In this document: positions 1 through 64,000 of the stretch, one piece after another
Layout: every line of letters starts with the position of its first letter
Position numbering within the stretch: the first letter of the stretch is position 1
Source of the DNA: a virus
DNA: 64,000 nt
IMG/VR virus record: IMGVR_UViG_3300010233_000008
Direction: 5' to 3' (one strand)
The notes under the pieces: model-generated
Seen by the model: only the letters and a program-made list of their open reading frames with translations
What the model was told of the DNA's origin: nothing
Database searches by the model: none
Position numbers and translations under genes: made by a program

Positions 1-70
1 ATAATTATCTGATCCTTCATAACAAAGTTTACCGTATTCGTCCTACATTATTAAATAACCACCACGAACA

Positions 71-487
71 TTAATTACTAGAGGCATGAGTTTCCTTTGT
101 GGATTTTTCTAAAATAGGAACACCGACTATATCTTCTTTTTCTACTTCTTTGGCTATTTGATTAGCAAATTCCAATTCTCCTTTGGGGGTTGTCCTTTTT
201 ATTCTTTCGGATTCCGATTCCGATCTAATTTCGATTATAAATTTGAGAATTGATCCATCTTTTGGGATAAGGGTTGTAATGTCGGGCGGTGTTGAAAATA
301 TACAAATATGATTGCCGAAATTTTCGTTATACCCAATAGAGCCCAATTGTGTTTCGTGGCAGATATTTCCGAGCGAAATGAGCAAAAGACTTCCGCATCG
401 CTCTATTTTTATCGGCTCGCATAAACCCTTAAAAACTATATTTGATTCGTCCATAATAATTTTCCTTTCTGCAACTAAGTCTAACAT
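71..487 (-). CDS. hypothetical protein (138 aa)
   Basis: ORF on - strand adjacent to 503..1081; no recognisable motif. Confidence 0.35.
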   Translation of the reverse strand: MLDLVAERKIIMDESNIVFKGLCEPIKIERCGSLLLISLGNICHETQLGSIGYNENFGNHICIFSTPPDITTLIPKDGSILKFIIEIRSESESERIKRTTPKGELEFANQIAKEVEKEDIVGVPILEKSTKETHASSN

Positions 488-502
488 ATTAAAATTGAAA
501 TG

Positions 503-1081
503 TCAAGATTCCCTCCATGAAGTAACTACGAATTTACCGAATGGACCTTTGCAAGACGGACGAAAATCTCCTAATCCAATGCGTTTTCCGGCTGCATCTA
601 CAATATCCCGAACAAGTTTAGGATGAATCATATCGGTATCGACATTAAGAGTAAACTTTAATTTCCAATCGTGGAAACAAGGACGATGGCAGAGAAATCT
701 TCCGCCCGTTGATGGATTTCGGACTGCTCTTGTATCTACTTGCCATTTATCCTTATGAATAATTGGAAGTTCAACACCATTAATATCAACACAAGCCGGA
801 ATCATCGAAGTCTTTTGGGTTGTTACCTTCGACTTTCCATTCTTAAAAAATTGTCCCGCCGCGATAATACAACTAAAAAGATTTGGTTGTGGAATAATAT
901 ACTTTCCATCATGTTCGGAAATATATAGCTTGGTTTCAGCTTGTTCCATTGGAGTTCCTTTATCTCCAATAGATACCATAGAATTTCCTGATGTAGCTCG
1001 CATGGCCGCTGCATCCGTAAACTTATTACAAAGAAGTGGAGTCATTCCAGATATTTCCACGTCGATCAACTTCTGTCCCAT
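503..1081 (-). CDS. hypothetical protein (192 aa)
   Basis: long - strand ORF with phage-like codon usage; overlapping + strand ORFs 312..626, 740..928 and 930..1130 look spurious. Confidence 0.45.
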   Translation of the reverse strand: MGQKLIDVEISGMTPLLCNKFTDAAAMRATSGNSMVSIGDKGTPMEQAETKLYISEHDGKYIIPQPNLFSCIIAAGQFFKNGKSKVTTQKTSMIPACVDINGVELPIIHKDKWQVDTRAVRNPSTGGRFLCHRPCFHDWKLKFTLNVDTDMIHPKLVRDIVDAAGKRIGLGDFRPSCKGPFGKFVVTSWRES

Positions 1082-1134
1082 AAAACTTTCCTTTCTAAAA
1101 ACCTTGGATTGCCAAACCGAAATAGTTTGACTAA

Positions 1135-1580
1135 AACCTTATTATTTCCGATTAAGAAATAATAAGATGTAACTTTGCCTTGCCGTACAAAACAACGGAT
1201 AGCGTGTCCGCGCCGCACCTCGCATTGCCCCGCATATCGAGGCAACTGATTGATTGCATCATACCATAATAAAATCAGAAGTCAATATCAAAATAAAAAA
1301 ATCTCATTATTATTTATTGAATAATAATGAGATAACCTTGCAGGGTCTTGCCTTGCCGCGCAACACCAAACCGCACCGCACGAGACATCGCATCGTGCAA
1401 TAGACATTGTATCATATTTATGATCCAAATCAATAAAAAAATCCGATTATTCTTGTTATGGAATAATCGGATAACCGTGGATTGCGAAGCAATGCCGGAC
1501 ATTGCAAAGATAAGCTTTGCCGCACTTCGCATCGCCGGTTCCTGCCGGACTGCACCTTGCATTGCAATACAAAAAATCCA
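1135..1580. repeat. three tandem degenerate ~140-165 bp units, each a perfect 11-12 bp stem hairpin next to an A-run, followed by a GC-rich segment
   Basis: hairpins at 1138-1166, 1302-1332 and 1443-1472; each followed by TAAC then GC-rich sequence with recurring TTGCCTTGCCG / GCCGCAC / CGCATCG / ATTGCAAT motifs; each unit preceded by an A7-8 run, so on the - strand it reads as hairpin plus U-run. Confidence 0.6.
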
Positions 1581-1649
1581 TTATACCAAATTTTTACTGG
1601 AAGCAAAATGAAATTGACGAATTTTTACGGAATTTTGAGTTAACCATAA

Positions 1650-3233
1650 ATGATTGACGCTAATGTAATTAGAACAATTCATCAGTTTCAAAGAGGCGGC
1701 GAATACTATATTCCGAGCGATTCGGGTACGGGGGCGATAAATCGCGGGGTTGCTAAAGGGCAAGTTGGCGGTCGCACAGCTACACTTGAAACATTTTTTG
1801 ATTTTTTCATCGACAATGTTCCGGCTCCGGACGAGGCGAAACTGCTCAACCCCGAAATAGAACAACAAATTAGATTTCATCCTGACGTTGTTGCCGCCCA
1901 TCGTAAAAGAACATTTCAAGTTTCATCTATGCCTTGGCGTATAGAACCTAATCCTATGGCAACGGATAAAACCGTAGCCCAACAGGTAGCCGATCATTGT
2001 AAGGAAATATGTTCTAAGCTTCCTAAATTCTATCAATTAATAGAGCATCTTCAATACGCCATAATAGTAGGGGGTCAAGGTATTGAGTTTAGGTGGCATA
2101 GAGAAGCTAATGGCGTAGAATATCCAGTAGAATTCTATCCCGTTCACATGTCCCGTTTTCTATTTGATAGATTAGGAAATATGGCATTACTTACCAGAGA
2201 TAATGCCGTTTGGGGAGTCTACGTTTCTAGTGACCCTCAAGCCCAATACGCTAGAATCCTACCTAGAGGTAAATTCTTATATCATATTTACCGTCAAGGT
2301 CAAGGTCCATGGTCTATCCCTCAAAATGAAGGATATGTTTATTATGGAGAAGGTGAAGACGTACCTCTTTATTATACAGTAACCTTCGATATTTTCTGCT
2401 TAAAATTTAGAATGAAATTTTTGGAAAGATGGGGAATGCCTCCTACTTATCTTTACTATGCAGAAAATAGGAAAATGACTAGGGAATTGGTTAGAGTTGT
2501 AGATAGTCTCCGTGGTGAGTCTGTAGTTACTATGCCTATGCCTATTAATGCTGGTGGACAAAATCAATATGGGTATTATAAGGCTGAATTACAAACCGCT
2601 CCTGCCGGTTCTTATGATTTCTTTGAATCATTTTCAGATAGATATACCCGACCTAGAGTTAATATGATATTACTAGGGGATGCCGGAGCTAATGCTAAAT
2701 CGGAAGAAAGAGGGGGATATTCTGACGATGTTTCTAGGACGGATAAGGGAGCGAATCTATTTGTTAAACGGGATGCTAGATGTATATCAGAGACTATAAC
2801 TACACAAATGATGCCCCCTATAGCATTAGCTAGATTCCCTAATTTACCTTCTGAATATTATCCTATTTTTTCACTTGAACCTAAAGAAGAAAAGGATAGA
2901 ATGCAAGAATTGCAGATTTTAGAACAAGGTGCAAAATTAGCTCCTATTGCAGTAAGTCAAGTTTATGATGCTGGAGATTTTGCTGTACCTAAAATTGATC
3001 CGGAGACAGGACAAATGGAGGATGTGGTTGGTGGTCAACAAAATTCTCCCGATGGACTTGACATGGGAATGATTCCTGATAAAATGCCAAAATTACCAGT
3101 GGGAGCTATGCAAGCCGTTCAAGGAAAAGGAATACAACCTGATGGAAATTTAAGTGGACAACCTCAAGCCATAGGTGATGGATTCAATAGAGGCGCATAC
3201 GCAGACAAATCCCACATGCAACCCCATAACTAA
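1650..3233 (+). CDS. portal protein (Mu gp29/DUF935-like, 527 aa)
   Basis: first large gene of rightward structural module, upstream of Mu-F-like, protease-scaffold and capsid genes; size and acidic C-terminus typical of portals; family call from gene order and memory, not a search. Confidence 0.5.
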   Translation: MIDANVIRTIHQFQRGGEYYIPSDSGTGAINRGVAKGQVGGRTATLETFFDFFIDNVPAPDEAKLLNPEIEQQIRFHPDVVAAHRKRTFQVSSMPWRIEPNPMATDKTVAQQVADHCKEICSKLPKFYQLIEHLQYAIIVGGQGIEFRWHREANGVEYPVEFYPVHMSRFLFDRLGNMALLTRDNAVWGVYVSSDPQAQYARILPRGKFLYHIYRQGQGPWSIPQNEGYVYYGEGEDVPLYYTVTFDIFCLKFRMKFLERWGMPPTYLYYAENRKMTRELVRVVDSLRGESVVTMPMPINAGGQNQYGYYKAELQTAPAGSYDFFESFSDRYTRPRVNMILLGDAGANAKSEERGGYSDDVSRTDKGANLFVKRDARCISETITTQMMPPIALARFPNLPSEYYPIFSLEPKEEKDRMQELQILEQGAKLAPIAVSQVYDAGDFAVPKIDPETGQMEDVVGGQQNSPDGLDMGMIPDKMPKLPVGAMQAVQGKGIQPDGNLSGQPQAIGDGFNRGAYADKSHMQPHN

Positions 3234-3244
3234 GGAAAATCCCG

Positions 3245-3445
3245 ATGCTTTCCGAAAATGATAGAAGTTTTTTATTGAGTGCGGCACACGCTGGTTCTCA
3301 AATTGCAAAATATCAATTAGATCAAGAATGTAAAAAAATTGCAGAAAAGTCAAAGCAAAACATTTGTTGTGATGAATTAATTAATCCCCCGACCGAAAAA
3401 TTTAATTTTAATTGTCAGTTAGAAGTTCAAAAAAATCCCCGATAA
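3245..3445 (+). CDS. hypothetical protein (66 aa)
   Basis: small ORF in co-directional array after portal. Confidence 0.35.
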   Translation: MLSENDRSFLLSAAHAGSQIAKYQLDQECKKIAEKSKQNICCDELINPPTEKFNFNCQLEVQKNPR

Positions 3446-3454
3446 GGAAAATTT

Positions 3455-3703
3455 ATGGAACCCCGCGAAGTAAATAGTGTAGATCGTTTAATTGGACTTA
3501 TGAAAGAAAAAGCCCCAATTCCTCACGATCCCGGATATGTTTGTAATCTCGAAATTATCAATCAAAATGTTTGGTTAATTATCGAGGAACTTGAAAGACT
3601 TCAAAAGAAAGCCGCTAAGAAGAAATTCCGTCCATTGGAAGGCGAAGAAGACGACGAAGAATATATTGATGAAATTCTTCCAAAAAAGCAAAGAAAAGCT
3701 TGA
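3455..3703 (+). CDS. hypothetical protein with acidic C-terminus (82 aa)
   Basis: ORF with start 10 nt after the preceding stop; EEDDEEY acidic tail. Confidence 0.45.
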   Translation: MEPREVNSVDRLIGLMKEKAPIPHDPGYVCNLEIINQNVWLIIEELERLQKKAAKKKFRPLEGEEDDEEYIDEILPKKQRKA

Positions 3704-3727
3704 CATCCTGATTTTTCGTGGTAAAAT
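3700..3727 (+). promoter_or_regulatory. sigma70-like promoter TTGACA-16-TAAAAT
   Basis: -35 TTGACA 3700-3705 (overlaps stop of 3455..3703), 16-nt spacer, -10 TAAAAT 3722-3727. Confidence 0.5.
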
Positions 3728-3882
3728 ATGTCGGTGCGAAGAATTATCAATATGGTTTGCATCGCCCTAATATTTACAGCGATAATTATTTTGCCTATTT
3801 TTGAAATATATGCCCACAAAAGATATGTAGAAGATGTTTTGGGTCATAATATTTCTTGGTGGGCGGCATACCAGAGTGATTG

Positions 3883-4107
3883 ATGGACAAGAATTATTCC
3901 TATTACTGGATAACTTACTCTAACGAAAAATTCTTCGCCATAGAAGGAAATTATACTGATGCCGACAGACCAAAACCAAAAAAATATAGTCAGGAATTTG
4001 ATGATTTATTCGATGCCGTAGATTTTTGCGTTAGAAATTATATCGGTAAGGGAATTGAGATTTCTAATAAAGCAAGAGCAATGGCTGGATTAAAACCGAG
4101 GCATTAA
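3883..4107 (+). CDS. hypothetical protein (74 aa)
   Basis: ORF; ATG at 3883 (ORF track begins at TTG 3880). Confidence 0.4.
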   Translation: MDKNYSYYWITYSNEKFFAIEGNYTDADRPKPKKYSQEFDDLFDAVDFCVRNYIGKGIEISNKARAMAGLKPRH

Positions 4108-4593
4108 TTGGAAGTAGTTGAACATCCAGATTTACCAGAAAAAGAAATAATCCCTCCCTCCGATATTGGAGCTAGGGTTACTTGTGGAAAATGTAATGTT
4201 GCTGTATTATTTCATCCTACTTTCGATTGGAAATTAAATTCTACTCCGCACGATCATTTTGCGGAAATGTCTAAATTTGCCCTAGATAATGGATGGGCCT
4301 ATGAGGCTAAAGAAGATAAATGGATATTTATTTGTCAGCGATGTATTGAGGTAAAAGAAGAAGCATTAAACAGAGAATTACCTAGATACGTTAAAAATAG
4401 TGTTTGTTGTAAGTGTGGAGCAAACGATGTATCGGTAAAATTTTGTTATGGTAGGGAAAATTGTAGTTTTGGCGCTCCTAGAGACCATCTACATAGAATG
4501 TGCAGGAAATGCGGATATAAATGGGTAGAGGGATGTTTAGACGATAAGAAAACTTTTATAAAGCGAGGTAAGCATGAAGGTAGTAACGGTTGA
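4108..4593 (+). CDS. zinc-ribbon protein with four CxxC pairs (161 aa)
   Basis: CGKC..CQRC and CCKCG..CRKCG motifs; start abuts preceding stop. Confidence 0.5.
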   Translation: MEVVEHPDLPEKEIIPPSDIGARVTCGKCNVAVLFHPTFDWKLNSTPHDHFAEMSKFALDNGWAYEAKEDKWIFICQRCIEVKEEALNRELPRYVKNSVCCKCGANDVSVKFCYGRENCSFGAPRDHLHRMCRKCGYKWVEGCLDDKKTFIKRGKHEGSNG

Positions 4594-4888
4594 ACTTTTA
4601 GATGTAGGTAAAAAGCATATTCACGATTTAGCTGATTTGCCCAATATTTTGGCTGCGGAGGTAACTGCCAGCGAAAGAAACGGATGGATTTGTTTGGGCG
4701 GTGTTTCTGTTATCCAAAGACAACGTGACGATGGAGTTCAAACCATTTTAATGCAAGCTATGACAAACAATTTGCAAAATTTGGCTAGTATCTGTTTAGA
4801 TAATGTAGAAGTAGAAATGCAAAAACGACAAAAGAAATTAGAAAACGTAGACGCCAATAACCCCGACGCAATTACCGCAACCCGATAA
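4574..4888 (+). CDS. hypothetical protein (104 aa)
   Basis: ORF overlapping the previous stop by 20 nt (translational coupling). Confidence 0.4.
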   Translation: MKVVTVELLDVGKKHIHDLADLPNILAAEVTASERNGWICLGGVSVIQRQRDDGVQTILMQAMTNNLQNLASICLDNVEVEMQKRQKKLENVDANNPDAITATR

Positions 4889-4898
4889 GGAATAACTA

Positions 4899-5576
4899 AT
4901 GTCTCAATCATTATCTCAACTAGATCAAATTAAGAAGGGGATGGAAGAGCAAGCAAGGAAAGACTTGCAAGCCATGACTTCTGCTTGTGGCTCGGAATTT
5001 ACTATTCCTAAAACCTTAGAATCTGCTGCTGGAATTATTGTACAACTTAAACGCGAAGCTGCTAAATGGAAGGAATCTCATTCTAAAATTCTTTCTGAAT
5101 TTCAATTAGAAACTCAAAAGCTACCTAATTTTTGTGCTGAAATTTTAGAAGGTAAGCCGGAAGGATTAAGGGCAAAAGATGGTATTTCCGTTAAGGCTTA
5201 TGTCGCTAGACTTAATCAGGAATTGACTAAAGCCAAATCTTTAGATGTAATGGAGAATGTAAGACATACTTTAACTGGAATTGGATTTACTGAAATTCCG
5301 GGATTGGTTGGATATTTTGAAAAACCCACTCCATTATTTGCTTGTGCCGAAGCTGCTACTATTTTAATTTCTACAGATAGTATAGCTAGGGAAAATTATC
5401 TATTAAGGCGTGGATGGACTAGGAATATGCCGGGAAGTTGGCGTGATCCTATTGGTAATGGAGTATCAGATTTAAGTGGAGCTATTAATGTCCAAACTAA
5501 ACGAGATATTAAGCCATTTTCGGGGTTGAGTAATAAAAATTGGAAGGGACCAAATCCGGAAAAAGTTACGGAGTAA
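4899..5576 (+). CDS. hypothetical protein (225 aa)
   Basis: ORF in head-module array; no recognisable motif. Confidence 0.5.
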   Translation: MSQSLSQLDQIKKGMEEQARKDLQAMTSACGSEFTIPKTLESAAGIIVQLKREAAKWKESHSKILSEFQLETQKLPNFCAEILEGKPEGLRAKDGISVKAYVARLNQELTKAKSLDVMENVRHTLTGIGFTEIPGLVGYFEKPTPLFACAEAATILISTDSIARENYLLRRGWTRNMPGSWRDPIGNGVSDLSGAINVQTKRDIKPFSGLSNKNWKGPNPEKVTE

Positions 5577-5669
5577 AATGAATCCATTTCAAGCGTTTGT
5601 TTTTATTGTTGTACTTTCAATTGCATTTATTGTTACCGCAAAAATCATAATGTATATTTTCGGTGAAGA

Positions 5670-6491
5670 TTGAAGCAATCCGTTGGTCGCCATGTTCAGC
5701 AAATTCTCTGGTCCGCTATCGCCTCAACCTATACCGGGATAGTATCTTCTATAATTAAATATGGTAGAGGCTCGGATGATCATTGGCTGCATTTTCAAAA
5801 TCAATTAACTAAATGGTTGGGATGGGTAGATTTAACAAGTGCCTCTACTTTAAGATATAGAGCATTACCCGAACCAACCATAATCCCTGATAATACTACA
5901 GATTTAGTAACTATAGCTCACGAAAATCCATGGTATATGGATCACAGGTTATTAAGTCAAAGAATTATAGAATCTAGGGCTGCAACTATTAGGATGATTG
6001 AAGAGGGATCATTAAATAGAAATTCTCAAAAGATTTGGGAATTACATAGGGATCATGGAGATAAGGTAGTTCCAGCCTATAGATTAGAAAGACGTAGAAG
6101 AGAGGCTATTTCTTCTACGATGAATACGGCTGAACAAATCCAATTATCTATTCCTCATATTGGGGATCATTTCCCAATAGCTGGATATTTTACTAGAAAA
6201 GATGATAGAGTTAGATGTGCGCATTTACCAATGCACGGATTTTTGGCCTTGCGTTCTTGGAAACATTGGGGTATAATAGTTCCGCCAGCAGGATTTGGTT
6301 GTAGATGCTGGATTAGGCAGTTTGCTAGATTTGAATGTATAGATAAAGGATGGATAAGTAAAGAAGGGAAGCCAAAATTTGAAGTAAAATGGCCTAATAC
6401 TTTAGCTAGACTAAATTTTGAAAAAGGTGTTTTTCCCGAATTCAAATTTGAAAGACCTTGGGTATATCCGAATGAATCAAACTCAAACTAA
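5670..6491 (+). CDS. minor head / head morphogenesis protein, Mu F / SPP1 gp7 family (273 aa)
   Basis: C-terminal PAGFGCRCW matches the conserved HPNCRC-type motif of the Phage_Mu_F/SPP1 gp7 family; position after portal fits; TTG start per ORF track. Confidence 0.55.
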   Translation: MKQSVGRHVQQILWSAIASTYTGIVSSIIKYGRGSDDHWLHFQNQLTKWLGWVDLTSASTLRYRALPEPTIIPDNTTDLVTIAHENPWYMDHRLLSQRIIESRAATIRMIEEGSLNRNSQKIWELHRDHGDKVVPAYRLERRRREAISSTMNTAEQIQLSIPHIGDHFPIAGYFTRKDDRVRCAHLPMHGFLALRSWKHWGIIVPPAGFGCRCWIRQFARFECIDKGWISKEGKPKFEVKWPNTLARLNFEKGVFPEFKFERPWVYPNESNSN

Positions 6492-6729
6492 TCCCGAAGA
6501 AAATAACAAGCCCGTCGAAAAGAAAAAACGGAAGATTAAAAGGTCTACAAAAGAGTTCATGAAAGATGCAAGAGATTATGTCGAAAGACAAAACTTCTCC
6601 GCTGAATATCAAATACAATCTTATGAAATTGATGCCCTATTAATGTATTCTAGGTTTCAAGCCATGATTAAAGCTGGATTTGAAGATAATAGAGCTTGGG
6701 AATTTATTATGGCAAGAGGGCTTAATTAA
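6472..6729 (+). CDS. hypothetical protein, tandem paralog 1 (86 aa from internal ATG)
   Basis: C-terminal ~45 aa (EYQIQ..E..LMY.R......GF......IM.RG) shared with 6729..6977; ATG 6472 chosen to limit overlap with upstream gene. Confidence 0.4.
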   Translation: MNQTQTNPEENNKPVEKKKRKIKRSTKEFMKDARDYVERQNFSAEYQIQSYEIDALLMYSRFQAMIKAGFEDNRAWEFIMARGLN

Positions 6730-6977
6730 TGGTTGCGGCTGAACAAGAAGATAATAAGGATGAACGCGAATTAGAAAAACAGCGTTCACGCGATCTTCGC
6801 CAGAAAATAATTGATACTCAAAATCAAGTAGAAGAAGGTCAACTTCTATTAGAATATCAAATTCAGGGAATAGAAATCAGTTCTAAATTAATGTATGCAA
6901 GATTAAGGTCTTTGGTTGAGTCTGGATTTACTCCGGAACAAGCTTATGGATTAATTATGCAAAGAGGTATAATGTGA
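6729..6977 (+). CDS. hypothetical protein, tandem paralog 2 (82 aa)
   Basis: paralog of 6472..6729; start overlaps previous stop (TAATG). Confidence 0.45.
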   Translation: MVAAEQEDNKDERELEKQRSRDLRQKIIDTQNQVEEGQLLLEYQIQGIEISSKLMYARLRSLVESGFTPEQAYGLIMQRGIM

Positions 6978-7240
6978 GTCCGGCGGAAATCCAACTCGAC
7001 GAATTATCTCATTCTAAACTATTAGATAAAACCCGCAAATTATCTAAACCCTCATTGATGGAATTGGGTCGCAGAGATAGAAAATTAATTAGTGATAAAT
7101 CTGCTATAGCTATTGATGCCGCAAATAGATCAGCATCAAATGCCGATGATCCCGAATCAGATTCAATTCCTAATTCCCAAAGAGACCATAGGACTTTTGG
7201 GCAAAGGCTCGATTATGCTTTTAGGTGTTTAGTGGAGTAA
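6974..7240 (+). CDS. hypothetical protein (88 aa)
   Basis: ORF with 4-nt start/stop overlap. Confidence 0.4.
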   Translation: MSPAEIQLDELSHSKLLDKTRKLSKPSLMELGRRDRKLISDKSAIAIDAANRSASNADDPESDSIPNSQRDHRTFGQRLDYAFRCLVE

Positions 7241-7440
7241 TAATGGTTAAGGTAGATAATTTTCATTACGACGATAATATCATGGAACCTAATTCACACC
7301 CTCCAGAAAATAAATCCAAAAAGAAAATTTATACATTGGAAGAAATAATTTCAATGATTACTTATTCTGATGACGGAGAAATAAGGCCGATTGCACTGGC
7401 TAAATTTTTATATAATTTGCAATGTTCCAATCAATCTTAA
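7225..7440 (+). CDS. hypothetical protein (71 aa)
   Basis: ORF overlapping previous gene end. Confidence 0.35.
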   Translation: MFSGVIMVKVDNFHYDDNIMEPNSHPPENKSKKKIYTLEEIISMITYSDDGEIRPIALAKFLYNLQCSNQS

Positions 7441-7607
7441 ATTTACTTTTCTTCCCATTTTTATCCGTCATAATCGCAATACTTTTCTGTTCATATATAA
7501 TTAAGATAGTTTTCTTTCCCAATAAATCTAAATTTTCTGCAATAGAAGTTTTCGATACATTCCCCGACACGGTTCATATCAAAATTGATCCCGATATAGT
7601 TAATTAG
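7422..7607 (+). CDS. small hydrophobic protein (61 aa)
   Basis: predicted transmembrane segment (LLFFPFLSVIIAILFCSYII). Confidence 0.3.
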   Translation: MFQSILNLLFFPFLSVIIAILFCSYIIKIVFFPNKSKFSAIEVFDTFPDTVHIKIDPDIVN

Positions 7608-7833
7608 GGATTTTTCTGTCAAAACTTAGTGATAAAATTACGCTCCGTGAGCGCACCCTTGATCTTTGGTCTACCGGAAGGTATGCCAGTAAAGAATTAG
7701 CTAAACAAGAAGCTAAAATTAGAATTGAATCAGAAAAAATTAAAAGAGAAATTGCTAATACAGAATATCAGAAAATTCAAGCAACTTTTACCTTGCCTAC
7801 TCCTTTTACTTATGATCCGAATACGCAATAACT

Positions 7834-9417
7834 ATGCCAGATATTAAAAAATCACTTCCAAATTCAGGCGTTTCGACCGAAGCGTTTGCTGGCGCTCCGA
7901 AATCCTTAGTCGATCTTTATCATAAGGAATATCAAAAACATAGGGATAATGGAATAGGTCATAATGATGCCCATAATAGGGCTATTCGTATGACTCAACA
8001 TGCGGGATGGTATAAAGGTCAAAAAGGGTGGAAGCAATTTACTCCTGATTTACAGAAAAAAGTAAATATTAGGGAAGCCGTTAAGCAACCTGATGGAAAA
8101 TATGTCATTGAAGATGTAGAAGTTTTTTATCCTAATGCTGTTAAGGGTAAAAATCAAGCTTATTCTGCTGATGATATCAGGCAGATAATTAAGAATACAA
8201 ATAGGTCGATAGAATCGGGTGGGCAAAAGCCGGGGATATTAGAGGGACATCCTCACGCCGATCAGGCTATGAGCGGGATTCAACCTTATTCTCATGGATT
8301 TGGAGTAAATTGGAGAGAAAATAAAAGTAAGCCGGGATGGGCGGTATGTGATTTAATAGATGTTGAACCAGAATATGTAGATAAATTAAAACATAAAAAG
8401 TTAACTGGTTTAAGTGCGGGATTTGCGAAGGATGCGGGGACAAACAAGCGTTTTGGGCATGTTGCGTTATTGGGTGGCTCAACACAGGCTCTAAGTTCAC
8501 TTCCAACCCATGAAATTTTTTCCTCCAGCCGGAATTACTTGTGCTTTAGCGCTGATGAGGAATCCTTTAATTTGAAAGGTTCTAAAATGAGTAAAATGTC
8601 TGAAAAGCAAGCTGCTTGCTATTCGGCTATGTGCGGCGCTAAGGATGCTTATGACGCTGCTTTTAAGAGTTTTGAAGTTGGCGAACCAGATGCCGACAAG
8701 AAAATGGAAGAGGCTTATAACGCAATTCGTAAAGCTTCCCAAGAATTTAGCGGTGAATTTGATATCGCTAATGTCGGTAGTTCTGTAGTTTCTGGCGGAA
8801 AAGAAGCCGTTCCGGATAAGGCGGAAGGTATTGATACCAAAAAGCCTGAACCAATTTCCCCGCTAATGACAGAAGGAAAATTTGCTACAGAAGAGTCTCC
8901 GGTCATTGCTCCTCCCAACGAAATGACCCATCCAAATCCAAGCTTTGAAGCCGATCCCGTTGCTGCATTTACTGCGGCACAGGAAGAAATTTCAATCTTG
9001 AAAACCTCTGTCTCTCAAGCATTAAATGCCATTAAGTCTTTGGCTACTAATGATAAGGCTCTTCGTGGTCGCATGGAAAAACAGAGTTTTGATGCCGAAG
9101 TTATTGAACTAAAGCGCCAGAATTTTGCTGTTCCTGCTAATATTGAAGAGCAATTTTCTAACTGCCTTGAAAATCCAGACCCATCTAAATCTATTAAGAG
9201 TTTGATGGCTGGATTAAGGAGTCTTCCGAAGATTTCTACGCCCGCTTCTACTGAAACACAGTTTGCGGCTGGTGGCGAAAAGCCGGTTGCCGGAAAAGCC
9301 TCAGCAAAGGCGCAAGCCAATGTTAAGGCACTTAAAGAAGTTCGTGAATCTTTAGGTAATATTTCGGATGAAGACATGAAGTATGCGGCTCTGGCTGAAA
9401 GCATCGAATCTAAGTAA
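7834..9417 (+). CDS. prohead protease fused to scaffolding-like C-terminal domain (527 aa)
   Basis: between Mu-F-like gene and major capsid gene; globular N-half with GH/HVALLGG-type motifs; Ala/Lys/Glu-rich helical C-half typical of scaffolds; family call is positional plus compositional. Confidence 0.45.
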   Translation: MPDIKKSLPNSGVSTEAFAGAPKSLVDLYHKEYQKHRDNGIGHNDAHNRAIRMTQHAGWYKGQKGWKQFTPDLQKKVNIREAVKQPDGKYVIEDVEVFYPNAVKGKNQAYSADDIRQIIKNTNRSIESGGQKPGILEGHPHADQAMSGIQPYSHGFGVNWRENKSKPGWAVCDLIDVEPEYVDKLKHKKLTGLSAGFAKDAGTNKRFGHVALLGGSTQALSSLPTHEIFSSSRNYLCFSADEESFNLKGSKMSKMSEKQAACYSAMCGAKDAYDAAFKSFEVGEPDADKKMEEAYNAIRKASQEFSGEFDIANVGSSVVSGGKEAVPDKAEGIDTKKPEPISPLMTEGKFATEESPVIAPPNEMTHPNPSFEADPVAAFTAAQEEISILKTSVSQALNAIKSLATNDKALRGRMEKQSFDAEVIELKRQNFAVPANIEEQFSNCLENPDPSKSIKSLMAGLRSLPKISTPASTETQFAAGGEKPVAGKASAKAQANVKALKEVRESLGNISDEDMKYAALAESIESK

Positions 9418-9538
9418 TCATTTCGATTATAGATAGGGATAGGTTTCATGGACCGAAAGCTCCTGCACGAGTTTCCCTATTTATTGAATAGTGCCTACCT
9501 CGCTAGTGCATAGCGAATTAACTTATAGGATATAAAAT

Positions 9539-9955
9539 ATGGCTGCCTCTACAGGTAATCGTAATGCGATTTCGCCAATTGTGGATACAATTCTTGCTCC
9601 CATTGCGGCGACAACGCAAATTTATTTGAATCAGTTGGTGTGTTGGAATGGTTCGGGGTATATTACTCCCGCCGCCAATACATCGGGTCTTATCTATTTA
9701 GGAATTTCGCAACAGAACGTAAATAACACTGGCTCTGCCGGTGCTTTTTCATGTCCCGTTCGCCCTCCGTCCGGAACGGATCAGTATCAATTGATGGCTT
9801 GCACAGGCGCTACTCAGGCTTGGGCTGGCACACTTGTTTACTTCGTGGATGATAATACTGTCGCTCAATCCGCATCTAATAGTATTTCATGCGGTAGGGT
9901 AATTCAGTTTATCTCTTCGACGCAAGTTGTTGTTGATACTGCTGTCCGGTCGTAA
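9539..9955 (+). CDS. head decoration / minor capsid-like protein (138 aa)
   Basis: small Gly/Ala/Thr-rich beta-type protein immediately upstream of major capsid gene. Confidence 0.35.
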   Translation: MAASTGNRNAISPIVDTILAPIAATTQIYLNQLVCWNGSGYITPAANTSGLIYLGISQQNVNNTGSAGAFSCPVRPPSGTDQYQLMACTGATQAWAGTLVYFVDDNTVAQSASNSISCGRVIQFISSTQVVVDTAVRS

Positions 9956-10092
9956 CGATAAAGCGGCGGGATAATCGTGGGGTCGCTCTTCACGCATGAT
10001 AAGCTGTCGTCGGGTCAGCTTCCCGTCCGCTCTTTAACCCGAAATACGCACACGTCTCCCGTCCGTGGGCATTAACTTAATAAGGATACCAA
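9956..10092 (+). promoter_or_regulatory. GC-rich structured leader upstream of major capsid gene with direct repeat TCCCGTCCG x2
   Basis: G+C rises to roughly 55-60% against a ~33% background; TCCCGTCCG at 10021-10029 and 10057-10065. Confidence 0.35.
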
Positions 10093-11349
10093 ATGCCTAC
10101 AATTTCTGGCCTTTCGGTTACTTCCACTCGTTTGGCTAATACTGCATTTTCTGCCACATTTTTCCCTCGCGTGATGCGTTCGGTGTGGCCACGAATTTGT
10201 GGTACTACTAAGTCAAGTGCGTCGGTTGAGCCGTTCGCTTTCATCGGTGCTTCTCCGTTGCTTAAACTGTTTCAGGGTAATGTCCCCGCTCAAGCAGTTC
10301 CCAGCTTTACTCTTAACGTTCCAAATCCTATTTGGAAAAATATTGAATTGTGGCGTCGGTCACAGTTTGAATTGGATCAGACTCGCGTTCTCTCGAAACG
10401 AGTTGGAATGCTTGGTGTTAAGGTTGCCCAGACTTGGGATTACCTTTTAGCTAATGTTATTCTCAATGGCTCTACTGCTGGTAGCCAAACCTTCCTTTAT
10501 CCGGAAGATGGTAATACCTATACGATGACATTTGATAATCAGCCGATTTTCAGTGCATCACATACCGTTACTTCCTTTAATGCTATTGGTGGTGGGAATG
10601 CTCCTACTTATTCCAATATTATTCAGGGCCATTTGCCGGTAGGAACTAGCAGTTTATTCGCTCAGGATGTTGGCGTTACTGCTACACAGTTGCAGAATGA
10701 CGTTCAGGCTATTATTCAGCGAATTTCTACTTGGGTTGATGATAAGGGTGCATTGATTTATCCGGATTTTGATCCGGCTCGTCAATTGGTTCTTGTTGTT
10801 CCTCCTCAGTTGTTTGCTGGTGCTGAACTTGCATTTAGGGTTCAGGGTGGATTGATTGGTGGTAGTTATCAGTCTAGCGCTGGTTCTTCGACCAATATTG
10901 GTTATAAGATGGTAAAAGATGTCATTAATTGGAATCTGTTAACCGGATGTCCAAACTTGACTTCAATTAGCCCAACCGCCACTGTTGGCCCTACTAATGT
11001 CAATGAATATTATGCTTTCATTGATGGAGATTATGTTCGTCCGTTCTATTTCCAGAGATTCATGCCTGTTAGACAGGGTGAAACTATGCCATTGGGTGAA
11101 GACCCGGCGGCACAGGCTGCTCGGATTATAGATCAGGCCAATACTAGCGGATTGTCGGTTACTCCGGAAGCTGCGGAAGTTTATGCGGCTACTGAAATCG
11201 ACTCGAACCTTGGCGCTCTTGGCGCTAATGCTCAGTATGATGTTGTGGCAAAGGAACAATTCTTTGTCTCTGCCCGTACTCGCGGAATGATCTTCCCCGG
11301 TCCATGGATGACCGCACTAAAAGTGGACCCAACCGGCACGTCCACCTAA
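10093..11349 (+). CDS. major capsid protein (418 aa)
   Basis: largest gene after protease-scaffold in head module; followed by a strong intrinsic terminator (high expression unit); no transmembrane or low-complexity regions. Confidence 0.55.
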   Translation: MPTISGLSVTSTRLANTAFSATFFPRVMRSVWPRICGTTKSSASVEPFAFIGASPLLKLFQGNVPAQAVPSFTLNVPNPIWKNIELWRRSQFELDQTRVLSKRVGMLGVKVAQTWDYLLANVILNGSTAGSQTFLYPEDGNTYTMTFDNQPIFSASHTVTSFNAIGGGNAPTYSNIIQGHLPVGTSSLFAQDVGVTATQLQNDVQAIIQRISTWVDDKGALIYPDFDPARQLVLVVPPQLFAGAELAFRVQGGLIGGSYQSSAGSSTNIGYKMVKDVINWNLLTGCPNLTSISPTATVGPTNVNEYYAFIDGDYVRPFYFQRFMPVRQGETMPLGEDPAAQAARIIDQANTSGLSVTPEAAEVYAATEIDSNLGALGANAQYDVVAKEQFFVSARTRGMIFPGPWMTALKVDPTGTST

Positions 11350-11371
11350 TTAAATTAGGTTTTTCTTACAC

Positions 11372-11412
11372 CCTCATTCACAATGAAATATTTGTGAATG
11401 AGGCTTTTATTC
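11372..11412 (+). terminator. rho-independent terminator after capsid gene
   Basis: perfect 12-bp stem CCTCATTCACAA/TTGTGAATGAGG (11372-11403), 8-nt loop, then CTTTTATTCT. Confidence 0.75.
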
Positions 11413-11414
11413 TC

Positions 11415-11442
11415 TTGACAAAATAAATCCCGATGATATCAT
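11415..11442 (+). promoter_or_regulatory. sigma70-like promoter TTGACA-16-TATCAT
   Basis: -35 11415-11420, -10 11437-11442; ATG 11451 lies ~8 nt downstream (leaderless configuration). Confidence 0.45.
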
Positions 11443-11450
11443 ATCCGATA

Positions 11451-11636
11451 ATGAATCAAATTGATAAATCTAATAATAAAATCTCCATCAAGCCATATCC
11501 TATTCCAAAGAAATTTGCGAATAAAGATATGATTGAGCAAGAAAGAATTATCAATGAATTGAAAAGGCTTAATAAAAATGGTGCTGGAGATACAGAACTA
11601 GCATCAACTTTAAGAAGTCATTTACGGAAGTTTTAA
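11451..11636 (+). CDS. hypothetical protein (61 aa; ORF track start 11433 lies inside the promoter)
   Basis: ORF; in-frame ATG at 11451 fits predicted TSS. Confidence 0.35.
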   Translation: MNQIDKSNNKISIKPYPIPKKFANKDMIEQERIINELKRLNKNGAGDTELASTLRSHLRKF

Positions 11637-11751
11637 GCTCTACGCCTGTCAAGTGTAGAGATTATCTGTTGATTCTCCGAGCTTATTAATTCGGAGATTT
11701 ATGATCGCAAGGTATATCTAGACGAGAAGTTTAGATATACCTATATAAAAA
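11637..11751 (+). promoter_or_regulatory. three consecutive stem-loops (6, 7 and 11 bp stems, 10-11 nt loops)
   Basis: CTCTAC/GTAGAG 11638-11660; TCTCCGA/TCGGAGA 11674-11697; AGGTATATCTA/TAGATATACCT 11710-11742, 10 nt upstream of ATG 11752. Confidence 0.5.
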
Positions 11752-11970
11752 ATGAAAACCAATCATCTTCCCAATCAACCTCGTTCCTCCGATTCGGAAA
11801 ACGGAATAGGTTCTAGGAATGACAATTTAGAAAATAGGGGAGTTATGAATTGGAATGAAGTTCAGCCAACACAATATCAAAAAGATCGGTGGAGATATTG
11901 TTGGCAATTAATAAAACAAGAAGATTATATATTTGAATTACCCGATTACTTTCCTAGAAAGGCCGCATAA
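11752..11970 (+). CDS. hypothetical protein (72 aa), possible toxin partner of downstream HigA-like gene
   Basis: start/stop overlap (TAATG) with 11970..12218; no clear RelE/HigB motif seen. Confidence 0.35.
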   Translation: MKTNHLPNQPRSSDSENGIGSRNDNLENRGVMNWNEVQPTQYQKDRWRYCWQLIKQEDYIFELPDYFPRKAA

Positions 11971-12218
11971 TGCCCGACACAATTACTCCCGGAAAAATTA
12001 TTCAAGACGAACTTCATTATCAAGGGTGGACGATTGGCGTTCTTGAATATAAAACTCATATCCCCGCTACAGATTGGGCCAATATTGTTTCAGGCAGAGA
12101 AAAAATTAATCAAGTTGTATCGGAGGGATTGGCTACGGCTTTCGGAACATCTGCACAACTTTGGCTAGATATTCAATCGCTTTACGATTCTAAGAGCGGG
12201 ATTTGTTTACTTCGTTGA
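11970..12218 (+). CDS. HigA-like XRE-family HTH antitoxin/regulator (82 aa)
   Basis: FGTSAQLWLDIQSLYD closely matches the HigA consensus FGTS.EFWLNLQ..YDL; preceded by HTH-like segment. Confidence 0.55.
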   Translation: MPDTITPGKIIQDELHYQGWTIGVLEYKTHIPATDWANIVSGREKINQVVSEGLATAFGTSAQLWLDIQSLYDSKSGICLLR

Positions 12219-12416
12219 CAATTTAATACTTTTACAGAAAGGCATACCTTGCCTGCTTCATTTTTGTTCTGGATTCTGATGATTTTGGCTTTCGTTCTTT
12301 CCGGTGGCCCATTTTATGCTCCCGGAAACAAGTATTTTCCTTTTGGTTCTGGCCTTTGTTTTTTTGTGGCAGTTGCAATTTTGGGCTGGAAATTTTTGGG
12401 TAGTATTGTTCAATAA

Positions 12417-13253
12417 TTGGGCGCAATCCTAACTATAGCAAGTGCAACGCTTGCGATTGATGGCTTAACCCTAACTATCAATATGGCTGGGGTGTCTGGA
12501 AGTCTATCCCCATCATCTGGGGTTACGGGATTTACTGTATATAGTAGTGGAGTAGGAATAAATATTTCATCCGCTACTGCTGCTGGTAGTGCCGTAGTTT
12601 TAGTAGTCGATACTGTAATCCAAGCTAGTGCAATTTGTACTCTTTCATTAGCTTCCGGAACCGGCACTAATTTAGTAGATGATGCAGCAAATACCCCTAC
12701 CGGACAAAATGGATTTTTAGTTGTTAATAATTCTACGGCCAATCCTTATTGTTCAAAACAACAACTAATAATGTTATATGACGTTAGATCGGTTCTACAA
12801 CTATCTAACGACGTAAATTCTAGACAGGGAAATCAACCTAATATCCAATTTATATTGGATGTTCAGGCTGGAGAATTAGAGTCAGCTTTATATGGCAGAT
12901 ATGACTTACCTTCTGTTTGGGCAATGAATCCTATTCCCTTAATTCTTACTAAATATGTAGCTGCTACGGCGGCTGGTAGATTGTGGGGACGTAGATCAGA
13001 TAAACCTAAAGCTATTTCTGCTGATGAAGAGTGGGCAGAAAATTGGATTAAGGGAATAATGAATGGTTCTATGTCTATTCCCGGACTTGAACGTGAGGCT
13101 CAACCAGTTCTACAAGATTCTGACTTTATTAATGGTGTATCTCAATTTGATTGGGTATATGGAACCGCACCTTCCCCGACCGGACCATCTGGAAATCAAA
13201 CTGGTCCTCCATGCGTAAATCCTTCGACTCAATTTAATGGTTCTATTCCCTAG
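12417..13253 (+). CDS. DUF1320 (Mu gp36-like) head-tail connector protein with 118-aa low-complexity N-extension (278 aa; possible true start ATG 12771)
   Basis: residues ~119-175 (MLYDVRSVLQLSNDV...ELESALYGRYDLP) match DUF1320 N-terminal consensus; third-position A/T bias supports + strand over antisense ORF 12410..12742. Confidence 0.5.
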   Translation: MGAILTIASATLAIDGLTLTINMAGVSGSLSPSSGVTGFTVYSSGVGINISSATAAGSAVVLVVDTVIQASAICTLSLASGTGTNLVDDAANTPTGQNGFLVVNNSTANPYCSKQQLIMLYDVRSVLQLSNDVNSRQGNQPNIQFILDVQAGELESALYGRYDLPSVWAMNPIPLILTKYVAATAAGRLWGRRSDKPKAISADEEWAENWIKGIMNGSMSIPGLEREAQPVLQDSDFINGVSQFDWVYGTAPSPTGPSGNQTGPPCVNPSTQFNGSIP

Positions 13254-13278
13254 CCCGATTTTATAAGGAAAAATCCCG

Positions 13279-13938
13279 ATGGCAAAACATATCAACATTC
13301 CCAATACTAATTATTGGGTATTAGAAGGCGATAGCGCATTAACCAAGGCCGCATTAGAAAGTGGCAGATTAATTAATGAAACATCAATAGAAAATCTCGA
13401 TGAAGTTAAGGCGTTAAAATCGGGTGACGTTGTTTTGGATATAGGAGCTTTGGTTGGAGATACGGCTGAAATTTTTCTAAATCTTGGCTGTGAAGTTTAT
13501 GCTTTTGAGCCATATTTAGATGCGTTTGAATGTTTAGAACATAATTGTCCAAAAGCCAAAAATTATAATGTTGCGGTTGGAGATGGCAGGCAAATGGCTG
13601 CATTGGGAAAATTGGGCGAAGATGGCTCAAATTTTGGAACTAGGATGATGGAATTAAATCAGGGGCAACCATCATTTAGAATAGATGACTTAAATCTTGA
13701 CAAATGTGATTTTGCCAAAATTGATTGCGAGGGATGCGAGCCAATGGTTTTGGATGGAATGAAGAGAACACTGAAAAAGTTCAAGCCAAAATTATTGATA
13801 GAATGTTATGATACTCTATTAAAAAAACAAGGGTTTAGGCGTGAAGATATTTTGGTCCCACTTAAAGAATTGGGATATCAATATCGAGTAGCAATCGGAA
13901 TTGAAAGTAATGATCGTGTAGATTTACTTTTTTACTAA
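13279..13938 (+). CDS. FkbM-family SAM-dependent methyltransferase (219 aa)
   Basis: DIGALVGDTAEIF...GCEVYAFEP...NVAVGDG matches Methyltransf_21/FkbM signature. Confidence 0.65.
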   Translation: MAKHINIPNTNYWVLEGDSALTKAALESGRLINETSIENLDEVKALKSGDVVLDIGALVGDTAEIFLNLGCEVYAFEPYLDAFECLEHNCPKAKNYNVAVGDGRQMAALGKLGEDGSNFGTRMMELNQGQPSFRIDDLNLDKCDFAKIDCEGCEPMVLDGMKRTLKKFKPKLLIECYDTLLKKQGFRREDILVPLKELGYQYRVAIGIESNDRVDLLFY

Positions 13939-13939
13939 A

Positions 13940-14572
13940 ATGTCAGAAAAATTAAAATACGGTCCCGATTGTTTCGACTACAATTATTATAATTCCAATT
14001 TTTCGGAAGCAATGAGATATGATAGTATATCTCAACAACACGAGTTAAAATATAAATTTGATTTTATACAAGATTTTGGAATTACATATAATTCGATATT
14101 ATTTGTCGGGTGTGCGACCGGGAATGAACCAAGATATTTTAGGAATAATGGTAAAGATGCTCAGGGTTGCGATATAAGTAAATATGCAATCAGCCAAGCC
14201 GATTCATCCATTTCTTCTAATATAAGAGAATATGATGGCGAAAAAATATCTTGGCAAGAAGACAATTCTATAGACGTTGTTTGCGCCTTCGATGTTCTAA
14301 CTATTATACCAAAAGAACAAAGAGAAAAATTAATCTCTGAAATGATTAGGGTCGCGTCTAAATTGATAGTTATTAGAACTACATTAAAGGTTCCGGACGA
14401 CTTGACAGATAGTGAATTTGATGGTATAGATGGATACTTATTCAAGCTGGAAACTTTGGCATATTGGGATAATATTTTTACAGAAAATAAAAAGCTCTGG
14501 TTAAAAAAGGCAAAAATTTATTCCATCAAGCATAATCATCGTGAAGCTATAATCGGTTTTGAGAGAGAGTAA
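13940..14572 (+). CDS. class I SAM-dependent methyltransferase (210 aa)
   Basis: motif I ILFVGCATGNE, acidic motif II (QGCDIS) and motif III-like VVCAFDVL. Confidence 0.55.
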   Translation: MSEKLKYGPDCFDYNYYNSNFSEAMRYDSISQQHELKYKFDFIQDFGITYNSILFVGCATGNEPRYFRNNGKDAQGCDISKYAISQADSSISSNIREYDGEKISWQEDNSIDVVCAFDVLTIIPKEQREKLISEMIRVASKLIVIRTTLKVPDDLTDSEFDGIDGYLFKLETLAYWDNIFTENKKLWLKKAKIYSIKHNHREAIIGFERE

Positions 14573-16998
14573 TGGATAGGATCGCTATCATTCAGCTTTG
14601 CAGATTCGGAGATATAGTCTCAATTCTCCCGATTGCCAAATACTTATCAAAAGATAATGAAGTAACAATAATCTGTCATGAAGATTTTGCGGGAATACTT
14701 GATGCAGTTAGTTATGTAAAAGTACAAACATTAAGTACGCATCATAGGGATTTGGTTGGAGCGATTGCTAAGGCTAAATTAGAAGGATACGATCAAATAT
14801 TAGTTACTCAGAATATGGGTAACAATAATCGTATTCCTTATGAAACTGATAATTATCAATGTCAACAATGGGCAAGAGCCGGATTCCTAGATAAGTTTCA
14901 TGATCTACCTTTAATCTTCGATAAAAGAAATAAAGAATTTGAAAATAAAGCCCTAAAACTTTTCTTACCCAAAGAAGATGGACGCCCATTATTAGGCTAT
15001 TCCTTACATGGAATTAGTTCTATCTATCTAAGATGGAAGGAACAAGAAGATTGGATTAAAAAAACATTTGGCAAGACTCATAGATTGATGAATTTTGGCG
15101 ATATTTGTACGGGTCAAGTTCATAATCTTTTGGGATTAATTGAGAAGTGTGATAAGTTAATAAGTATCGACACACTTCATTTACACTTAGCTTATGCGAC
15201 GAATACTCCGACTATAGCTTTGGTTGACGATAATCCACAAAAAAGAAGTGAGCCAAGAAAACATTGGATAGAAAATGTAACCTATATTGAGAGTATTACC
15301 GATATAGGGCGAGAAAAAATAAGTAATGCAGTTTATGACAAACCAAAATTAGGACGATTTTCTAAATCTATTTTCGTTCCTAAACCCGAATCAGAAAATG
15401 ATAATCGGGTTGCCATAATTGAACTAGCTCGATATGGGGATATAGTTAATGTTTTACCTATAGCTTATGATCTCCATAAAAAAGGTAATGAAGTTCACTG
15501 GTTTGTTCATCCTAATTTTGCCGATATTTTAGAAGCCGTTTCTTATGTTAAGGTTCATAAATATGGAGGATCGGATAGGGATGTTCAGGGCACATCAGAT
15601 TATGCTAGAAAACTAGGATTTAAGCGAGTCTTAGAATTACAAGTTAATGGCAATAAATTACCTTCTCCGATTGAATGTGAAAATTTCATTACGCAAAGTT
15701 GGGCTAGAGGCGGATATTTAGATAAGTTTCACGAATTGCCTTTAGTGTTTGATGAAAGAAATATTGATTTTGAAAATGATGCGCAAAAGGGATTGCCATA
15801 TACCCACAAAAAGGAAACGATTGCCTATTCTCTTGAAAGTCATTCATCCCCAATGCCAGAAAATAAAAAATTTGAGCAATGGATAATCAAAGAATTTGGG
15901 GATAAATTTAATCTGTGGAATATTGGGATATTAAAGCTAAAAAAGCCTCAATATCTTATTGGTATGTTGGAAATTGCTGGTATATTGATTTCGGTTGATA
16001 CCCTTTCCCTTCACTTATCCTACGCAACTAATACTCCAGTAATCGCCCTCGCTCCCGACCATAACACTCAAAATTATAAAGAGCGTTATAAATGGTATCA
16101 AAGCGAACCAAGAAATAACTGGATTGAAAGAGTTACTTATACTGATGCCTTAGAGAAAAAAGGTCAAGACAAAATAATCGCTGCCGTAAATGGGAAAAGG
16201 GAATTTGGTAAACTTACTCGTTCATTTGAAAAGTTTAAGTTGGATCGAATAGTTCACGCCGTAGAATGGCATATCCCTCCCCAACAAGATGAAAGGCGTA
16301 GACTTTTATCCGCACATAAAACTTGGGAGTCAGCTAGAAATTCAGATAATTCTTGTAAATTAGTTATAGTTGATACGGATAAAGCTAAGCGAACAAGCAA
16401 AACAGAATTAGGAGATAATCGCACACTTCCTTTTCTCCATGATATAATTGAATCAGGAATAAAAGAGTGTCAGAAAAACGACATACTTCTTCTTACAAAT
16501 TCCGATATATGTTTAACTCCCGAAGTTTCTACAATAATTAGAGCTAAATTAGCTAAAGAACCATGCTGTTTTTCTCGAAGGATAGATGTTCAGAATGCGG
16601 ATATTCCTAAATCATTAAGAATGATTGCTGGAATAGAGCCTCATCCCGGAACCGATTTATTTGCTTTTAGAACTTCATGGTGGGAGAAAAGAAAGAAGGA
16701 TTTTCCTGATTTGCTTGCAGCTTGTGAGGGTTGGGATTTTGTATTTAGACATATAATGTTATGGGATAACCCGAAAGCAGAGATACAGCCACCAATTATT
16801 TATCATGAATTACACAGAGCATACTGGTATAGAGGAGACGTTATTAACTCAAACCCCGGACAAATCTACAATAGAGAACTCGGTAGAGAATGGGCAATCA
16901 AATACGGATATGATGACGCCCTTAATCCAGAATGCCAAGGTGGACTCTTCAAGCTCGACGGACATTTTAGTAGAAAAACTCCCACAAAAACTAGCTGA
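14572..16998 (+). CDS. three-domain glycosyltransferase: 2 x GT9 (heptosyltransferase-like) + C-terminal GT-A-like domain (808 aa)
   Basis: domain 1 IAIIQLCRFGDIVSILP ... SIDTLHLHLAYATNTPTIALV; domain 2 VAIIELARYGDIVNVLP ... SVDTLSLHLSYATNTPVIALA (GT9 N-terminal R.GD..P and C-terminal DTG.HLA.A...P motifs); third domain LVIVDTD...LLLTNSD. Confidence 0.7.
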   Translation: MDRIAIIQLCRFGDIVSILPIAKYLSKDNEVTIICHEDFAGILDAVSYVKVQTLSTHHRDLVGAIAKAKLEGYDQILVTQNMGNNNRIPYETDNYQCQQWARAGFLDKFHDLPLIFDKRNKEFENKALKLFLPKEDGRPLLGYSLHGISSIYLRWKEQEDWIKKTFGKTHRLMNFGDICTGQVHNLLGLIEKCDKLISIDTLHLHLAYATNTPTIALVDDNPQKRSEPRKHWIENVTYIESITDIGREKISNAVYDKPKLGRFSKSIFVPKPESENDNRVAIIELARYGDIVNVLPIAYDLHKKGNEVHWFVHPNFADILEAVSYVKVHKYGGSDRDVQGTSDYARKLGFKRVLELQVNGNKLPSPIECENFITQSWARGGYLDKFHELPLVFDERNIDFENDAQKGLPYTHKKETIAYSLESHSSPMPENKKFEQWIIKEFGDKFNLWNIGILKLKKPQYLIGMLEIAGILISVDTLSLHLSYATNTPVIALAPDHNTQNYKERYKWYQSEPRNNWIERVTYTDALEKKGQDKIIAAVNGKREFGKLTRSFEKFKLDRIVHAVEWHIPPQQDERRRLLSAHKTWESARNSDNSCKLVIVDTDKAKRTSKTELGDNRTLPFLHDIIESGIKECQKNDILLLTNSDICLTPEVSTIIRAKLAKEPCCFSRRIDVQNADIPKSLRMIAGIEPHPGTDLFAFRTSWWEKRKKDFPDLLAACEGWDFVFRHIMLWDNPKAEIQPPIIYHELHRAYWYRGDVINSNPGQIYNRELGREWAIKYGYDDALNPECQGGLFKLDGHFSRKTPTKTS

Positions 16999-17659
16999 AT
17001 CTCCATCTATAAATACTAACGGAGAATTCGCTGATGCTTTACGTCAAGTAATTAAGGAATACGATCCCAGACGACTTTTGGAAACTGGAACATTTGATGG
17101 GTTGGGATCAACCGCGATTATTTCAGAATCCATCAATCCTTTGGCTAGATTAATTACTATCGAATGTGATTTTAGTCTATACGCTAAAGCCGTAGCAAAC
17201 ACTAGAAAATTTGGACACAAAGTAGATTGTAGAAATGGATTATCTATTCCATCTTCAATGTTACCGACTAAAGATGAAATAGTTAAAATGCTAAGTGAAT
17301 GTCCAGATAATCTCAACAAGGATTATCCAGAAGTTCAAAATCTAGATGACTATGCCATTTATTATCTTGATGAAATGAAAAGAGATTTCAAAGAAGATGA
17401 TTTAATTAAGCAGATTGTCTCAAAAGTTTTTGGAGGAAAATTAGATTTTGCGATTTTAGATAGTGCCGGACATTTGGGGTGGTTGGAATTCGCTTGTCTA
17501 TTAAACTTCTTAGAATCTCCATGTATAATTGCTTTAGATGATGTGAATCATATTAAGCATTACAAGAGTATGGAAGCCATAAGAAGCTCAAAGGTATTTA
17601 CTATTTTAAATGAGGGGGACGAGAGATATGGGTGGGCTATTGCTAGATATGATCCTTAA
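16910..17659 (+). CDS. TylF/CmcI-like sugar O-methyltransferase (start uncertain; ORF track 16805)
   Basis: LETGTFDGLGSTAI resembles TylF/macrocin O-MTase Gly-rich SAM motif (ECGV.RGGS); ORF overlaps end of GT gene in another frame; ATG 16910 is first in-frame Met. Confidence 0.5.
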   Translation: MMTPLIQNAKVDSSSSTDILVEKLPQKLAESPSINTNGEFADALRQVIKEYDPRRLLETGTFDGLGSTAIISESINPLARLITIECDFSLYAKAVANTRKFGHKVDCRNGLSIPSSMLPTKDEIVKMLSECPDNLNKDYPEVQNLDDYAIYYLDEMKRDFKEDDLIKQIVSKVFGGKLDFAILDSAGHLGWLEFACLLNFLESPCIIALDDVNHIKHYKSMEAIRSSKVFTILNEGDERYGWAIARYDP

Positions 17660-17904
17660 AAAGTTTTAGTTAAACTTGTCCTTATTGATTTAACTCCGAT
17701 AAAAGCAATTCCATTAAGACAATAATCCCTTTTACACATTAATTCTGAATCTGGAGTAACGGCATCACGAAATAATCTCGTTATCCTTGCTCTTGATTCG
17801 CTTTCAGACTGACTAATAATTTGATCCATTTTCATATCGTCTTGCCAAGTTCCACATTCAACTTGAATTTCAATAATACAATAAGTTTTTACGTCGTTTG
17901 CCAT
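17656..17904 (-). CDS. hypothetical protein (82 aa)
   Basis: first gene of a 5-gene antisense block inside the rightward structural region. Confidence 0.4.
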   Translation of the reverse strand: MANDVKTYCIIEIQVECGTWQDDMKMDQIISQSESESRARITRLFRDAVTPDSELMCKRDYCLNGIAFIGVKSIRTSLTKTF

Positions 17905-17906
17905 AA

Positions 17907-18098
17907 TTATTCCGAATGATGTAAAATATTTTCCGAATTCCTAAACTTATCTACTTTTTCTTGTCCTGCTTGACTCCACAATCCCCTGCATTCCAAACAT
18001 TCACAACCTCGCCTCATTGTACAATAAGTAGTTTCAATAGTCCCATTGGGCAGAAGTCTTTCTCGCCGACGTTGATTTAAAAATTCCTCAACTGACAT
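17907..18098 (-). CDS. Cys-rich hypothetical protein (63 aa)
   Basis: ORF 3 nt from neighbours; CTMRRGCECLEC. Confidence 0.4.
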   Translation of the reverse strand: MSVEEFLNQRRRERLLPNGTIETTYCTMRRGCECLECRGLWSQAGQEKVDKFRNSENILHHSE

Positions 18099-18101
18099 AA
18101 A

Positions 18102-18341
18102 TTATTCCTTCCAATCAATTTTAATTGCTCCGATCAATGCTTGACATTTAAAACCCCTAACTTCTAAACATCTGATTACTTTGTCTCTCATTACATCTCC
18201 AAGCCACCGTCTTTCAAAAGTACAACTAGAATTTTGACTAGCACAAGCCATTCTGATTTCTTGATATATTTCTAAAAGAAATTTATCTCTTAATACAGTA
18301 TCGTTTGCATTGAGTAAATCTCTTGCTTCCTTCGCTGTCAT
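18102..18341 (-). CDS. hypothetical protein (79 aa)
   Basis: tightly packed - strand ORF. Confidence 0.4.
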   Translation of the reverse strand: MTAKEARDLLNANDTVLRDKFLLEIYQEIRMACASQNSSCTFERRWLGDVMRDKVIRCLEVRGFKCQALIGAIKIDWKE

Positions 18342-18343
18342 AA

Positions 18344-18658
18344 TTATTCCTTAATTTGTGGAAGTGGAAACCAATAATGTGGATTCCAATTACTTTCCGT
18401 GAACCATTTTTTGATTTTATATTCATAATGTCCAATGCAAAATCCAATCGACGGATTACAAATTAAAACATCAACCGAATATTCTTTATCAGAATAATTT
18501 TCATCAATAGGCGGATATTCCGTCATTGGCCTAGGACCAAAAAAAGATTCGATAAGACCAGAAATTTCATTATGTAATTTCGTGTGATTTGTTGGGACTG
18601 TAAGCAATTCCAGTATTTTCCCCGCTAGTTTCCATGCTTCTTTTGATGGCATCAGCAA
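18344..18658 (-). CDS. hypothetical protein (104 aa)
   Basis: tightly packed - strand ORF. Confidence 0.4.
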   Translation of the reverse strand: MLMPSKEAWKLAGKILELLTVPTNHTKLHNEISGLIESFFGPRPMTEYPPIDENYSDKEYSVDVLICNPSIGFCIGHYEYKIKKWFTESNWNPHYWFPLPQIKE

Positions 18659-18731
18659 TTCCCCATTTCTAAAAATTCATAATTGGGATTAAAATATAAG
18701 CAAAAGTTAATTAAGAATTTAATGCGGTGCA

Positions 18732-19301
18732 TTACTTTTTCTTCTTTGGTTTCTTGGTTGGCTTGATGGTTGGATCAAAAGTTTTATTTATTGGTTCATT
18801 GGGATTAAAAACCATTTTGGGAATTTCTGGAACATAATAATTATATTCCTCAACTTTAGCAGATTGAATAAATCTAAGTGATGCTATTTCTGCCTCAACT
18901 TTTCTTCCGACATATTGTGCCAATAAACTAGCTTGTTCTCTTGACCAAAATCCCATACCAAAATATTGTGGAGAAAATCTAATTTGTACTGCATATTCTT
19001 CACGATAAGAATTATCAGCAAAGAATGAAATTCTGGTTGCCCGATCTACGATTGGTCCAACAACTTTATCAATTTTTTCTTGACACTCATTTCGCAATTT
19101 ATTCATTGCCCATTCATGGTCGCTTTGCCATATTTTAAGTCTAGATTCATATTGCTTTAGAAATTCTTTATTAGAATTTTGCAAAATCTTTTCGTGATTA
19201 CAAAAACAAATAGGTCGGAAATCCCAAAGCCAACCGAAAAAAGATTTCCCCGCACGAATCCAAGGGTAAGTTGTGTCTAGATAAAGTTTATCTTTTTGCA
19301 T
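18732..19301 (-). CDS. hypothetical protein with Lys-rich C-terminus (189 aa)
   Basis: - strand ORF divergent from 19360 gene. Confidence 0.45.
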   Translation of the reverse strand: MQKDKLYLDTTYPWIRAGKSFFGWLWDFRPICFCNHEKILQNSNKEFLKQYESRLKIWQSDHEWAMNKLRNECQEKIDKVVGPIVDRATRISFFADNSYREEYAVQIRFSPQYFGMGFWSREQASLLAQYVGRKVEAEIASLRFIQSAKVEEYNYYVPEIPKMVFNPNEPINKTFDPTIKPTKKPKKKK

Positions 19302-19359
19302 CCCTCAATTATACATTAACCTTTTTGAAAGTCAATACTAAATTCAATAAATTTTCTCA

Positions 19360-22300
19360 ATGTCAAAATTAGACGACTTAAAACAAAAATTAAATAAAAA
19401 CAAACCGAAAAGGATGAAATTCGCCGGTCTTTCGGTCATAATCGAAAATCCCGTAGACAGTATAAGAAAAGGTGTAAATTCTAAAGGAAAAAGTTGGGCT
19501 ACTCGTCTTAGCCATCCTTATGGGTATCTGGAAAAAGGAGTCGGTGCGGACGGAGAACAATTGGATTGCTTTTTGGGTAATCATCCAGAAGCAAAAGATG
19601 TTTATATCGTGCATCAGAATTCGTTGGACGGCAAGTATGATGAGGATAAATGTCTGCTAGCATTCCCTTCCGCCGAAGAGGCAAAGAAAGCATACTTATC
19701 CAATTACGACACCTCCGATTATTTTCGATCAATGACAACTATTCCGATGAATAGTTTCAAGAAAATGCTTACTACCGAAAAACCCGGAAGCATTAAATGG
19801 ACTAGAAAGCAAAGAAGGAATCACAAATCGGAAGCGATGTTTTCAACCAATACCGAAAATTTTGATGCCGACACGAAAGAAAAATGGTTGACAATTGGCG
19901 GTCACTCTGGACCAGAAGGTAAGCATGAAGGCGGATCACATATAGAAATTTCTGGTGATGGAGATATTGAAAAAGGTCCACCCGATCTAAAAAATAAACC
20001 GATTAGTGACCTAAAATCTAAAATGTCTTCCAAAATTACTCCCGGTGTTCCCCAAATAAATTCCCCCAAGCCATCTTCCGCTCCCGCACCCAAAATAATT
20101 CCTAATTCCCAATACGATCTTAAAACCGGCAAGCAAATTAATTCCCAACCTACTCCTCAAAAGGTAGAAGCTAAGCCAATTCAACCTCCAGTCGAACATC
20201 CATTTTTCGATAAAAAAATAAATGATGTTGCCAAAACGGATCAGGATAACGACAAATGGTGGACCAAACCCAATCAAGTAAGCGACCCCAATAAATTAAA
20301 TCCAGTTCAGCAAGGACAAAAAAATATTGCTAACGATAAAGAATCGCAATCAGCAATGAAAAATTCGCATGATTTGAAAAATTTCGGTTGGGGGAAGATG
20401 GCTCAAGCTGGAAATGCTAATGCGGATAAAATAAATAATTTGGCTGCACAAAAAGGCATAACGGCGAATCAAGCCCAAAGTCAATTATCCCAAAATATTT
20501 CTCCCCAATTAGCTCAACAAAATTTACCTAATAAAAATGCTAGTGGAATTCCGGGGTCATCCCCGATTAATCAATCTCAGGATAATCCTACTCCTAGTTC
20601 AGTAAATCCCCCACAGGAGCAATTGCAACCTAATGTCGGTGCGCCAAAAGGACCAATAAACGATAAGCCTACAAATAAATCTCCCGAATCTTCATTATTC
20701 TATCCTCCCGGCAAATTCTTTCCGCCCTCCGAATCTAAAGCTCCAGTTAATGCTCCGCAAGTTCCTCCACAAGAATTATTAAGTGATAAACCTATGTCTG
20801 GAGTTCAGCGAATTACTCCCGATGATTTTGCTAAAGGATGGGATGGAATAGAAGGTTGGGTTGGAGCTAGAGATAATCCCGAACATGCTGAAAATATAGC
20901 TAAGGGATTAAATCAATTAGGTGATAGAGAGCATGCCGTAATGCAACATTCTAATGGCAAACATATAGTTGTTAGTAGACCAAAACAAGGTCAAGCGAAC
21001 CAAGGTTTAGGTCAGAATCAACTTAGTCAAACTCCCCCAGAACAAATTCAGCCTAATACCCAAATTCCTAATGAAGAAATGCAAGAGCAATTAGGATCAA
21101 CTGGTGCGGCAACTCCCGCCATCAATAATCCTAATGAAATAAAACAGCAAGAAAATAAACCCGCTTCGCAAGAGCCATTATTTGATAATCCAAAAACTCC
21201 ATCACAAGAACCGTTACCAGAGGAACCAGAACAAAAATTAGGTGGAGTTCAAGATTATAGTAAAGCCTCAATTGAACGCCAATTATTAGATCATTATCAA
21301 AAGAATGGTGGAAATGCTGACGATCAAGATGAAAAATTAACCTCAGCTTATCATTCCCCATTTACTTTTAGACGAACAAGTAAAACTAAATCAGGATTTC
21401 CCGGTGAAATAGATAGGATGCTAGAAGGTCCGAACGGTAAAAAATTAAGAAGGCTTTTAAGTCTAACCGATAATCCAGAATCTTCTCAAGGTGCGGATTT
21501 AATGGGAGATTTAGGGGTAGATGGATATGAGCAATTACTTAATAGAAAATTAGGTGGCAAGAAAAATACTACATTAAATTCCGCATTAGATTTTGCCAAG
21601 AAATCTGGCGATCCGCAAATGGAATTCTTGGCTAAGCTTCATAGTATAACTCCCGATAGGCAAGATAAGAAGCCACAAGAGGTTATAAATACTCAGGCAT
21701 TACAAACTGGCGAAGCTGCGACTATTCATGGTATTCCTGTTACTATTAATGAGGATGAAAATGGGAATAAATCTATAGATGATGGTGGACATTTGCCGAG
21801 CGTTCCGTTAGAATCTATGAAACAATTACCTATTGATAAGGGTAGTTTACATAATACGGAAGAGCCGGAAGTTGATGAAAGTCCATTTGCTCCCGATGAA
21901 TTAAATCCAGAGGAATTAAATGAAAAAACGGATGAAGAAAGTCAGCCCGAACCAAGTCAAGAAAATGCTCCGGTTGAGTCTTCCCAAGATAATTCTGGAC
22001 AAGAAAATGGAATTGACTCTGGAATTGGAGAAGAAAATCCAGAAATTAATAAAGATGAGCAAGGGAATCGACCCGATACAAATGTTAATCCCACAACGGA
22101 ATCTCCCGAAATTAATCCAAGCAATCAAATCGGGAAAAGTGAAGGGGAAAATAGGGATAGTGAATCTAAGCCTCAATCAATTCCTCCAATTAAATCAAAT
22201 AAATTAGAGGAAAAACCAAATGAAAAAATCCCCGAAAAAGAAAAGTCAAAAGCTGTCCCGCAACATTCAGAAACTACTAATGAATCCCATAAAGATTTGG

Positions 22301-23349
22301 GCAAAGAAAAACAAAATGTCGGTTCGTCTGATTCAAAAGAAAAAGTAAATGAAAGTCCGAAAGATAAACCAGCCCCACAGTCTCCGGTCACTTCTAATCC
22401 ACCGGCTAAAAATGAAGTTAAAGAAGAAAATCCCAAAGCTTCCGCGCAAATTCATCCTCCCTATAAACATCCATTAAGAGATATCTACGAAAAAGCTAAT
22501 CCGAGATCGCAACAAGCGTCTAAAGAGGCAAATAAAAGCGGAAATAAAGTAAATATTCAGGAATCCGGAATTCAGGCTCGCGGATCGGCAATGGGTTTGC
22601 ATGGAGCTAAAAAGCGTGAAGATGCAATCAATAACGCTATAAAACAATATGGTCCTACCGAAAAAGCAATGCAAGTTGCCGTTGCCAATAGTTATAGACA
22701 ACCATTAAGTAAATCAGAAAAACAATATTTTAAGGATTATGCGGAGTCTTTAGCCAAGAGCAAAAACCCTTCAACATCCGTTGAAACTCCCCCAAATAAT
22801 GAAACTGCAAAATCTCCCACTACATCAGAAATACCGGAAGTCGATAACACAAAACAACTAGGCTTATACGAAAAAGATAAATCTGGTAATCCCAAAGAAG
22901 TAGGAGAAAAACCCGGACAATCCAATTTATTCAACCCCAATAAATTTAAGACAGAAGAAAAACCCAAAGAAGAAAAAGTCGCCCCTCAATTTGACCCAAA
23001 ACATACACAAGAAATGTTCCCCAATAAGGAACAATCGAAACCTATAGATCAATTAAAAGAAAAGATGAATCCAGACAAGAATCCCGTCAAAATGTCGGGA
23101 TCGCCAATTGACCAATTAAAAGATAAAATGCAGAAAAATAAGGGGTCTGGATATGATATTAATGAAGACGATGGATATATAGAAATTAAGCGAAATGGAC
23201 AAACAATTGCGACCGGAACTAGACAGCCAAATGGCAAAATAGGGGATTTACAATATAAACATCCTGTACACCAAAAGTTAGATGCTATAAGAAATGCCGT
23301 GCAACGCGCAATTAATGAACACGAGAAAAATCCACCTAGTCTAAAATAA
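19360..23349 (+). CDS. giant protein: inorganic-pyrophosphatase-like N-terminal domain + ~1200-aa intrinsically disordered P/Q/N/K/E-rich region (1329 aa)
   Basis: N-domain SVIIENP..., SHPYGYL, GADGEQLDCFLG, DGKYDEDKCLLAFP align with family I PPase motifs (VVIEIP, YP.NYGYI, DGDP.DVLV, DEAGEDAKLVAVP); remainder low-complexity with short tandem repeats (PIDQLKEKM/PIDQLKDKM). Confidence 0.6.
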   Translation: MSKLDDLKQKLNKNKPKRMKFAGLSVIIENPVDSIRKGVNSKGKSWATRLSHPYGYLEKGVGADGEQLDCFLGNHPEAKDVYIVHQNSLDGKYDEDKCLLAFPSAEEAKKAYLSNYDTSDYFRSMTTIPMNSFKKMLTTEKPGSIKWTRKQRRNHKSEAMFSTNTENFDADTKEKWLTIGGHSGPEGKHEGGSHIEISGDGDIEKGPPDLKNKPISDLKSKMSSKITPGVPQINSPKPSSAPAPKIIPNSQYDLKTGKQINSQPTPQKVEAKPIQPPVEHPFFDKKINDVAKTDQDNDKWWTKPNQVSDPNKLNPVQQGQKNIANDKESQSAMKNSHDLKNFGWGKMAQAGNANADKINNLAAQKGITANQAQSQLSQNISPQLAQQNLPNKNASGIPGSSPINQSQDNPTPSSVNPPQEQLQPNVGAPKGPINDKPTNKSPESSLFYPPGKFFPPSESKAPVNAPQVPPQELLSDKPMSGVQRITPDDFAKGWDGIEGWVGARDNPEHAENIAKGLNQLGDREHAVMQHSNGKHIVVSRPKQGQANQGLGQNQLSQTPPEQIQPNTQIPNEEMQEQLGSTGAATPAINNPNEIKQQENKPASQEPLFDNPKTPSQEPLPEEPEQKLGGVQDYSKASIERQLLDHYQKNGGNADDQDEKLTSAYHSPFTFRRTSKTKSGFPGEIDRMLEGPNGKKLRRLLSLTDNPESSQGADLMGDLGVDGYEQLLNRKLGGKKNTTLNSALDFAKKSGDPQMEFLAKLHSITPDRQDKKPQEVINTQALQTGEAATIHGIPVTINEDENGNKSIDDGGHLPSVPLESMKQLPIDKGSLHNTEEPEVDESPFAPDELNPEELNEKTDEESQPEPSQENAPVESSQDNSGQENGIDSGIGEENPEINKDEQGNRPDTNVNPTTESPEINPSNQIGKSEGENRDSESKPQSIPPIKSNKLEEKPNEKIPEKEKSKAVPQHSETTNESHKDLGKEKQNVGSSDSKEKVNESPKDKPAPQSPVTSNPPAKNEVKEENPKASAQIHPPYKHPLRDIYEKANPRSQQASKEANKSGNKVNIQESGIQARGSAMGLHGAKKREDAINNAIKQYGPTEKAMQVAVANSYRQPLSKSEKQYFKDYAESLAKSKNPSTSVETPPNNETAKSPTTSEIPEVDNTKQLGLYEKDKSGNPKEVGEKPGQSNLFNPNKFKTEEKPKEEKVAPQFDPKHTQEMFPNKEQSKPIDQLKEKMNPDKNPVKMSGSPIDQLKDKMQKNKGSGYDINEDDGYIEIKRNGQTIATGTRQPNGKIGDLQYKHPVHQKLDAIRNAVQRAINEHEKNPPSLK

Positions 23350-23533
23350 ATTCCATAATATCTTTAGAGGGAATTTCATTTGTCAGTCTTTTGTCGAGGG
23401 CGGCGGAAGTTTGCTTAAGACAATTTATAATTCTTGATATTGGTCCGGTTGGTATATCATAATCGCGGTCCAATTCTTTAATCCATTTGCGAACAACAAT
23501 AATATCTGATTCGATTTGATCCATAATTACCAT
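23336..23533 (-). CDS. hypothetical protein (65 aa)
   Basis: - strand ORF convergent with giant gene. Confidence 0.35.
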   Translation of the reverse strand: MVIMDQIESDIIVVRKWIKELDRDYDIPTGPISRIINCLKQTSAALDKRLTNEIPSKDIMEFILD

Positions 23534-23724
23534 CCTATATCTTTAGATGCCGCGACATGCGCATCGTCGCCTACTTCGATTCGCTTTTTCTTCATTGCTT
23601 CGGCAAAATATTGACCACGTTCATCCTGAAAGAAAGGATCGCCTATTGAAGAAAATCTCCACTTTGCCAACATACTTTTATAATCCATTTTATCAATTTC
23701 TCGTTTTTGCTCATCGGTAATCAT
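23527..23724 (-). CDS. hypothetical protein (65 aa)
   Basis: - strand ORF, 7-nt overlap with neighbour. Confidence 0.35.
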   Translation of the reverse strand: MITDEQKREIDKMDYKSMLAKWRFSSIGDPFFQDERGQYFAEAMKKKRIEVGDDAHVAASKDIGW

Positions 23725-23739
23725 AATAAATTCCTATGG

Positions 23740-23955
23740 TTAACATGATTCGTGGTCTAAATGTCCACAACCAACGCAAATAAAATCGACATATTCTCCC
23801 GGATTAAATTCCGAGGCAAATTCGGGATCAACTCCATGTCGCCATTCCCAATCATCCATTCCGCAATCCGGACATATTCTCCCCATTGGTTTATGTTTAC
23901 CAAAAGCCTTTTTGTTACACTCATTAACAGACCAATAAACTAGATCGTATTTCAT
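23740..23955 (-). CDS. zinc-finger protein (71 aa)
   Basis: CPDCG...CVGCGH. Confidence 0.4.
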   Translation of the reverse strand: MKYDLVYWSVNECNKKAFGKHKPMGRICPDCGMDDWEWRHGVDPEFASEFNPGEYVDFICVGCGHLDHESC

Positions 23956-23958
23956 AAT

Positions 23959-24381
23959 TTACTCCATCATTTTATTGACTTGATCTTTTGCTGTTTCAAT
24001 AATATTTGACATTTTTTGTAATGGGGATGGTCCATTACTTCTAATTTCTTTAAGAATTTTACAGCAAGGATACGGTTGTCCGTTTCTTCTCGGAATATGA
24101 TTTGGGCATTTACGACAAACTTTCATAGGTACTGAATATCCCGCTTTCATTCGCGGATATTCTTCTGACGGAGATTGCGGACAATTGAACGCAGAAAGCT
24201 GACCCAAAGTAAGACTTGCATCTTTTCCATCAACTGTTTTATATGACTTAATAAAAACGCCCTGATTATTTGTGGTTCCTTCATTTCCAAAATGCCATCC
24301 ATTAGGCAAACGTCTAATCTTTCCGTTTGCCGACTCAACTAACGACTTACCCATAACATTAAATATATTAGTTCCACGCAT
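23959..24381 (-). CDS. hypothetical protein (140 aa)
   Basis: - strand ORF ending the antisense block; divergent from promoter at 24450. Confidence 0.45.
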   Translation of the reverse strand: MRGTNIFNVMGKSLVESANGKIRRLPNGWHFGNEGTTNNQGVFIKSYKTVDGKDASLTLGQLSAFNCPQSPSEEYPRMKAGYSVPMKVCRKCPNHIPRRNGQPYPCCKILKEIRSNGPSPLQKMSNIIETAKDQVNKMME

Positions 24382-24449
24382 TATTTGATTATCTCATAAA
24401 TTTTAGAAATGTCAAGTATTTTTGCTAAAAAACTTAAAAAAGATTTAAG

Positions 24450-24478
24450 TTGCAATTATTGCCGACTTATGTTACAAT
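24450..24478 (+). promoter_or_regulatory. sigma70-like promoter TTGCAA-17-TACAAT
   Basis: -35 24450-24455, -10 24473-24478, in divergent intergenic region. Confidence 0.45.
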
Positions 24479-24484
24479 CTGTAA

Positions 24485-24847
24485 GTGAAGAAAAAGAATT
24501 ATTATATTAAAAAGGGTTATGTTAAGAATTGCACCGATCCCAAGATAGAGTTATATGAATCTGGATTTAGGGCAATGTGTTTTCATGTCGCCTATAATCA
24601 TTTTTATCATTTAGTTGCTGACAATACTTTAAGGTTTGCATATGCTTTATGCCATTCTTCACTTCCCATTAAAGATAGGGAGACCGTTGAGGCGTGGTAT
24701 AAATGGAGCAAGGGAAAAACCATCAAAGAAATGATGAATCACGGTCACGAAATCCCTAAATCACTAAAACCTATCGTTAATTCTTATTTTTCAGCTATTA
24801 AGAAAAGAGCTAAAGAGAATAAAGAAGATGTGAATTATTTGTTATGA
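24485..24847 (+). CDS. hypothetical protein (120 aa, GTG start per ORF track)
   Basis: ORF preceding GT-sulfotransferase gene with 4-nt overlap. Confidence 0.4.
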   Translation: MKKKNYYIKKGYVKNCTDPKIELYESGFRAMCFHVAYNHFYHLVADNTLRFAYALCHSSLPIKDRETVEAWYKWSKGKTIKEMMNHGHEIPKSLKPIVNSYFSAIKKRAKENKEDVNYLL

Positions 24848-26190
24848 ACCCGACAATTTGCTTCGTTACTACTTGCAAAAATCGCGCAAATCATATTAAG
24901 GAATGCTTGCCCGCGAATCTGGCAGACAATACCGATCCAAATCATAAATTCATCCTTTTAGATTATAATAGTCAAGATGATCTTATTGATTATCTTAAAT
25001 CTAATCATCAAAAAGATATAAATTCAGGGAGATTAGTAGTTTATAGTTTTAAGAGTCACGGACCATTTAGAATGGCTCATGCCAAAAATATGGCACACCG
25101 TTTAGGTATTCTAGAGGGCGGCAACATATTAGTTAATCTTGATGCTGATAATTTTACTGGTAAGGAATTTTCGACTTATATTCAGGAAAAATTTAAGCAA
25201 GATAATATATTCTTATGGGCAAAAAGGATTATAGGTCAAGCTCATACTAGAGGAACCTCTGGGCGTATCGGGGTATCTTCTAAATCCTTTATTCTGGCTG
25301 GAGGATACGATGAAAAGTATAATACTTGGTCTCCTGACGACAAAGACTTCAACGCTAGATTATGTCGCTTAGATTTTGTTCCTATTGAGATTGATCCTAA
25401 ATTCTTAAAAGCTAAAGTTCATAACGACAATATTAGATTTTCAGAGTATAAACATATTGATCTTGACGAACAAGAAGAAGAATCATTAAGAATCGGAGAT
25501 TCCGATCATACCATAGCTAATTTTGGCAGGATCGGATGTGGTACGGTTTATAAGAATTTCTCTAATGAACCAATAAATATAGACCCAATTCCAACTAGAA
25601 TATTTGGGATAGGGATGCACAAGACAGCGACCACTTCCCTAAATAAAGCATTTAAGATTTTAGGTTATCATTCCGCACATTGGAAATCTCCGCAATGGGC
25701 TAGAAATATTTGGGATGAAATACATAAATTTGGTAAATCCAGAACATTAGAAAAATATTATGCGCTATGCGATTTACCTATCACCTTACTCTATCAATCA
25801 TTGGATATAGCTTATCCCGGAAGTAAATTCATTCTTACTATCAGGGATGAAAATCAATGGCTGGAAAGCGTTAAGAATCATTGGGATTATGATCTAAATA
25901 TTTATAGAGAGAGTTGGGATAATGATGCCTTTACGCATAGAGTTCACAGTGAATTATATGGTAGGAAAATGTTCGATGTGGAAATTTTTATCAAGAGATT
26001 TCGTAGGCATAATGATGAAGTAAGAAATTATTTTAAAAATCGTCCACAAGATTTACTTGTTTTGGATATAGATAAAAAAGATAAGTGGGGAAAACTTTGT
26101 CCATTTTTGAATGTGGGAATACTGAATATTTCTTATCCGGAAGAGTTCAATACGGATAAAAGGGTAAAATTTTTAGCAGAAAATATTTAA
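24844..26190 (+). CDS. fusion protein: GT-A glycosyltransferase (DXD) + sulfotransferase domain (448 aa)
   Basis: N-half ICFVTTCKNR...LVNLDADNF (GT-A/GT2-like DXD); C-half GMHKTATTSL (5'-PSB PKSGTT-like, catalytic Lys) and ILTIRDENQWLESV (3'-PB RD...S motif) of PAPS sulfotransferases. Confidence 0.55.
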   Translation: MNPTICFVTTCKNRANHIKECLPANLADNTDPNHKFILLDYNSQDDLIDYLKSNHQKDINSGRLVVYSFKSHGPFRMAHAKNMAHRLGILEGGNILVNLDADNFTGKEFSTYIQEKFKQDNIFLWAKRIIGQAHTRGTSGRIGVSSKSFILAGGYDEKYNTWSPDDKDFNARLCRLDFVPIEIDPKFLKAKVHNDNIRFSEYKHIDLDEQEEESLRIGDSDHTIANFGRIGCGTVYKNFSNEPINIDPIPTRIFGIGMHKTATTSLNKAFKILGYHSAHWKSPQWARNIWDEIHKFGKSRTLEKYYALCDLPITLLYQSLDIAYPGSKFILTIRDENQWLESVKNHWDYDLNIYRESWDNDAFTHRVHSELYGRKMFDVEIFIKRFRRHNDEVRNYFKNRPQDLLVLDIDKKDKWGKLCPFLNVGILNISYPEEFNTDKRVKFLAENI

Positions 26191-27011
26191 TGAAAACACT
26201 TACAAATAATGCTGGTCAAAAATTCAAATTAGGTAGAATTCAGCCTTCTACTCGTCGGCTTGGTTTGTCGATGAAGGATTTACTTTCTGCAAATGTATTA
26301 CCACAAATAACTTTGCCAACATCTACTAATTATGGGGCGAAGGCAACGCAGTCGCTAAATAATATTTATTTGAACGGAAGCCTTTCGGATTGCGTTGTGG
26401 CGTGCGGATTCCATTGCGATGGTGTTACGTCTGGGAACAATGGCAGCGAAGTTTTGTATACCGATGCCCAAGTAATCCAGAATTATAGTGCAATCGGTGG
26501 CTATAATCCAAATGCCCCATTGGTTAGCGGAGAAAACGAAAGCGATAATGGTTGTAGCGAAGAAGTTGCAATCTCATATTGGGAAGCAAACGGTTTTCCT
26601 TCCGGAAGATGGCTAAAACGCGCTATTACCTTAGACCCTAATAATATTGAAGAAATCCGTACGGCCTTATATCTATTTGAAAATATTTGCTTCAATATAA
26701 ATTTACCCGATGCTTGGATTGATCCATTTCCTTCTGGCAATAATTTTGTTTGGGGAAAAAATGGCGAACCGGATCAAATGAACGGGCATAGTTTTTTGGG
26801 CTATGATATTTTAGCTAATGGAAATTTAGCGATAGACACTTGGGGAATTTTGGGAGAAATAACTCCAGAAGCAATAAGCTATTACGGTAATTGGAGTCAA
26901 GGGGGACAATTATTTACTTTCCTTTTGCCAGATATGTTCTACAGATTGTCGAAGAAAAGCCCAATTGGGTATGATGAAAATATCCTGATAGATTTTTTGA
27001 ATAAGCTCTAA
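26190..27011 (+). CDS. hypothetical protein, possible Cys/His peptidase-like (273 aa)
   Basis: start overlaps previous stop (ATGA); candidate catalytic SDCVVACGFH ... NGHSFLGYD ... DTWG; weak. Confidence 0.4.
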   Translation: MKTLTNNAGQKFKLGRIQPSTRRLGLSMKDLLSANVLPQITLPTSTNYGAKATQSLNNIYLNGSLSDCVVACGFHCDGVTSGNNGSEVLYTDAQVIQNYSAIGGYNPNAPLVSGENESDNGCSEEVAISYWEANGFPSGRWLKRAITLDPNNIEEIRTALYLFENICFNINLPDAWIDPFPSGNNFVWGKNGEPDQMNGHSFLGYDILANGNLAIDTWGILGEITPEAISYYGNWSQGGQLFTFLLPDMFYRLSKKSPIGYDENILIDFLNKL

Positions 27012-27019
27012 TTTTCTTC

Positions 27020-27047
27020 TTGACATTCCAAAATTATGAGGTATTAT
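27020..27047 (+). promoter_or_regulatory. sigma70-like promoter TTGACA-16-TATTAT
   Basis: shares CTTGACATT...GGTATTATTTGA core with promoter at 27412; SD AAAGG then ATG 27074. Confidence 0.55.
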
Positions 27048-27073
27048 TTGAATATCTCTTGTGAAAGGTTTTT

Positions 27074-27415
27074 ATGAATAGAGTTGTTGGCAAATGCAGT
27101 ATTTGTGGTGGGCGGGTTACTGTCCCGGACGTTTGGATGGGAATTAATCCCCCGATCCCTCAATGCGAAAACTGTTATGCTTTTGAAGATACTACTAAAG
27201 ATTTGCCAGTAGTTCCCATGAAGCCAAGAAAAAATCCTTTGGAAAAATATAAGAAGTGGGATAAATGTAATTGGAGCGAGGATCAAAAATACTATTGGAC
27301 GCACAATAAATCTCCCGACGATCCTATTCCAATGATGGATGAAGATACATTTAAGGTTCATCCTGATACGAATATGTTTAGAGTTCATCGTGAAGATTTT
27401 TCTTTTTGTGCTTGA
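27074..27415 (+). CDS. zinc-ribbon protein (113 aa)
   Basis: CSICGG...CENC; promoter and SD upstream; antisense ORF 27044..27481 rejected. Confidence 0.5.
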   Translation: MNRVVGKCSICGGRVTVPDVWMGINPPIPQCENCYAFEDTTKDLPVVPMKPRKNPLEKYKKWDKCNWSEDQKYYWTHNKSPDDPIPMMDEDTFKVHPDTNMFRVHREDFSFCA

Positions 27416-27439
27416 CATTTGAATAGTTTGTGGTATTAT
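27412..27439 (+). promoter_or_regulatory. sigma70-like promoter TTGACA-16-TATTAT with TGG extended -10
   Basis: -35 27412-27417, -10 27434-27439; drives the ~340-nt non-coding region and the two tRNAs. Confidence 0.55.
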
Positions 27440-27781
27440 TTGATCGGCGTCTTTGGAAATTTTGGGCTGTAAACCCATCAAGATTCCATTGATGTTATTT
27501 TCCTAGTATATTCCAGCAAAGATTGGAATGAACGGACGTTGTTGCGGGATTAAACGATAAACATCCCGCTTAGGCTACAAGTCAACGCCCATAGTTGATA
27601 GTAGCCACTAATGAAATCATAGTTTGTCGCATTGGGAAAATTTACTATGATGGCTGCAAATTATGCTATATAAAATGCGACTGGACGGAATTTTTACCAT
27701 TTAACGTCTTCACGACGGGAATAAAATTTCGTTAAGGAATCAACAAATTCTAGGACAAAATGATTCAATTTCCTACGTTAT

Positions 27782-27853
27782 GCCGGTGTAGCTCAGAGGT
27801 AGAGCCGCGATTTTGTAAATCGCAGGTCATAGGTCCGAATCCTATCGCCGGAT
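27782..27853 (+). tRNA. tRNA-Thr (anticodon TGT)
   Basis: manual cloverleaf: acceptor GCCGGTG, D-stem GCTC/GAGC, anticodon stem GCGAT/ATCGC, loop TTTGTAA, T-stem ATAGG/CCTAT; G1-A72 mismatch; no encoded CCA. Confidence 0.75.
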
Positions 27854-27910
27854 TGAATTACATGATATAGAGGAGATTTGTAGATTGCACCCCTATGAGT
27901 CACAAAGTAA

Positions 27911-27983
27911 TCTATGTTATGCGAGTGTAACTCAATAGGTAGAGTGTCGGATTTCCAATCCGGTTGTTGTCAGTTCGATTCTG
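27911..27983 (+). tRNA. tRNA-Gly (anticodon TCC)
   Basis: manual cloverleaf: acceptor GCGAGTG/CATTCGC, D-stem ACTC/GAGT, anticodon stem TCGGA/TCCGG, loop TTTCCAA, T-stem GTCAG/CTGAC, T-loop TTCGATT. Confidence 0.85.
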
Positions 27984-28008
27984 ACCATTCGCTCTAGGAG
28001 TAAAAAGT

Positions 28009-28389
28009 ATGTCCGCAGATAATGGTATATATATCGGAAGGTTTAAGAAGACCAACGGCAAATATGAATATCGAGTTATTTGTGCGCAAGCTATTGAAAA
28101 TTGCGACTATTCCACAAAATATTCTGAACACAAATTTCCCAAGAAACTGATTGATGGATATAGAGTTAATTATTATGGAAAATCTCCGAAATTTAGTTGT
28201 TCAAGGGATGCTTGGATGTATGCTTGGAAAGAATACGATAAATTGATGAAGGGTGAATATGGCATTTGTGAATATGGAGTATCGCAAATAAATTATGATG
28301 TTCCATTTCCAAAAATTTCTTCAAAAGAAGCAAACGAATTTGCTGATAAATATTGGGAAAAAGTTCAAGATGAAAAACAAAAATTCTAA
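28009..28389 (+). CDS. hypothetical protein (126 aa)
   Basis: ORF starting 26 nt after tRNA-Gly. Confidence 0.45.
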   Translation: MSADNGIYIGRFKKTNGKYEYRVICAQAIENCDYSTKYSEHKFPKKLIDGYRVNYYGKSPKFSCSRDAWMYAWKEYDKLMKGEYGICEYGVSQINYDVPFPKISSKEANEFADKYWEKVQDEKQKF

Positions 28390-28597
28390 GCGATCTATCT
28401 CTGACCTAGAAAAAGAAATCCAATCTCTTAAAGATCAAATTGCTTTATTAATTAAAGCATTAGGTCAAAAGGAATATGTATATATTCCAATGCCTCAAGT
28501 TGGGGAGGATAATATTTGGAAGAAATCCCCTCCAATTTATCCCGATCCTTGGAAACAGCCATATTGGAATCCTCCCGTATTTCCGCAATGGAGTTGA
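28370..28597 (+). CDS. hypothetical protein with coiled-coil and Pro/Trp-rich tail (75 aa from ATG 28370)
   Basis: ORF track 28295; internal ATG 28370 gives 20-nt overlap with upstream gene. Confidence 0.35.
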   Translation: MKNKNSKRSISDLEKEIQSLKDQIALLIKALGQKEYVYIPMPQVGEDNIWKKSPPIYPDPWKQPYWNPPVFPQWS

Positions 28598-28826
28598 TCC
28601 AACTCCCAATTATTATCCACTATTATTTGATCATTGCGATCCCGGCCCAACTTGCACTTATATAAATCAATATTGTGATATACAAATAAATGCTGCTAGA
28701 ATTTTAAGTCATCCCATTAATTCGCATCACAAATTAAGCGAAATACACGGATAAGCTATTCATTTCTATATCCCCCTATCCGAAACTCAAAAAATAGTTG
28801 ATAGATTAACTCCTACTTATCAAAGA

Positions 28827-29459
28827 ATGGAGGCTCTAGGATTCTACCTTAAACAACAAGTAATGGATAGACATGAAACTCAAGGTGAATCGGGGGGTGA
28901 GCCTTGGCAATCTAAAAAGATTAAAGAATGGGGATATGATGATGGTAGAGCAATTCTTACTGGTAAATCAGCGGAAATGCTTAATAGATGGTTCTCTTAT
29001 GCCGAAGTAGAGGGAAATATAGGAACCGCTGTTGTAGCTAATTCCGCACCTTATTCTTATGTTCAGGAATTAGGTACTGTAGGCAAGGGTGGAGTTTTAC
29101 CCGATATTGTTCCAGTTAATGCTAAAGCTTTATTTATTCCTATTACAGATAAAGGAATAAGCTATGCCAAAAATGTATTAAATGTCGCTAGAATAAGTAG
29201 GGGGATAGGGGGGGTTAAATTTAGTTTACCTAATGAAATTCCTTCTGGACCTAAAGCTAAAGGGATATTATCTGGTAGTGATTTAATAAAGGGGAGATTG
29301 AAAGATGGGAAATTACAAAAATTAACTGATGCGGGGTGGGTTGATGGAACGCCAGACTTTATTTTTCTCTCGAAGTCTTCGATCCCTCCACGCAAACAAT
29401 TACCTACTTCTCCACAAGAAAGATTGGCTCAGCAAAAGTTTTTGATTAGTGAGACCTAA
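28827..29459 (+). CDS. hypothetical structural protein (210 aa)
   Basis: Gly-rich ORF at start of tail region. Confidence 0.45.
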   Translation: MEALGFYLKQQVMDRHETQGESGGEPWQSKKIKEWGYDDGRAILTGKSAEMLNRWFSYAEVEGNIGTAVVANSAPYSYVQELGTVGKGGVLPDIVPVNAKALFIPITDKGISYAKNVLNVARISRGIGGVKFSLPNEIPSGPKAKGILSGSDLIKGRLKDGKLQKLTDAGWVDGTPDFIFLSKSSIPPRKQLPTSPQERLAQQKFLISET

Positions 29460-29667
29460 GATTATACTGCATTCTAATAGTATCTACTAAAAATCCCAAG
29501 GCGACAGAATAGAAAAATACTGTAATTCCTCGCAATATAATATGCAATGAAATCGGGACATGAAAATAAAAAATAACGCTTGGATATATAATTAGTCCAA
29601 GCAACCAAATAGGGACTATTGTTATAAAACTTTTCTGACTATTTGTCATATCTTCCCCTAATATCAT
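29446..29667 (-). CDS. small membrane protein (73 aa, 2-3 TM)
   Basis: hydrophobic segments; possible holin or exclusion protein. Confidence 0.4.
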   Translation of the reverse strand: MILGEDMTNSQKSFITIVPIWLLGLIIYPSVIFYFHVPISLHIILRGITVFFYSVALGFLVDTIRMQYNLRSH

Positions 29668-29827
29668 TAGCTAATACTTCCATTAATGATGCAATCGAAC
29701 CGATAACACAAAATATTCCCACAGAAAGATTCCGATCTTTTGTGGATAAATAAATACTGATACATCCTAATGCCAAAAGAATTACACAAATTATTTTTGC
29801 GAAATTTTTAGTTTTAATTCCCATCAA
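29639..29827 (-). CDS. small membrane protein (62 aa, 2 TM)
   Basis: hydrophobic segments; promoter immediately upstream on - strand. Confidence 0.4.
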   Translation of the reverse strand: MMGIKTKNFAKIICVILLALGCISIYLSTKDRNLSVGIFCVIGSIASLMEVLANDIRGRYDK

Positions 29828-29830
29828 CTT

Positions 29831-29858
29831 ATTCTACCATAAAAAATCTATTTGTCAA
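29831..29858 (-). promoter_or_regulatory. sigma70-like promoter (- strand) TTGACA-16-TAGAAT
   Basis: reverse complement of 29853-29858 = TTGACA, of 29831-29836 = TAGAAT. Confidence 0.4.
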
Positions 29859-29866
29859 GTAAATAA

Positions 29867-30397
29867 ATGCCGTCAACTCCAAATTTAATTTTACAATATT
29901 TTTGCTTAGGAATTATTGCAAAATTAGGAATTGATAGTCAAAGTTGTTTCCCGTCTATAACTCCGGCTTTAGATTTAGGTTGGGAAGGGGATGTACAAAT
30001 TCAAGTATGTCCCGGAAGCGCTGCTCCCGATGGCGGGGGCAAGGGAAATCAAGATGGTGGAGCATTAATAATCAGACAAAATTTTAATCTGATAGTATTT
30101 TATAGATTAAATATTGATCCTCATGGAAGATCGGATCAGATATTAACTCAAAATGCTACGGGATTAACGGATTTTGTAGAAAAAATGAAAGATATATTCT
30201 TAAATACATATCTAAATAATATGTCGATTGAAAGAATAAGGTATGAAGGGGAAACACAACCAGTATGGACCGATGCCGAAAGAGGGATCGTTCAGAAACA
30301 AGTAACTTATTCGGCTAATTATGGTAGGGATTTGCCCGGAATAACTTTGACTAATCAGGATATAGTTAGCCAGATAATTACGGCGAAATCGCCTTAA
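29867..30397 (+). CDS. hypothetical tail-region protein (176 aa)
   Basis: ORF; no recognisable motif. Confidence 0.45.
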   Translation: MPSTPNLILQYFCLGIIAKLGIDSQSCFPSITPALDLGWEGDVQIQVCPGSAAPDGGGKGNQDGGALIIRQNFNLIVFYRLNIDPHGRSDQILTQNATGLTDFVEKMKDIFLNTYLNNMSIERIRYEGETQPVWTDAERGIVQKQVTYSANYGRDLPGITLTNQDIVSQIITAKSP

Positions 30398-31056
30398 TCA
30401 TTAGCTGCGGGGTTATGGTTGTTCGTTATCCATCTTTTAGTTGTTAATGCTTCTTCGTCGGACATTTTAAGTTTATTTTTCCTTTTTGTAATTGTACTTC
30501 TGCTTAATCCAGTAATTTCAACCCATTCTGACACACATTTTGTTTCGCCATTTAGGGTTAGATTAAAGTTGTTTTTCTTGTTTCTATTTTGTTCCGTAGA
30601 AGTTGCCCACACGCAATTATCGGGATCATAATTTCCATTACTGTTTTTACGTTCGATGCTGTATTTATTCGATGGACGTTCTCCCATATCCTCTAGAAAA
30701 TTTTCAAAAGATTGCAGCCATCTTTCACATACACGGATTCCGCGTCCCCCATAATCTTTGAAGTTTGCCGCAGTGGGATTGCCGCAGCGATGTTTCATTG
30801 CCTTCCATATTTTATAGGTGGTTGTTTGTGACATATTATGCGTTGATCTAGATTTGCAAATTTCTATTTTGTGGCATCCGCACGATACAATTTTTCCTAA
30901 TTTTAGATTACTTCCATAACAAAATATATGTTCGTTTGGATTGCAATCACAAACGCAATCCCACATAGGCTTTCCTTCCGAATTATTAAACGTAGCTCGT
31001 TTAATCACCGTTAATTTCCCAAACTTCATTCCCGACAAATCCACAAATTTTCCCAT
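30394..31056 (-). CDS. free-standing HNH-family homing endonuclease paralog A (220 aa)
   Basis: N-term FGKLTV...W.C.CDC...SCGC zinc motif; core YGGRGIRVCERWLQSFENFLEDMGERP...SIERKNSNGNYDPDNCVWAT..EQNRN; C-term LNGETKCVSEWVEITGLSRSTI HTH; antisense to tail genes. Confidence 0.65.
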   Translation of the reverse strand: MGKFVDLSGMKFGKLTVIKRATFNNSEGKPMWDCVCDCNPNEHIFCYGSNLKLGKIVSCGCHKIEICKSRSTHNMSQTTTYKIWKAMKHRCGNPTAANFKDYGGRGIRVCERWLQSFENFLEDMGERPSNKYSIERKNSNGNYDPDNCVWATSTEQNRNKKNNFNLTLNGETKCVSEWVEITGLSRSTITKRKNKLKMSDEEALTTKRWITNNHNPAAND

Positions 31057-31138
31057 AAATTTCCTTTCGTAAAGTGTGGATTATATCAGAAGTTATTTAC
31101 TTTGTCAACTCTAACGTAAGTCATTACAGGAGCACACT

Positions 31139-31678
31139 TTGGCGTATATCGCTGGCCACCATACGGCATATTTTTCTTTAACAACTTTTTCTGCTGGTCC
31201 CACATATTTTAATATAGGCAGTACGGAAAATGGGTTCAATCACCGTGAAACTGACCACTATGAGGATGTTGTGGACGACGCTGGCGGTTCCGCCATCGCC
31301 GATGGCATTAACCAAGGACGAGACCTTATTGTTACTGGAACGTCCATAGAAGCAGACAACATTAATAATGTTCTATATCAGGGCACTCCGCTAGGTAGAT
31401 TCAATATTAATGTTGGTCAAACTGCTAATAGTTTGGCTGGCACTCTGGTATTAACTCCGGTTGCCGGTACTCCCGCCGCTGCTGCATTGGGTGTTGGAAT
31501 GAGTCGAGTTTATTATGCTGCTCTTATCATAAATGATGTTGAGCAAATGCTTAGTTCTAAACTAAGAAAAATTCCAGTAACTTGGCGATGTTATCCGAGT
31601 ACATCGGAAGGCTGGAAGGTTTGGGACATTTTAAGTACGCCCGCCGGAGTTTCAGCAGCCAATCCCACCGGCCCGTAA
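31139..31678 (+). CDS. hypothetical tail protein (179 aa; start may be downstream of ORF-track start)
   Basis: Gly/Ala/Thr-rich ORF followed by strong terminator. Confidence 0.45.
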   Translation: MAYIAGHHTAYFSLTTFSAGPTYFNIGSTENGFNHRETDHYEDVVDDAGGSAIADGINQGRDLIVTGTSIEADNINNVLYQGTPLGRFNINVGQTANSLAGTLVLTPVAGTPAAAALGVGMSRVYYAALIINDVEQMLSSKLRKIPVTWRCYPSTSEGWKVWDILSTPAGVSAANPTGP

Positions 31679-31691
31679 CCCCTTATTATTC

Positions 31692-31737
31692 ACTCACTAT
31701 AAGTCTAATCACTTATAGTGAGTTTTTCTTTATTTTT
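31692..31737 (+). terminator. rho-independent terminator
   Basis: perfect 12-bp stem ACTCACTATAAG/CTTATAGTGAGT (31692-31723), 8-nt loop, then TTTTTCTTTATTTTT. Confidence 0.8.
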
Positions 31738-31754
31738 AACCCGAAAGGATCATA

Positions 31755-32108
31755 ATGCGTCTTGCCGACATTAAGCCTACTAAATTTACTATTGAAATAG
31801 AGGCTGGAAATATTAAAACCTATAGCCCTTGGGAAACTCAGGAAAAACTTGATAAGTTAAATTCTGAATCTCAACGCAAGGCTTTAGAGGGTCAGTCATT
31901 TAATTCTACTTACGATAATATTCGTAAGGCATTTGACTTTCCGACACAAGAAGAAGTTGATGCTGCTGGTGAACCAAAACCTAGAACATTATCTTATGAT
32001 GAATGTATGGCGGTTCAGGTTAGCTTGATGGAATTTATAGCTAATTTGGAAGTATCAAAAAAAGCACGAGACCTTATGCAGAGATTCTCCACTTCTACCC
32101 AGCGATAA
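31755..32108 (+). CDS. hypothetical protein (117 aa)
   Basis: ORF with SD (AAAGGA) 8 nt upstream. Confidence 0.5.
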   Translation: MRLADIKPTKFTIEIEAGNIKTYSPWETQEKLDKLNSESQRKALEGQSFNSTYDNIRKAFDFPTQEEVDAAGEPKPRTLSYDECMAVQVSLMEFIANLEVSKKARDLMQRFSTSTQR

Positions 32109-32339
32109 CGCTAGAGGCATTAAGGTCTTTACCAATTGATGAGCGGGTAGGACTCCAAAATAATATGCTAGAAATAAAGGCTAGAGAACGATTGGAAAAT
32201 ATCGTTGATATCGGAATTGCGTTTTCTAGCCCCGATGATTCGCGTGAATTGCTCATGTACCTCGCCGAGCAAGCCTACGGACATGATGATAATGCCTATG
32301 GTCAAGTTTTAGAGGGTATTACTCGTAAACGAAGGTAAT

Positions 32340-33047
32340 CTATTTCATTAGGTGGAATGGAATAGATTTTTCTGTTTTCTTTTTAGGAGTAGTTAATGCT
32401 CTTTCTGGTGCCCATCCAGCAATTCTTATTCTAGTCCATACCAAATCATAACTCATGCCTAAAAATTCACACCATTCGGTTAGTTCCATTGTTTTGTTAC
32501 CAATTGTAATTTTTTCGATAGAATTTTCTCGATTATGATTTTGAATTTTTGCTGTAGCCCACACACAATTTTCTTTATCATAATTACCGTTTCTATTTTT
32601 TCTTTCTATTGAATGCTCGGAAGACGGACACGGACCAATATCCTCATAAAAGTTTTGGAAAGACTCTAGCCATCTATCGCACATTTTAATTCCTCTCCCA
32701 CCATATCTAAGATAATTTGGAGAATTTTTATTGAGACAGCGAGTTTTTATTCCTACCCAACAATAGTATTCCTTGCTGTTCTTTTTGGTGTGCCTTGTAT
32801 GGCCATGAATTAAATTTGCTTTTATTCTACTTTCCCTCATTAGACATCCACAAGATTTAACCGAACCAAACCGCAAATTTCCGCCGTCAACTATTTTATT
32901 GGTATTGCCGCAATCGCAATTACAAAACCATTTGCTTTTAGTTCTATTTTTTGATTCATTGTCTACCCTCGAAACTACTAGGAGCCGCCCAAATCTTTTT
33001 CCGGTTAAATCTATGAATGTTGCCATATTAAACCTAACATATACCAA
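32340..33047 (-). CDS. free-standing HNH-family homing endonuclease paralog B (235 aa; alternative start 33026)
   Basis: same architecture as A: FGRLLV..WFCNCDCG..SCGC; YGGRGIKMCDRWLESFQNFYEDIGPCP...SIERKNRNGNYDKENCVWAT..QNHNR; C-term HTH. Confidence 0.65.
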   Translation of the reverse strand: MVYVRFNMATFIDLTGKRFGRLLVVSRVDNESKNRTKSKWFCNCDCGNTNKIVDGGNLRFGSVKSCGCLMRESRIKANLIHGHTRHTKKNSKEYYCWVGIKTRCLNKNSPNYLRYGGRGIKMCDRWLESFQNFYEDIGPCPSSEHSIERKNRNGNYDKENCVWATAKIQNHNRENSIEKITIGNKTMELTEWCEFLGMSYDLVWTRIRIAGWAPERALTTPKKKTEKSIPFHLMK

Positions 33048-33068
33048 ACAAAATAGGATGTCAAGTCA

Positions 33069-34343
33069 ATGGGAATAAATTATAGCGAATTGTGGCCAGC
33101 ACTTGGTTCCCTTGTAAAATGGTCAAACGCTTTTATTTCCTATCAAGGCAATCAATTGATGGGAAATAGCGGCGAATTGACTGACGTACAAACCGTCTTT
33201 GAAAGTTATAATCTAAATTTAATTCCTTCTTTTACCACCCAAGTTTCTGGTCAAGCTAACGCTATGGCTGGATGGATATCTGCCTTAACCAATATCTTTA
33301 ACACTGTTTTAGCTTCTCTTCAATCTCAACTAAACGCTCCAAACAATAACAGCCAAACAATCCTACCATTATTATATGCCAGCATGGTCTCGTCCACGGA
33401 GACTATGTTGGCTACAACTATTTCTGCACCCAGCATAACCGTAGGATCAAATACCGGAAATGGTGTACTACTTCTATCTATTAATAATAACTTGGGTCAG
33501 GTAGATCAAAGAATTATTAATGAAACAGTACAATTGGTGTGTACTAACGATCAATTTTCCGGTACGGCTGCTGGATCGGAACGATTTTCTATTACGGGAT
33601 TCCCTACACAGCAACCTACCTCTTATCTCCCTCAAGGTAATGGAAATGGTCCCAATCTAACGGTTGCAGATTCAAATAATCTAATTAATAATGGTAATTT
33701 TGAGTCATGGACCAATACAAATACTCCTAATAATTGGGTGACTACTGGTACAGTGGGCACTAACATATTACAAAGTACAACTGCTCATTCTGGAAGTTTT
33801 GCTTTAGAATTTGCTGGGGATGGGACAACTACAAATATTAATGTTTCACAAAATGTTTTTAGTAGATTAAATACCACTACTATTTATGGAATGAGTGTTT
33901 GGTTAAGAAAAGCTGGTACGGTTTCAGGTGGCTCTAATCTAGCAGTTAATCTAACTGGTACGGGGTTTTCTACCATCAACTTATTTAATGCTGATCCGGC
34001 GACATTAACTACAAGCTATCAACAATTTCATATTTATTTCCCAACTGGGATTGAATTTGGAAATAATATGGCGGTTGAGGCAAATTGGACAAGCGCTAAT
34101 TCTGCTGGAGGATCGGCGGTAATTTTAATTGATGATTTTGTATTAAATACTGCAAATTCATTTGGCAATGTTCAGTATAGTATTTATCGCGGTTCAACTG
34201 ATTTCTTAAAAGGTGATAATTTTAGTGTAGTTACGGCGGTAAATTCACCAGCTATTTGGAGTAGTTATTTTGCAAGATTCTATAATTTTCAAATGCCAAC
34301 TGTGGCATCGTCGCCAAGCGTAGCCGAATCGCTTGCGGAATGA
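33069..34343 (+). CDS. tail fibre / receptor-binding protein with CBM-like domain (424 aa)
   Basis: N-terminal Ser/Thr/Asn-rich beta region; central NLINNGNFESW..NWV..G and later GDG..TN motifs typical of carbohydrate-binding modules in phage fibres. Confidence 0.55.
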   Translation: MGINYSELWPALGSLVKWSNAFISYQGNQLMGNSGELTDVQTVFESYNLNLIPSFTTQVSGQANAMAGWISALTNIFNTVLASLQSQLNAPNNNSQTILPLLYASMVSSTETMLATTISAPSITVGSNTGNGVLLLSINNNLGQVDQRIINETVQLVCTNDQFSGTAAGSERFSITGFPTQQPTSYLPQGNGNGPNLTVADSNNLINNGNFESWTNTNTPNNWVTTGTVGTNILQSTTAHSGSFALEFAGDGTTTNINVSQNVFSRLNTTTIYGMSVWLRKAGTVSGGSNLAVNLTGTGFSTINLFNADPATLTTSYQQFHIYFPTGIEFGNNMAVEANWTSANSAGGSAVILIDDFVLNTANSFGNVQYSIYRGSTDFLKGDNFSVVTAVNSPAIWSSYFARFYNFQMPTVASSPSVAESLAE

Positions 34344-34963
34344 GCCTTTGGTATAAATTTTGGCGTTACAATTGCTTTTTCTATAGACCATCCACGGTAA
34401 AGTCTGCTACTAATCGTTTGTCTATCAATTCCAATTTCTTCCGCCCAATCAGTTAGACATTGGGTTTTTCCATTAAATGTAATCATTCTGTTTCTAGAAT
34501 AATTTCTTAATTGTTCTCTTTTTGTTGTCCACCGGCAATTATCTTTTTCATAATTTCCGTTATTGTCAATACGATCTATACTTAATCCTTCCGGTTTTTC
34601 GCCCATATCTTCTAAAAAGTTTTCAAATGATTCCCGCCATCTTTGGCAAACACTAATTCCGCGTCCGCCATATTTTGGATATGATTTTTGTGCTGGATTT
34701 GTGCAGCGATTTATCATATTTGCCCATATCATATATGTTTTACTTTTCTTTTTACCGATTGCATGTCCATGAGACAATGGGTTGGTATATCCATTTAATT
34801 TTCTCAAACATCCACATGATTTTGTACGTCCGTGAATTAATCTGCTTCCCATAACGATAGTTTTTTTGCCGCACTCACATTGACAAAACCAAAAAGCATT
34901 GCCGTTGTATGTGACATCATAATTTCTACTTACAACAGTTAGTTTTCCAAATTTCTGTCCCAT
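34289..34963 (-). CDS. free-standing HNH-family homing endonuclease paralog C (225 aa from ATG 34963; ORF track 35074)
   Basis: MGQKFGKLTVVSR aligns with starts of A and B; YGGRGISVCQRWRESFENFLEDMGEKP...SIDRIDNNGNYEKDNCRWTT; start 34963 avoids overlap with 35050 gene. Confidence 0.65.
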   Translation of the reverse strand: MGQKFGKLTVVSRNYDVTYNGNAFWFCQCECGKKTIVMGSRLIHGRTKSCGCLRKLNGYTNPLSHGHAIGKKKSKTYMIWANMINRCTNPAQKSYPKYGGRGISVCQRWRESFENFLEDMGEKPEGLSIDRIDNNGNYEKDNCRWTTKREQLRNYSRNRMITFNGKTQCLTDWAEEIGIDRQTISSRLYRGWSIEKAIVTPKFIPKAHSASDSATLGDDATVGI

Positions 34964-35049
34964 TACGTTTTTAACTTTTCTCACAATAAATCCTTTCAAT
35001 AAAATTATGAAACATAACATTATTATAACAAGAAAAACTTTTAAGTCAA

Positions 35050-38000
35050 ATGCCTGATACATACCAAGAGACAATTCGCCTTCGGGTTGAGGTGGATTCC
35101 TCTGACGTGGGGAAGGCTGTTCAATCCGAACAACAAAGAGCTAATCAAAGATTAAGACAACAATCATCTATTCCTCAATCTCCAAATTTAGGTCGTTCCG
35201 GCGGATTAAATTGGGATCAAATGAGGGGAGTATTTGGAGCTACAAATACTTTATCTGGATTTTTAGGCGGCGGTAGAAATATATTTGGTATTCCTCAATA
35301 TCAAATGATGAGTATGTCTAGGATGTTCGGGGGAATGGGGCATCCAAGTGCATCACATTATCAAAGTATTCGTGCCTCAGAAATAAATAGAATGGCGCGT
35401 GAGGCGGCACAAGCCAGAACAACTAGACCCGGCGTTACTCCGCAAGCTATTGCTTCCGAAACTAAAGCATATTTTGAAACACTAAAAGGATTGAGGCAAA
35501 CTGCCGAACAAATAATTAAAGGATCATTGGCTAGCGGTAAATTAATATTACCAATGACAATGGGTGGTCCTAAATTTGATGCCGCAAGTCAAGCCTATAA
35601 AGATTTGGCTCAATCAATGGGTTATTCTGTTGGAGATTTTCAAAAGAGTGGTCCCTTTTCTCAAGCTTCAATCGGGGCATTGGGCGGAAAATCACAAAAA
35701 TTTGGTAAATCCGATGAAGATAAAGCTTTAATAGAAGAGGAAAAAAAGAGATTAGTATCGGAAGAAATTAAAAAGAAGGTCGAAGCCGATAAAAAAATTG
35801 CCGAACAAGCCATGAAGGCTGCTGCGACTGGAGCTAAATTTGTTGGCGGAATAGAAATAGCTGCTTCCGTAGCTATTCAAATGGGTCAAGTTCTAAAATC
35901 CATTTCTAGTTCATTATCTAATTTCGCTGCTTCGTTTGCTACTGGCGATGTTAGTAAGGCAATGCACGGAGTAGTTGACGCTTTACAGGGTATAGCTCAT
36001 GGAATAGGAGCGGGAACTAGCGCAATAGTTGGGTCTATAGGATTAGTTATTGGTTCGGCATTTGGTCCTATAGGAACAATGATTGGTGCTGCTGCTGGAG
36101 CATTAGTAGGCAATATATTAGGTGGGGCTTTATCTGCTGTAGCTGGATTATTTAATACTTTCATAACAGCTATGGATTCATTGGTAAATAATCTATCCAA
36201 ATGGAATCCTTCATTAGCCGCAATGAATGCCCAACTAAATATCCAAACTATTCTATTTCAAAGACAAATGAGTTATGCCATGCAACCCGCATTATTGGCA
36301 TGGATTCATTTGAAAGAAGTAATCTTAGATAAACTTATATCCTATGCCCCACAAATTAATGCTTTAGCTAATTGGATAGCTAATTTAATTACTGGAATAA
36401 TTAATCTTGCTGGAGAAATATCAGCATGGATAAATGTTATTGTTACTGTAGCAAAAGTTATATATAAATTCCTGATTGCTCCGATATTGGAATTCGGAAA
36501 TATTATAAATATATTATTAAAGCCGGTTAGATGGCTTATTGATTTATTTGGTGGGTTGGGGCATTATATGGAATTGCTTTTCAATCCTATTATAACTTTA
36601 ATTGGTGATTTTGTTGATTTGGGTGGAGGGATAACGAAAATTACTGTAGATTTATTGGATGCCTTTGGATTATTTATTAATGCACTTGCTAATGCTGCGG
36701 ATGAAATGGGTCAGAATGATATAGCAGTATCTCTTGGAAAATCAGCAAATGAACTGATTGATGCTGCATCAAAATTATCTCAAGCTGCAAATCCTCAAAG
36801 TCTTAGTCCTGATGAATTAGCAAAACAAGCGGAAGAATGGGGTAAGGCGTTTATGAATTCATTGGGAGATTTTGCTAAAGCAAATGGTTCTGGTGGTATA
36901 GATAAAAGTAGACCATTGGGGGCAGCACTTCATGGATTAATTGGTGGAAATGTTAGCGGTGGAAATAGTAATGTTCAAACTCCATTAAGTAATATTGGTG
37001 GTGCGGTAGGTGGATTTAATATTGCCGCAAATACCATGATTCAAGCCGCAAACGTAATGGTTGGAGCGGCAAATGTTAATGCTATTGCTGCTGGGGTCAA
37101 TGCCGTAGCCAAGAAATTTAATCCAAATAATCCAGCCGGAGCTACAGCAAAACAAATAGCTGCCGCTAATTTTATTGCCCAAGGTCATGGAAAATATAAC
37201 GTAGATTTTGGATCGCTTTCACAGAATCAATATTCTGCCGGAATTAGCGGTGGGGTGGATATTGGCAATATTCCAAGTCATCGATGGTTTAAAGATAAAA
37301 TATACAAAACTCCGTGGAGTACCGCTTTTGGCTCTCGCAATAGATTAAAATATCCGGGATATCTACCATATGATCAATGGGCTGATATAGTTGGCGCTTC
37401 GCAAGGAACGGGTCTAGGAAAATATCCGGATACCGGATCAACTATTGGTGCTATGGGGTCTAAATATGGATCAAGCGGATCATATTCTGATTCTGGAAAT
37501 ATAGTCGGAGCAATGGGTAATAAATATGGTGGATCAGATTTATCTTCCGGGTTTATGACTTTTCAGCAATGGAGAGTGAGAAAACTTCAACGTGCCGGAC
37601 AAAAGAATCTTAAAGGTCAAAATATAGATGATCCTGATTATTCGGGAGTTGATCCAAATTTAGTTTGGGCATATAAATTAAGAAATAAGTTTGGAATTGA
37701 TGGCAATCCCGGAAACTTACAAGTTCCCCCAAGCGATCTACTCGCCGCATTGCATTATTGGCATACCCAAATGGTACAAGATGCGGGAAGCAGCAGATGG
37801 GATAATGACAGCTTACAGTGGAATGCTGCATTTAAGGCGTATTATGGGCATGATGAACTAGCTGGTTTCGGGGCTACTCCGGGAAGCCCCGCCGATATTG
37901 CCGCTCAAAAAAAATATGGCAATAGTACATCACCAACGACTCAACCCTCAACCCCTAGCGACGCCTTCATTCAATCCATAGGCGGTAAGGTTACTCCAGC

Positions 38001-38370
38001 CCCGTCAGGACAATTAGATAGATATGGTAGAAGTCCTGATGACCCCAATTACTTAAGTGCATTCAAAACCGATCCGCAAAAAGATACAGATTCTTGGAAA
38101 AAAGCCAGAAATATTACTACCGATTCCGAAAGAGCTTTAGCTGAATATAAAAAAGATATCCATAAAACCGGACCACAAATGCCCCACGCTGCCGTAGCCC
38201 TTAACGCTCAATTTAATAACACCTTCAATCAAACTATAGAAGAACAAGAAGTTAATAGGGCGATTTGGCAAGTTCGAGAATTTCTACTTAATACTTTTAA
38301 TTGTCATAGAAATGAAACTCAATTATGGTTAGCAACTTTAGAGGGGTCGATGATTGCGGATAGCGTTTAA
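35050..38370 (+). CDS. tape-measure-like / tail-length protein (1106 aa)
   Basis: N-terminal coiled-coil, central Gly/Ala-rich hydrophobic segments (GAGTSAIVGSIGLVIGSAFGPIGTMIGAAAGALVGNILGGALSAVAG) and length typical of tape-measure proteins; an internal ejection protein is an alternative. Confidence 0.5.
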   Translation: MPDTYQETIRLRVEVDSSDVGKAVQSEQQRANQRLRQQSSIPQSPNLGRSGGLNWDQMRGVFGATNTLSGFLGGGRNIFGIPQYQMMSMSRMFGGMGHPSASHYQSIRASEINRMAREAAQARTTRPGVTPQAIASETKAYFETLKGLRQTAEQIIKGSLASGKLILPMTMGGPKFDAASQAYKDLAQSMGYSVGDFQKSGPFSQASIGALGGKSQKFGKSDEDKALIEEEKKRLVSEEIKKKVEADKKIAEQAMKAAATGAKFVGGIEIAASVAIQMGQVLKSISSSLSNFAASFATGDVSKAMHGVVDALQGIAHGIGAGTSAIVGSIGLVIGSAFGPIGTMIGAAAGALVGNILGGALSAVAGLFNTFITAMDSLVNNLSKWNPSLAAMNAQLNIQTILFQRQMSYAMQPALLAWIHLKEVILDKLISYAPQINALANWIANLITGIINLAGEISAWINVIVTVAKVIYKFLIAPILEFGNIINILLKPVRWLIDLFGGLGHYMELLFNPIITLIGDFVDLGGGITKITVDLLDAFGLFINALANAADEMGQNDIAVSLGKSANELIDAASKLSQAANPQSLSPDELAKQAEEWGKAFMNSLGDFAKANGSGGIDKSRPLGAALHGLIGGNVSGGNSNVQTPLSNIGGAVGGFNIAANTMIQAANVMVGAANVNAIAAGVNAVAKKFNPNNPAGATAKQIAAANFIAQGHGKYNVDFGSLSQNQYSAGISGGVDIGNIPSHRWFKDKIYKTPWSTAFGSRNRLKYPGYLPYDQWADIVGASQGTGLGKYPDTGSTIGAMGSKYGSSGSYSDSGNIVGAMGNKYGGSDLSSGFMTFQQWRVRKLQRAGQKNLKGQNIDDPDYSGVDPNLVWAYKLRNKFGIDGNPGNLQVPPSDLLAALHYWHTQMVQDAGSSRWDNDSLQWNAAFKAYYGHDELAGFGATPGSPADIAAQKKYGNSTSPTTQPSTPSDAFIQSIGGKVTPAPSGQLDRYGRSPDDPNYLSAFKTDPQKDTDSWKKARNITTDSERALAEYKKDIHKTGPQMPHAAVALNAQFNNTFNQTIEEQEVNRAIWQVREFLLNTFNCHRNETQLWLATLEGSMIADSV

Positions 38371-40124
38371 TGCCTTACTATCAAATTTCCTATAACGGAT
38401 ACCAATTACCCTACGTCCGATCCACGATAACTGAAACTCCGCAATATGCCGACGATCAAATTACTTTAGAGGGAACTAATTATAATTTTGAATTCTCCGG
38501 TTATTTAATAGGATCATCTAATACCGCACAATTTGCTACTAATCTAGATGCGATGCGATGTGCATTAACAGTTCCTAGAGAGAATTTATTAGTTCAGTGG
38601 TCGGATGATAATTCTACATGGAATACTCTTTATAATTTTGATAGTTCAAATAATAATGATGCTAATTCAGACAATGCTTGGGGACCGATTCCCGGCGATT
38701 TTAAGGTAAATAAGGTATATGGTGGACGTGCCGCCATGTATTCTTATTCTATTAAGGTATTTCAAAAAAGCTGTTGCCCTTCCGGACAAAATACAACTAA
38801 TGAGATACTTTCAGTAACTAGAAAATGGTTATTTTCTATAGATGGAAATGGATTAACTAATCAAACTGTTTCTGGCACACTAACTATTAAATCTAACTTA
38901 GTTGCTGGCGGAAGTCCTGCTGATAATTATAGATATGTTGTCACCCCTCCATTAGATACTAATTTTCAAAGGGTTAGTCAAAGTTTCACTCAAAGTGAAG
39001 ATGGAAGGCATCTTTATTTTAGTATTTCGGATCAAGAAGTTAAATATACCTTACCTCCACCTATAACTACCGGCAATGCTAATTACGCAGTAAAAATTCA
39101 ATATCAAGGTGGAATGGTTGATATTTCATTGTCGGGAAAATTTTCTGCCGCCGCAAGTATTCCCAAGGCCACAATTTTAACCGCAATATTTAATTTGTGG
39201 GCAGCAAAATTTCCTCCTCCCGGCGGAACGCCTACGGTAATTTATACCGCCAGAGAAATTACCGACGATATTTATAATAATGCCATTTCTTTTAATATGA
39301 CGGCTCAAGTCGGAATGGCAAATTTGCCTCAATCTGGGGCTTCTCCCGCACCTTATTATTCATTAGGTTTAAGTTCTATAATTACTTCTCCTCCCGGCTC
39401 AAATGGAAGTGCCGAATTAATTTTACCTTACGGCTCTAGTGGAACTGCCGGTGGCTCTAGTGGAGCTATCGCCAGACCTCCATCTATTTATGATAATTGT
39501 ACTTCTACTACTCCCGGATATCCGGGAGTCAATGGGAGTCCGGGATTAACTTCTCAAGGGGGATCGGGTGGAACTGGAAATCCTTTATCTACTTATGGTA
39601 ATTATCCTTCTACCGCCGGTATTTCAACTCAACATCAAAATTCACCGTGGATAGCTTACCATGAAAAAATGAGTTGGGAAATAGATAACAATATAGTCTA
39701 CTTTACTCCTAAAGTAGAGGGTGAAAAACCCATTATCCAACAAACAGGCGTACCGAAAGTAACTTGTATTCAGGCTGGATATTCAAGTCAAATGTGTGCA
39801 CAAGCCAGTGATGCCGCCCCTCCTAACGCTCCATTTTATCTTTGTTCAGGCTCTAATCCTCAAGCTTATATGCAGAATTGTTTCATAGAACCTTCTAATC
39901 CTGTAATTATAGGTGATGGAACGGTAAATAGATATACGGTTCATTGGAGATATGTAATGGTTCTGAATAATAATATTGAGATTCTATCCGATATCCCAAA
40001 TCTTCAATATCCTAATGATCCAATTCGTCCTCCGGGAGCCACAAATACCATTACCTTCCAACCAGCCAATACAGCTAATCCCGCCGGTACATTTTCTGGC
40101 GTAGTAACTACGCCACAATCATGA
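38370..40124 (+). CDS. tail protein (584 aa)
   Basis: translationally coupled (TAATG) to upstream gene; Gly/Ser/Thr/Pro-rich beta-type protein. Confidence 0.5.
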   Translation: MPYYQISYNGYQLPYVRSTITETPQYADDQITLEGTNYNFEFSGYLIGSSNTAQFATNLDAMRCALTVPRENLLVQWSDDNSTWNTLYNFDSSNNNDANSDNAWGPIPGDFKVNKVYGGRAAMYSYSIKVFQKSCCPSGQNTTNEILSVTRKWLFSIDGNGLTNQTVSGTLTIKSNLVAGGSPADNYRYVVTPPLDTNFQRVSQSFTQSEDGRHLYFSISDQEVKYTLPPPITTGNANYAVKIQYQGGMVDISLSGKFSAAASIPKATILTAIFNLWAAKFPPPGGTPTVIYTAREITDDIYNNAISFNMTAQVGMANLPQSGASPAPYYSLGLSSIITSPPGSNGSAELILPYGSSGTAGGSSGAIARPPSIYDNCTSTTPGYPGVNGSPGLTSQGGSGGTGNPLSTYGNYPSTAGISTQHQNSPWIAYHEKMSWEIDNNIVYFTPKVEGEKPIIQQTGVPKVTCIQAGYSSQMCAQASDAAPPNAPFYLCSGSNPQAYMQNCFIEPSNPVIIGDGTVNRYTVHWRYVMVLNNNIEILSDIPNLQYPNDPIRPPGATNTITFQPANTANPAGTFSGVVTTPQS

Positions 40125-41776
40125 GCCAATTAGTATTAAATACTTGTACTTTGTCCGATGAAGACGGGCATAAGTATAACGTCTATGACCCTCCGAAGGG
40201 TGGAAGACCTACTAATGTATTTACCATGCACACCGGCGCTTCGCGTCCGGGCATCGGTAGATATTTAATGACTAAATCTGATTTTGAACAATTAGATGAA
40301 ACAGGGACATTAACTATAAATGGTCCTCCCGGTCCCGGAGTTTCTATTCCAGTGGTCGTCATGGCGGCTGTACCTTATGCTACTGGACCCTCGGCTGATT
40401 CTAGTGCATTAGGCACTAATATGATGGAGGTAATAGTTGCTGATATGAGAGAGCAACTAACTACTCCAATGATTTCCTGTGCTTTTAATGTTCAGCAACA
40501 AGGATTCCCATATACAACGCCCGATACCCCAATATTTTACACACAAACTATTAACGGATCAATAGCTTGGAGTTGGAATGATGTATTAGATAACCTAACT
40601 AACTCTCCAGCCTTCCCTCAAAATATAATATTTCCTAATCCCGATCCTTCATCTTGGCAACCCAGAAACCTAATTTATGATGGATGTTCATGTGCTAAGA
40701 TTATAGATGATATTGGCGAACAAGTTTATGTGGTAACTGGATTCGACTATACTCAAGATAATTTTCTAGACGGTATTCAATATTATCCTCCGGGAAATTC
40801 TCAAGATGGGAATACGGATGATTCTGGAAATACGAATATATTAAATAACGCCAAGAATTATGTAATAGCCGGAAGCGATCCCAATAACCCTACTAATTCT
40901 AATGAAAATGTTATAGGTACGGATTCATGGTTGAGATTTAAGACTAGATTCCCGGCTATAGTTAGAGTTGAGTTTAAGATTTATGATGCTACCAATCCAT
41001 TTCCTATTCCTACCTCTTTACCTCAGCCCCCTCCTGTTTGGACGGCTGGCACACCTTCATTCCAAAGAACCTATAGTAAAGACATAATCAATAACTCTGG
41101 TAGTGCCAATGATAATTATGTTCTACCGTTAAATTATGGAAATTACATAGCGATAATCTCTGGAAATACGATCTATAATCAGGCTGAATTAGATACGGTA
41201 GCTTTGGATATAGGTAATAGATTTCTAAGTAATCTTCAATTGCCTTTAGCTGAAAAAGTATTCGCTGGAATTTGGCCATTAATTCCTGATGGATTAGTTA
41301 GAGGAATTCAATGGGTGAGTAATAGGATGGGGGCGACAACTAGGGTTAGATTTAATAATGAAAAAGATTTTGACCCAGTACACGAAAATAAACGAGTAGT
41401 GGATGCTATATCTAATCAATTAATAGTGGGGTTAGGAGTCACTAACTCGTCGGTAGGTCCGAGCGGAAGTAGGCAGATCTGGACGCCAACTACTCATGTT
41501 TTGGTTAAGTTCAATACGAATACATCTTTGACTTCACTTTATACTGGATATTTTATGTTTGGGAGTGGGTCTGCTTCTGGTATTCCTCCTATTGGTTTCA
41601 GTCAAGGTCCGGAGTGTTATATTTGTAATTTGAATGAAATCATTTTGAATAATGAATGGCCCACCAATGCCGGTGAATTCGGCTGGGGGGATATTGTAAA
41701 TCCAGCATATATTGGCCCAAATGGGACCATGCCATTAGTTTATGTAGACCATCCGGGCGCTGGTCCTTGTGATTAA
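40121..41776 (+). CDS. tail protein (551 aa)
   Basis: ATGA start/stop overlap; position after tape-measure-like gene. Confidence 0.5.
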   Translation: MSQLVLNTCTLSDEDGHKYNVYDPPKGGRPTNVFTMHTGASRPGIGRYLMTKSDFEQLDETGTLTINGPPGPGVSIPVVVMAAVPYATGPSADSSALGTNMMEVIVADMREQLTTPMISCAFNVQQQGFPYTTPDTPIFYTQTINGSIAWSWNDVLDNLTNSPAFPQNIIFPNPDPSSWQPRNLIYDGCSCAKIIDDIGEQVYVVTGFDYTQDNFLDGIQYYPPGNSQDGNTDDSGNTNILNNAKNYVIAGSDPNNPTNSNENVIGTDSWLRFKTRFPAIVRVEFKIYDATNPFPIPTSLPQPPPVWTAGTPSFQRTYSKDIINNSGSANDNYVLPLNYGNYIAIISGNTIYNQAELDTVALDIGNRFLSNLQLPLAEKVFAGIWPLIPDGLVRGIQWVSNRMGATTRVRFNNEKDFDPVHENKRVVDAISNQLIVGLGVTNSSVGPSGSRQIWTPTTHVLVKFNTNTSLTSLYTGYFMFGSGSASGIPPIGFSQGPECYICNLNEIILNNEWPTNAGEFGWGDIVNPAYIGPNGTMPLVYVDHPGAGPCD

Positions 41777-44744
41777 AGCTGGACAATTTATTAGACAGGA
41801 TGGCGGCGGCTTAGTTAGGGGAGCTAAGGGCGGATTTGTTCGGGCAAAATATGATAATGATACAGAGGCTTGTCCGGGATGCACTTGCGGATGCTGTCCC
41901 ATATGTCTTAATCAACAATATATAATAACTTACGCTTTTGATAATGGAAGTGGTCAGGTTCAGCAACAAGCAATAACAAATCAGGGGTTTGTTCCCGGTG
42001 ATTTAGCTTTTCCATTAGATACCCAACAAATATGCTATATATTTGGTGCCGAAACGTGCGGTACGCCATTTCCTACTCTACCTCAATTGGTTTATGGAAA
42101 ATTCGGAACAAGTGCAATAACTTTTCCCGTAACCTCTACCAGCACAACCACTACTACATCTACCAGCACAAATTCTACTTCTAGTTCGACCTCAACAGAT
42201 ACTTTTACATCTTTTTCAACCACATCTTCATTTGAAGATAATTATTGCGAAACATTAAATAGTGATTTTTGTACTTGGGCCGTATATTTGGTGAAATGGG
42301 TATGGCAACAGACCACAGATATTGAGGGAGACCATACCGGAGTTTACGTTTATGCTGTTTACATATTAAATTATGATGGAAGTACAAGTACATCTTCATC
42401 TTCTACTTCTGGATTTTCTCCAGAATGCGGATTAAGCCCTGTCGGAACGTATGAATTATATTGTACCGGAATTTATACCGATTCGTTTATTCCTCCACCA
42501 ATATATTCTGGTTTGTTTGGATCGTCCAGTACAACCACAACAACCAGCAGTTCGACAAATACTTTTTCTGTAACTGGTACGAGTTCGTTCACAAGTGAAA
42601 GCTCTTCTACTTCCACTTATACCACAAGTTCAACAACAACATCTACCACTGGTACAACGACTTCAACTAGTACGACAACATATTCCACGACTTCCGCCAC
42701 TACATCAACTTCCACAAGCTCAGATACTTTTACCTCCACCAGTACAACTACAACCTATAGTACAAGTCGATCAACCTCTAGTTCTTCTGCTTGGTTAAAT
42801 TTTGAGAATGCTGGCGATGCTTTTTATAACCCAATTGCTCCAGACGGTGGACCTTGGCTTTTAGGATTAAATCCGTATTCTGGTGGAATAGGTGATTACC
42901 TTACTCTTAAGGATTTCAATAAATGCTTCTCTCCTACCGTAACAATATCTCCCGGTGGTGGATTTATAAATTATGGAACGGTAACATCTACTTCGACTTC
43001 TTCGGTTTATTTATATAGTAGCAGTACCTCTACTCAAACATTTACCACTGCATCCGTTAGTTCAACTTCGATTACTTCAACGTCTACGATTGGCACTTCA
43101 ACTACAACAATTGGTACATCCACTTCCACCAGCACAACGATATCTACCTCTACTTCGATATCAATATTTACATCAACGTCTAGCTCGACAACAAGCGACA
43201 CATTTACTTTTACATCAACAAATTACGATCTCTCATTTAGTTCCTCAACGGTACAGGGATTTTCATCGTACTCCAGTGCGTCGGCATGTATTGGTTGCAA
43301 TGATTGCTGTACCGGATATCAGATAAAAATAAGTAGCGGATTGTCTGGTAGTCCGTTTTATGGAAATGTCACTCAAATTATATGTACGGAACCAAACGTG
43401 AGTTCCGGATCAACAATTGGGTGTTTGCTGGGCGATCCATATATACAAGATTTTTATGAAAGTTTTTTAAATCCAACAGTAGACAATACTACTTTTGCTC
43501 AAGGATGCTTTTGGGAGGCATGTCCGAGTTTGGTTGGATCAAGTCCACCGCAAACAGTAGAAGCGTATTTATGGCTTGCCTGCGATACTTGGTATATAGC
43601 AGCGAGTGATGCAACGCAGCCCGGAATTGGTGGGGTTTATTGGCTGTTTTCTGCCCCTTATGATGGCGATTGCCCACCAGAAAATTTTTCATTAGTTCAA
43701 TATGGACCTCACAATTATAATGCCTTCCACGGTTATGGATCATTTTCTACCTATGGAAGTTCAACTTCTACCTCTACCTCAACATACACTTCAACATCAT
43801 TAACTTTTGGAACTAGCACTTCAACGTCTAGTTCCACTTTTACAAATACTTATACTTCCACAACTACTTCAACCACTTCAACTTTTACTTTTACAAGTTC
43901 TAGCACAGGAACATTCAGTTCGACATCTAGTTCATATTATACTTCTAGTTCATATTCATATATATCATTTACCTCTAGCTCAACCTCAATATCTACTTCT
44001 CTAGAAGGATCATATGCTACGGACGATGGAGCTACCGCTACCTTAGAATGTATAAATTGTTGTGGTACATGTCCAAGCAGTACATCAAGTAAAACTTCCT
44101 GTACCTCATTTACCTCGGTATCTTTTTCCACCTCAACTACAACTTCTACAAGCTCATCATTTAGTGTTTCCGGTACGTCTACTGCTACAATAACTTCCAC
44201 CTCAACTAAATCAGAAACATTTATATCTATATCTACTTCGGTAACTTGTCCTAGTACAAATACCTCTACATCTAGTTCTCCTCCTACGTCATCTACTTCT
44301 ACATCGCCATGCACGGCTTGCATTAACTGTTCTTCCGATCCAGCTACTAATGATTGTGGTTCATTGTCCGATACTTATGTAGCTTCATTTAATATAACAG
44401 TTAGAAATCCATTAACGGGATTATTCCAGAATTATCCGGTCAGTGTAACTATTACTTATACAAATGATGGGACTTGCTCTTGGGTCGGATCATCCGCCCC
44501 TATTTTTCCCAATACTCCGGCATTTGATGTAAGCGTATTTTTAACTAACCAAGGCGACCCAACTTCTCCGTGTGTATTTGAAATGGATGTTGAAGCCAAC
44601 AATGATTTCGATGATGGATGTAACGTGCAAACACTCCCCTCAAACCCCCTTTGTGCCGTATTTTGCACTACTCCGGTAAATAATTATAACCAAAATACTG
44701 CCTGTACTCCCGGCTCAAGTATCTCTGGCGCGATGGTTTCTTAA
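41769..44744 (+). CDS. Ser/Thr-rich mucin-like tail-associated protein with Cys-rich modules (991 aa, GTG start)
   Basis: extreme poly-S/T tracts (TSTSTTTTTSTSTNSTSSSTSTDTFTSFSTTSS...) interrupted by Cys/Trp-containing globular segments; all overlapping antisense/alternate-frame ORFs are low-complexity artefacts. Confidence 0.6.
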   Translation: MIKAGQFIRQDGGGLVRGAKGGFVRAKYDNDTEACPGCTCGCCPICLNQQYIITYAFDNGSGQVQQQAITNQGFVPGDLAFPLDTQQICYIFGAETCGTPFPTLPQLVYGKFGTSAITFPVTSTSTTTTTSTSTNSTSSSTSTDTFTSFSTTSSFEDNYCETLNSDFCTWAVYLVKWVWQQTTDIEGDHTGVYVYAVYILNYDGSTSTSSSSTSGFSPECGLSPVGTYELYCTGIYTDSFIPPPIYSGLFGSSSTTTTTSSSTNTFSVTGTSSFTSESSSTSTYTTSSTTTSTTGTTTSTSTTTYSTTSATTSTSTSSDTFTSTSTTTTYSTSRSTSSSSAWLNFENAGDAFYNPIAPDGGPWLLGLNPYSGGIGDYLTLKDFNKCFSPTVTISPGGGFINYGTVTSTSTSSVYLYSSSTSTQTFTTASVSSTSITSTSTIGTSTTTIGTSTSTSTTISTSTSISIFTSTSSSTTSDTFTFTSTNYDLSFSSSTVQGFSSYSSASACIGCNDCCTGYQIKISSGLSGSPFYGNVTQIICTEPNVSSGSTIGCLLGDPYIQDFYESFLNPTVDNTTFAQGCFWEACPSLVGSSPPQTVEAYLWLACDTWYIAASDATQPGIGGVYWLFSAPYDGDCPPENFSLVQYGPHNYNAFHGYGSFSTYGSSTSTSTSTYTSTSLTFGTSTSTSSSTFTNTYTSTTTSTTSTFTFTSSSTGTFSSTSSSYYTSSSYSYISFTSSSTSISTSLEGSYATDDGATATLECINCCGTCPSSTSSKTSCTSFTSVSFSTSTTTSTSSSFSVSGTSTATITSTSTKSETFISISTSVTCPSTNTSTSSSPPTSSTSTSPCTACINCSSDPATNDCGSLSDTYVASFNITVRNPLTGLFQNYPVSVTITYTNDGTCSWVGSSAPIFPNTPAFDVSVFLTNQGDPTSPCVFEMDVEANNDFDDGCNVQTLPSNPLCAVFCTTPVNNYNQNTACTPGSSISGAMVS

Positions 44745-44753
44745 CCCCGAACT

Positions 44754-46577
44754 ATGAAAATAAATTGCAAAAACTTTTCTGAATGTAATCGGAACGATGG
44801 TGGATGTTGCGCCATTTCCGATAAATCAGGTAGCAAATTACCTTCTTATGGATATTGCCAAATCTGTAAAGTTAGAGACCCAATTAATTCAGATATCAAA
44901 TCCCCACTTTTAGAAGAAGTAAAAAAGATAGAACCAAAGCCCATGCCAAAATGCGGAAAATGCCAACGCAAGGAATCTTCCCGACAAACTCAAAAAAAAA
45001 CTGAACCTTATGAAGTAGTTATTAAATGCCATCAATCTCCCGGCGATATTACTTTACTTCATGGAGCAATTAGAGAAGTACAAAAAGCATATCCCGGAAA
45101 ATTTAGATTTTCCCCAGATACTCATTTTAACGATCTATTTTATAATTCACCTTGGGTAATTAATAGAGAACATCTTAAAGACCCAATAACTATTGAATCT
45201 GGTCAATGTTGGAGTTGGGCAAACCAAAGATCGGATCATTTAGTTCAGGAATTTACCAGATCATTAATTGGACAATTAAATGATAAATTGAAATTAGATT
45301 TGAAAGTTCCGTATATGACGGAATTTAGGGGGTGTTTGATATTAAGTGAAGAGGAAAAGAATAGGGATGTAACGGATATAATTGGGGAATATGATAGCTA
45401 TTTTTTGATAGATGCCGGATGGAAAAGTAACGATTACGATGTAAAGCGTGCCCCAACAGAGACTTATCAACAAGTGGTTGATGGGTTATTGGGGAAAGTA
45501 AAATTTGTACAAATGGGCCGAAATGATCCAAATGCTCCGGACAGACACCCCCCACTTAAAAACGTAATAAATGCAATAGGATTAACTGAAAACCGTCGAG
45601 ATTTTCTTAGATTGGTTTATAGATCATCCGGGGTGATTACTCCGATTAGTTGGCCACTTCATGCAAGCGCTGCCATACCGATGCACTCTAATCCAAACAA
45701 GTTAAGACCATGTGTGGTTCTTGCTGGTGGTAGAGAACCAGTTTCAATGATCCAATATCCGGGGCATAGCGTTTTAAGCATGGTGGGAAAATTAGACTGC
45801 TGCCTTAACGGTGGCTGCTTCAAAACATCCATAGGTCATAAGCCTAATGATATGAAGGGAGTTTCAGATGAGAGATGCTTAAGGCCGGAAAATGGAATAG
45901 CTAAGTGCATGAGGATGATAACCGCACCGCAAATAATTTCCGCCGTTGAAAGCTATTTAGTTCCTCCAGAAAAGCCAAAAATCTGTATAGCAAGCATTGC
46001 AACAAATGACATGAGGGAGTTGAGGGATTTAACTTTCCCAAATAAAAAGCAATATGCAGAAAAACACAATTATGGGTTTGTCGGATGGGAAGATGTTTTC
46101 CACGAAAAAGATAAGCAAGATCGCCCCGCTTCGTGGAGCAAACTACCATTAATCCTTCAATTATTTTCTGAATATAATTGGATATTTTGGTCCGATGCTG
46201 ACTCTGTAATTACAAATATGGATAAGAAGATCGAAGATTTTATTGATAACGATTACGACTTGATAATTGCAGCAGATAGGAACGGGCGAAACTGCGGACA
46301 GTTTTTAATAAAGTCAAGTCAGCAAAGTTGGGATTTTCTACGTCGGGCATGGGAACAAACAGAATTTATAAATGACGGGTGCTGGGAGCAAAGTGCGATA
46401 GGGAAATTGTTAAGAGAAAATCCAAATCAAATTAGAGAAAAAATTGTACCTCAAAATTGGTTCAATTCTTATCCTGACATTTGGAATAAGAATGATTTTT
46501 TACTTCATGCTCCAAGGGATGATCGTTGGAATCGAATTGATCCTCTAAAAAATGCTTTGAATGGAGAGAAAATATGA
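44754..46577 (+). CDS. Zn-ribbon + GT9 heptosyltransferase-like + GT-A (DXD, GT34-like) glycosyltransferase (607 aa)
   Basis: N-term Cys clusters (CKNFSECN..CC, CQICK, KCGKCQ); VVIKCHQSPGDITLLHGAIREVQKAYP and GVITPISWPLHASAAIPM (GT9 motifs); C-domain SWSKLPLIL...WIFWSDADSVITN (GMA12/MNN10-like DXD). Confidence 0.6.
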   Translation: MKINCKNFSECNRNDGGCCAISDKSGSKLPSYGYCQICKVRDPINSDIKSPLLEEVKKIEPKPMPKCGKCQRKESSRQTQKKTEPYEVVIKCHQSPGDITLLHGAIREVQKAYPGKFRFSPDTHFNDLFYNSPWVINREHLKDPITIESGQCWSWANQRSDHLVQEFTRSLIGQLNDKLKLDLKVPYMTEFRGCLILSEEEKNRDVTDIIGEYDSYFLIDAGWKSNDYDVKRAPTETYQQVVDGLLGKVKFVQMGRNDPNAPDRHPPLKNVINAIGLTENRRDFLRLVYRSSGVITPISWPLHASAAIPMHSNPNKLRPCVVLAGGREPVSMIQYPGHSVLSMVGKLDCCLNGGCFKTSIGHKPNDMKGVSDERCLRPENGIAKCMRMITAPQIISAVESYLVPPEKPKICIASIATNDMRELRDLTFPNKKQYAEKHNYGFVGWEDVFHEKDKQDRPASWSKLPLILQLFSEYNWIFWSDADSVITNMDKKIEDFIDNDYDLIIAADRNGRNCGQFLIKSSQQSWDFLRRAWEQTEFINDGCWEQSAIGKLLRENPNQIREKIVPQNWFNSYPDIWNKNDFLLHAPRDDRWNRIDPLKNALNGEKI

Positions 46578-46771
46578 CTACCTTTACCTCAACTTCTTAC
46601 GCAAATTCCCACAGCGAATCCATTCAAGAGTCATATTTTAATCCTTGGACTAATTTCCAAACCTATCAAGAGCCAAACAAAGATAAATCAATTTGCACTT
46701 GCTCTAAACAGGAATTAATGGTTGCGGGATGTAATTGTGGGCATATTAAAAGATATTCGGAGAAAAGGTGA
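46574..46771 (+). CDS. hypothetical Cys-containing protein (65 aa)
   Basis: ATGA-coupled small ORF. Confidence 0.35.
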   Translation: MTTFTSTSYANSHSESIQESYFNPWTNFQTYQEPNKDKSICTCSKQELMVAGCNCGHIKRYSEKR

Positions 46772-47484
46772 TAGGTAAACGACCTAAACGAAATCCTCCA
46801 GCAATAAGATTAAATAGACCAGTAGGGAAAAGAGTAGAAATTACACAGCCAAAAATAATTCATCATAAAATAATTGAACCAAAAAAACCAAAAGAAATAA
46901 TTAAAGAAATACCCATAGAAAAAATTAAATTATCTCCACAACAAATAAAAGAAAATTGCCTAAAAACATTGCAGCAATTATATGACGAAAGGCATGGGGA
47001 ATGCGATAAGGGGGCCAAGCATAGTTACATAAGTCTATACGAAAAAATATTAGAACCTTTCAGGAATATTCCAGTCACATTTGTCGAGCTTGGTATATTT
47101 TCTGGATGGTCACTAGATTTGTGGTCAAGATATTTTATTGATGAAAACACAAAAATAATTGGTGTGGATATTTCGCCATCAATTGACAACAAAACCATTT
47201 CAGATATTCGCCAACAAATTATTATTGGAAACTGTACAGACCCATCAACATTTGAATCAATTGATAAAATTGATATCGTAATTGACGATGCGAGCCACAC
47301 ATTAAAAGATCAAACAGAATCATTCAATTTATTATTTCCACTCCTAAATATTGGCGGAATATATTGTATTGAAGATATCCAAAATGAGAGCAATAAAAAT
47401 GAATTGCTGTTGCTTTTTCCGTTTGAAGTTCATGCTTTTAATAAATGTTCAGACGATACTATTTTAATTGCAAGAAAAACTTGA
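46768..47484 (+). CDS. TylF/CmcI-like class I methyltransferase (238 aa)
   Basis: FVELGIFSGWSLDLW...IIGVDIS...VIDDASH pattern of the macrocin O-MTase / cephalosporin hydroxylase-like SAM fold. Confidence 0.5.
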   Translation: MIGKRPKRNPPAIRLNRPVGKRVEITQPKIIHHKIIEPKKPKEIIKEIPIEKIKLSPQQIKENCLKTLQQLYDERHGECDKGAKHSYISLYEKILEPFRNIPVTFVELGIFSGWSLDLWSRYFIDENTKIIGVDISPSIDNKTISDIRQQIIIGNCTDPSTFESIDKIDIVIDDASHTLKDQTESFNLLFPLLNIGGIYCIEDIQNESNKNELLLLFPFEVHAFNKCSDDTILIARKT

Positions 47485-47508
47485 CATTTTTATTTCTCTC
47501 GCTATAAT
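47481..47508 (+). promoter_or_regulatory. consensus sigma70 promoter TTGACA-16-TATAAT
   Basis: perfect hexamers; -35 overlaps stop of 46768..47484; ATG 47517 ~8 nt after -10 (near-leaderless). Confidence 0.6.
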
Positions 47509-47516
47509 CCTCCAAT

Positions 47517-47789
47517 ATGAAAAAACAACCCCCTCAAACTTATCAACCCGAACCCCCAAAATTTCCTCCAGCCCAATTTAAAATGCCTCCCAATCCCATC
47601 CTTCCAGTATTATGGTCTGATACTTTAGATGTTCAATACGATCAGCAAAACGCATTACTTAGGTTTTCAGCTACAGTTGAAGGCCATAAAATCGAAGTAG
47701 CGAGAGTTCAAACTTCATTGGATCATGTCAAGAAAATGGTAGATATGTTTTGCAATGCCCTTAATTATTATCCGACTAAACCCGAATGA
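47517..47789 (+). CDS. hypothetical Pro-rich protein (90 aa)
   Basis: ORF downstream of consensus promoter. Confidence 0.45.
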   Translation: MKKQPPQTYQPEPPKFPPAQFKMPPNPILPVLWSDTLDVQYDQQNALLRFSATVEGHKIEVARVQTSLDHVKKMVDMFCNALNYYPTKPE

Positions 47790-48193
47790 CAAAAATCAGA
47801 CCTAATTTATATCTGGGTTCTTGGCAATCCGTAAACGCTAAAGACTTAGAGCAAAATAAAATTACCGCAATTCTTTGTTGTGACCATAATCTAGTTCCAG
47901 ATTTACATTCTATTCGTGAAAAATATAAGTGGATATGCGTTCATTTGCATGATAATGAATTACCGAATCCTTCTCATGTTTTAGAAATTTCAGCAAATAT
48001 TTTAGATCAATTATTGTGTAATAATGAAACTGTATTGGTTCATTGTATTGCCGGATCAAATCGCGCCCCTTCTGTCGTTTGCAAATACTTAACTAATGAA
48101 TATGGTGGGGGTTGGGATGAAAACTGGAATCAATTAAGAAAATTAAGAGCGGCTGTCGGTAAATATTCTAAGGTTATGCAATATTTAAAATGA
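47786..48193 (+). CDS. dual-specificity protein/carbohydrate phosphatase (135 aa)
   Basis: active-site VHCIAGSNRAPSVV (CX5R P-loop) with upstream HLHD general-acid loop and N-terminal LYLGS start typical of DSPs. Confidence 0.65.
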   Translation: MTKIRPNLYLGSWQSVNAKDLEQNKITAILCCDHNLVPDLHSIREKYKWICVHLHDNELPNPSHVLEISANILDQLLCNNETVLVHCIAGSNRAPSVVCKYLTNEYGGGWDENWNQLRKLRAAVGKYSKVMQYLK

Positions 48194-48492
48194 TTTTTCA
48201 ATTCATAATTTCAATTTTATCTGCCTACGGATTGGCTATTGCCGTCGTTCAAAAGGGAGATAAATTTCCAGTTAAATTATTAGTCAATCCATTAAGAAAT
48301 CTTATTCATTGGATCAACCCAGAAGCTACGGAAGTTTTAGAATGCGCTCCATGCTTCTCATTTTGGGCTGCAATCCTTACCAGTTCTTACGTAATGATCT
48401 TTCATAATCATCCCGTATCATTTCTACCTTTGCATGGCTTAATATCTCTGGGGCTTACATGGACGATCTATGAAGCTTTGCCACAGAAATAA
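48190..48492 (+). CDS. membrane protein (100 aa)
   Basis: 2-3 predicted TM helices; ATGA overlap with phosphatase gene. Confidence 0.45.
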   Translation: MIFQFIISILSAYGLAIAVVQKGDKFPVKLLVNPLRNLIHWINPEATEVLECAPCFSFWAAILTSSYVMIFHNHPVSFLPLHGLISLGLTWTIYEALPQK

Positions 48493-48687
48493 TTAATCCT
48501 TTTCCATGGCCCAAGAAATAAAACCGCATATAATTGTTGCAATTCCAACAATAAGATTAAATATAAAAAGTCCAGCCATATTTTCTTTGCGTTGTTCCGT
48601 CCATGTCGGATCAAGAGGAAAATTACACATTACTATGATAACCATCATGGCTAATTGAAGCCCGCAAAAAATCGCAATAAATTTCAT
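48493..48687 (-). CDS. small membrane protein (64 aa)
   Basis: last gene of leftward operon; hydrophobic. Confidence 0.4.
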   Translation of the reverse strand: MKFIAIFCGLQLAMMVIIVMCNFPLDPTWTEQRKENMAGLFIFNLIVGIATIICGFISWAMEKD

Positions 48688-48707
48688 ATTTAACTTTCTA
48701 GCTCTGC

Positions 48708-48950
48708 TTAATCGGCAGGGCTATTTTTATTGTATTCATTCCAATAATCTTCAAGCGAATCTCTCAACAATCTCCCAAAATTCATTAAATCTTTATCACT
48801 CCAACAAAATGGAGTTCCAAACCCAAATTCTTCAAATAACAAATCTATCCCCTTATCATCAATCCATTGCTTAAGAATTTTATGATAATCGGGAATTTTT
48901 CCTCCGTTTCCAATTACAAATGAATCCTGTTCGTCGGTTTCTATTGGCAT
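48708..48950 (-). CDS. hypothetical protein (80 aa)
   Basis: - strand ORF in compact leftward array. Confidence 0.4.
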   Translation of the reverse strand: MPIETDEQDSFVIGNGGKIPDYHKILKQWIDDKGIDLLFEEFGFGTPFCWSDKDLMNFGRLLRDSLEDYWNEYNKNSPAD

Positions 48951-49051
48951 AAATTACCTTATTGCCGGAAATAGGATTTGCACCTATACGCTCCGAAGAG
49001 CAAATCATTTTAAATGATTCTTGTCTGCTAATTTCAACATTCCGGCTTAAT

Positions 49052-49378
49052 TCATACAAAAAAATGATGTACAATCCATCCACCAATTAAAATAGGTAGC
49101 GGATAGGTTGCATATCCAAATTCATATCCAGCCATTTTCTTTAATTCATACTTATCCTTATATCCCGGATCAGGCTTATAAAAAGCCTTGGCTGTATAAA
49201 TCAATCCGACAATAATCCAAAATTTAGGAACTTCAATATTGAATTGATTAACTACAAACCAACTCCATAATTTACTAACAACCCAAGCCTGAATAAGCGG
49301 ACCAAATATAACTGAAATCCACATTAAAAATAACTGTGCCGACTTCTCCGCACAACCTTCAATTTCTTTATCTGTCAT
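49052..49378 (-). CDS. membrane protein (108 aa)
   Basis: 3 predicted TM segments. Confidence 0.45.
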   Translation of the reverse strand: MTDKEIEGCAEKSAQLFLMWISVIFGPLIQAWVVSKLWSWFVVNQFNIEVPKFWIIVGLIYTAKAFYKPDPGYKDKYELKKMAGYEFGYATYPLPILIGGWIVHHFFV

Positions 49379-49388
49379 AATAAATCCT

Positions 49389-49640
49389 TTAAATATACTC
49401 CGACTTTAATTCTTCCCTAAACCCTTTATTGGTCATTTCATCTTCCCATCCCTTCAATTTCCTTTTAATTTTCTTCATAGCGATACATCCCAATTGCCTA
49501 CAAGATTCAACACTTAAATTCATATTATATCTTTTCTTCATTTCTAATGCAACTTCTTCCCAGCTTCTTTCCGAATTACCAAATTCCTTTCCTAAAGCTC
49601 TAATTCTTTTTCGATTAGAGATTTTTTCAAGCCTGTTCAT
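49389..49640 (-). CDS. sigma-region-4-like HTH protein, tandem paralog 1 (83 aa)
   Basis: W.EV..E.KKR......W; similar to 49627..49878. Confidence 0.45.
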   Translation of the reverse strand: MNRLEKISNRKRIRALGKEFGNSERSWEEVALEMKKRYNMNLSVESCRQLGCIAMKKIKRKLKGWEDEMTNKGFREELKSEYI

Positions 49641-49878
49641 AATACTTCAATTCTCCGATAACTCCTTTATCTGAAAACTCATCTTTAAATTTATCTAGTT
49701 CATTAACTATCTTTTTCTCCGCATCTCTAGCAATATATTTACACCAAGTTGGAGTTAAAGATATTCCAGTTCTCTTTTTTAATTCGTCGGAAACTTCGGT
49801 CCATGTTCTTTCCCAATTTCCATTAATTCTAAATGGCGAACGATCTGGACTTTCAACTCTCTTCTTACGCATTTTCAA
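49627..49878 (-). CDS. sigma-region-4-like HTH protein, tandem paralog 2 (83 aa)
   Basis: paralog of previous; 14-nt overlap. Confidence 0.45.
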   Translation of the reverse strand: MKMRKKRVESPDRSPFRINGNWERTWTEVSDELKKRTGISLTPTWCKYIARDAEKKIVNELDKFKDEFSDKGVIGELKYYEQA

Positions 49879-50351
49879 AATTCCTCATATTCCCACCCGT
49901 CTTTACCCAAATAACAGCCAATAAATTGAAACATCGGATACATTTCCGCAGCTACTTTTATTTTTACTCTTGCGTCGTCTTCATAATGAACTTTTTCTTT
50001 GCCTTTCACTTTCCATTTTACCTTAACTTCGTGAAATTGCAAGCGTAAATTTGAAAGCATTACAAAAAAATCAGGAATGAAATAGGTTTTGTCGGCAAGT
50101 CTTAATTTTATTGCCTCGTATTTCCATAGTTCAATTTCACCAGCAATTTTTCTTATGGCCAAAAGCTCAGAATACTTTCTCTCAGAATTATTCATTTCTG
50201 ATTGACTATTATTTATTTTTCCTTCCGCAAATTTTCCCTTTTTTTTATCTATATCCGCAATTAATGCTCGTTTTAATGGGGAATTGGGACCAGATAGAAT
50301 TGAGGATGAGGAAAGATTAGGCAATTTTTGCTTCCTCAATCTTTCCCACAA
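49875..50351 (-). CDS. putative PD-(D/E)XK nuclease (158 aa)
   Basis: E(110s)...IPDFFV...x15...HEVKVK arrangement of motifs I-III. Confidence 0.4.
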   Translation of the reverse strand: MWERLRKQKLPNLSSSSILSGPNSPLKRALIADIDKKKGKFAEGKINNSQSEMNNSERKYSELLAIRKIAGEIELWKYEAIKLRLADKTYFIPDFFVMLSNLRLQFHEVKVKWKVKGKEKVHYEDDARVKIKVAAEMYPMFQFIGCYLGKDGWEYEEF

Positions 50352-50523
50352 CCCAATTTAATCTAGGAAAATTCATACCATGCGCATAACAAAATACTGA
50401 TTGCGAATCTACTGCTTTCTTCCAATTCATAGCTTCCGCTCCAGATAACTCGGCAAACTCATCCCCATATTCAATTCTTATTTTACTAATTACTTTTTGC
50501 GAAGTTAAGTTATGACTTTCCAT
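50317..50523 (-). CDS. hypothetical protein (68 aa)
   Basis: overlapping ORF in leftward operon. Confidence 0.35.
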   Translation of the reverse strand: MESHNLTSQKVISKIRIEYGDEFAELSGAEAMNWKKAVDSQSVFCYAHGMNFPRLNWVVGKIEEAKIA

Positions 50524-51035
50524 TGTATTTCCTGACCCTTCTTTGGTTTATTAGGTAAAATTCTCCACTCCCTTAATTTTCCGCAAATATTTCTTAGCTT
50601 ACCATAAAAATTCCAATATTTAGGATGATCGGAAATTAAGTCATCTATCCACATATCTCCCGACCATTGAACTGCTACTCTATTATTCTTATGAAGCCTA
50701 TGTTTATAAACCCATTCCTCTAATTTATCATCATAAATTACTCCACCACATCCTATTTCCCACCAAAATCCCTTATGCCAAATTAGTTTAGGGGTAAATC
50801 CGCCCTGACTAATTTGAGCTTCAAATTCAAATACTTTTTGTGTTCCTTTATAAAAAATAACGGTGGAAATAAAACACAGATATGGTTTTAAATATTGGCT
50901 GGGACCATTAATAATTGGTTCGCAAATCCATATCATATTATTATGATTTGGTTCATTTTCAAACCAAGAATTAATAGGTAGGGATTCGGCGCGTCGATGT
51001 TCATTATTGATGTAGATGTCTTGATAATCAGACAT
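50505..51035 (-). CDS. hypothetical protein (176 aa)
   Basis: compact operon member; Trp-rich. Confidence 0.45.
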   Translation of the reverse strand: MSDYQDIYINNEHRRAESLPINSWFENEPNHNNMIWICEPIINGPSQYLKPYLCFISTVIFYKGTQKVFEFEAQISQGGFTPKLIWHKGFWWEIGCGGVIYDDKLEEWVYKHRLHKNNRVAVQWSGDMWIDDLISDHPKYWNFYGKLRNICGKLREWRILPNKPKKGQEIQWKVIT

Positions 51036-51222
51036 TGGGGTTTATCGAATATACTGACTCAATAACGATTCTGGCTGGCGTCGGATCGGACCATATGATT
51101 TCTTCCTCGGACTCAATCATATTGGAAGCGATAATCTTCGCTTCTTTTTCGTTTTCTGCCTCAACTAAAATCGAGCAATCGGTTTGAACTTCTGTGTGTG
51201 CATAAACTCTATACTTTTTCAT
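51028..51222 (-). CDS. hypothetical acidic protein (64 aa)
   Basis: compact operon member. Confidence 0.4.
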   Translation of the reverse strand: MKKYRVYAHTEVQTDCSILVEAENEKEAKIIASNMIESEEEIIWSDPTPARIVIESVYSINPNV

Positions 51223-51541
51223 TTACAATCTCCATAATTTTTTTGGCTATAATATTAGCATGACAATTTTTTGGAAAACACCAACAAATAAGCGTTAATT
51301 TTTCTTCCTTTTTATATACTTCAACCAATCTAAAAATTTCCCTGCTTACTTCATTAACTGTTTTCATTTTTTCGTCTAGCCAATTACCATATAACTCGAT
51401 AGCAATATCTGGATTTTCTACTAATTTGGCTCGATCAACTATACTACTTTTTACGCTACTCCAAGGATTTCCTAAAACTGAAGGTCTTCCAACATAAATG
51501 CCTTCGCCTTTATAAGTATGTTTATTGGCGATGGTAATCAT
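51209..51541 (-). CDS. DUF4326-family protein (110 aa)
   Basis: YVGRPSVLGNPW...ELYGNWL...LICWCFPKNCHANII matches DUF4326 (Y.GR...GNPF ... L.C.C.P..CH). Confidence 0.5.
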   Translation of the reverse strand: MITIANKHTYKGEGIYVGRPSVLGNPWSSVKSSIVDRAKLVENPDIAIELYGNWLDEKMKTVNEVSREIFRLVEVYKKEEKLTLICWCFPKNCHANIIAKKIMEIVNEKV

Positions 51542-52422
51542 TGATGATCTGGGTTGGTGGTTGGCGGCATAGTAACTACCGGAACACCCATTGGGCCACT
51601 AGGAATATAGATTACCGTATGGTCCGGACTGCCGATTACAGTTTTTTGGGCTTCAATTGCTTGATACTGAATATAATTTGTTGAAAGCTTTTGGTTGATA
51701 ATGTCCATTGCCTTTGCGATCCCCTCGGCTTCTATGATTCTCTTTTGGGCATCGGCTTGCATGATGCTAATTTCTGTTTTCTTTTGTTCCAAGACTTGTT
51801 GAATCGCCATTTTATTCGATACCGCATCAGCAACCACGGAAGGATATTGGACACTTCCGACAACTACATTGGTTACTTTGTACGGCGTATCTTTTGTCAA
51901 ATTGTCAACTCTATTTTGTACAGCCAACCCAATTTCATCTAAATTATCCTTAACATCTAATCCGCCATACTTTTGCACTTCGATTCTGGCAAAAGTTCTA
52001 AGAGGCTGCTTTACAAAATTATTATAAGCATCTTGGGCGCATTTGTCCGGGTTATTAAAATCCCCAGCACTAAATTTTTCAATGAATTGTTGTACTCCAT
52101 CGGGTTTAATTTGCCAAGTAAGATGGACAGCAAAAGATATTTTTAGATTATCTTTTGCTAGAACAGAATCATTTTCGGTAAATTCTTCATCGTAGGTATA
52201 TGGAGTAACGCTTACATTGGCAACATGGCCAAGCCAAGTTCTACCATAACTTGTTGGTCCGGTTTGCAATCCAAGAAAATGTGTATTTCCAAATACGGCG
52301 GATTGAGTTACATATCCAACATATCCCGCTGGAGTTTCTGGATTTCTACTACCGACAAACCAAATAAATCCAGACAAAATTAGCACAACAAAAATTGCCG
52401 CACTCGTAATCTTTCCGATCAT
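51538..52422 (-). CDS. SPFH/band-7 (HflK/C, stomatin-like) membrane protein (294 aa)
   Basis: N-terminal TM, band-7 core, C-terminal coiled coil QADAQKRIIEAEGIAKAMDIINQKL typical of SPFH proteins. Confidence 0.55.
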   Translation of the reverse strand: MIGKITSAAIFVVLILSGFIWFVGSRNPETPAGYVGYVTQSAVFGNTHFLGLQTGPTSYGRTWLGHVANVSVTPYTYDEEFTENDSVLAKDNLKISFAVHLTWQIKPDGVQQFIEKFSAGDFNNPDKCAQDAYNNFVKQPLRTFARIEVQKYGGLDVKDNLDEIGLAVQNRVDNLTKDTPYKVTNVVVGSVQYPSVVADAVSNKMAIQQVLEQKKTEISIMQADAQKRIIEAEGIAKAMDIINQKLSTNYIQYQAIEAQKTVIGSPDHTVIYIPSGPMGVPVVTMPPTTNPDHQ

Positions 52423-52423
52423 A

Positions 52424-52645
52424 TTATCCTATCGCCTTCTTTGTTCTATCCACCAAATTCTTACCAATACTATTATCCACCAATACTTCCGAAAAAGCAA
52501 TCCATTCTTCTAATAATTTCTTCATATTTTCAACATCACCAGAATTATAAACGGTAAAAACTGGCGGCTTCTTTTCCGGGAATTCTCTTAATACCCTCAT
52601 TCCATCCAACCAATTAATTCCTGATAAATATGGTTTTTCAGTCAT
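52424..52645 (-). CDS. hypothetical protein (73 aa)
   Basis: compact operon member. Confidence 0.4.
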   Translation of the reverse strand: MTEKPYLSGINWLDGMRVLREFPEKKPPVFTVYNSGDVENMKKLLEEWIAFSEVLVDNSIGKNLVDRTKKAIG

Positions 52646-52985
52646 CTTGCTCCTTTAACTTAATTCTAGCGACTTCTAAAATTTTGTCAACTCCAAATTT
52701 TTTACAAGCTGGCTCATCCAATTCAACATTCAAAACAACTTGCTCATTTTCTGTCCTAGTAATTCTAAATTTTAGAGCATCTTCTAAAGTTAAGTCCGTC
52801 CAAATTACAACCCAAGTTAATAAATCAATTCCTATATGGACTTCTTTGTCTCCGGGATTATTATTTCCTATGATAGCGTCATAAAAACTAACACTTGCTC
52901 CGTTATAGCTATCATCATTAACTAATTTAACTATTTCGTCAATTAGTTGATGGGATGGAGATTTATGAAGGAAATCATCGAGCAT
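52638..52985 (-). CDS. hypothetical protein (115 aa)
   Basis: compact operon member. Confidence 0.4.
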   Translation of the reverse strand: MLDDFLHKSPSHQLIDEIVKLVNDDSYNGASVSFYDAIIGNNNPGDKEVHIGIDLLTWVVIWTDLTLEDALKFRITRTENEQVVLNVELDEPACKKFGVDKILEVARIKLKEQDD

Positions 52986-53175
52986 TTTTATCCTTTAGCT
53001 TGCCGTTTTCATAATCCACTGTTTCAGAAAAGAACATTAACATCGTATTAATAAGAAAAATGAAATACCCAATTATTAAGTACGAGGAGTTTTTTGTGGC
53101 AATTCCAATTATGCCTAAAATGCAAGCCACTACAAGAATTCCCGCACACGCCGTTCTAATTTTTTCTCCGGTCAC
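52975..53175 (-). CDS. small membrane protein (66 aa)
   Basis: two hydrophobic helices. Confidence 0.4.
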   Translation of the reverse strand: MTGEKIRTACAGILVVACILGIIGIATKNSSYLIIGYFIFLINTMLMFFSETVDYENGKLKDKNAR

Positions 53176-53453
53176 AAATTATTCCTTTCTTTGTGTTTTT
53201 CCTCAATAATCTTCTCTTTTTCGGTAGGTTTATCCTGCTCTAATTCCTGAAACATAATCTTTTGAACTTCTTCTTCTGGAATCTTTTCTTGCCTCCCAAT
53301 ATCAATAGCCATTGCGCATATTGATCTAACGGCTTTACCTAAATAATCTAATGCCTGACCGACTGTTGGCTGAGGTTTAATAAAGAATTCGGCATTCATT
53401 CCCACATTAGTTATTTCATCAGTAAAAGTTAATACGAAAAGTTTTTTTCTCAT
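53172..53453 (-). CDS. hypothetical protein (93 aa)
   Basis: compact operon member. Confidence 0.4.
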   Translation of the reverse strand: MRKKLFVLTFTDEITNVGMNAEFFIKPQPTVGQALDYLGKAVRSICAMAIDIGRQEKIPEEEVQKIMFQELEQDKPTEKEKIIEEKHKERNNL

Positions 53454-53743
53454 TAAAATACCGGGTCTTTCAATTTATTATTCCAAGGATTATCACCCCA
53501 CACATGATCGTTAAACCAATGAACAAATTGCTCCACTACAACTTTATCGAATCCCGTTGCCTCATCTATCATCATTTCTAATCCACTTTTGGGACCGGAA
53601 TATCCAGTATCTTTTACAAAATGATCTAATACTTTATCATTTTTAATTGCCCATAAAAGACATCCCGACCATGCCATTTTCTGCAATGGATCATATTCAT
53701 AAGCTGATCTTAAAAGTTCACCAATGTCTTTCTGATCTTCCAT
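53453..53743 (-). CDS. hypothetical protein (96 aa)
   Basis: compact operon member. Confidence 0.4.
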   Translation of the reverse strand: MEDQKDIGELLRSAYEYDPLQKMAWSGCLLWAIKNDKVLDHFVKDTGYSGPKSGLEMMIDEATGFDKVVVEQFVHWFNDHVWGDNPWNNKLKDPVF

Positions 53744-53773
53744 TCCTAAATCCTACCACAAAATATTCGGAAG

Positions 53774-54358
53774 TCAATCAAATTTTACCAAATTCCCCAT
53801 ATTTTCTAAAAGTAATGGAATAATAGGTATTTCCATTTTACTTTCAGTTCTCGCCATCGTCCAATCTATCTGCCCTTTAATTAAACACCTCCCATTTATA
53901 TCCCATCTATCCCTATTTAATCTATTGGTTAATTTATGTGGATCATCCCTCATTAATTTTAGCCAATTAATCCATCCAATTTTACCGGGGAATTTACAGC
54001 CATAGATTTCAACTTGTCCGATATATTTAGATAATAAATAAAGTTCTTCCGAAGATTCGTAAGCTATAACAAAAAACCAATCTGGATCGACTCTCGCCCT
54101 ATCTCTAATTAAAGCTCCAAAACATTTTAGTTGGAATTCATCGTCATCTAAATAATAATTCATTGCATCAATTATTATGGGGGAAAATTCTATTCCCCAT
54201 CTTGATAATTCATCATATAAATCATTATATTTTATTGTTGATTTTACGGATTGGCTTTTATCGAATATAAATTTATGGATATCATCTTCTATATTTTTAT
54301 CCCAAAATAATCGGGAGGAAATTAGGGATTGGATTGAGGAATTGAAATCTTGACACAT
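53774..54358 (-). CDS. hypothetical protein (194 aa)
   Basis: compact operon member. Confidence 0.45.
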   Translation of the reverse strand: MCQDFNSSIQSLISSRLFWDKNIEDDIHKFIFDKSQSVKSTIKYNDLYDELSRWGIEFSPIIIDAMNYYLDDDEFQLKCFGALIRDRARVDPDWFFVIAYESSEELYLLSKYIGQVEIYGCKFPGKIGWINWLKLMRDDPHKLTNRLNRDRWDINGRCLIKGQIDWTMARTESKMEIPIIPLLLENMGNLVKFD

Positions 54359-54371
54359 TAATCATCCTTGA

Positions 54372-54650
54372 TTAGATATCTGTTTGTCTTAACATTTTGC
54401 CGATCCATTCTGCTGGTTTATCTGGCAAGTCTATCGGCTCGATTTGCGACGGATTTATTTCTCCGTTTAATATTTTATCTGCTATCTTCTTACCTAAATC
54501 TCCCGCATATCTACATAATTTTTTAGTTTTTCCATAAGTTGTTACTGTAAATCTATTCCCGGTCTCTTCTAATCCGAAAATAATAACTACTGGACATTTT
54601 CTCTTGTCGGAAATATTTTCGGCATCCTTGATTGGAATTTTCCCAGCCAT
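54372..54650 (-). CDS. hypothetical protein (92 aa)
   Basis: compact operon member. Confidence 0.4.
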   Translation of the reverse strand: MAGKIPIKDAENISDKRKCPVVIIFGLEETGNRFTVTTYGKTKKLCRYAGDLGKKIADKILNGEINPSQIEPIDLPDKPAEWIGKMLRQTDI

Positions 54651-54961
54651 TAAAATACCTCCTCATCTTGAACATCTAAATAATCTCTAAGTTTAACCTT
54701 TTTTAATTTTACGTTAACTGTTACTCCGGATTCCAATAAATCTTCTTCGCCCGTTGAATCCATTAAATCTTGAATTAAATCAGAAGTGTAATCCATCGCA
54801 TCAAAATAGCTTCTGATCCAAATCTCGTCAAATTCTTTATTTCTCGATGGTTCGATTACCCAACAATTAATTATGGATTCAGGGGATTCGTTATTTGGTA
54901 ATTTTTCGCCACGCCAATCTACTTTTTCTTCGTTTTTCATTAGTGTTTTCCTTCTGCCCAA
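54650..54961 (-). CDS. hypothetical acidic protein (103 aa)
   Basis: compact operon member. Confidence 0.4.
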   Translation of the reverse strand: MGRRKTLMKNEEKVDWRGEKLPNNESPESIINCWVIEPSRNKEFDEIWIRSYFDAMDYTSDLIQDLMDSTGEEDLLESGVTVNVKLKKVKLRDYLDVQDEEVF

Positions 54962-55311
54962 CCGTAAAGGTCAGATAGGTTATAAAATACGGGTAAATTC
55001 ATTTTTTGAAATTCTAGCGTTTCTCCGTCCGCTCCATTAGACAGCCATAGATCATAATTCATAGGTTTATATTTAGAAGCTAGTCTAATACAGGCATCAA
55101 ATGTCCCACGTCTAATTAAATCTAGATCATATTTAGTCCAATCTTCATAGGGTCTAGGATTAAATATGTGTTGAAAGTGAGACCATAAAGGAGCGAATGG
55201 TAAAACAATTCCATCGCTCAACATCGTTTCAAACATTTCCATTTGGAAACGAGTATTGATTCCAACATCGTTATGGCTATATGGGGAAGCTATATAAATT
55301 AACTTTTTCAT
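54940..55311 (-). CDS. nucleoside 2-deoxyribosyltransferase-like (DUF4406/Rcl-like) protein (123 aa)
   Basis: N-terminal KLIYIASPYS resembles the IYLAGPF start of the nucleoside deoxyribosyltransferase fold; weak. Confidence 0.4.
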   Translation of the reverse strand: MKKLIYIASPYSHNDVGINTRFQMEMFETMLSDGIVLPFAPLWSHFQHIFNPRPYEDWTKYDLDLIRRGTFDACIRLASKYKPMNYDLWLSNGADGETLEFQKMNLPVFYNLSDLYGWAEGKH

Positions 55312-55318
55312 TTAAATA

Positions 55319-55543
55319 TTATTCATCCCCAAGGTAAATGGTTTTGAAATGTTCTTCCGCTCTATCCATTAAAATTTTCCACCAAACTTCTCTATATTCT
55401 TCGCTTATTGCATTAGCAAATTCATACCCAGCTTCCTCTATTGAGTTTTCTTCGTGTTCCCAAAGAAATTCAGCTTTATATATTTCCTTTTTATTTTCTT
55501 TGGTTGTTTCTCTCATAACACTCAAAATTTCCATTCTCGCCAA
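55319..55543 (-). CDS. hypothetical protein (74 aa)
   Basis: compact operon member. Confidence 0.35.
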   Translation of the reverse strand: MARMEILSVMRETTKENKKEIYKAEFLWEHEENSIEEAGYEFANAISEEYREVWWKILMDRAEEHFKTIYLGDE

Positions 55544-55703
55544 ACGACATTACAAATTTATTTTCAGATTCTAATTCGGGAATCAACTGAAAATTTTCGT
55601 TTAGAAAAACTATAGAAAATTGTTGGCCACTATTAGTAAATATTGTTGCCAATTTTTCTAGATCGCTTCCAATCGGAATAAGAACACGTTCTTTCTTTTT
55701 CAC
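55491..55703 (-). CDS. hypothetical protein (70 aa)
   Basis: compact operon member. Confidence 0.35.
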   Translation of the reverse strand: MKKKERVLIPIGSDLEKLATIFTNSGQQFSIVFLNENFQLIPELESENKFVMSFGENGNFECYERNNQRK

Positions 55704-56062
55704 TTTTTGCCTTTTGTTAATTTTCTAATTACTTCTGCACATTTACCTTTACTTGGTCTATCGTCTATTAATCTACCTAATTCTTTAGCGTCTAAAAGTA
55801 TTGCCGTATTAGCCCTTATGTGAGCAAAATGATGATATCCGCTTTGTTTATCAATATCTTCTCCATCCAAATAAGAATCTAAATGTCTTTTTATCGCATC
55901 GCAATAGACCGTAGCCGATACATTAGATTTTCGCCAATTAAACTCGCCGTAAATTTTTGCACTATCTTCTAATACTTTGGCTTCATAATAATTGGCCACA
56001 GGAGGAGTAAAATGACAACTAGGTTTGGTTCTACCTATTGCGTCTTTGGGATTACCTTTCAT
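55700..56062 (-). CDS. hypothetical protein (120 aa)
   Basis: compact operon member. Confidence 0.4.
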   Translation of the reverse strand: MKGNPKDAIGRTKPSCHFTPPVANYYEAKVLEDSAKIYGEFNWRKSNVSATVYCDAIKRHLDSYLDGEDIDKQSGYHHFAHIRANTAILLDAKELGRLIDDRPSKGKCAEVIRKLTKGKK

Positions 56063-56253
56063 TCCGCCTCTTTTAATGAATCAATTTCTTCGTCTTTTTC
56101 TACAAGCTCATCTTCCAAATTAGTAATTTGTAGTTCTAAATCTTCGATTTCATTTCTTTGGCTGCTTATTTCATTCTCCAACTCTACAATCTTACTTTCG
56201 TAATCATCGCAAACTTCTTCCATTACTGAAATTGCGTCATTTCTATCATTCAT
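56059..56253 (-). CDS. acidic coiled-coil protein (64 aa)
   Basis: heptad-like ELENEISSQRNEIEDLELQITNLEDEL. Confidence 0.4.
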   Translation of the reverse strand: MNDRNDAISVMEEVCDDYESKIVELENEISSQRNEIEDLELQITNLEDELVEKDEEIDSLKEAE

Positions 56254-56256
56254 ATA

Positions 56257-56469
56257 TCACCTGCTTTTTGATGTTGCTAATGGGACTTTAATTTTAACGG
56301 TTCTCAAATATGCGAACGATTCGCATTTCGGATATTTGGCAATACTATTTTCTGCATCCACCCTTGAAATCCATGCGACAGCCCCTCCTTCTCCTATATC
56401 TTCCGCCATAAATGTATTGTTCCTTCGATCAACTACAAAATACAACTCGTCATAATTTTTCTTTTTCAT
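56257..56469 (-). CDS. hypothetical protein (70 aa)
   Basis: first gene of this leftward array; divergent region follows. Confidence 0.4.
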   Translation of the reverse strand: MKKKNYDELYFVVDRRNNTFMAEDIGEGGAVAWISRVDAENSIAKYPKCESFAYLRTVKIKVPLATSKSR

Positions 56470-56520
56470 AGTCCACCAATTATATCAGGTAGAAATTAGA
56501 ATGCAAGGGGAAAATTTATG

Positions 56521-56548
56521 TTGACAAAAATTTATTTTGGGGTAAGAT
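56521..56548 (+). promoter_or_regulatory. sigma70-like promoter TTGACA-16-TAAGAT
   Basis: -35 56521-56526, -10 56543-56548; ATG 56555 at predicted TSS (leaderless). Confidence 0.45.
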
Positions 56549-56554
56549 TAAATA

Positions 56555-56899
56555 ATGGAAACAGAATTCAAACATCCTAACGATATTCATGTCGCACATT
56601 TTTGTAATGGTAAAATTCGCGGATATCCATCCGTAGTTTGTAGTTCTTGTCGAGAAGCAAAAGAAAAAGACAATTTAACTATTAATCAATTAGTCGAAAT
56701 GGCTAACGAATTACAGGGAAAACTTTATTATAAGTTTGGGTATAAGAATCCGGAAAATCAAACTAAAATTTTAGTGTGGTGGAACAATTGTTGGCAAATG
56801 GGATTTTGTATAAATGAAGAAATCTATATTGAAAATGTTCCAATGAGAGTTAAGGCTGATTTTTGGAAACCACTTCCACCTAAGCCAACTCTTGTTTAG
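56555..56899 (+). CDS. zinc-finger protein (114 aa)
   Basis: HFCNGK...CSSCREAKEK; isolated + strand gene in a - strand region. Confidence 0.45.
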   Translation: METEFKHPNDIHVAHFCNGKIRGYPSVVCSSCREAKEKDNLTINQLVEMANELQGKLYYKFGYKNPENQTKILVWWNNCWQMGFCINEEIYIENVPMRVKADFWKPLPPKPTLV

Positions 56900-57092
56900 G
56901 TATTCTTCCCATGGTTATATTCTTTTGAAATCTTAATTCCGTACTTGGAAATGACCATATCTCACCATTAGAATCTAAGGCTACGGTAAATATAAGATTT
57001 TGCTCTTCGCTATAATCTATAACTAAAAAGGCTAATGCTGAGCCTTTATCTTTAGTGATTACCGGAATTTGGGGGTTAAGCTGGAGGATCAT
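56880..57092 (-). CDS. hypothetical protein (70 aa)
   Basis: - strand ORF convergent with 56555 gene. Confidence 0.35.
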   Translation of the reverse strand: MILQLNPQIPVITKDKGSALAFLVIDYSEEQNLIFTVALDSNGEIWSFPSTELRFQKNITMGRIPKQELA

Positions 57093-57112
57093 AAAATTTT
57101 TTCCTTAATGGC

Positions 57113-57141
57113 TTGACAATTACAATTCCGCATTATACAAT
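57113..57141 (+). promoter_or_regulatory. sigma70-like promoter TTGACA-17-TACAAT
   Basis: -35 57113-57118, -10 57136-57141; downstream ~390 nt has no convincing ORF. Confidence 0.45.
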
Positions 57142-57529
57142 ATGCAAATATCGGTGTCAATGGAAGACACCAAGTTTTCAAGGAAGAATTTGGAAAATTC
57201 ATTTCTAAAAAATCCATCCGGTTTTTGTAACCATTTGTTTTTCCCGGAATACTCATCAAAATCATGGTCGTCTGAAACCAGAGTCCCAAGCCACCGTAGA
57301 GAATGGGTAGTTATCCATATCCCGGCAATAGGCGTAGAAATACGGGGATTCAATGCGGCAACGAGTTATCAATTGGGCAAGCTACCAAATCAAAATGTCG
57401 GGCAACGATCCAAGACACTATCGACCCGCCCTAGGAATCATCTAGCAGGTAGCAAAAAATTGTTTTTCGACCGTGCTTGGGTTTAATCTTAGAAGAATCT
57501 AAGAGTAGCCTCTTGTCCCAGACAGATTT

Positions 57530-58303
57530 CTAGGATAAAGTGTCATTGCGCGCCGAATTAATTAGTTTTTTGGCAATTCTATTGATTTTCTTTAATTTGA
57601 CTCCAAAATGTCTGGCTATTTGTCGATTTGTCATATATCCAGAAATAATTTCTGTTTTTATTTCCTTCATCTCTAGATCGCTTAAATTTCTTGTGCCATT
57701 AGAAATGTTTTTTTGTTCTTCTTTGTGCGTTCCGGTTCTTTTCTTTGATGCCAATAATCTTTCGGCAATCAGTTCTCCTTCATCTACAGTCAATTCCTTG
57801 CCAAGACAGCGATATTTCCACCCCTTAACCCATTTCTTATCTTCACCTAAAAGTCTTAATCCTCTATAGGTTATTCCGTCACAAATCCCAATCAGTTGAT
57901 CCCTATATTCTTCCGTGACTATAATCTTTATCATATTCCCGTTGCGATCTTTTTTGCGAACGGGGATTGTTTGTTCGTTGGTTGGAAGTGGAATGCGTTT
58001 GGGAAGTTGCGGAAGAGAATTTAACTTGGCGGGAAGATTTTTAGCCTCATCGGCATATTTATTTTTTGTTCGTGGATCGCGTTTTACATGAAAAAACTTA
58101 TGGCATTCTTCGCAAAGAACAACTAAATCACTGTCTAGTTCTTTTCCTAATCTGACATAAGTATTGTGATGAACATTTAATTTTTTTGTACTCCGACATA
58201 ATTGACAACAATGATCGGCACGAATCAATGCGGACTTACGTTTTTCTTGCCATTCTGGAGATAAAATATATTGATTATAATCGACTCTATTGAGAGATTC
58301 CAT
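57530..58303 (-). CDS. HNH endonuclease with C-terminal sigma-region-4-like HTH (257 aa)
   Basis: HCCQLC..x..VHHN......LVVLCEECHKFFH HNH core; C-terminal MTNRQIARHFGVKLKKINRIAKKL HTH. Confidence 0.65.
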   Translation of the reverse strand: MESLNRVDYNQYILSPEWQEKRKSALIRADHCCQLCRSTKKLNVHHNTYVRLGKELDSDLVVLCEECHKFFHVKRDPRTKNKYADEAKNLPAKLNSLPQLPKRIPLPTNEQTIPVRKKDRNGNMIKIIVTEEYRDQLIGICDGITYRGLRLLGEDKKWVKGWKYRCLGKELTVDEGELIAERLLASKKRTGTHKEEQKNISNGTRNLSDLEMKEIKTEIISGYMTNRQIARHFGVKLKKINRIAKKLINSARNDTLS

Positions 58304-58479
58304 TGTTCGATCCTTGAACGAAATACATCAAACTCTCAGCGCAATGCTTGCCAGCGAATAGCGCCAAGAAATTTGATGTATTGTCGTGTGATGTTAATGG
58401 AATGCTGGCAAGCATTATTTTTGTATCATACCAAACATTATCCTAACTTCAAAGCAAAATTGCGATTATTCGAAAATGG

Positions 58480-58716
58480 TCAAGAATTTGACAAAATTGC
58501 ACTTTTGTGTTTTCCAGTTAATGTATTATGTTTGATTCTTTTTAGTGCATCAATTCCAAATCTATTAATTATTGCTTCGTCAATTCTTTCCAAATTAACA
58601 TCGGCTTTGTAATGAGTATTCAAGGCATAACTTAGTGAAATATCTTCCTCTGTTGATTTTTCGTTTCTTAATTCTCCAATAATTAATTCTTCGCAAAGCA
58701 TTGATCTAAAATCCAT
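58480..58716 (-). CDS. hypothetical protein, tandem paralog (78 aa)
   Basis: YAL......V.W..I..AI.NR....GLK.IK shared with 58740..58958. Confidence 0.4.
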   Translation of the reverse strand: MDFRSMLCEELIIGELRNEKSTEEDISLSYALNTHYKADVNLERIDEAIINRFGIDALKRIKHNTLTGKHKSAILSNS

Positions 58717-58739
58717 CTTTTAGCTCCTAAAAATTAAAT

Positions 58740-58958
58740 CTACTCAAAGCATTTCCCATTCCAAGCCATTTCCTTAATTTTCTTTAATCCCGACATACTC
58801 CATCTATTAACTATTGCAGTATTTATTTTCTTCCAATCAACTTTTTCTCCCGATCTAATTATTAGAGCATAAGTCTGAGCAATATCTTTTTGCTTTAATT
58901 TTTTATTGGATATTTCTATAAGAATCGTTTCTTCGCCATTGGTGATTTCAAATGTCAT
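58740..58958 (-). CDS. hypothetical protein, tandem paralog (72 aa)
   Basis: paralog of 58480..58716. Confidence 0.4.
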   Translation of the reverse strand: MTFEITNGEETILIEISNKKLKQKDIAQTYALIIRSGEKVDWKKINTAIVNRWSMSGLKKIKEMAWNGKCFE

Positions 58959-58991
58959 AATTTATTTCCTCGTTCTAGATATTATATATAA

Positions 58992-59510
58992 TTATCTAGA
59001 ATCAAAGCCTAGTTCCGAAAGACACTCATTAATTATTGCTTGATACGGTTTCCATTGCGTTGCCGAAAAATGTTTCCCGTTTTCATGTTTTTTGCTAAAC
59101 CATTTTGGGTAGTGACATTTTGCTTCATTATTTTCATATTTAGGAATTAATAATTTGCATTCGTATGGTCTATTGTTGAAGCTTAGCGAGCATCCATTTT
59201 CTGTCAGATTGGCGCATTCTCCTCCCCACGAAGCATCATATATCTTATTATTTCCTTTTACTCTTGGTCTGATAAAGTATATTGATCCGTATTCATCATT
59301 ATCTTCCTTATTTAATTTTCCATCCCAAGAATCTACCGCATAAAATCCGGACCGAAGACCGAAAAGTAATTTAATCTTTATATCTGATTCGGTATTTCCT
59401 ATGTCTGATGGAATATAGCATCCCGGAGCGGATTTACAGCATTGACCACCACACTTTTTGCATTGGCTGCCATCTACAAACTTTTTCTGTAATAATACGG
59501 GTAGATTCAT
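58992..59510 (-). CDS. Cys-rich hypothetical protein (172 aa)
   Basis: CKKCGGQCC plus further Cys/His residues; 4-nt overlap with HNH gene. Confidence 0.45.
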   Translation of the reverse strand: MNLPVLLQKKFVDGSQCKKCGGQCCKSAPGCYIPSDIGNTESDIKIKLLFGLRSGFYAVDSWDGKLNKEDNDEYGSIYFIRPRVKGNNKIYDASWGGECANLTENGCSLSFNNRPYECKLLIPKYENNEAKCHYPKWFSKKHENGKHFSATQWKPYQAIINECLSELGFDSR

Positions 59511-59875
59511 TTCTTTTTCCTACCACAATTTTCCTCATGTGACAATAATTGTAAATGTTCACCTTCTATACATGGTCTATTAAAGCATTTATGGTCTATC
59601 GTATCCCCATCCGGAATATCTCCATTATTTACTGCATAAGAAATTCTATGCACCCAGTATGCCTTACCTTTATATTTAATTTGTCCATAATTATCATCAT
59701 CTTTATATCCATTCCAAACTCGACATGAACAAATCATATTTGGACGAATGAAATTTTCTACCGTGGAATTATTAAGTAATTTTTGTCTGATAGAATCATC
59801 GGTGATTCTATCCATGGCTTTAGCTCGATTTATTTTACCCATCAAAATCCCCGAAGTCCAGTTACCTTTCTCCAA
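59507..59875 (-). CDS. HNH endonuclease (122 aa)
   Basis: GK.YWVHRISYAVNNGDIPDGDTIDHKCFNRPCIEGEHLQLLSHEEN = canonical phage HNH (VHR..Y...G.IP.G..IDH.C.N..C.NP.HL.L.T..EN). Confidence 0.7.
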   Translation of the reverse strand: MEKGNWTSGILMGKINRAKAMDRITDDSIRQKLLNNSTVENFIRPNMICSCRVWNGYKDDDNYGQIKYKGKAYWVHRISYAVNNGDIPDGDTIDHKCFNRPCIEGEHLQLLSHEENCGRKKK

Positions 59876-60123
59876 TTATCCTGCTCTTCGCGTTTTCTGT
59901 TATCTTCTTTAAGTCTATATATTGTATGGTTTTGATCTTTTATCTCTGCATCTAAACTTCTAATTGCCATTTCCTGTTGCTTAATATCCATTTCTAGTCT
60001 AGCAACTTCTAATTCTAAATTTCCCATTGACCTTTGCGCATCCAACAAATAATCCAAATAGGTTTCCGCTTTATCCTCTTCCTGAATACCATCTATAATA
60101 AAAGAAAATTCTTGGCTATTCAT
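59842..60123 (-). CDS. coiled-coil protein (93 aa)
   Basis: ELEVARLEMDIKQQEMAIRSLDAEIKDQ. Confidence 0.4.
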   Translation of the reverse strand: MNSQEFSFIIDGIQEEDKAETYLDYLLDAQRSMGNLELEVARLEMDIKQQEMAIRSLDAEIKDQNHTIYRLKEDNRKREEQDNWRKVTGLRGF

Positions 60124-61013
60124 CTTTTCCTCGCAAAATATCTAGTATTCTTAATAACTAAATCCAAATAAGTTTTAGTGCATCCTTCATTTATCCATAT
60201 TCTAAAATCTTTATTAAATGGAGGCAGTATAATTTTAACTGGTCGATATATTTCTTGTGCTAGTTTAACCGCTCCATCCTGTCCCGGCAAGAGAATTCCG
60301 CCATTTTTTTGAATTTTTTTTTCATCCCTATTACTAAATATTATTACTTCTCTTTTAGGAAATTGACGTAAATACATAGTAATAAATGAGATACCGGAAT
60401 TACAGTTGGCTCTACCGATTACTGGATAACCTAAATCAAGTAAGGCTAAATTATCTGTTGGACCTTCGCAAAAACAGATTGGGCCTTCGCCAGATAGATC
60501 GGAAGGAATAAATAAGCCATTCTCCGATCCCTTAATAGCCCATTTTTTACCATCTTCGGCTCTGAGTCGAATTCCTACAATCTTTCCAGTTCCATCCCTC
60601 ATTGGTATAGCCCAAGCCTTATGGGCTTCATGCCATTTAAATCCTAGTCGTTTAAGGCTATCTATTGAGACCCCCAATAGTTTAGATAGCTTTTCTAATC
60701 TAGGAGTTAATGTATCTTCTCGACATCTTTTAAGAATAGATTCAAAGTCCGGTTTTTCTTCTAATTCTTTTTCTGGCTTGTAATAGGAAGGAACGGTAAA
60801 ATTACCGTTCTTTTTTAAGCCAATACTAGCGAATACGTCGGGCCATAAACAACCCGCATGGCATTTAAGAAAAATGCGGTGTCCATCCTTACCTATAAAA
60901 ATAGATAATGAACGATGTTTGTCTTCATGGCAGGGACAAAAAGCGGTCCATCCATTTCCTGATCGCTTAACTCCCTTTAGGCGAGATAGGATATCGTGAG
61001 TTTTATCTTCCAT
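60120..61013 (-). CDS. DNA primase (CHC2 zinc finger + TOPRIM) (297 aa)
   Basis: CPCHEDKHRSLSI matches DnaG zinc-finger CPFH.E.TPSF; TOPRIM-like ICFCEGPTDNLAL and downstream acidic residues. Confidence 0.65.
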   Translation of the reverse strand: MEDKTHDILSRLKGVKRSGNGWTAFCPCHEDKHRSLSIFIGKDGHRIFLKCHAGCLWPDVFASIGLKKNGNFTVPSYYKPEKELEEKPDFESILKRCREDTLTPRLEKLSKLLGVSIDSLKRLGFKWHEAHKAWAIPMRDGTGKIVGIRLRAEDGKKWAIKGSENGLFIPSDLSGEGPICFCEGPTDNLALLDLGYPVIGRANCNSGISFITMYLRQFPKREVIIFSNRDEKKIQKNGGILLPGQDGAVKLAQEIYRPVKIILPPFNKDFRIWINEGCTKTYLDLVIKNTRYFARKR

Positions 61014-61255
61014 TAGGTTTTTGGTTCTGAGTTTTTGCTAGGAATTGGGTAATATTCTTTATTCATTATTGATAATGTTTCACGCCAATTAAATTCTTCG
61101 TTGCATTCTCGGCAACACGTTCGGCTTTTAGAGAATCCGTAATGGCAATTCCAAGCATATTGTCCTCCGCAAATCGTACAATACATTTTTTGTGTAGAAT
61201 AAATGCTCATTTTACATTGCCGGTGGAATTTGAATATTAAGATATTCCGCTGCAA
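61013..61255 (-). CDS. zinc-finger protein (80 aa)
   Basis: CTICGG...CCREC. Confidence 0.4.
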   Translation of the reverse strand: MQRNILIFKFHRQCKMSIYSTQKMYCTICGGQYAWNCHYGFSKSRTCCRECNEEFNWRETLSIMNKEYYPIPSKNSEPKT

Positions 61256-61613
61256 ACTTAAATATTTGTTCTAAATAATGACTGAATTCTTCTTTATTTA
61301 ATGATGCGGTTGATCTAGTCCTTTCTCCTACAACTTCTCCGGTTTCTTTATTAACTATTGGAGTAGACAAGAATTTTTTTCTTAATATTTCGTGTACTTC
61401 ATCATCTGTCAGCTGTTCTCCCCATTGATTATTTAGTCCCTTGGTAACATGAATTAAAACACATCCCCAATAATAATTATTTTGTGGAGTGGTTCTATTT
61501 CCAATACATTTCCTTGTGTCGAAATAATGTGGACCTCGCAATCCCTTAATAATATTAATGGCTATTTTTCGGATAGCCGGACTATCGAAATCTAGGATTG
61601 CTATTTCAGACAT
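61212..61613 (-). CDS. NinB/Orf-like recombination mediator (133 aa)
   Basis: RTTPQNNYYWGCVLIHVTKGL..WGEQLTDDEVHEIL parallels lambda NinB RNRSLDQNRKLWACLGDVSRQVEWHGRWLDAESWKCVF; moderate. Confidence 0.4.
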   Translation of the reverse strand: MSEIAILDFDSPAIRKIAINIIKGLRGPHYFDTRKCIGNRTTPQNNYYWGCVLIHVTKGLNNQWGEQLTDDEVHEILRKKFLSTPIVNKETGEVVGERTRSTASLNKEEFSHYLEQIFKFAAEYLNIQIPPAM

Positions 61614-61694
61614 TAATGGTAAAGGAAAAGGGTTTAACTGGTTTTCTGGAATCTTTGAAGAAATTAAGAATTACTTTCATTTTTAAACTTCCAA

Positions 61695-61946
61695 TTATTT
61701 TACAGTAAGTTTCGCCGGAACTTCAAAATAATTTTTGTAATTAAATACTAATGTTTTTCCGGAAATTCGGCGACAATAATTTCGTATTGATTGTAGTCGC
61801 GTTTTCCCATCTTCCCACGCAGAAACAAAAGCTCCCGGTTCTTTAATATCTCCATCCTCAAAACATGCTTGCCATATCCCCAATCCTTCATTAAAATTTG
61901 AAATAACCTTGTGTCCAACTAATTTTTCAAATTCAGATAGATTCAT
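61695..61946 (-). CDS. hypothetical protein (83 aa)
   Basis: leftward array member. Confidence 0.4.
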   Translation of the reverse strand: MNLSEFEKLVGHKVISNFNEGLGIWQACFEDGDIKEPGAFVSAWEDGKTRLQSIRNYCRRISGKTLVFNYKNYFEVPAKLTVK

Positions 61947-62007
61947 GCTTCCACCGCCCTAACTATTACGGCAGAGATAAAACAAATTCCGGAAAAAATG
62001 GTAAAAA

Positions 62008-62244
62008 TTATGGACATTTATCCTCCAATAATTTTTCTAAATCCAAAATATGAAGTTCGCACAAATTGGAGTGCATTTGTAATTCTGCAATATCCATGTC
62101 TTTTGCCAATCCCGTCCTTCGCATAATCCCATTTTCCGTAATAGTCCATTTTAAGGCATTTCCCCAACTTGGATGGAAGTCTGGATCAATTCTACAATGA
62201 TATTTTATTCCATTGAATCCCATATTATCCACCCAAATCTTCAA
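62008..62244 (-). CDS. hypothetical protein (78 aa)
   Basis: leftward array member. Confidence 0.4.
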   Translation of the reverse strand: MKIWVDNMGFNGIKYHCRIDPDFHPSWGNALKWTITENGIMRRTGLAKDMDIAELQMHSNLCELHILDLEKLLEDKCP

Positions 62245-62419
62245 TACGCAAAGTATTTAGGCTACATGCAATAGCCAATTCTGCAAGCTCCATGCTTTTT
62301 GATGTTCCTGATTCTAGGAGCTTATTTTCCTTATGATATTCGGCTAGATTGATTTCCCAAAGCCATTTTTTGCCTTTATTCCAATATGATCCGCAATATT
62401 TATCTGTTACGAATTTCAT
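62225..62419 (-). CDS. hypothetical protein (64 aa)
   Basis: ATG 62419 coincides with predicted TSS of upstream promoter (leaderless). Confidence 0.4.
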   Translation of the reverse strand: MKFVTDKYCGSYWNKGKKWLWEINLAEYHKENKLLESGTSKSMELAELAIACSLNTLRIEDLGG

Positions 62420-62425
62420 ATCTCT

Positions 62426-62453
62426 ATCATACCTAAATTTATTAATTTGTCAA
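62426..62453 (-). promoter_or_regulatory. sigma70-like promoter (- strand) TTGACA-16-TATGAT
   Basis: reverse complement of 62448-62453 = TTGACA and of 62426-62431 = TATGAT. Confidence 0.45.
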
Positions 62454-62463
62454 GAGAATTAAA

Positions 62464-62979
62464 TCAGAAAATTTCTATTTCTTCCGGAGCATTAGAATCC
62501 GATTTAAGATGATCTGGGCATTTCCATCCGTTTTGCGCAATGGCATCTATCCATTCCTTTGCTTGTTGAAATTTTACATTAGTTGGCAATCCATGCTTAC
62601 GAAGGATTTTCGCCATTTTAAACGTGCATTGATCTTTATCCCTTCTACCAATTATTTCACCAATAATTTGTTTTGCTTCTGTATAATTTAGTTTATCGGT
62701 ATTGATTCCCTGTTTCTGTAAGAAGGAATCCATCTTCTCTGAAATCGGTTTTCCAATATCCCAACCTCTAGCTCTTTGGGGTTCAAGATGAAGTATATCA
62801 AATGGAGATATTTCGAATGAACTATATTTAGCCTTAGGAGTTAATGCCGCACGTCGTTTAGCTTCTAATTCTTTAGCCTTGATTTCTTCCGCATGAGCTT
62901 CTTTTGCAGCTTGCGAAAGAGTATCCATCATATTAACTGGTTGCTTAGATTCTCTAGCTTTTCTTTGTGCGCGTTCCAC
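62464..62979 (-). CDS. hypothetical protein, possibly C-terminal continuation of the helicase (171 aa, GTG start in ORF track)
   Basis: same reading frame as helicase gene; 51 stop-free codons separate it from helicase TAA. Confidence 0.4.
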   Translation of the reverse strand: MERAQRKARESKQPVNMMDTLSQAAKEAHAEEIKAKELEAKRRAALTPKAKYSSFEISPFDILHLEPQRARGWDIGKPISEKMDSFLQKQGINTDKLNYTEAKQIIGEIIGRRDKDQCTFKMAKILRKHGLPTNVKFQQAKEWIDAIAQNGWKCPDHLKSDSNAPEEIEIF

Positions 62980-63132
62980 TATCTCTTCTGAATAATTACC
63001 GCCTAAAATATCCGCAGAAGAAACTAATTTATGTTTGCCGGAATTACCTACGAAATCTATAATTTCTAGATGAGGGATTGGGGAGCTAGCAATTGCTAAT
63101 TTGCGTTCTTCGGGAGTAGAATATTTATCGAC

Positions 63133-64000
63133 TTAGCCGGGAGGATAGGGTCGAGTGCCACGCCCGACCATCTGACTAAATAATGGACGAGACTTTGTAG
63201 GTCTGCCCATTACAACTACTTCTACTTTTGGCTCGTCCCAACCTTCAACTGTGATGCCAACATTAATTAAGAAGCGAAATCTCCCTTGGGAATAATCAGA
63301 AAACATTTGCCTGCGTTCATCTTTTGGTGTAGTTCCACATACCCATTGAGCGCAATTAGATTCGTACCTATTAAATATTTCTGATAGCCTTTCCGCATGA
63401 GCTACTGATGCCGCAAAAACCAATGTGGTTCTACCATTAGATATTTCAAATGTTGGTGCGGCAATTTTTAGTAGATTTTCTTCATATTCCATTACTTTGG
63501 CCAAATCGCCACCATTCAAATCTCCTGCCGTAGTTCTGCATTGAGATAAATCTAATCCTTCGACAGTTACATATCTTTGCTGAATTGGTAATAGCCATCC
63601 ATCATTAATGGCATCGGTTAATTCATAATCAACCGACCCATAAATTTGTCCCAATGCTTCTTCGTCTGCCCTGTCGGGAGTCGCAGTAACCCCCAAATGA
63701 CGACAATTGGGATTCGACATGAAATAACTACTAATGTGTTTATAAGAAGAACTAGTAGAATGTTGCGATTCGTCTGTGATTAATAGGGTAAATTCCTCTT
63801 TGGGGAAACGAGAAATTCTTCCCTCTCCTTCGCCAGCAATTAGCGTCTGAACGGAAGCGACTACTACTTTTTTCTTGCCAAACATTCCATGTGTTTGGTC
63901 GGCGCGATATTCTGCCATTTCAATATCAACTTCTTCGCCAGTAACTTTTTTAATCTTATCTGCTGCCTGCCATATTAATTCTTCCCTATGAGCTATAACC
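63133..64000 (-). CDS. SF2 DExH-box helicase, 5' end beyond window edge (partial)
   Basis: motif II LITDESQH, motif III GVTATP, motif VI QMVGRGTR; reading frame stays open upstream of Met 63918 to position 64000, so the N-terminus with Walker A lies outside the window. Confidence 0.7.
   Translation of the reverse strand, partial: VIAHREELIWQAADKIKKVTGEEVDIEMAEYRADQTHGMFGKKKVVVASVQTLIAGEGEGRISRFPKEEFTLLITDESQHSTSSSYKHISSYFMSNPNCRHLGVTATPDRADEEALGQIYGSVDYELTDAINDGWLLPIQQRYVTVEGLDLSQCRTTAGDLNGGDLAKVMEYEENLLKIAAPTFEISNGRTTLVFAASVAHAERLSEIFNRYESNCAQWVCGTTPKDERRQMFSDYSQGRFRFLINVGITVEGWDEPKVEVVVMGRPTKSRPLFSQMVGRGTRPYPPG

What the first reader, a model, noticed from the sequence alone, without database searches (positions are those of the whole stretch)
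24844..26190. Glycosyltransferase-sulfotransferase fusion protein in a phage
The N-terminal half has a GT-A DXD signature (LVNLDADNF). The C-terminal half carries both PAPS-binding motifs of cytosolic/carbohydrate sulfotransferases (5'-PSB GMHKTATTSL with catalytic Lys; 3'-PB TIRDENQWLES). Phage-encoded sulfotransferases are rare. A fused GT-ST implies synthesis of a sulfated sugar, plausibly part of the same glycan pathway as the GT9/MTase genes.
Basis: seen in the sequence. Interest (0 to 1): 0.7.

Follow-up and report, generated by a model that had tools for sequence, protein, structure and literature searches.

The report
Phage glycosyltransferase–sulfotransferase fusion enzyme
An uncultured tailed phage encodes one soluble protein that joins a sugar-adding enzyme to a sulfate-adding enzyme; the same fusion is common in viral metagenome contigs but has never been studied, which suggests phages make sulfated sugar decorations on an unknown target.

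Summary

The window is a tailed phage. The fusion is absent from 50,697 deposited phage records, yet it has 1,347 homolog clusters in metagenomes and about 40 IMG/VR contigs. It is effectively virus-restricted.

Recurring neighbours are a papain-like peptidase (about a quarter of carriers, including this window) and APS kinase (three carriers; none here). Related sulfotransferase domains are fused to CysQ-like PAP phosphatases and to other glycosyltransferases.

A link to the window's GT9/methyltransferase genes is not supported, and the acceptor is unknown. Verdict: a new, unstudied architecture built from known enzyme families; moderately high interest.

The parts
24844..26190 (+). Gene for the 448-aa GT-A / Sulfotransfer_4 fusion protein. 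It is soluble, with no predicted transmembrane segment.
   Evidence: ORF; Pfam; model with pLDDT 89.3; fold hits; maximum 19-residue hydropathy 0.87.
24844..25443 (+). GT-A (GT2-like) glycosyltransferase domain, aa 1-200.
25135..25152 (+). N-L-D-A-D-N, the DXD metal/nucleotide-sugar motif (D100, D102).
   Evidence: N98, D100, A101, D102 and N103 are invariant in 50 homologs.
25327..25350 (+). W-S-P-D-D-K-D-F acid cluster (D165, D166, D168). This is the likely catalytic-base region; H193 (25420-25422) is also invariant.
   Evidence: P164, D165, D166, D168, F169 and H193 are invariant. The region is covered by the weak Glyco_transf_7C hit. The catalytic role is inferred.
25444..25593 (+). Conserved inter-domain segment, aa 201-250: a low-confidence loop and helix followed by a beta-hairpin.
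   Evidence: pLDDT is 54-63 for aa 191-220, then above 90. G228 and G231 are invariant, and N226, G233, V235 and N238 are at least 90% conserved. pTM 0.89 implies a fixed domain arrangement.
25594..26154 (+). Sulfotransfer_4 (PAPS-type) sulfotransferase domain, aa 251-437.
25603..25641 (+). F-G-I-G-M-H-K-T-A-T-T-S-L, the 5'-phosphosulfate-binding P-loop.
   Evidence: G255, G257, T261, T263 and S265 are invariant; K260 is at least 90% conserved. It aligns with G-A-G-L-P-R-T-G-T-N-S of the schistosome SULTs.
25768..25779 (+). C-D-L-P. D310 is the predicted acceptor-hydroxyl-binding or base residue.
   Evidence: D310 and P312 are invariant. D310 aligns with the Asp of T-T-D-L-P in SmSULT (SEQRES 93). 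SmSULT Asp91 hydrogen-bonds the accepting hydroxyl (PMC4618941). The two-residue numbering offset is inferred.
25837..25872 (+). T-I-R-D-E-N-Q-W-L-E-S-V, the 3'-phosphate-binding motif (R334, S342).
   Evidence: T332 is invariant; R334 and S342 are at least 90% conserved. It aligns with L-T-I-R-D-x-x-x-W-L-x-S of SmSULT and ShSULT.
26190..27011 (+). Downstream 273-aa papain-like (C1-type) cysteine peptidase whose start codon overlaps the fusion's stop; the one recurring partner gene.
24485..24847 (+). Upstream 120-aa ORF of unknown function, first gene of the three-gene unit.
   Evidence: ATGA overlap with the fusion start. No Pfam or PADLOC hit. No homolog in any other fetched locus.
24450..24478 (+). 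Promoter-like site (TTGCAA-17-TACAAT with TG) in the divergent intergenic region ahead of the three-gene unit.
   Evidence: Consensus scan only. The region as a whole is not enriched for such sites, so this is weak.

Best explanation
The gene encodes a soluble, cytoplasmic, bifunctional enzyme of an uncultured tailed phage. The N-terminal GT-A (GT2-like, DXD/metal-dependent) domain transfers a sugar from a nucleotide-sugar donor to an acceptor. The C-terminal Sulfotransfer_4 domain then moves sulfate from PAPS onto a hydroxyl of that sugar or of the same acceptor. The product is a sulfated, anionic glycoconjugate made during infection. PAPS would come from the host here; some related phages carry their own APS kinase next to the fusion. 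Shown: both folds, conservation of both sets of catalytic and cofactor residues, the virus-restricted distribution, and the recurrent partner genes. Inferred: that both domains are active, the order of the two steps, that they share one acceptor, and the identity of the acceptor. My committed guess for the acceptor is a protein, most likely one of the phage's own structural proteins (about 0.35). A host envelope glycan precursor comes next (about 0.2).
Against: No activity, donor or acceptor has been measured. The GT half only just reaches one Pfam cutoff and misses another. The window has no APS kinase or CysQ-like gene, so PAPS must come from the host, whose identity and PAPS metabolism are unknown. 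The best structural matches of the GT half are polysaccharide polymerases (K4CP, PmHS2, CHSY3, GlfT2), not protein glycosyltransferases. Other GT homologs sit in polysaccharide-type contexts: L015 with OpgC and GT47, L071 with UDP-galactopyranose mutase and further GTs. Ser/Thr-rich ORFs occur within +/-10 kb of the fusion in only 1 of about 45 other carriers. Most neighbourhoods are early or replication genes rather than structural genes.
Confidence: 0.7

Rival explanations
1. One reading: the fusion works in one virion-glycan pathway with the window's GT9-like protein, the FkbM and SAM methyltransferases and the GT34-like protein, building a methylated, sulfated glycan on structural proteins.
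For: The window holds an unusual number of glycan-type genes inside its structural modules: FkbM MTase 13279-13938, MTase 13940-14572, GT9-like 14572-16998, GT34-like 44754-46577 and MTase_24 46768-47484. A Ser/Thr-rich 991-aa protein lies at 41769-44744.
Against: The fusion sits in a separate three-gene unit about 8 kb from the first group and 18 kb from the second. The 808-aa GT9-like protein and the two adjacent methyltransferases have no homolog in the flanks of any other carrier, and the GT34-like protein appears in only one (L003/L004). The fusion therefore travels alone.
Confidence: 0.15
2. Host-envelope modification: the enzyme glycosylates and sulfates a cytoplasmic-face precursor of a host surface polymer (teichoic acid, LPS, capsule or EPS). 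This would change receptors and so block superinfection or alter adsorption, as the prophage enzyme TarP does for wall teichoic acid.
Against: No integrase or lysogeny gene was found in the ORFs scanned. No membrane anchor is predicted. The recurring partner is a peptidase, not a glycan-pathway enzyme. Carriers span many host GC contents, which fits poorly with one specific host polymer.
Confidence: 0.2
3. A RiPP-like or protein-maturation module: a peptide or protein substrate is glycosylated and sulfated by the fusion and then cut by the adjacent papain-like peptidase.
Against: No homologous precursor is found in any phage locus. The upstream 120-aa ORF is not conserved elsewhere. Most carriers lack the peptidase, and the peptidase family also occurs without the fusion. 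The Cytophagales evidence comes from one bacterial lineage at about 35% identity.
Confidence: 0.12
4. An activating sulfotransferase: the sulfate is installed as a leaving group for elimination or substitution, as the PDB title describes for SgdX2 and as happens with oxamniquine sulfate. The final product would then not be sulfated.
For: SgdX2, titled 'bacterial activating sulfotransferase', and the schistosome SULT-OR are among the closest solved relatives. The sulfate ester of oxamniquine decays spontaneously (PMC4618941).
Against: No partner enzyme that would use an activated intermediate is conserved near the fusion. Repeated fusion of this ST clade to glycosyltransferases and to further sulfotransferases fits stable decoration better.
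Confidence: 0.08
5. DNA hypermodification: the enzyme glycosylates, and possibly sulfates, a modified base in phage DNA to evade restriction.
For: In several carriers the fusion lies among replication genes: DnaB and RecA in L080, and a 529-aa C5 DNA methylase 3 kb away in L081. Phage DNA glycosyltransferases are an established class (preprint 10.1101/2023.12.21.572611, listed).
Against: None of the roughly 40 window ORFs scanned against Pfam matched a hydroxymethylase, TET/JBP-type or DNA methyltransferase family. No known DNA glycosyltransferase appeared among the top structural matches.
Confidence: 0.05

Closest known systems
Sulfotransfer_4 (PF17784) enzymes: Schistosoma SULT-OR (4MUA, 5TIV), Streptomyces Cpz8 (9KF1/9KF2) and SgdX2 (8Y9P)
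   Different: The solved enzymes are single-domain and share only 21-28% identity. SULT-OR acts on the small-molecule drug oxamniquine; from my own knowledge, Cpz8 acts on polyketide pyrones. None is fused to a glycosyltransferase, and none is viral.
GT2-type GT-A glycosyltransferases: K4CP chondroitin polymerase, PmHS2 heparosan synthase, SpsA, GlfT2 and the prophage-encoded TarP
   Same: GT-A fold, a DXD motif and a downstream acidic cluster. TarP shows that phages do carry soluble GT-A enzymes that decorate host polymers (own knowledge).
   Different: Only 10-19% identity to any solved GT. Pfam GT2 models are matched only at or below their cutoffs. The donor, acceptor and stereochemistry are unknown. 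None of these enzymes carries a sulfotransferase domain.
NDST, the bifunctional heparan sulfate N-deacetylase/N-sulfotransferase
   Same: One polypeptide couples a sugar-modifying domain to a PAPS sulfotransferase domain, so two consecutive steps occur on one glycan (own knowledge; paper PMC10864358 listed).
   Different: NDST is a eukaryotic Golgi membrane protein. Its first domain is a deacetylase, not a glycosyltransferase, and its sulfotransferase belongs to a different family. This is an analogy, not homology.
Sulfotransferase genes reported as viral auxiliary metabolic genes, and putative sulfotransferases of giant viruses
   Same: Virus-encoded sulfotransferase genes have been noted at the annotation level (PMC8290583; PMC11625862).
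   Different: Those are list entries with no architecture, distribution or mechanism. Searches for 'phage-encoded sulfotransferase', 'phage sulfotransferase', 'viral sulfotransferase' and 'virus-encoded sulfotransferase' found no paper.
Glycocin-type peptide glycosyltransferases (SunS-like) and their gene clusters
   Different: The phage loci have no such precursors or exporter. SunS is a weaker structural match than the polysaccharide synthases.

Membership tests
Sulfotransfer_4 (PF17784, S. mansoni-type PAPS sulfotransferase) | Matches the family HMM above the curated gathering score | tested here: met
   104.7 bits against a cutoff of 22.8, E 8.2e-30, model positions 1-208 of 215.
Sulfotransfer_4 (PF17784, S. 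mansoni-type PAPS sulfotransferase) | Sulfotransferase (P-loop alpha/beta) fold superimposable on solved members | tested here: met
Sulfotransfer_4 (PF17784, S. mansoni-type PAPS sulfotransferase) | 5'-phosphosulfate P-loop and 3'-phosphate Arg/Ser motifs present and conserved | tested here: met
   G255, G257, K260, T261, T263, S265, R334 and S342 are invariant or at least 90% conserved. They align with the SmSULT and ShSULT motifs.
Sulfotransfer_4 (PF17784, S. mansoni-type PAPS sulfotransferase) | Acceptor-hydroxyl-binding Asp (SmSULT Asp91) | tested here: met
   The invariant D310 aligns with the T-T-D-L-P Asp. The role of Asp91 is taken from PMC4618941. The numbering offset is inferred.
Sulfotransfer_4 (PF17784, S. 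mansoni-type PAPS sulfotransferase) | PAPS-dependent sulfate transfer | not testable with these tools
   Needs an enzyme assay. Indirect support: APS kinase neighbours and CysQ-like fusions in the same ST clade.
   Sulfotransfer_3 scores 15.5 bits against a cutoff of 27. Sulfotransfer_1 has no hit at E <= 1.
GT-A fold glycosyltransferase, GT2-like | GT-A fold | tested here: met
GT-A fold glycosyltransferase, GT2-like | DXD metal/nucleotide-sugar motif | tested here: met
   D100-A-D102 is invariant in 50 homologs.
GT-A fold glycosyltransferase, GT2-like | Matches a GT2 family HMM above its gathering score | tested here: inconclusive
   PF10111 scores 27.6 against 27.3, only just met. PF00535 scores 20.3 against 23.3, not met. 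PF02709 scores 14.2 against 23, not met.
GT-A fold glycosyltransferase, GT2-like | Catalytic base in the acidic motif after the G-G-[FY]-D-E segment | tested here: inconclusive
   G153-G154-Y155-D156-E157 ... W162-S-P-D165-D166-K-D168 is conserved. I did not verify residue-level superposition on a known catalytic base.
GT-A fold glycosyltransferase, GT2-like | Glycosyl transfer from a nucleotide sugar; identity of donor and acceptor | not testable with these tools
   Needs a biochemical assay.
Glycocin / RiPP peptide glycosyltransferase system | A precursor peptide with a leader and a dedicated exporter or leader peptidase in the same locus | tested here: not met
   These are present beside the cellular GT homologs L016, L018 and L021. 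No homologous precursor or C39-ABC exporter is found in the window or any phage locus. The window has only a papain-like peptidase.
Known anti-phage defence systems (PADLOC) | Match to a defence-system protein model | tested here: not met
   No PADLOC hit for the fusion, its two operon partners or two nearby ORFs.

The most novel reading that the evidence does not exclude
Tailed phages from many host groups carry a self-contained enzyme that builds sulfated sugars on proteins, either on their own virion proteins or on host targets. This would give phages a sulfated glycome that nobody has looked for. In a quarter of lineages the enzyme is paired with a papain-like peptidase as a two-enzyme protein-maturation module, and some phages bring their own APS kinase to secure the sulfate donor.
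Probability: 0.3. Interest if true: 0.8.

Novelty: new variant of a known kind. Interest (0 to 1): 0.6.

Why it matters
As far as the searchable literature shows, sulfation has not been studied in phage biology; the known viral sulfur genes are assimilation genes such as cysC and cysH. This family is conserved, virus-restricted and has more than a thousand members. It keeps both active sites and sometimes travels with a PAPS-making kinase, which argues that phages deliberately make sulfated glycoconjugates. If so, sulfate would add a strongly anionic surface chemistry that could affect adsorption, mucus or matrix binding, immune recognition or defence evasion. The enzyme could also serve as a compact one-protein glyco-sulfation tool. 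The question is directly testable with recombinant protein.

Tried and rejected
1. NCBIfam gave no hit for the fusion. PHROGs gave only a weak hit to a family of unknown function. PADLOC gave nothing.
2. Exact-sequence look-ups of the fusion and of the identical peptidase P0121 found no record, so the sample of origin stays unknown.
3. tblastn of the major capsid protein against deposited phages found nothing, and the portal gave only about 22% identity hits, so no cultured relative or host could be assigned.
4. Single-sequence locus searches were too narrow. The alignment-based APS-kinase scan recovered only the contig already known. The reverse test, how often phage APS kinases sit next to sulfotransferases, therefore could not be done.
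5. No APS kinase or CysQ-like gene is present in the window.
6. I looked for a conserved neighbourhood. Only the peptidase recurs (9-13 loci); all other clusters occur in 5 loci or fewer, apart from HNH endonucleases.
7. I tested whether Ser/Thr-rich proteins are a conserved neighbour. They are not: 1 of about 45 carriers.
8. I tested whether RiPP precursors like those beside the Cytophagales GT homologs occur in phage loci. None do.
9. I tested whether the ~250-aa gene downstream of the cellular GT homologs is a split-off sulfotransferase. It is not: no ST-domain match and no Pfam hit.
10. The literature search for 'SgdX2' returned only unrelated papers.
11. DNA modification was considered and set low: no matching genes among the ORFs scanned.

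Full report
OBSERVATION. The window has one uninterrupted ORF at exactly 24844..26190 on the plus strand, 448 aa. The ATG overlaps the stop of an upstream 120-aa ORF (ATGA). The TAA overlaps the ATG of a downstream 273-aa ORF (TAATG). The three genes therefore form a tight plus-strand unit behind a divergent intergenic region that has promoter-like sites. That scan is weak evidence: it found 23 sites against 18.5 expected.

THE TWO DOMAINS. Pfam places aa 252-433 in Sulfotransfer_4 (PF17784) at E 8.2e-30, 104.7 bits against a cutoff of 22.8, covering almost the whole model. The N-terminal half is weak by sequence models: Glyco_tranf_2_2 27.6 against 27.3, Glycos_transf_2 20.3 against 23.3, and Glyco_transf_7C 14.2 against 23.

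ACTIVE-SITE CONSERVATION. The 50 homologs are 54-64% identical to the window protein.
- GT half: N98, D100, A101, D102 and N103 (the DXD motif) are invariant. So are G154, Y155, E157, P164, D165, D166, D168 and H193.
- ST half: G255, G257, T261, T263 and S265 are invariant, with K260 at least 90% conserved (the 5'-phosphosulfate P-loop). D310 and P312 are invariant. T332 is invariant, and R334 and S342 are at least 90% conserved (the 3'-phosphate motif).
- K260 aligns with an Arg in the schistosome enzymes (G-A-G-L-P-R-T-G-T-N-S).
- D310 aligns with the Asp of T-T-D-L-P in S. mansoni SULT, SEQRES position 93. Asp91 of that enzyme hydrogen-bonds the accepting hydroxyl (PMC4618941). The two-residue offset is my inference.
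- The segment between the domains is not a plain tether. After a low-confidence loop it forms a beta-hairpin with invariant G228 and G231.
- The protein has no transmembrane segment.

IS IT A PHAGE? Yes. The window encodes a portal (phrog_113, E 1e-21), a Mu-F-like minor head protein, a virion structural protein (phrog_1731), a weak major-head match, a head-tail adaptor (phrog_195; Pfam Mu Gp36), three HNH homing-endonuclease paralogs and three tRNAs. It has no close cultured relative.

DISTRIBUTION. Among 50,697 deposited phage records there is one hit, and it covers the GT half only. The metagenome protein collection holds 1,347 clusters at E <= 1e-3, and the top 120 are all full-length fusions. 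IMG/VR holds about 40 full-length loci, on contigs of up to 230 kb.

Among 185,579 species-representative genomes only one locus is full length (L008). It is 99.4% identical to an IMG/VR viral contig. The other 20 cellular hits are stand-alone GT homologs. The fusion is therefore effectively virus-restricted.

Carrier contigs span 36-67% GC, and gene GC follows flank GC (r = 0.96). The gene is thus an old resident of many phage lineages and is under strong purifying selection.

NEIGHBOURS. Clustering all ORFs in about 45 carrier loci shows no conserved neighbourhood except one gene: the homolog of the window's downstream 273-aa ORF. A profile search finds it within about 1 kb of the fusion in 13 of 52 loci, about 11 of 46 distinct. 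It lies upstream or downstream, and once on the opposite strand.

APS kinase, which makes PAPS, lies within two genes of the fusion in L001/L002 and L037, with a partial match in L029. The window has no APS kinase or CysQ-like gene.

In other carriers the fusion sits among small early or replication genes such as DnaB, RecA, sigma-like factors and a C5 methylase.

THE WIDER ST CLADE. The ST domain alone has 5,716 representative relatives at E <= 1e-3. After the fusions come many stand-alone proteins of about 200 aa at about 40% identity, and then other architectures. Partner domains are Inositol_P (the family that includes CysQ PAP phosphatases) in three proteins, GT2 in two, GT1 in one, a methyltransferase in one, and further sulfotransferase domains. 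Fusion to a PAP-removing enzyme supports PAPS use. Repeated, independent fusion to glycosyltransferases supports a glycan-linked role.

WHAT IS THE ACCEPTOR? This is not resolved.
- Pointers toward a protein or peptide: the peptidase partner; the window's own 991-aa protein with up to 88% Ser/Thr per 50 residues; and three Cytophagales genomes where the GT homolog lies beside a C39-ABC exporter, HlyD, an outer-membrane efflux protein and precursors with a double-glycine leader and CYTPP-repeat cores.
- Pointers toward a polysaccharide or lipid-linked glycan: the best structural matches are polymerases. Other GT homologs sit with OpgC and GT47 (L015), or with UDP-galactopyranose mutase and more GTs in a viral contig (L071).
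- No RiPP precursor occurs in phage loci, and Ser/Thr-rich ORFs are not a conserved neighbour.
- None of the roughly 40 window ORFs scanned against Pfam matched a DNA-modification family.

MECHANISM I COMMIT TO. This is a soluble bifunctional enzyme. The GT-A domain adds a sugar from a nucleotide sugar, and the Sulfotransfer_4 domain sulfates that sugar or the same acceptor using PAPS. My confidence in this chemistry is 0.7. My best guess for the acceptor is a protein, probably a phage structural protein (about 0.35), followed by a host envelope precursor (about 0.2). Both activities, the order of the steps and the acceptor are inferred, not shown.

The GT9-like, FkbM, SAM-methyltransferase and GT34-like genes are real. 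However, they lie 8-18 kb away in other gene groups. The 808-aa GT9-like protein and the two adjacent methyltransferases have no homolog in the flanks of any other carrier, and the GT34-like protein appears in only one. A shared pathway is possible in this phage, but nothing here supports it.

COMPARISON WITH WHAT IS KNOWN. Both domain families are well known. Viral sulfotransferase genes have been listed as putative auxiliary genes (PMC8290583), and putative ones are noted in giant viruses (PMC11625862). I found no paper describing a phage sulfotransferase or this architecture. NDST is a functional analogy, not a relative. I rate this a new variant of a known kind.

LIMITS. No biochemistry was done. 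The host and the sample are unknown. Only +/-10 kb flanks of the carriers were examined. The reverse co-occurrence test, starting from phage APS kinases, failed for technical reasons.

Noticed in passing
L001:11416-13230: The papain-like peptidase homolog next to the fusion is interrupted by an intein of about 330 aa, placed exactly before the catalytic Cys. The N-extein ends ...LGD, the intein starts with C-L-V-P-D and ends with T-H-N, and the next residue is the Cys that aligns with C68. This supports C68 as the active-site nucleophile.
   Followed up: partly
window 26190-27011: A phage-encoded papain-like (C1-type) cysteine peptidase that no Pfam model detects (phrog_19005, function unknown). 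The fold match is to xylellain and procathepsins, with invariant N62, C68, H200 and the D-T-W motif.
   Followed up: yes
window 41769-44744: A 991-aa protein in the tail module with long Ser/Thr tracts (up to 88% per 50 residues) and no Pfam or PHROG hit. Directly after it come a 607-aa protein with a GT34-like C-terminal domain (44754-46577), a Methyltransf_24 protein (46768-47484) and a dual-specificity phosphatase (47786-48193). It is a possible mucin-like glycosylated fibre.
   Followed up: partly
window 13279-16998: An FkbM-type methyltransferase, a SAM methyltransferase and an 808-aa protein with a GT9 (heptosyltransferase) match sit directly after the head-tail adaptor gene, inside the head module.
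   Followed up: partly
window 30394-31056, 32340-33047, 34289-35074 (all minus strand): Three paralogous HNH homing-endonuclease genes (phrog_374, E 2e-63 for the first) are inserted on the opposite strand within the plus-strand tail module. Homologs occur in 8-9 other fetched phage loci.
   Followed up: partly
window 19360-23349: A 1329-aa protein with an N-terminal InPase domain (PF18823, E 1.7e-36) followed by more than 1,000 residues of low-complexity, P/Q/N/S/K/E-rich sequence. An InPase protein and a PhageMetallopep protein also lie near the fusion in L003.
   Followed up: no
L016:2784-10305; L018:7995-12182; L021:6735-10209: These Cytophagales loci look like an undescribed RiPP cluster. 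The precursors have a double-glycine leader (..EEVKGG|TFG..) and Cys/Thr/Pro-rich cores with CYTPP repeats and an FSFSFG tail. Beside them are a GT2-like enzyme, a conserved ~250-aa partner with no Pfam hit, a C39-ABC exporter, HlyD and an outer-membrane efflux protein.
   Followed up: partly
L071:4395-9792: A viral contig (61 kb, 61% GC) carries UDP-galactopyranose mutase, then at least two stand-alone homologs of the fusion's GT domain in tandem, then a 692-aa GT2 + TOD1/MUCI70-like protein. This is a phage galactofuranose-type glycan cluster.
   Followed up: no
L003:8764-9876: An IS605 OrfB/TnpB-type gene (with the Cas12f1-like TNB domain) lies directly upstream of the fusion gene on a 114,382-bp contig. 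A contig of the same length appears in two NCBI assemblies with the gene at different positions, which suggests a complete, circularly permuted phage genome.
   Followed up: no
window 51538-52422 (minus strand); tRNAs at 27782-27853, 27921-27994 and 48963-49046: The phage encodes an SPFH/Band_7 protein and tRNA-Thr(TGT), tRNA-Gly(TCC) and tRNA-Leu(TAA). The first two tRNAs lie just downstream of the fusion operon.
   Followed up: no
L077:5012-9020: Contigs that carry the peptidase homolog without the fusion have a 615-aa Ser/Thr-rich ORF (74% per 50 residues) about 1 kb away on the opposite strand. It is unclear whether this is meaningful.
   Followed up: no

Follow-up and report, generated by a model that had tools for sequence, protein, structure and literature searches.

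The Type IIP enzyme PacI (PDB 3ldy/3m7k) is a 142-aa homodimer with two Cys4 zinc sites and belongs to His-Me finger group 20, which is described as containing PacI and giant-virus proteins (Jablonska et al. 2017). It has no catalytic His and uses a Tyr of the Ω-loop instead (PMC5714182, PMC4081073, PMC3384342). Phage genes termed "PacI-like HNHE" were already recognised in Skunavirus as variable, free-standing genes (Yu et al. 2025, PMC12724721). In these lactococcal phages they lie in the morphogenesis module, were classed by their best HHpred match to PacI and are presumed to be homing endonuclease genes (HEGs); they are rare (2/268), and the one that was assayed gave no marker exclusion (PMC12724721). 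A second group of described proteins comprises PLE CapR, the T5orf172 HEGs of ICP1 and the CasPR anti-CRISPRs. These are modular proteins with an N-terminal zinc module and an exchangeable effector domain, which is T5orf172/GIY-YIG in the ICP1 HEGs and AP2 in the CasPRs and is missing from CapR. CapR and the CasPRs are repressors, not nucleases, and the cysteines of CapR are needed for DNA binding (PMC8096241). Finally, HNH_3/I-HmuI-like and T4 Mob-type HEGs have the His-Me finger superfamily fold and combine nuclease and DNA-binding modules; they are free-standing, intergenic and sporadic and often have their own promoters.

Three genes of a novel phage, H1, H2 and H3, share traits with each of these systems. 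They are located in a window of 64,000 nucleotides, which is the whole stretch of viral DNA that was analyzed (IMG/VR record IMGVR_UViG_3300010233_000008). The genes and the promoter-like sites preceding them are:

30394..31056, minus strand: H1, 220 aa, ATG start and TAA stop, with CapR-type, PacI-like ββα-Me and helix-turn-helix (HTH) domains
32340..33026, minus strand: H2, a 228-aa paralog, start revised to ATG 33026 (the maximal ORF extends to TTG 33047)
34289..34984, minus strand: H3, a 231-aa paralog, start revised to GTG 34984 (the maximal ORF extends to 35074)
31080..31108, minus strand: promoter-like site of H1, TTGACA-17-(TG)TATAAT, 12/12 match
33036..33064, minus strand: promoter-like site of H2, TTGACA-17-TATGTT, 10/12 match
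35022..35049, minus strand: promoter-like site of H3, TTGACT-16-(TG)TATAAT, 11/12 match

The ORF list confirmed what had been read from the sequence alone, namely three minus-strand ORFs that fill gaps between genes of the opposite strand. H1 is flanked by g29867 (176 aa) and g31139 (179 aa), H2 by g32165 (57 aa) and g33069 (424 aa), and H3 by g33069 and the tape-measure-like g35050, all on the plus strand. Each gene is antisense and intergenic and converges tightly on the stop codon of the upstream plus-strand gene: H1 and g29867 overlap by 4 nt, H2 stops 1 nt past g32165, and H3 overlaps g33069 by 55 nt via a non-conserved tail; the final ~18 codons of H3 run antisense across the 3' end of g33069. 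The description of the flanks as tail genes is plausible, as g35050 (1106 aa) has the look of a tape measure protein and Phage_tail_S was weakly matched by a homolog of g28827; family searches with the genes flanking H1-H3 returned no informative matches. An Rfam search returned nothing in the region of H1-H3 and no intron family anywhere in the window, and by this and by their position they are stand-alone ORFs, neither intron- nor intein-borne.

Near-consensus promoter-like sites were enriched in the 6 kb that were scanned, where three sites with at least 11/12 matches were observed and 0.33 were expected. All three lie on the minus strand, each directly upstream of an antisense gene. For H2 the 10/12 score is by itself not above chance, and the site is supported by its position. 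H1-H3 are each predicted to have their own near-consensus sigma-70-type promoter. H1 has a GAAAGGA ribosome-binding site 3' of the promoter-like site and 7 nt ahead of its ATG. In H2, TTG 33047 falls within the promoter, and ATG 33026 is therefore the most likely start; since this ATG follows the -10 element by 10 nt, only a very short leader would result. For H3, the most likely start is GTG 34984 and not ATG 34963, which had been chosen in the sequence-only reading, because the GTG is preceded by a GAAAGGA identical to that of H1, lies downstream of the promoter and gives an N-terminal lead of eight residues like those of H1 and H2. Other antisense ORFs with their own promoters are also present in the window.

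The central domain was compared with PacI and with canonical HNH proteins, using the following segments:

30568..30657, minus strand: catalytic-type loop and helix of H1, IERKNSNGNYDPDNCVWATSTEQNRN (E-R...Y...N...N)
32523..32609, minus strand: catalytic-type loop of H2, IERKNRNGNYDKENCVWATAKIQNHN
34490..34579, minus strand: ββα-Me core of H3, IDRIDNNGNYEKDNCRWTTKREQLRN
59507..59875: a canonical HNH_3 gene of the same window, in contrast to H1-H3 (TIDHKC...EEN; PF13392, E 4e-9)

The AlphaFold2 (AF2) models were confident (pLDDT 87 and 83) and placed a β-loop-β-α unit exactly at the motif. In the H3 model the D-R dipeptide stands at the end of β1 and the Tyr in the Ω-loop, followed by β2 and the α-helix, so that the modeled domain has the ββα-metal core fold by which the His-Me finger superfamily is defined. 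PacI was the only clear structural neighbor of this domain. In PacI, the sequence of which was verified, the loop reads VD92-R93-S-D-SFEG-Y100-SPQ-N104, and in H3 it reads I-D-R-I-D-NNGN-Y-EKD-N with identical spacing. D-R instead of D-H, a Tyr at +8 from the Asp in the Ω-loop and an Asn at +12 are found in PacI VDRSDSFEGYSPQN, H3 IDRIDNNGNYEKDN and gp79 of phage PGN829.1 IDRIDAYKGYSPDN. The loop D/E-R-x-D-x4-Y-x3-N is common to H1-H3, and the D/E-R...Y...N motif was present in 120/123 homologs while the D-H variant occurred in 0/123. Alignments of 40 and 46 sequences showed an invariant Arg at the position of the catalytic His, invariant Y, N and N residues including helix N154, and a nearly invariant D/E130. 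By alignment and spacing, D/E130 and N154 would correspond to the PacI metal ligands D92 and N113, and the invariant helix Asn is likely the second metal ligand.

Overall similarity to PacI is marginal: hhalign gave E 0.018 and a probability of 2.6% with the motifs in the same register, and an hmmsearch of the family profiles against PDB sequences returned no match. For the PacI zinc sites, which flank the active site (CxxC at 4-7, 24-27, 63-66 and 109-112), the aligned columns show no corresponding Cys in the family, which conserves a set of its own, H65, C87, C106 and C143 (numbering of the 224-aa H3). H1-H3 also did not match Pfam HNH (PF01844), HNH_3 (PF13392) or AP2 (PF00847) at E<1, and HNH_3 was touched by 1/40 homologs (E 0.002). 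This sets them apart from HNH_3/I-HmuI-like and Mob-type HEGs, which have retained D-H as general base and are recognised by Pfam HNH_3/HNH. The earlier designation of the genes as HNH-type holds at the level of the superfamily only, given the invariant Arg in place of the catalytic His, the lack of a match to any Pfam HNH model and the tyrosine-variant enzyme PacI as the closest structure. The motifs quoted with that designation were essentially correct, except that H1 has SNGNY and H2 RNGNY in place of NNGNY, and that in H2 VC is replaced by MC and EDMG by EDIG.

On either side of this domain, H1-H3 carry modules that PacI does not have:

30874..30957, minus strand: CapR-type cysteine cluster of H1, CVCDC...SCGC
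34808..34885, minus strand: CapR-type cysteine cluster of H3, CQCECG...KSCGC, matching the CasPRIB1 peptides GNAVWKCVCECG and KSCGCL
34340..34474, minus strand: C-terminal β-hairpin and three-helix HTH-like module of H3, NGKTQCLTDWAEEIGI...GWSIEKAIVTP

The N-terminal Cys spacing of H1-H3, CxCxC-19-CxC, equals that of CasPRIB1 (C33/35/37...C56/58), and GNAVWKCVCECG and KSCGCL of CasPRIB1, which were reconstructed from mutagenic primers, correspond to GNAFWFCQCECG and KSCGCL of H3. The region had been called a Zn-knuckle; by these features it is a zinc DNA-binding domain of the CapR type. The Pfam CapR model PF21817 matched none of H1-H3 and only 1/40 homologs (E 8.9e-5). Like in CapR-domain proteins, where C-terminal HTH repeats are optional, the HTH-like module occurs in several copies in some homologs, and family members gave weak HTH_30 and HTH_10 matches. 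H1-H3 share the modular build and the N-terminal zinc module with the CapR-domain proteins and differ from them in having a PacI-like ββα-Me domain as effector.

The family to which H1-H3 belong comprises ~204,000 cluster representatives. Neither Pfam nor NCBIfam has a model for it, and an NCBIfam search with H1-H3 was empty; the 'HNH endonuclease' families phrog_374 and phrog_3377 matched H1-H3 and the ortholog of H2 in the related phage L001 with E 1e-47 to 1e-72 (H1 versus phrog_374: E 5e-64). Homologs are annotated as 'HNH endonuclease', 'AP2 protein', 'dUTPase' or 'hypothetical', and some as transcription factors. The phage family is not part of His-Me finger group 20 as described, and the Skunavirus genes resemble H1-H3 by class and position, which does not imply a shared sequence family. 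In phage PGN829.1 a member of the family separates two fragments of DNA polymerase I, and a member is also found inside the polymerase region of APSE-1. In the literature we found no nuclease or homing activity demonstrated for any member of this exact family.

We consider it probable that H1-H3 are old members of a large phage family of free-standing, PacI-like homing-endonuclease-type genes, each forming a self-contained cassette. Such a cassette, consisting of a host-type promoter, a ribosome-binding site and the ORF, would have entered the structural operon of the tail region at a junction between genes, in antisense orientation, and would be transcribed early by the host polymerase. The CapR and HTH modules may confer sequence-specific DNA binding, and the His-Me finger domain may nick or cut at or near the bound site. 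With the general base His replaced by Arg, the Tyr eight residues past the metal-binding Asp/Glu would either activate the nucleophile or act as one. Putative targets are the insert-free versions of the same junctions in co-infecting relatives, and repair from the HEG-bearing genome would then copy the cassette, as in homing or marker exclusion. The missing canonical His, the lack of conservation of the PacI zinc sites and the fact that relatives with the CapR module repress without cutting count against this explanation. The Skunavirus protein without marker exclusion, the distance of the related phages and the flank-like divergence between H2 and its L001 ortholog also weigh against it.

The main alternative, which we regard as unlikely, is that H1-H3 are domesticated, catalytically dead relatives of nucleases that bind specific DNA sequences through the CapR domain and the HTH, use the ββα domain as a DNA-contacting scaffold and, like PLE CapR and the CasPRs, repress host defence genes, competitor phages or the phage's own late operon. 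The Arg stands in place of the catalytic His in every family member, the N-terminal domain is shared with the proven repressors CapR (PMC8096241) and CasPRs (bioRxiv 10.64898/2026.02.23.707548), a host-type promoter precedes each gene, as in morons, and the annotations of some homologs name an AP2-domain protein or a transcription factor. The Skunavirus protein without exclusion points in the same direction, and the SMAD MH1 domain is a precedent for a His-Me finger turned pure DNA binder. However, the central domain is unlike that of the CasPRs: the AP2 motif of CasPRIB1 with its essential R138 and R149 (FIGRFTKKEDAIKAR) is absent, and no counterpart of FKRKHHFIGRFTKKEDAIKARLEAEEKYF was found in H1 and H3, the two that were scanned. 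Moreover, the invariance of the PacI-matching metal ligands and Tyr in more than 100 homologs is hard to explain for a scaffold, and relatives occupy classic HEG positions such as the split DNA polymerase gene.

The age and distribution of the genes were analyzed next to their domains. Alignment of the three genes bore out the shared architecture, with pairwise tblastn E values of 1e-44 to 1e-49, and no fourth copy was found within the window. The copies are 40-43% identical in amino acids and 50-54% in nucleotides. Identical codons at conserved residues amount to only 42-55%, the level expected from shared codon bias alone, so that synonymous sites are saturated. The paralogs of H3 rank behind 100 outside homologs, those of H1 rank 28th and 30th, and the best match of H2 is the gene at the corresponding site in L001. 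The comparison indicates old, independently diverged copies and not recent duplicates. Their GC and GC3 are host-like.

In about nine related metagenomic phages the flanking genes abut without an insert. This applies to all three sites in L002, L005-7, L014 and the P0136 contig, to sites A and B in L008 and to site B, the middle one occupied by H2, in L011. L001 was the sole relative with a homolog and carries it only at site B; its divergence from H2 is about that of the flanking genes, which fits long vertical residence. In L003, unrelated antisense genes occupy the corresponding intergenic sites. HEG-less alleles, which had been proposed as a check of mobility, were thus found at all three sites, and the related phages do not show the uniform occupancy that would speak against mobile genes. 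H1-H3 are accessory genes. As the relatives are distant (flanking genes 33-59% identical in amino acids), presence and absence shows this accessory status and not active homing; closely related phages free of the inserts did not turn up, the nearest g33069 homolog being 49% identical.

Besides the homing-type cassettes that we favor, the genes could encode active nucleases that serve mainly as weapons against competing or superinfecting phage DNA, expressed early or from a prophage via the host-type promoters and giving marker or superinfection exclusion, with no need for self-copying. Strong independent promoters and three diverged copies with intact key residues and host-like composition, suggesting long residence under selection, agree with this, as does the marker exclusion given by some phage HNHEs when expressed alone. 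The inserts of L003 and the other self-promoted antisense ORFs also agree, and because of them the junctions behave as general slots for accessory genes. Nevertheless, the window yielded no lysogeny genes, and sequence data do not separate this role from homing, as both normally coincide; we rate a role mainly as weapons as quite improbable. That a single canonical HNH homing endonuclease gene spread recently within the genome, as originally proposed from three paralogs in 4.6 kb with the same orientation at the same kind of site, is refuted by the divergence of the copies, to which outside homologs are closer, and by the absence of the canonical His from the family, and we give it almost no weight.

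Free-standing HEGs in phage structural modules are commonplace, and the basic finding is therefore an ordinary one. A farther-reaching possibility, for which we see only a slim chance, is that the family represents a distinct, major class of phage HEGs that are targeted by CapR and cut with a PacI-style Tyr. In one published reading of PacI the Tyr itself is the nucleophile. If this were true here, covalent protein-DNA intermediates would arise. To our knowledge, homing endonucleases are not known to work in this way. The three intact copies, each with its own promoter and all within one tail-region operon, would then be a convenient test set. Since the CapR module is known from the repressors CapR and CasPR, the question of nuclease versus binder is a real one for hundreds of thousands of genes. 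The D-R...Y...N layout together with the CapR domain provides a precise architecture for annotators and clear mutants for biochemists, and the tail-region intergenic junctions of this phage behave as slots that can be reused by antisense cassettes with their own promoters.

The three antisense genes of the structural module were compared by tblastn and proved to be mutual paralogs (E 1e-44 to 1e-49, 40-43% identity), which bears out the sequence-only reading of three paralogous minus-strand ORFs; its listed motifs were also right in essentials. A fourth copy was not detected within the 64-kb window.

Antisense genes H1-H3 and their plus-strand structural-module neighbours
30394..31056, minus strand: H1, between g29867 and g31139
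32340..33026, minus strand: H2, between g32165 and g33069
34289..34984, minus strand: H3, between g33069 and g35050

Each of the three genes runs toward its upstream neighbour and ends close to that neighbour's stop codon, and the non-conserved C-terminal tail of H3 is encoded opposite the final 55 nt of g33069. The start of H2 should be revised to ATG 33026 and that of H3 to GTG 34984, since the latter is served by a GAAAGGA ribosome-binding site as in H1 and places, as in H1 and H2, 8 residues ahead of the conserved Gly. Among the flanking genes, g35050 encodes a tape-measure-like protein of 1106 aa; PHROGs and Pfam searches with the flanking structural genes gave nearly no match.

All three proteins match phrog_374 and phrog_3377 ('HNH endonuclease') in PHROGs with E 1e-47 to 1e-72. 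Pfam, NCBIfam and PDB-sequence HMM searches with the proteins and family profiles, a megablast search with the 12-kb region among deposited phages and an exact-match query with the H3 product called by JGI did not return a match. More than 5,000 family matches were obtained by word-indexed search and 203,851 cluster representatives at E<=1e-3 (80,546 at E<=1e-30) by exhaustive search. The family is present in 1,056-1,221 deposited phage genomes, under labels as varied as HNH endonuclease, homing endonuclease, AP2 protein, dUTPase and hypothetical protein. In alignments of 40 and 46 sequences, the CxC...SCGC cluster, H65, R86-C87, Y98, W109, D119, R131, Y138, N142-C143, W145 and N154 (numbering of the 224-aa H3) were invariant. 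As every one of these residues is kept in all three genes, none of them looks decayed.

In the same alignments the position of the HNH general-base His is always occupied by Arg. The pattern [ILVM]-[DE]-R-x-x-x4-Y-x3-N is kept in 120 of 123 homologs, none of which has the D-H variant. An AF2 model of H3 (mean pLDDT 87) consists of three domains. The first is a small β-barrel with the Cys cluster, the second a helical stretch leading into β128-131, a loop, β143-146 and α148-153, and the third a β-hairpin with three helices. A Foldseek search of the full model against PDB gave no match below E 0.3. The H3 loop SID-R-I-D-NNGN-Y-EKD-N has exactly the spacing of the restriction endonuclease PacI, whose PDB sequence reads ...GVD92-R93-S-D95-SFEG-Y100-SPQ-N104..., and gp79 of phage PGN829.1, a relative that splits a DNA polymerase gene, is nearer to PacI in this loop than H3 is (IDRIDAYKGYSPDN). 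Alignment of the family profile with PacI by hhalign gave the same register with weak statistics (E 0.018, probability 2.6%). According to three reviews, PacI itself has no catalytic His, and the part of general base or nucleophile falls to a Tyr of its Ω-loop (PMC5714182, PMC4081073, PMC3384342). The CxxC zinc ligands of PacI are not kept in the H1-H3 family, which has a different His/Cys set, and thus the central domain is PacI-like in layout. It is a superfamily-level relative, not demonstrated to be orthologous. The label 'HNH' therefore holds as superfamily kinship, but not in its canonical sense, given the invariant Arg in place of His in a PacI-like tyrosine variant. Two other genes of the HNH superfamily, of families different from H1-H3, were observed in the replication module, so that the phage carries at least five.

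59507..59875, minus strand: canonical HNH_3 protein (PF13392, E 4e-9; TIDHKC...EEN), His intact
57530..58303, minus strand: classical CxxC...HH...CxxCH HNH with a C-terminal HTH-like region

The N-terminal module, initially read as a Zn-knuckle, is better assigned to another domain. Anti-CRISPR proteins termed CasPRs were described in a 2026 preprint (bioRxiv 10.64898/2026.02.23.707548) as carrying a zinc DNA-binding CapR domain (C33/C35/C37...C56/C58), a central AP2 domain with essential R138 and R149, and optional HTHs. Three CasPRIB1 peptides were obtained by translating the mutagenic primers of that preprint. The first (GNAVWKCVCECGNEKEVLA) and second (LKRGYVKSCGCLAKENG) closely match their H3 counterparts (GNAFWFCQCECGKKTIVMG and LIHGRTKSCGCLRKLNG, respectively) with identical Cys spacing, and from this match the N-terminal module of H1-H3 is, as judged from sequence, a CapR-type zinc DNA-binding domain. 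The third peptide (FKRKHHFIGRFTKKEDAIKARLEAEEKYF) is a canonical AP2 motif and is missing from H1 and H3, the window proteins scanned for it. Membership of the CasPR family, suggested by the Cys spacing, was consequently ruled out: the central domain is AP2 in CasPRs, whereas H1-H3 have another domain in its place. In the CapR protein of PLE the cysteines are needed for DNA binding, and the domain was traced to homing endonucleases of ICP1 (PMC8096241). The exhaustive search revealed homologs with up to 11 CapR modules, which fits a role as a repeatable recognition unit. That modules are shuffled within the family is seen in gp79, where an AP2-like segment at the C-terminus (KWVGRITHLGKRIEI...) accompanies CapR and the D-R...Y...N core.

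The distribution of the inserts was analyzed by mapping the window genes onto contigs carrying relatives of g33069 (424 aa), of which about 22 were found at 38-49% identity; none was found among IMG/VR viral contigs. In L002, L005/6/7, L014 and the P0136 contig the structural genes abut at all three insertion junctions. L008 is insert-free at the first two (the third is unresolvable there) and L011 at the H2 site. L001 has one family member, located precisely where H2 lies; this gene is the best match of H2 (47%) and has diverged from H2 about as much as the flanking genes have. These insert-free relatives and the single L001 copy indicate that H1-H3 are accessory and sporadically distributed; the comparison with related phages envisaged in the sequence-only reading thus yielded the insert-free alleles it looked for, in relatives too distant to define homing sites at the nucleotide level. 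In L003 and L004, unrelated and unannotated antisense ORFs occupy the H2 and H3 sites, and those of L003 gave nearly no match in PHROGs and Pfam. This suggests that the tail-region junctions serve as insertion hot spots for accessory genes in general.

Antisense ORFs of L003 at or near the same junctions
9186..9977, minus strand: 263 aa
11218..11672, minus strand: two ORFs of 73 aa
7198..7584, minus strand: 128 aa

Elsewhere, gp79 splits the DNA polymerase I gene of the N4-like Escherichia phage PGN829.1 (L016, 1687..5109) into ORFs of 1818 and 696 nt, a family member lies inside the polymerase region of APSE-1, and another adjoins a helicase in Streptococcus prophages. 'PacI-like' HNH endonuclease genes had already been placed among the variable free-standing genes of Skunavirus in a 2025 study, in which the one gene tested caused no marker exclusion (PMC12724721).

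The proposed recent intragenomic spread was refuted. Pairwise nucleotide identity of H1-H3 is 50-54%, and only 42-55% of codons are identical at conserved residues, as a common AT-rich codon bias would predict. One hundred outside homologs rank above the paralogs of H3, and those of H1 rank 28th and 30th, so the copies are old. GC and GC3 of the three genes match the host genome. Recent duplication or gene conversion was rejected, as synonymous-site identity equals the codon-bias baseline throughout, including a 75-nt patch at 83% identity. Likewise, transposon-like insertion (apart from the paralogous cores, neither direct nor inverted repeats flank the genes) and intron association (two tRNAs only in Rfam) were discarded.

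Sigma-70-type consensus scoring over 29400-35400, with order-1 Markov resamples as background, placed all of the best matches on the minus strand immediately upstream of antisense genes. Three sites scored at least 11/12 where 0.33 were expected (p about 0.003), and the total count of weak sites was not above chance.

Promoter-like sites in 29400-35400
31108..31080, minus strand: H1, 12/12 with extended -10
35049..35022, minus strand: H3, 11/12
33064..33036, minus strand: H2, 10/12, a score by itself unremarkable
29858..29831, minus strand: 11/12, before two small membrane-protein ORFs

Being consensus matches, the sites of H1-H3 are predicted promoters; the best site of the L001 ortholog scores 9/12, none there being as strong as in the window. 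Terminators were not found 3' of H1-H3, hence the predicted transcripts would run antisense into structural genes. Immediately 3' of g31139 (179 aa) lies a hairpin with a 13-bp stem and a T-run after it (31692..31723, plus strand). It resembles an intrinsic terminator or an attenuator, such as would follow a gene with high expression, and g31139 may encode the major tail protein. Between g28827 and g29867, two overlapping antisense ORFs of 62 and 73 aa (29446..29827, minus strand) are hydrophobic and membrane-like, without informative family matches; counting these ORFs with their 11/12 site, this operon holds four self-promoted antisense inserts. Two further antisense ORFs, embedded in the plus-strand structural block and likewise lacking family matches, have 11/12 sites directly upstream, and the structural module therefore carries at least six self-promoted antisense cassettes.

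18732..19301, minus strand: antisense ORF of 189 aa, site at 19308..19335
23959..24381, minus strand: antisense ORF of 140 aa, site at 24388..24415

H1-H3 are probably self-promoted homing-endonuclease cassettes. The CapR and HTH modules would give their proteins a hold on DNA, putative targets would be cut by a PacI-style, tyrosine-assisted, one-metal ββα-Me site, and the outcome may be homing or marker exclusion directed at relatives that lack the inserts. That they are instead catalytically dead, CapR/CasPR-like sequence-specific binders would accord with the missing catalytic His and with repressor precedents, but we consider it unlikely, as every PacI-equivalent catalytic residue is invariant and the relatives behave in their genomes like homing endonuclease genes. 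A role primarily as weapons is more doubtful still and overlaps with the homing-endonuclease account, from which sequence data cannot separate it.

Further features of the window were noted. A giant protein of 1329 aa (19360..23349, plus strand) has an N-terminal minor-head/DarB-like region, and in relatives (L001 1..6763; L014 1..1795) it corresponds to polyvalent proteins 1854-2707 aa long that carry InPase, topoisomerase IB, LPD1 or SNF2-helicase domains. An 89-nt direct repeat (14869..14957 and 15700..15788, 78% identity) lies within an 808-aa ORF (14572..16998), and a 33-nt near-perfect palindrome (1301..1333) upstream of the portal gene.

tRNA genes
27782..27853, plus strand: tRNA-Thr(TGT), mid structural module
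27921..27994, plus strand: tRNA-Gly(TCC), mid structural module
48963..49046, minus strand: tRNA-Leu(TAA), boundary with the minus-strand early region

The finding of H1-H3 is real and biologically ordinary, these being genes of a known kind, and what changes from their first interpretation is that they represent a PacI-like tyrosine variant, carry a CapR domain and are old copies.

Follow-up and report, generated by a model that had tools for sequence, protein, structure and literature searches.

A candidate phage O-glycosylation system pairing a Ser/Thr-rich, Cys-modular protein with a cysteine-finger GT9-fold/GT34-type glycosyltransferase

The serine-rich repeat glycoproteins of Gram-positive bacteria are cellular adhesins, not virion proteins; they depend on accessory Sec export, and their glycosylation by GtfA/GtfB and extenders such as GlyE is initiated by a GT4 and not a GT9 enzyme. 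The LPS core heptosyltransferases WaaC, WaaF, and WaaQ belong to CAZy family GT9, match the GT-B domain of the phage glycosyltransferase described here better than any others in fold and profile, and have the GD and MHxAAA motifs in common with it. In contrast, their acceptor is lipid-linked Kdo or heptose, and we know of no four-cysteine finger in them. A64R of PBCV-1 is a eukaryotic algal virus enzyme that elongates the N-linked glycans of the major capsid protein; this capsid-glycan transferase combines glycosyltransferase and methyltransferase domains, but has neither a GT9 domain nor a substrate with Ser/Thr (S/T) tracts. The bacterial autotransporter heptosyltransferases TibC and Aah, which form dodecameric rings, are soluble cytoplasmic enzymes encoded beside the Ser-rich surface proteins that they hyperglycosylate, TibA and AIDA-I, respectively; the phage enzyme has the same GT9-type GT-B fold, and its neighbor is the candidate substrate. 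The substrates of TibC and Aah are autotransporter beta-helices, whereas the candidate here is a putative phage tail protein with low-complexity tracts and no autotransporter family match in Pfam. According to PMC12363180 and PMC12582341, phage-encoded enzymes glycosylate capsid and tail-tube proteins in the mycobacteriophages Che8 (gp110), Corndog (gp38), and Myrna; the work is cited in both as Freeman et al. 2023. These phages likewise modify their own structural proteins. However, as described there, the targets are the capsid and tail tube in actinobacterial hosts, and here the candidate target is the tracts of a tail protein. The preliminary description of this DNA knew of no such system in phages; this calls for a qualification, virion glycosylation being established in mycobacteriophages, where both enzymes and targets differ. 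Searches of INPHARED (50,697 cultured-phage records) with the GT-B domains of the present phage and of loci L010 and L035 gave no match, and the mycobacteriophage enzymes are thus not close relatives. The portal protein of the phage also had no match in an INPHARED protein search, and a literature search linking polyserine, phage, and GT9 or heptosyltransferase found nothing relevant.

The window, which is the whole 64-kb stretch of viral DNA analyzed, contains a distal tail module that begins with a probable tape-measure protein of 1106 aa (35050..38370, plus strand, as are all features below), assigned from a weak match to phrog_991 (E = 0.0028), size, and position. Two genes with overlapping stop and start codons follow (584 and 551 aa, 38370..41776); they have no family match in Pfam or PHROG, and gene order suggests their role in the tail. 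The next ORF (41769..44744, GTG start) encodes a 991-aa protein that is the candidate glycosylation substrate. Gene order after the weakly identified tape-measure protein suggests, with less certainty, that it is the last tail gene, and its product may accordingly be a virion tail component. The protein is 40% S/T (S 200, 20.2%; T 199, 20.1%) and contains 39 cysteines. Cys-bearing modules alternate with long S/T tracts at aa 120-150 (tract 1, 42099..42245), 252-338 (tract 2, 42507..42803), 410-480 (tract 3, 42978..43226), 662-744 (tract 4, 43734..44006), and 772-819 and 826-844 (tracts 5 and 6, 44061..44315), the boundaries being approximate. The Cys clusters are CPGCTCGCCPIC (aa 35-46), CIGCNDCC (507-514), CINCCGTC (761-768), and CTACINC (848-854). 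The Cys-rich C-terminal globular domain (aa 845-991, 44301..44741) is homologous to the C-terminus of the protein encoded just 5' of the transferase in locus L092 and is a candidate for the receptor-binding end. As in mucin-like and serine-rich repeat proteins, long S/T tracts separate folded modules, and tract length differs among homologues. A full-length search returned a single match, P0025, which is the L001 protein; the module at aa 481-661 had no match in a homology search, and scans of viral and metagenome contigs found no conserved module. The AF2 model, built from a two-sequence alignment, is uninformative (pLDDT 31.7).

The window has 41 stop-to-stop ORFs with a length of 150 aa or more, and only this one has a 30-aa stretch with at least 70% S/T, so its enrichment exceeds chance, and all five tract segments detected in the window (5/5) lie inside it. 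All ten S/T codons are in use in the tracts and TRF found almost no tandem DNA repeats, which indicates that the tracts are maintained at the amino-acid level and not as microsatellite DNA. They are mixtures of Ser and Thr with aromatic residues, and Pro is almost absent. With this composition they could be beta-rich, structured spacers for which sugar is unnecessary. In a rival reading, the tracts would be nothing but linkers, flexible or structured, the transferase and the other sugar enzymes would act on another phage target, such as the capsid or tail tube as in mycobacteriophages, and the adjacency of the genes would reflect only co-expression in a late operon. In its favor, two further glycosyltransferase/methyltransferase cassettes are found among the head and tail genes, the phage virion glycosylation recounted in the mycobacteriophage sources concerns the capsid and tail tube, and poly-serine linkers are described in the literature as joining modules of carbohydrate-active enzymes. 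Nevertheless, no other ORF in the window carries an S/T tract, and we regard the linker explanation as unlikely, also in light of the gene pairing discussed below.

Only 9 nt (TAACCCCGAACTATG) separate this ORF from the next one (44754..46577), which encodes a bifunctional glycosyltransferase of 607 aa, as judged from sequence and predicted structure. The ORFs, their spacing, and the composition thus agree with the pairing originally proposed. The N-terminal region (aa 1-81, 44754..44996) is Cys-rich, with Cys pairs at aa 5/11, 18/19, 35/38, and 66/69, and is encoded as a separate small ORF in L004 (9617-9850) and L092. Its earlier designation as a Zn-ribbon is no more than plausible; the region is modeled with a pLDDT of ~30 and no predicted beta-barrel. 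The second region (aa 86-402, 45009..45959) is a GT-B domain of GT9 fold with an SPGD motif (D98) and the invariant residues K231, R282, and E328. The window transferase has no match to the Pfam GT9 family (PF01075) at E <= 0.1; its two-Rossmann fold is nearest to heptosyltransferases, and the GT9 assignment is made through fold and homology. The SPGD Asp lines up with the GD motif of WaaF and 3tov, and (P)LHASAA lines up with MHVAAA in the C-lobe (MHxAAA motif). A predicted four-cysteine finger (C349, C355, C375, C385; 45798..45908) is inserted before the last C-lobe helix. The third region (aa 410-602, 45981..46559) is a GT34-type GT-A domain, with a PF05637 match above the gathering score (E = 2.2e-20, 73.9 bits, cut-off 23), a GT-A fold, and an invariant DxD (D481-A-D483; motif WIFWSDADSVITN). 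The GT9-like/GT-A fusion of the preliminary description is therefore retained. With the conserved SPGD Asp, the invariant K231/R282/E328, and the invariant DxD, the transferase looks competent on sequence grounds.

The finger invites a comparison with TibC, in which a four-cysteine metal (iron) finger is formed by Cys339/342/358/370 (PMC4358343). In both enzymes the cysteines are inserted late in the C-lobe, and those of the phage enzyme lie between the last strand and the last helix, in a topologically similar manner. On the other hand, a 64-sequence profile of the whole domain reaches TibC/Aah at E = 0.14 (14.5 bits), a finger-only profile did not find TibC, the N-terminal beta-barrel of TibC is absent from the window transferase, and the latter, unlike TibC/Aah, carries a fused second transferase of the GT-A type. 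Kinship to TibC/Aah, which the preliminary description had named as an analogy, is not detectable in sequence, and membership in their family finds no support.

The closest structural match of the GT-A domain is PBCV-1 A64R, a viral capsid protein glycan enzyme. A64R is also the top PDB match of phage GT-A enzymes that glycosylate 5hmC (bioRxiv 10.1101/2023.12.21.572611), which raises the question of whether the transferases hypermodify phage DNA bases. The 5hmC-glycosylating phage enzymes adjoin 5mYOX/TET, ThyS-like, or C5-methyltransferase genes (bioRxiv 10.1101/2023.12.21.572611). Pfam scans of the window, which covered the listed ORFs of at least 100 aa other than short ones lying inside longer ORFs or overlapping them, detected none of these genes and no 5-hydroxymethyl-pyrimidine pathway genes. 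Moreover, the GT-B enzymes of DNA-glycosylating phages resemble T4 beta-GT and not GT9, and the transferase is located in the tail operon; DNA as the acceptor is very improbable.

The GT-B domain falls into a GT9 subfamily of its own, which is unnamed and marked by four invariant cysteines. The finger cysteines are invariant across 15, 64, and 68 aligned homologues, and 130 of the 149 representatives match a regular expression for the finger. When the whole library was searched with phmmer, only 1,212 clusters were returned, which sets the subfamily sharply apart. PF01075 is matched by 60 of the 64 viral homologues and 57 of the 68 representatives, and the subfamily profile matches WaaF at E = 5e-8. 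Because the GT-B domain is nearest to WaaF and WaaC in fold and profile, and its bacterial homologues are common in Gram-negative phyla, the transferase could be thought to alter a glycan of the host envelope, for example a capsule or an LPS-core-like structure, and so the cell surface, for superinfection exclusion or progeny release. In contrast, the window protein has no match among the NCBIfam WaaC/WaaF/WaaQ equivalogs, and its bacterial relatives score about 18-22 bits against LPS heptosyltransferase equivalogs with cut-offs of 170-467 bits. The finger is a feature of the family that WaaF and WaaC, to our knowledge, lack, and the gene sits at the end of the tail operon, immediately past the S/T gene. 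The Pfam scans also turned up no gene of the Gtr, Wzx, or Wzy type in the window. An envelope target also leaves the family-wide S/T adjacency unexplained, and we consider it decidedly unlikely.

This adjacency is seen at three levels. In close relatives, an S/T-rich, Cys-modular homologue lies directly 5' of the transferase in all five informative cases (L001, L002/L003, L004, and L092), where the transferase is 50-60% identical and the upstream protein has 33-37% S+T and the same module order; a sixth relative was left out of the count as its contig stops 108 nt 5' of the transferase. A metagenome scan with an alignment of the close transferases found only two loci, both distant. A set of 63 dereplicated distant viral loci, with GT-B domains 27-38% identical, contains 31 S/T-tract ORFs; 14 of these terminate no more than 600 bp 5' of the transferase (expected 4.1%, binomial p = 6e-12), and 24 are upstream against 7 downstream (p = 0.002). 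The kilobase directly upstream holds 21 tracts per 100 kb, compared with about 2-5 in most other bins, and control regions of phiKZ and T4 have 2 tracts per 100 kb, both in non-coding frames. Approximately 22% of these loci have an S/T protein immediately 5' of the transferase, and in ~41% a tract occurs no more than 8 kb away. PHROG scans assigned no family to the N-terminal domains of eight viral poly-Ser proteins. In bacteria, 35 of 80 loci (44%) have tracts within 6 kb; the density is 11-15 per 100 kb in the 1 kb flanking each side of the gene, and the ~235 kb lying farther away than 4-5 kb contain 0. Many of the bacterial neighbors are poly-Ser lipoproteins with an RR-x-FL signal, a lipobox Cys, and poly-Ser. 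In distant phages and bacteria, the finger GT-B family therefore has a link in position with S/T-tract proteins that is supported but not universal, and the earlier observation of a substrate-like protein adjoining the enzyme extends to the family. If the tracts were linkers unrelated to the enzymes, their clustering within 1 kb of this GT9 subfamily in unrelated phages and bacteria would be left unexplained.

The fusion partners of the finger GT9 domain vary and include GT34, Mannosyl_trans3, GT2, methyltransferases, and Erv1/Alr. A constant finger GT9 domain with changing partners is consistent with a role in initiation, the extenders being variable. An S/T tract within the transferase itself is absent from all 149 top representatives, so enzyme and tract-bearing protein are separate polypeptides. 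The Erv1/Alr sulfhydryl oxidase was detected by tblastn, among the window and loci L001-L092, in L039 only. It is possible, with chances slightly short of even, that the finger GT9 is the initiating enzyme of a widespread, undescribed cytoplasmic poly-Ser/Thr O-glycosylation, which would act on bacterial poly-Ser lipoproteins, in the uncultivated phages of these bacteria, and, in the present phage, in building a glycosylated, mucin-like tail fiber. The bacteria concerned are environmental and include Verrucomicrobiota, Planctomycetota, Acidobacteriota, Gemmatimonadota, and others.

For the window itself, we favor, with moderate confidence and from sequence evidence, a system in which the S/T tracts of the tail protein are O-glycosylated in the host cytoplasm, in a manner like that of TibC/Aah or GtfA/B. 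Late in infection, the tail operon would yield the 991-aa protein, with Cys-rich globular modules spaced by Ser/Thr tracts, and the gene immediately downstream would yield the soluble bifunctional transferase. The Cys-finger GT9-fold domain would place the first sugar on many of the tract hydroxyls, the fused GT34-type domain, metal-dependent in view of its DxD, would add a second, and the neighboring methyltransferase would cap the sugar. The product may be a distal tail fiber or adhesin with stiff, hydrated, and protease-resistant 'bottle-brush' spacers. We infer the tail protein as acceptor, the order of the domains, the identities of the sugars, and the biological benefit. If correct, phage virion glycosylation would reach beyond mycobacteriophages to tail fibers and to a very different enzyme family, and a GT9 subfamily of ~1,200 clusters that has neither a curated name nor a cultured-phage member would gain a candidate function. 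It would also provide a testable explanation for the frequent poly-serine tracts in the proteins that several little-studied bacterial phyla secrete, and a glycan-coated receptor-binding fiber would bear on host recognition, protease resistance, and the annotation of metagenomic phage proteins.

Other sugar genes are present in the window. An FkbM methyltransferase, a Methyltransf_11 protein, and an 808-aa GT9-containing protein (13279..16998) were identified by Pfam; the 808-aa protein has two GT9-like units without a Cys finger and a C-terminal GT-A-like region. A GT2-sulfotransferase fusion is encoded at 24844..26190 (PF17784, E = 8e-30; PF10111 and PF00535). The preliminary description had pointed to a cassette at 13-17 kb and a GT-sulfotransferase at 24.8 kb, and both are confirmed. 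The two cassettes may serve the same glycan as the transferase; the earlier proposal of one methylated and sulfated glycan joining all three cassettes is speculative. Heptose, the sugar proposed there, loses ground with the scores far below the heptosyltransferase cut-offs, and the Pfam scans found no heptose-pathway or other sugar-nucleotide gene in the window; an ADP-heptose donor must come from the host pool. Downstream of the transferase, the methyltransferase and phosphatase noted earlier are both borne out. The former (46768..47484) is a class I SAM methyltransferase of the Methyltransf_24/CmcI-like type (PF13578, E = 3.9e-6; phrog_21658, E = 1e-24) and probably a sugar O-methyltransferase; L001 and L092 likewise have this domain 3' of the transferase, and relatives exist in which the two are fused. 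The latter (47786..48193) is a dual-specificity phosphatase (DSPc, PF00782, E = 6.3e-17), which in L001 likewise lies directly 3' of the transferase. The rightward late gene block ends with a terminator-like hairpin (48699..48723), a 10-bp stem followed by TTTTTATT.

Two adjacent genes are found at the end of the tail module exactly as claimed in the preliminary description: one encodes a 991-aa protein (41769-44744, +) and the other a 607-aa transferase (44754-46577, +), with a gap of 9 nt between them. A probable tape-measure gene and two more tail-module genes precede the 991-aa gene, and its start overlaps the stop of the gene before it. The protein comprises 20.2% Ser, 20.1% Thr, and 3.9% Cys, and six Ser/Thr-dominated (S/T) tracts of 19-87 residues each separate its Cys-bearing modules. 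Among 41 long ORFs in the window, it alone contains an S/T tract. All ten Ser/Thr codons are used in the tracts and these do not consist of tandem DNA repeats, which argues that the S/T composition is selected at the protein level. The larger tracts mostly start directly after an aromatic-Gly motif (YGKFGTS, LFGSSS, NYGTVTS, TYGSSTS), with equivalents in the homologues at related loci (L002 7378-9987; L004 6836-9607; L001 6964-8859), and this motif may be a module-boundary mark or a recognition element. The phage encodes a tRNA-Thr(UGU) (27782-27853) that may help to translate the Thr-rich protein; the ACA share of Thr codons is 35% (46/133) in the tracts vs 22% (56/259) in six other long genes.

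The AF2 model of the transferase (15 homologues as input; mean pLDDT 76.6) has three parts, namely an N-terminus rich in Cys and modelled at low confidence (aa 1-81), then the GT-B (aa 86-402) and GT-A (aa 410-602) domains, and fold searches with it gave mutually consistent results. Pfam assigns the C-terminus to GT34 (E = 2.2e-20) and gives no GT9 domain in the window transferase. A GT-B profile of 64 dereplicated viral homologues, 60 of which individually match PF01075, detects WaaF at E = 5e-8, and TibC at only E = 0.14. Conserved residues include the catalytic GD motif (D98), K231, R282, and E328 in the GT-B domain, and the DxD (D481, D483) in the GT-A domain. Four cysteines (C349, C355, C375, C385), invariant across all alignments made, form an insertion ahead of the last GT-B helix that resembles the iron finger of TibC (PMC4358343). 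Since a profile of the finger region alone does not detect TibC, this likeness is treated as analogy, not homology. Two transferase homologues (L052 8001-10199 and protein P0013) carry an intein with LAGLIDADG and splicing domains, both at one site within the invariant GGKxDFT|(C)KWW motif, beside the conserved Lys equivalent to K231. Intein sites are usually essential and highly conserved.

The pairing of the two genes is retained in close relatives of the transferase (six, 50-60% identity). Immediately upstream of the transferase, L001, L002/L003, and L004 encode a homologous Cys-modular protein of 631-923 aa with 33-37% S+T, in which modules are conserved and tract positions are kept while tract lengths differ. 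In L092, the 800 nt 5' of the transferase code for the homologous C-terminal domain and a separate Zn-ribbon ORF, and the contig of P0004 is uninformative, as it stops 108 nt 5' of the transferase. The pairing is thus present in 5/5 informative close relatives. The S/T-rich tail gene of L001 (6964-8859) runs on in a second reading frame (8679-9923; 415 aa, 44% S+T), a stretch to which gene calling had assigned small antisense ORFs; the frame change, which falls inside the low-complexity region, either stems from sequencing or is programmed.

GT-B relatives at 27-38% identity occur in 149 IMG/VR loci, of which 80 were taken, leaving 63 after dereplication. An S/T tract lies within 8 kb in 26/63, and the first upstream kilobase contains tracts at 21 per 100 kb vs ~2-5 per 100 kb in most other bins. 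Of 31 S/T-tract ORFs, 14 have their end no more than 600 bp upstream of the transferase ORF, vs 4.1% expected (p = 6e-12). S/T tracts number 2 per 100 kb in control regions of phiKZ and T4, and neither is in a coding frame. The viral neighbours are either a folded N-terminal domain of ~80-190 residues followed by a pure poly-Ser tail, or a large Cys-rich protein of several modules with poly-Ser between them (L011, L013, L054, L063), which is also the architecture of the 991-aa protein. Contigs encoding poly-Ser neighbours range from 28% to 67% GC.

The GT9 subfamily also occurs in at least 565 bacterial MAG loci from Verrucomicrobiota, Planctomycetota, Acidobacteriota, Gemmatimonadota, Eremiobacterota, and Bacteroidota. 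Among 80 of these loci, 35 have tracts near the gene, clustered within 1 kb of it and in a conserved spot 2-4 kb upstream; beyond 4-5 kb, ~235 kb contain zero tracts. Many bacterial neighbours, from Gemmatimonadota, Acidobacteriota, and related MAGs, carry a Tat-like RR-x-FL signal ahead of a lipobox Cys, after which come as many as several hundred serines in a row (L105 2005-3072; L110 2199-3344; L139 2378-3070; L106, L108, L171, L129, L134, L122). If the tracts were unglycosylated linkers and the transferase acted on another phage target, or if it modified the host envelope, this positional association in phages and bacteria alike would be left unexplained. The closest cellular relative (L007/L093; Phycisphaeraceae MAG JANQQT010000285.1, 1-9011; 40% identity) is a GT9 + Mannosyl_trans3 fusion. 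It is flanked on one side by a GT34 + Methyltransf_24 fusion and on the other by a divergently transcribed gene, whose product is 1548 aa or longer, has YD/RHS-like repeats (by eye), and starts with MSSSSSSSSSSSS. This locus is the enzyme set of the phage in a different arrangement.

NCBIfam has no model for the Cys-finger GT9 subfamily, and its LPS heptosyltransferase equivalogs score ~20 bits vs cut-offs of 170-467 bits. A phmmer search of 1.84 billion representatives finds 1,212 clusters at E <= 1e-3, of which 261 remain at E <= 1e-30. The Cys motif is present in 130/149 top representatives, and an S/T tract within the transferase itself in 0/149. GT-B domain queries of cultured-phage records find no cultured phage with the subfamily. 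In 68 long representatives with the finger-bearing GT9 domain, the fusion partners are Mannosyl_trans3 (10), Erv1/Alr sulfhydryl oxidase (7: P0027, P0037, P0060, P0118, P0119, P0132, P0143), GT2 (4), Methyltransf_24 (4), GT34 (3), and, for the rest, other methyltransferases and GTs. The GT9 domain, as the constant element, thus acts like an initiator, and its changing partners act like extenders or decorators. An Erv1/Alr-type domain is also found at L039 (9048-9284), and Erv1 is absent from the window. Fusion to Erv1 fits substrates rich in both Cys and S/T, and suggests that cytoplasmic disulfide formation is coupled with glycosylation of such proteins.

The most economical reading of these sequences, and a fairly probable one, is cytoplasmic O-glycosylation of the S/T tracts of the tail protein. 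The GT9 domain would initiate sugar transfer onto the tracts, the GT34 domain would extend the glycan, and the Methyltransf_24 enzyme, which recurs beside or fused to transferase relatives, would cap the sugar. The nature of the sugar, the order of the two transfers, any part that the upstream cassettes (13.3-17 kb and 24.8 kb) play, and the role of the DSP phosphatase are inference. Such glycosylation would run similarly to TibC/Aah and to the GtfA/B-GlyE system of serine-rich repeat proteins. DNA hypermodification by the transferases is disfavoured. Pfam finds no 5hmC-type pathway genes in the window, and the gene context is unlike that in bioRxiv 10.1101/2023.12.21.572611. The same study also shows that chlorovirus A64R as top match is by itself no proof of a protein acceptor. 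The preliminary description was not aware of such a dedicated decoration system in phages, which needs qualifying: the proposed glycosylation would parallel the virus-encoded virion glycosylation of chloroviruses and mycobacteriophages, the latter phage-encoded, and GT-B enzymes encoded alongside Ser-rich proteins are already known to hyperglycosylate them in the cytoplasm. Literature searches found nothing on this GT9 subfamily, its poly-Ser/Thr protein association, or its phage-tail-protein use; the subfamily, the systematic nature of the association, and the use on a tail protein are apparently new.

The window represents most of a tailed-phage genome (64 kb of a 72-kb JGI contig) with ~37% GC and three tRNA genes. 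Head genes encode the portal (1650-3233; no match in a cultured-phage search), a Mu-F-like protein (5670-6491), the major head protein (10093-11349), and a Mu gp36-like protein (12417-13253). Between the head and tail blocks, a 1329-aa protein (19360-23349, +) starts with an InPase domain (PF18823, E = 1.7e-36) and continues with ~1,150 low-complexity residues in which P, Q, N, K, and E abound. Tail genes run rightward up to ~48.5 kb, where a strong terminator-like hairpin (48699-48723) ends the block, and replication genes then run leftward. A perfect 12/12 sigma-70 consensus (TTGACA, 16 nt, TATAAT; 47481-47508, +) lies just 5' of ORF 47517, before the phosphatase gene; promoter-like sites in the window are overall no commoner than in shuffled sequence. 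A 120-aa ORF (55700-56062, -) matches PF18909, the dATP/dGTP diphosphohydrolase N-terminal domain (E = 7e-23), which is the family of the MazZ enzymes found in phages whose DNA contains 2-aminoadenine. No PurZ-like (adenylosuccinate-synthetase-like) ORF is detected by Pfam in the window, which covers all but ~8 kb of the contig. The leftward early region encodes a DUF4326 protein (51209-51541, -; E = 4.5e-15) and an SPFH/Band-7 protein (51538-52422, -; E = 1.6e-13).
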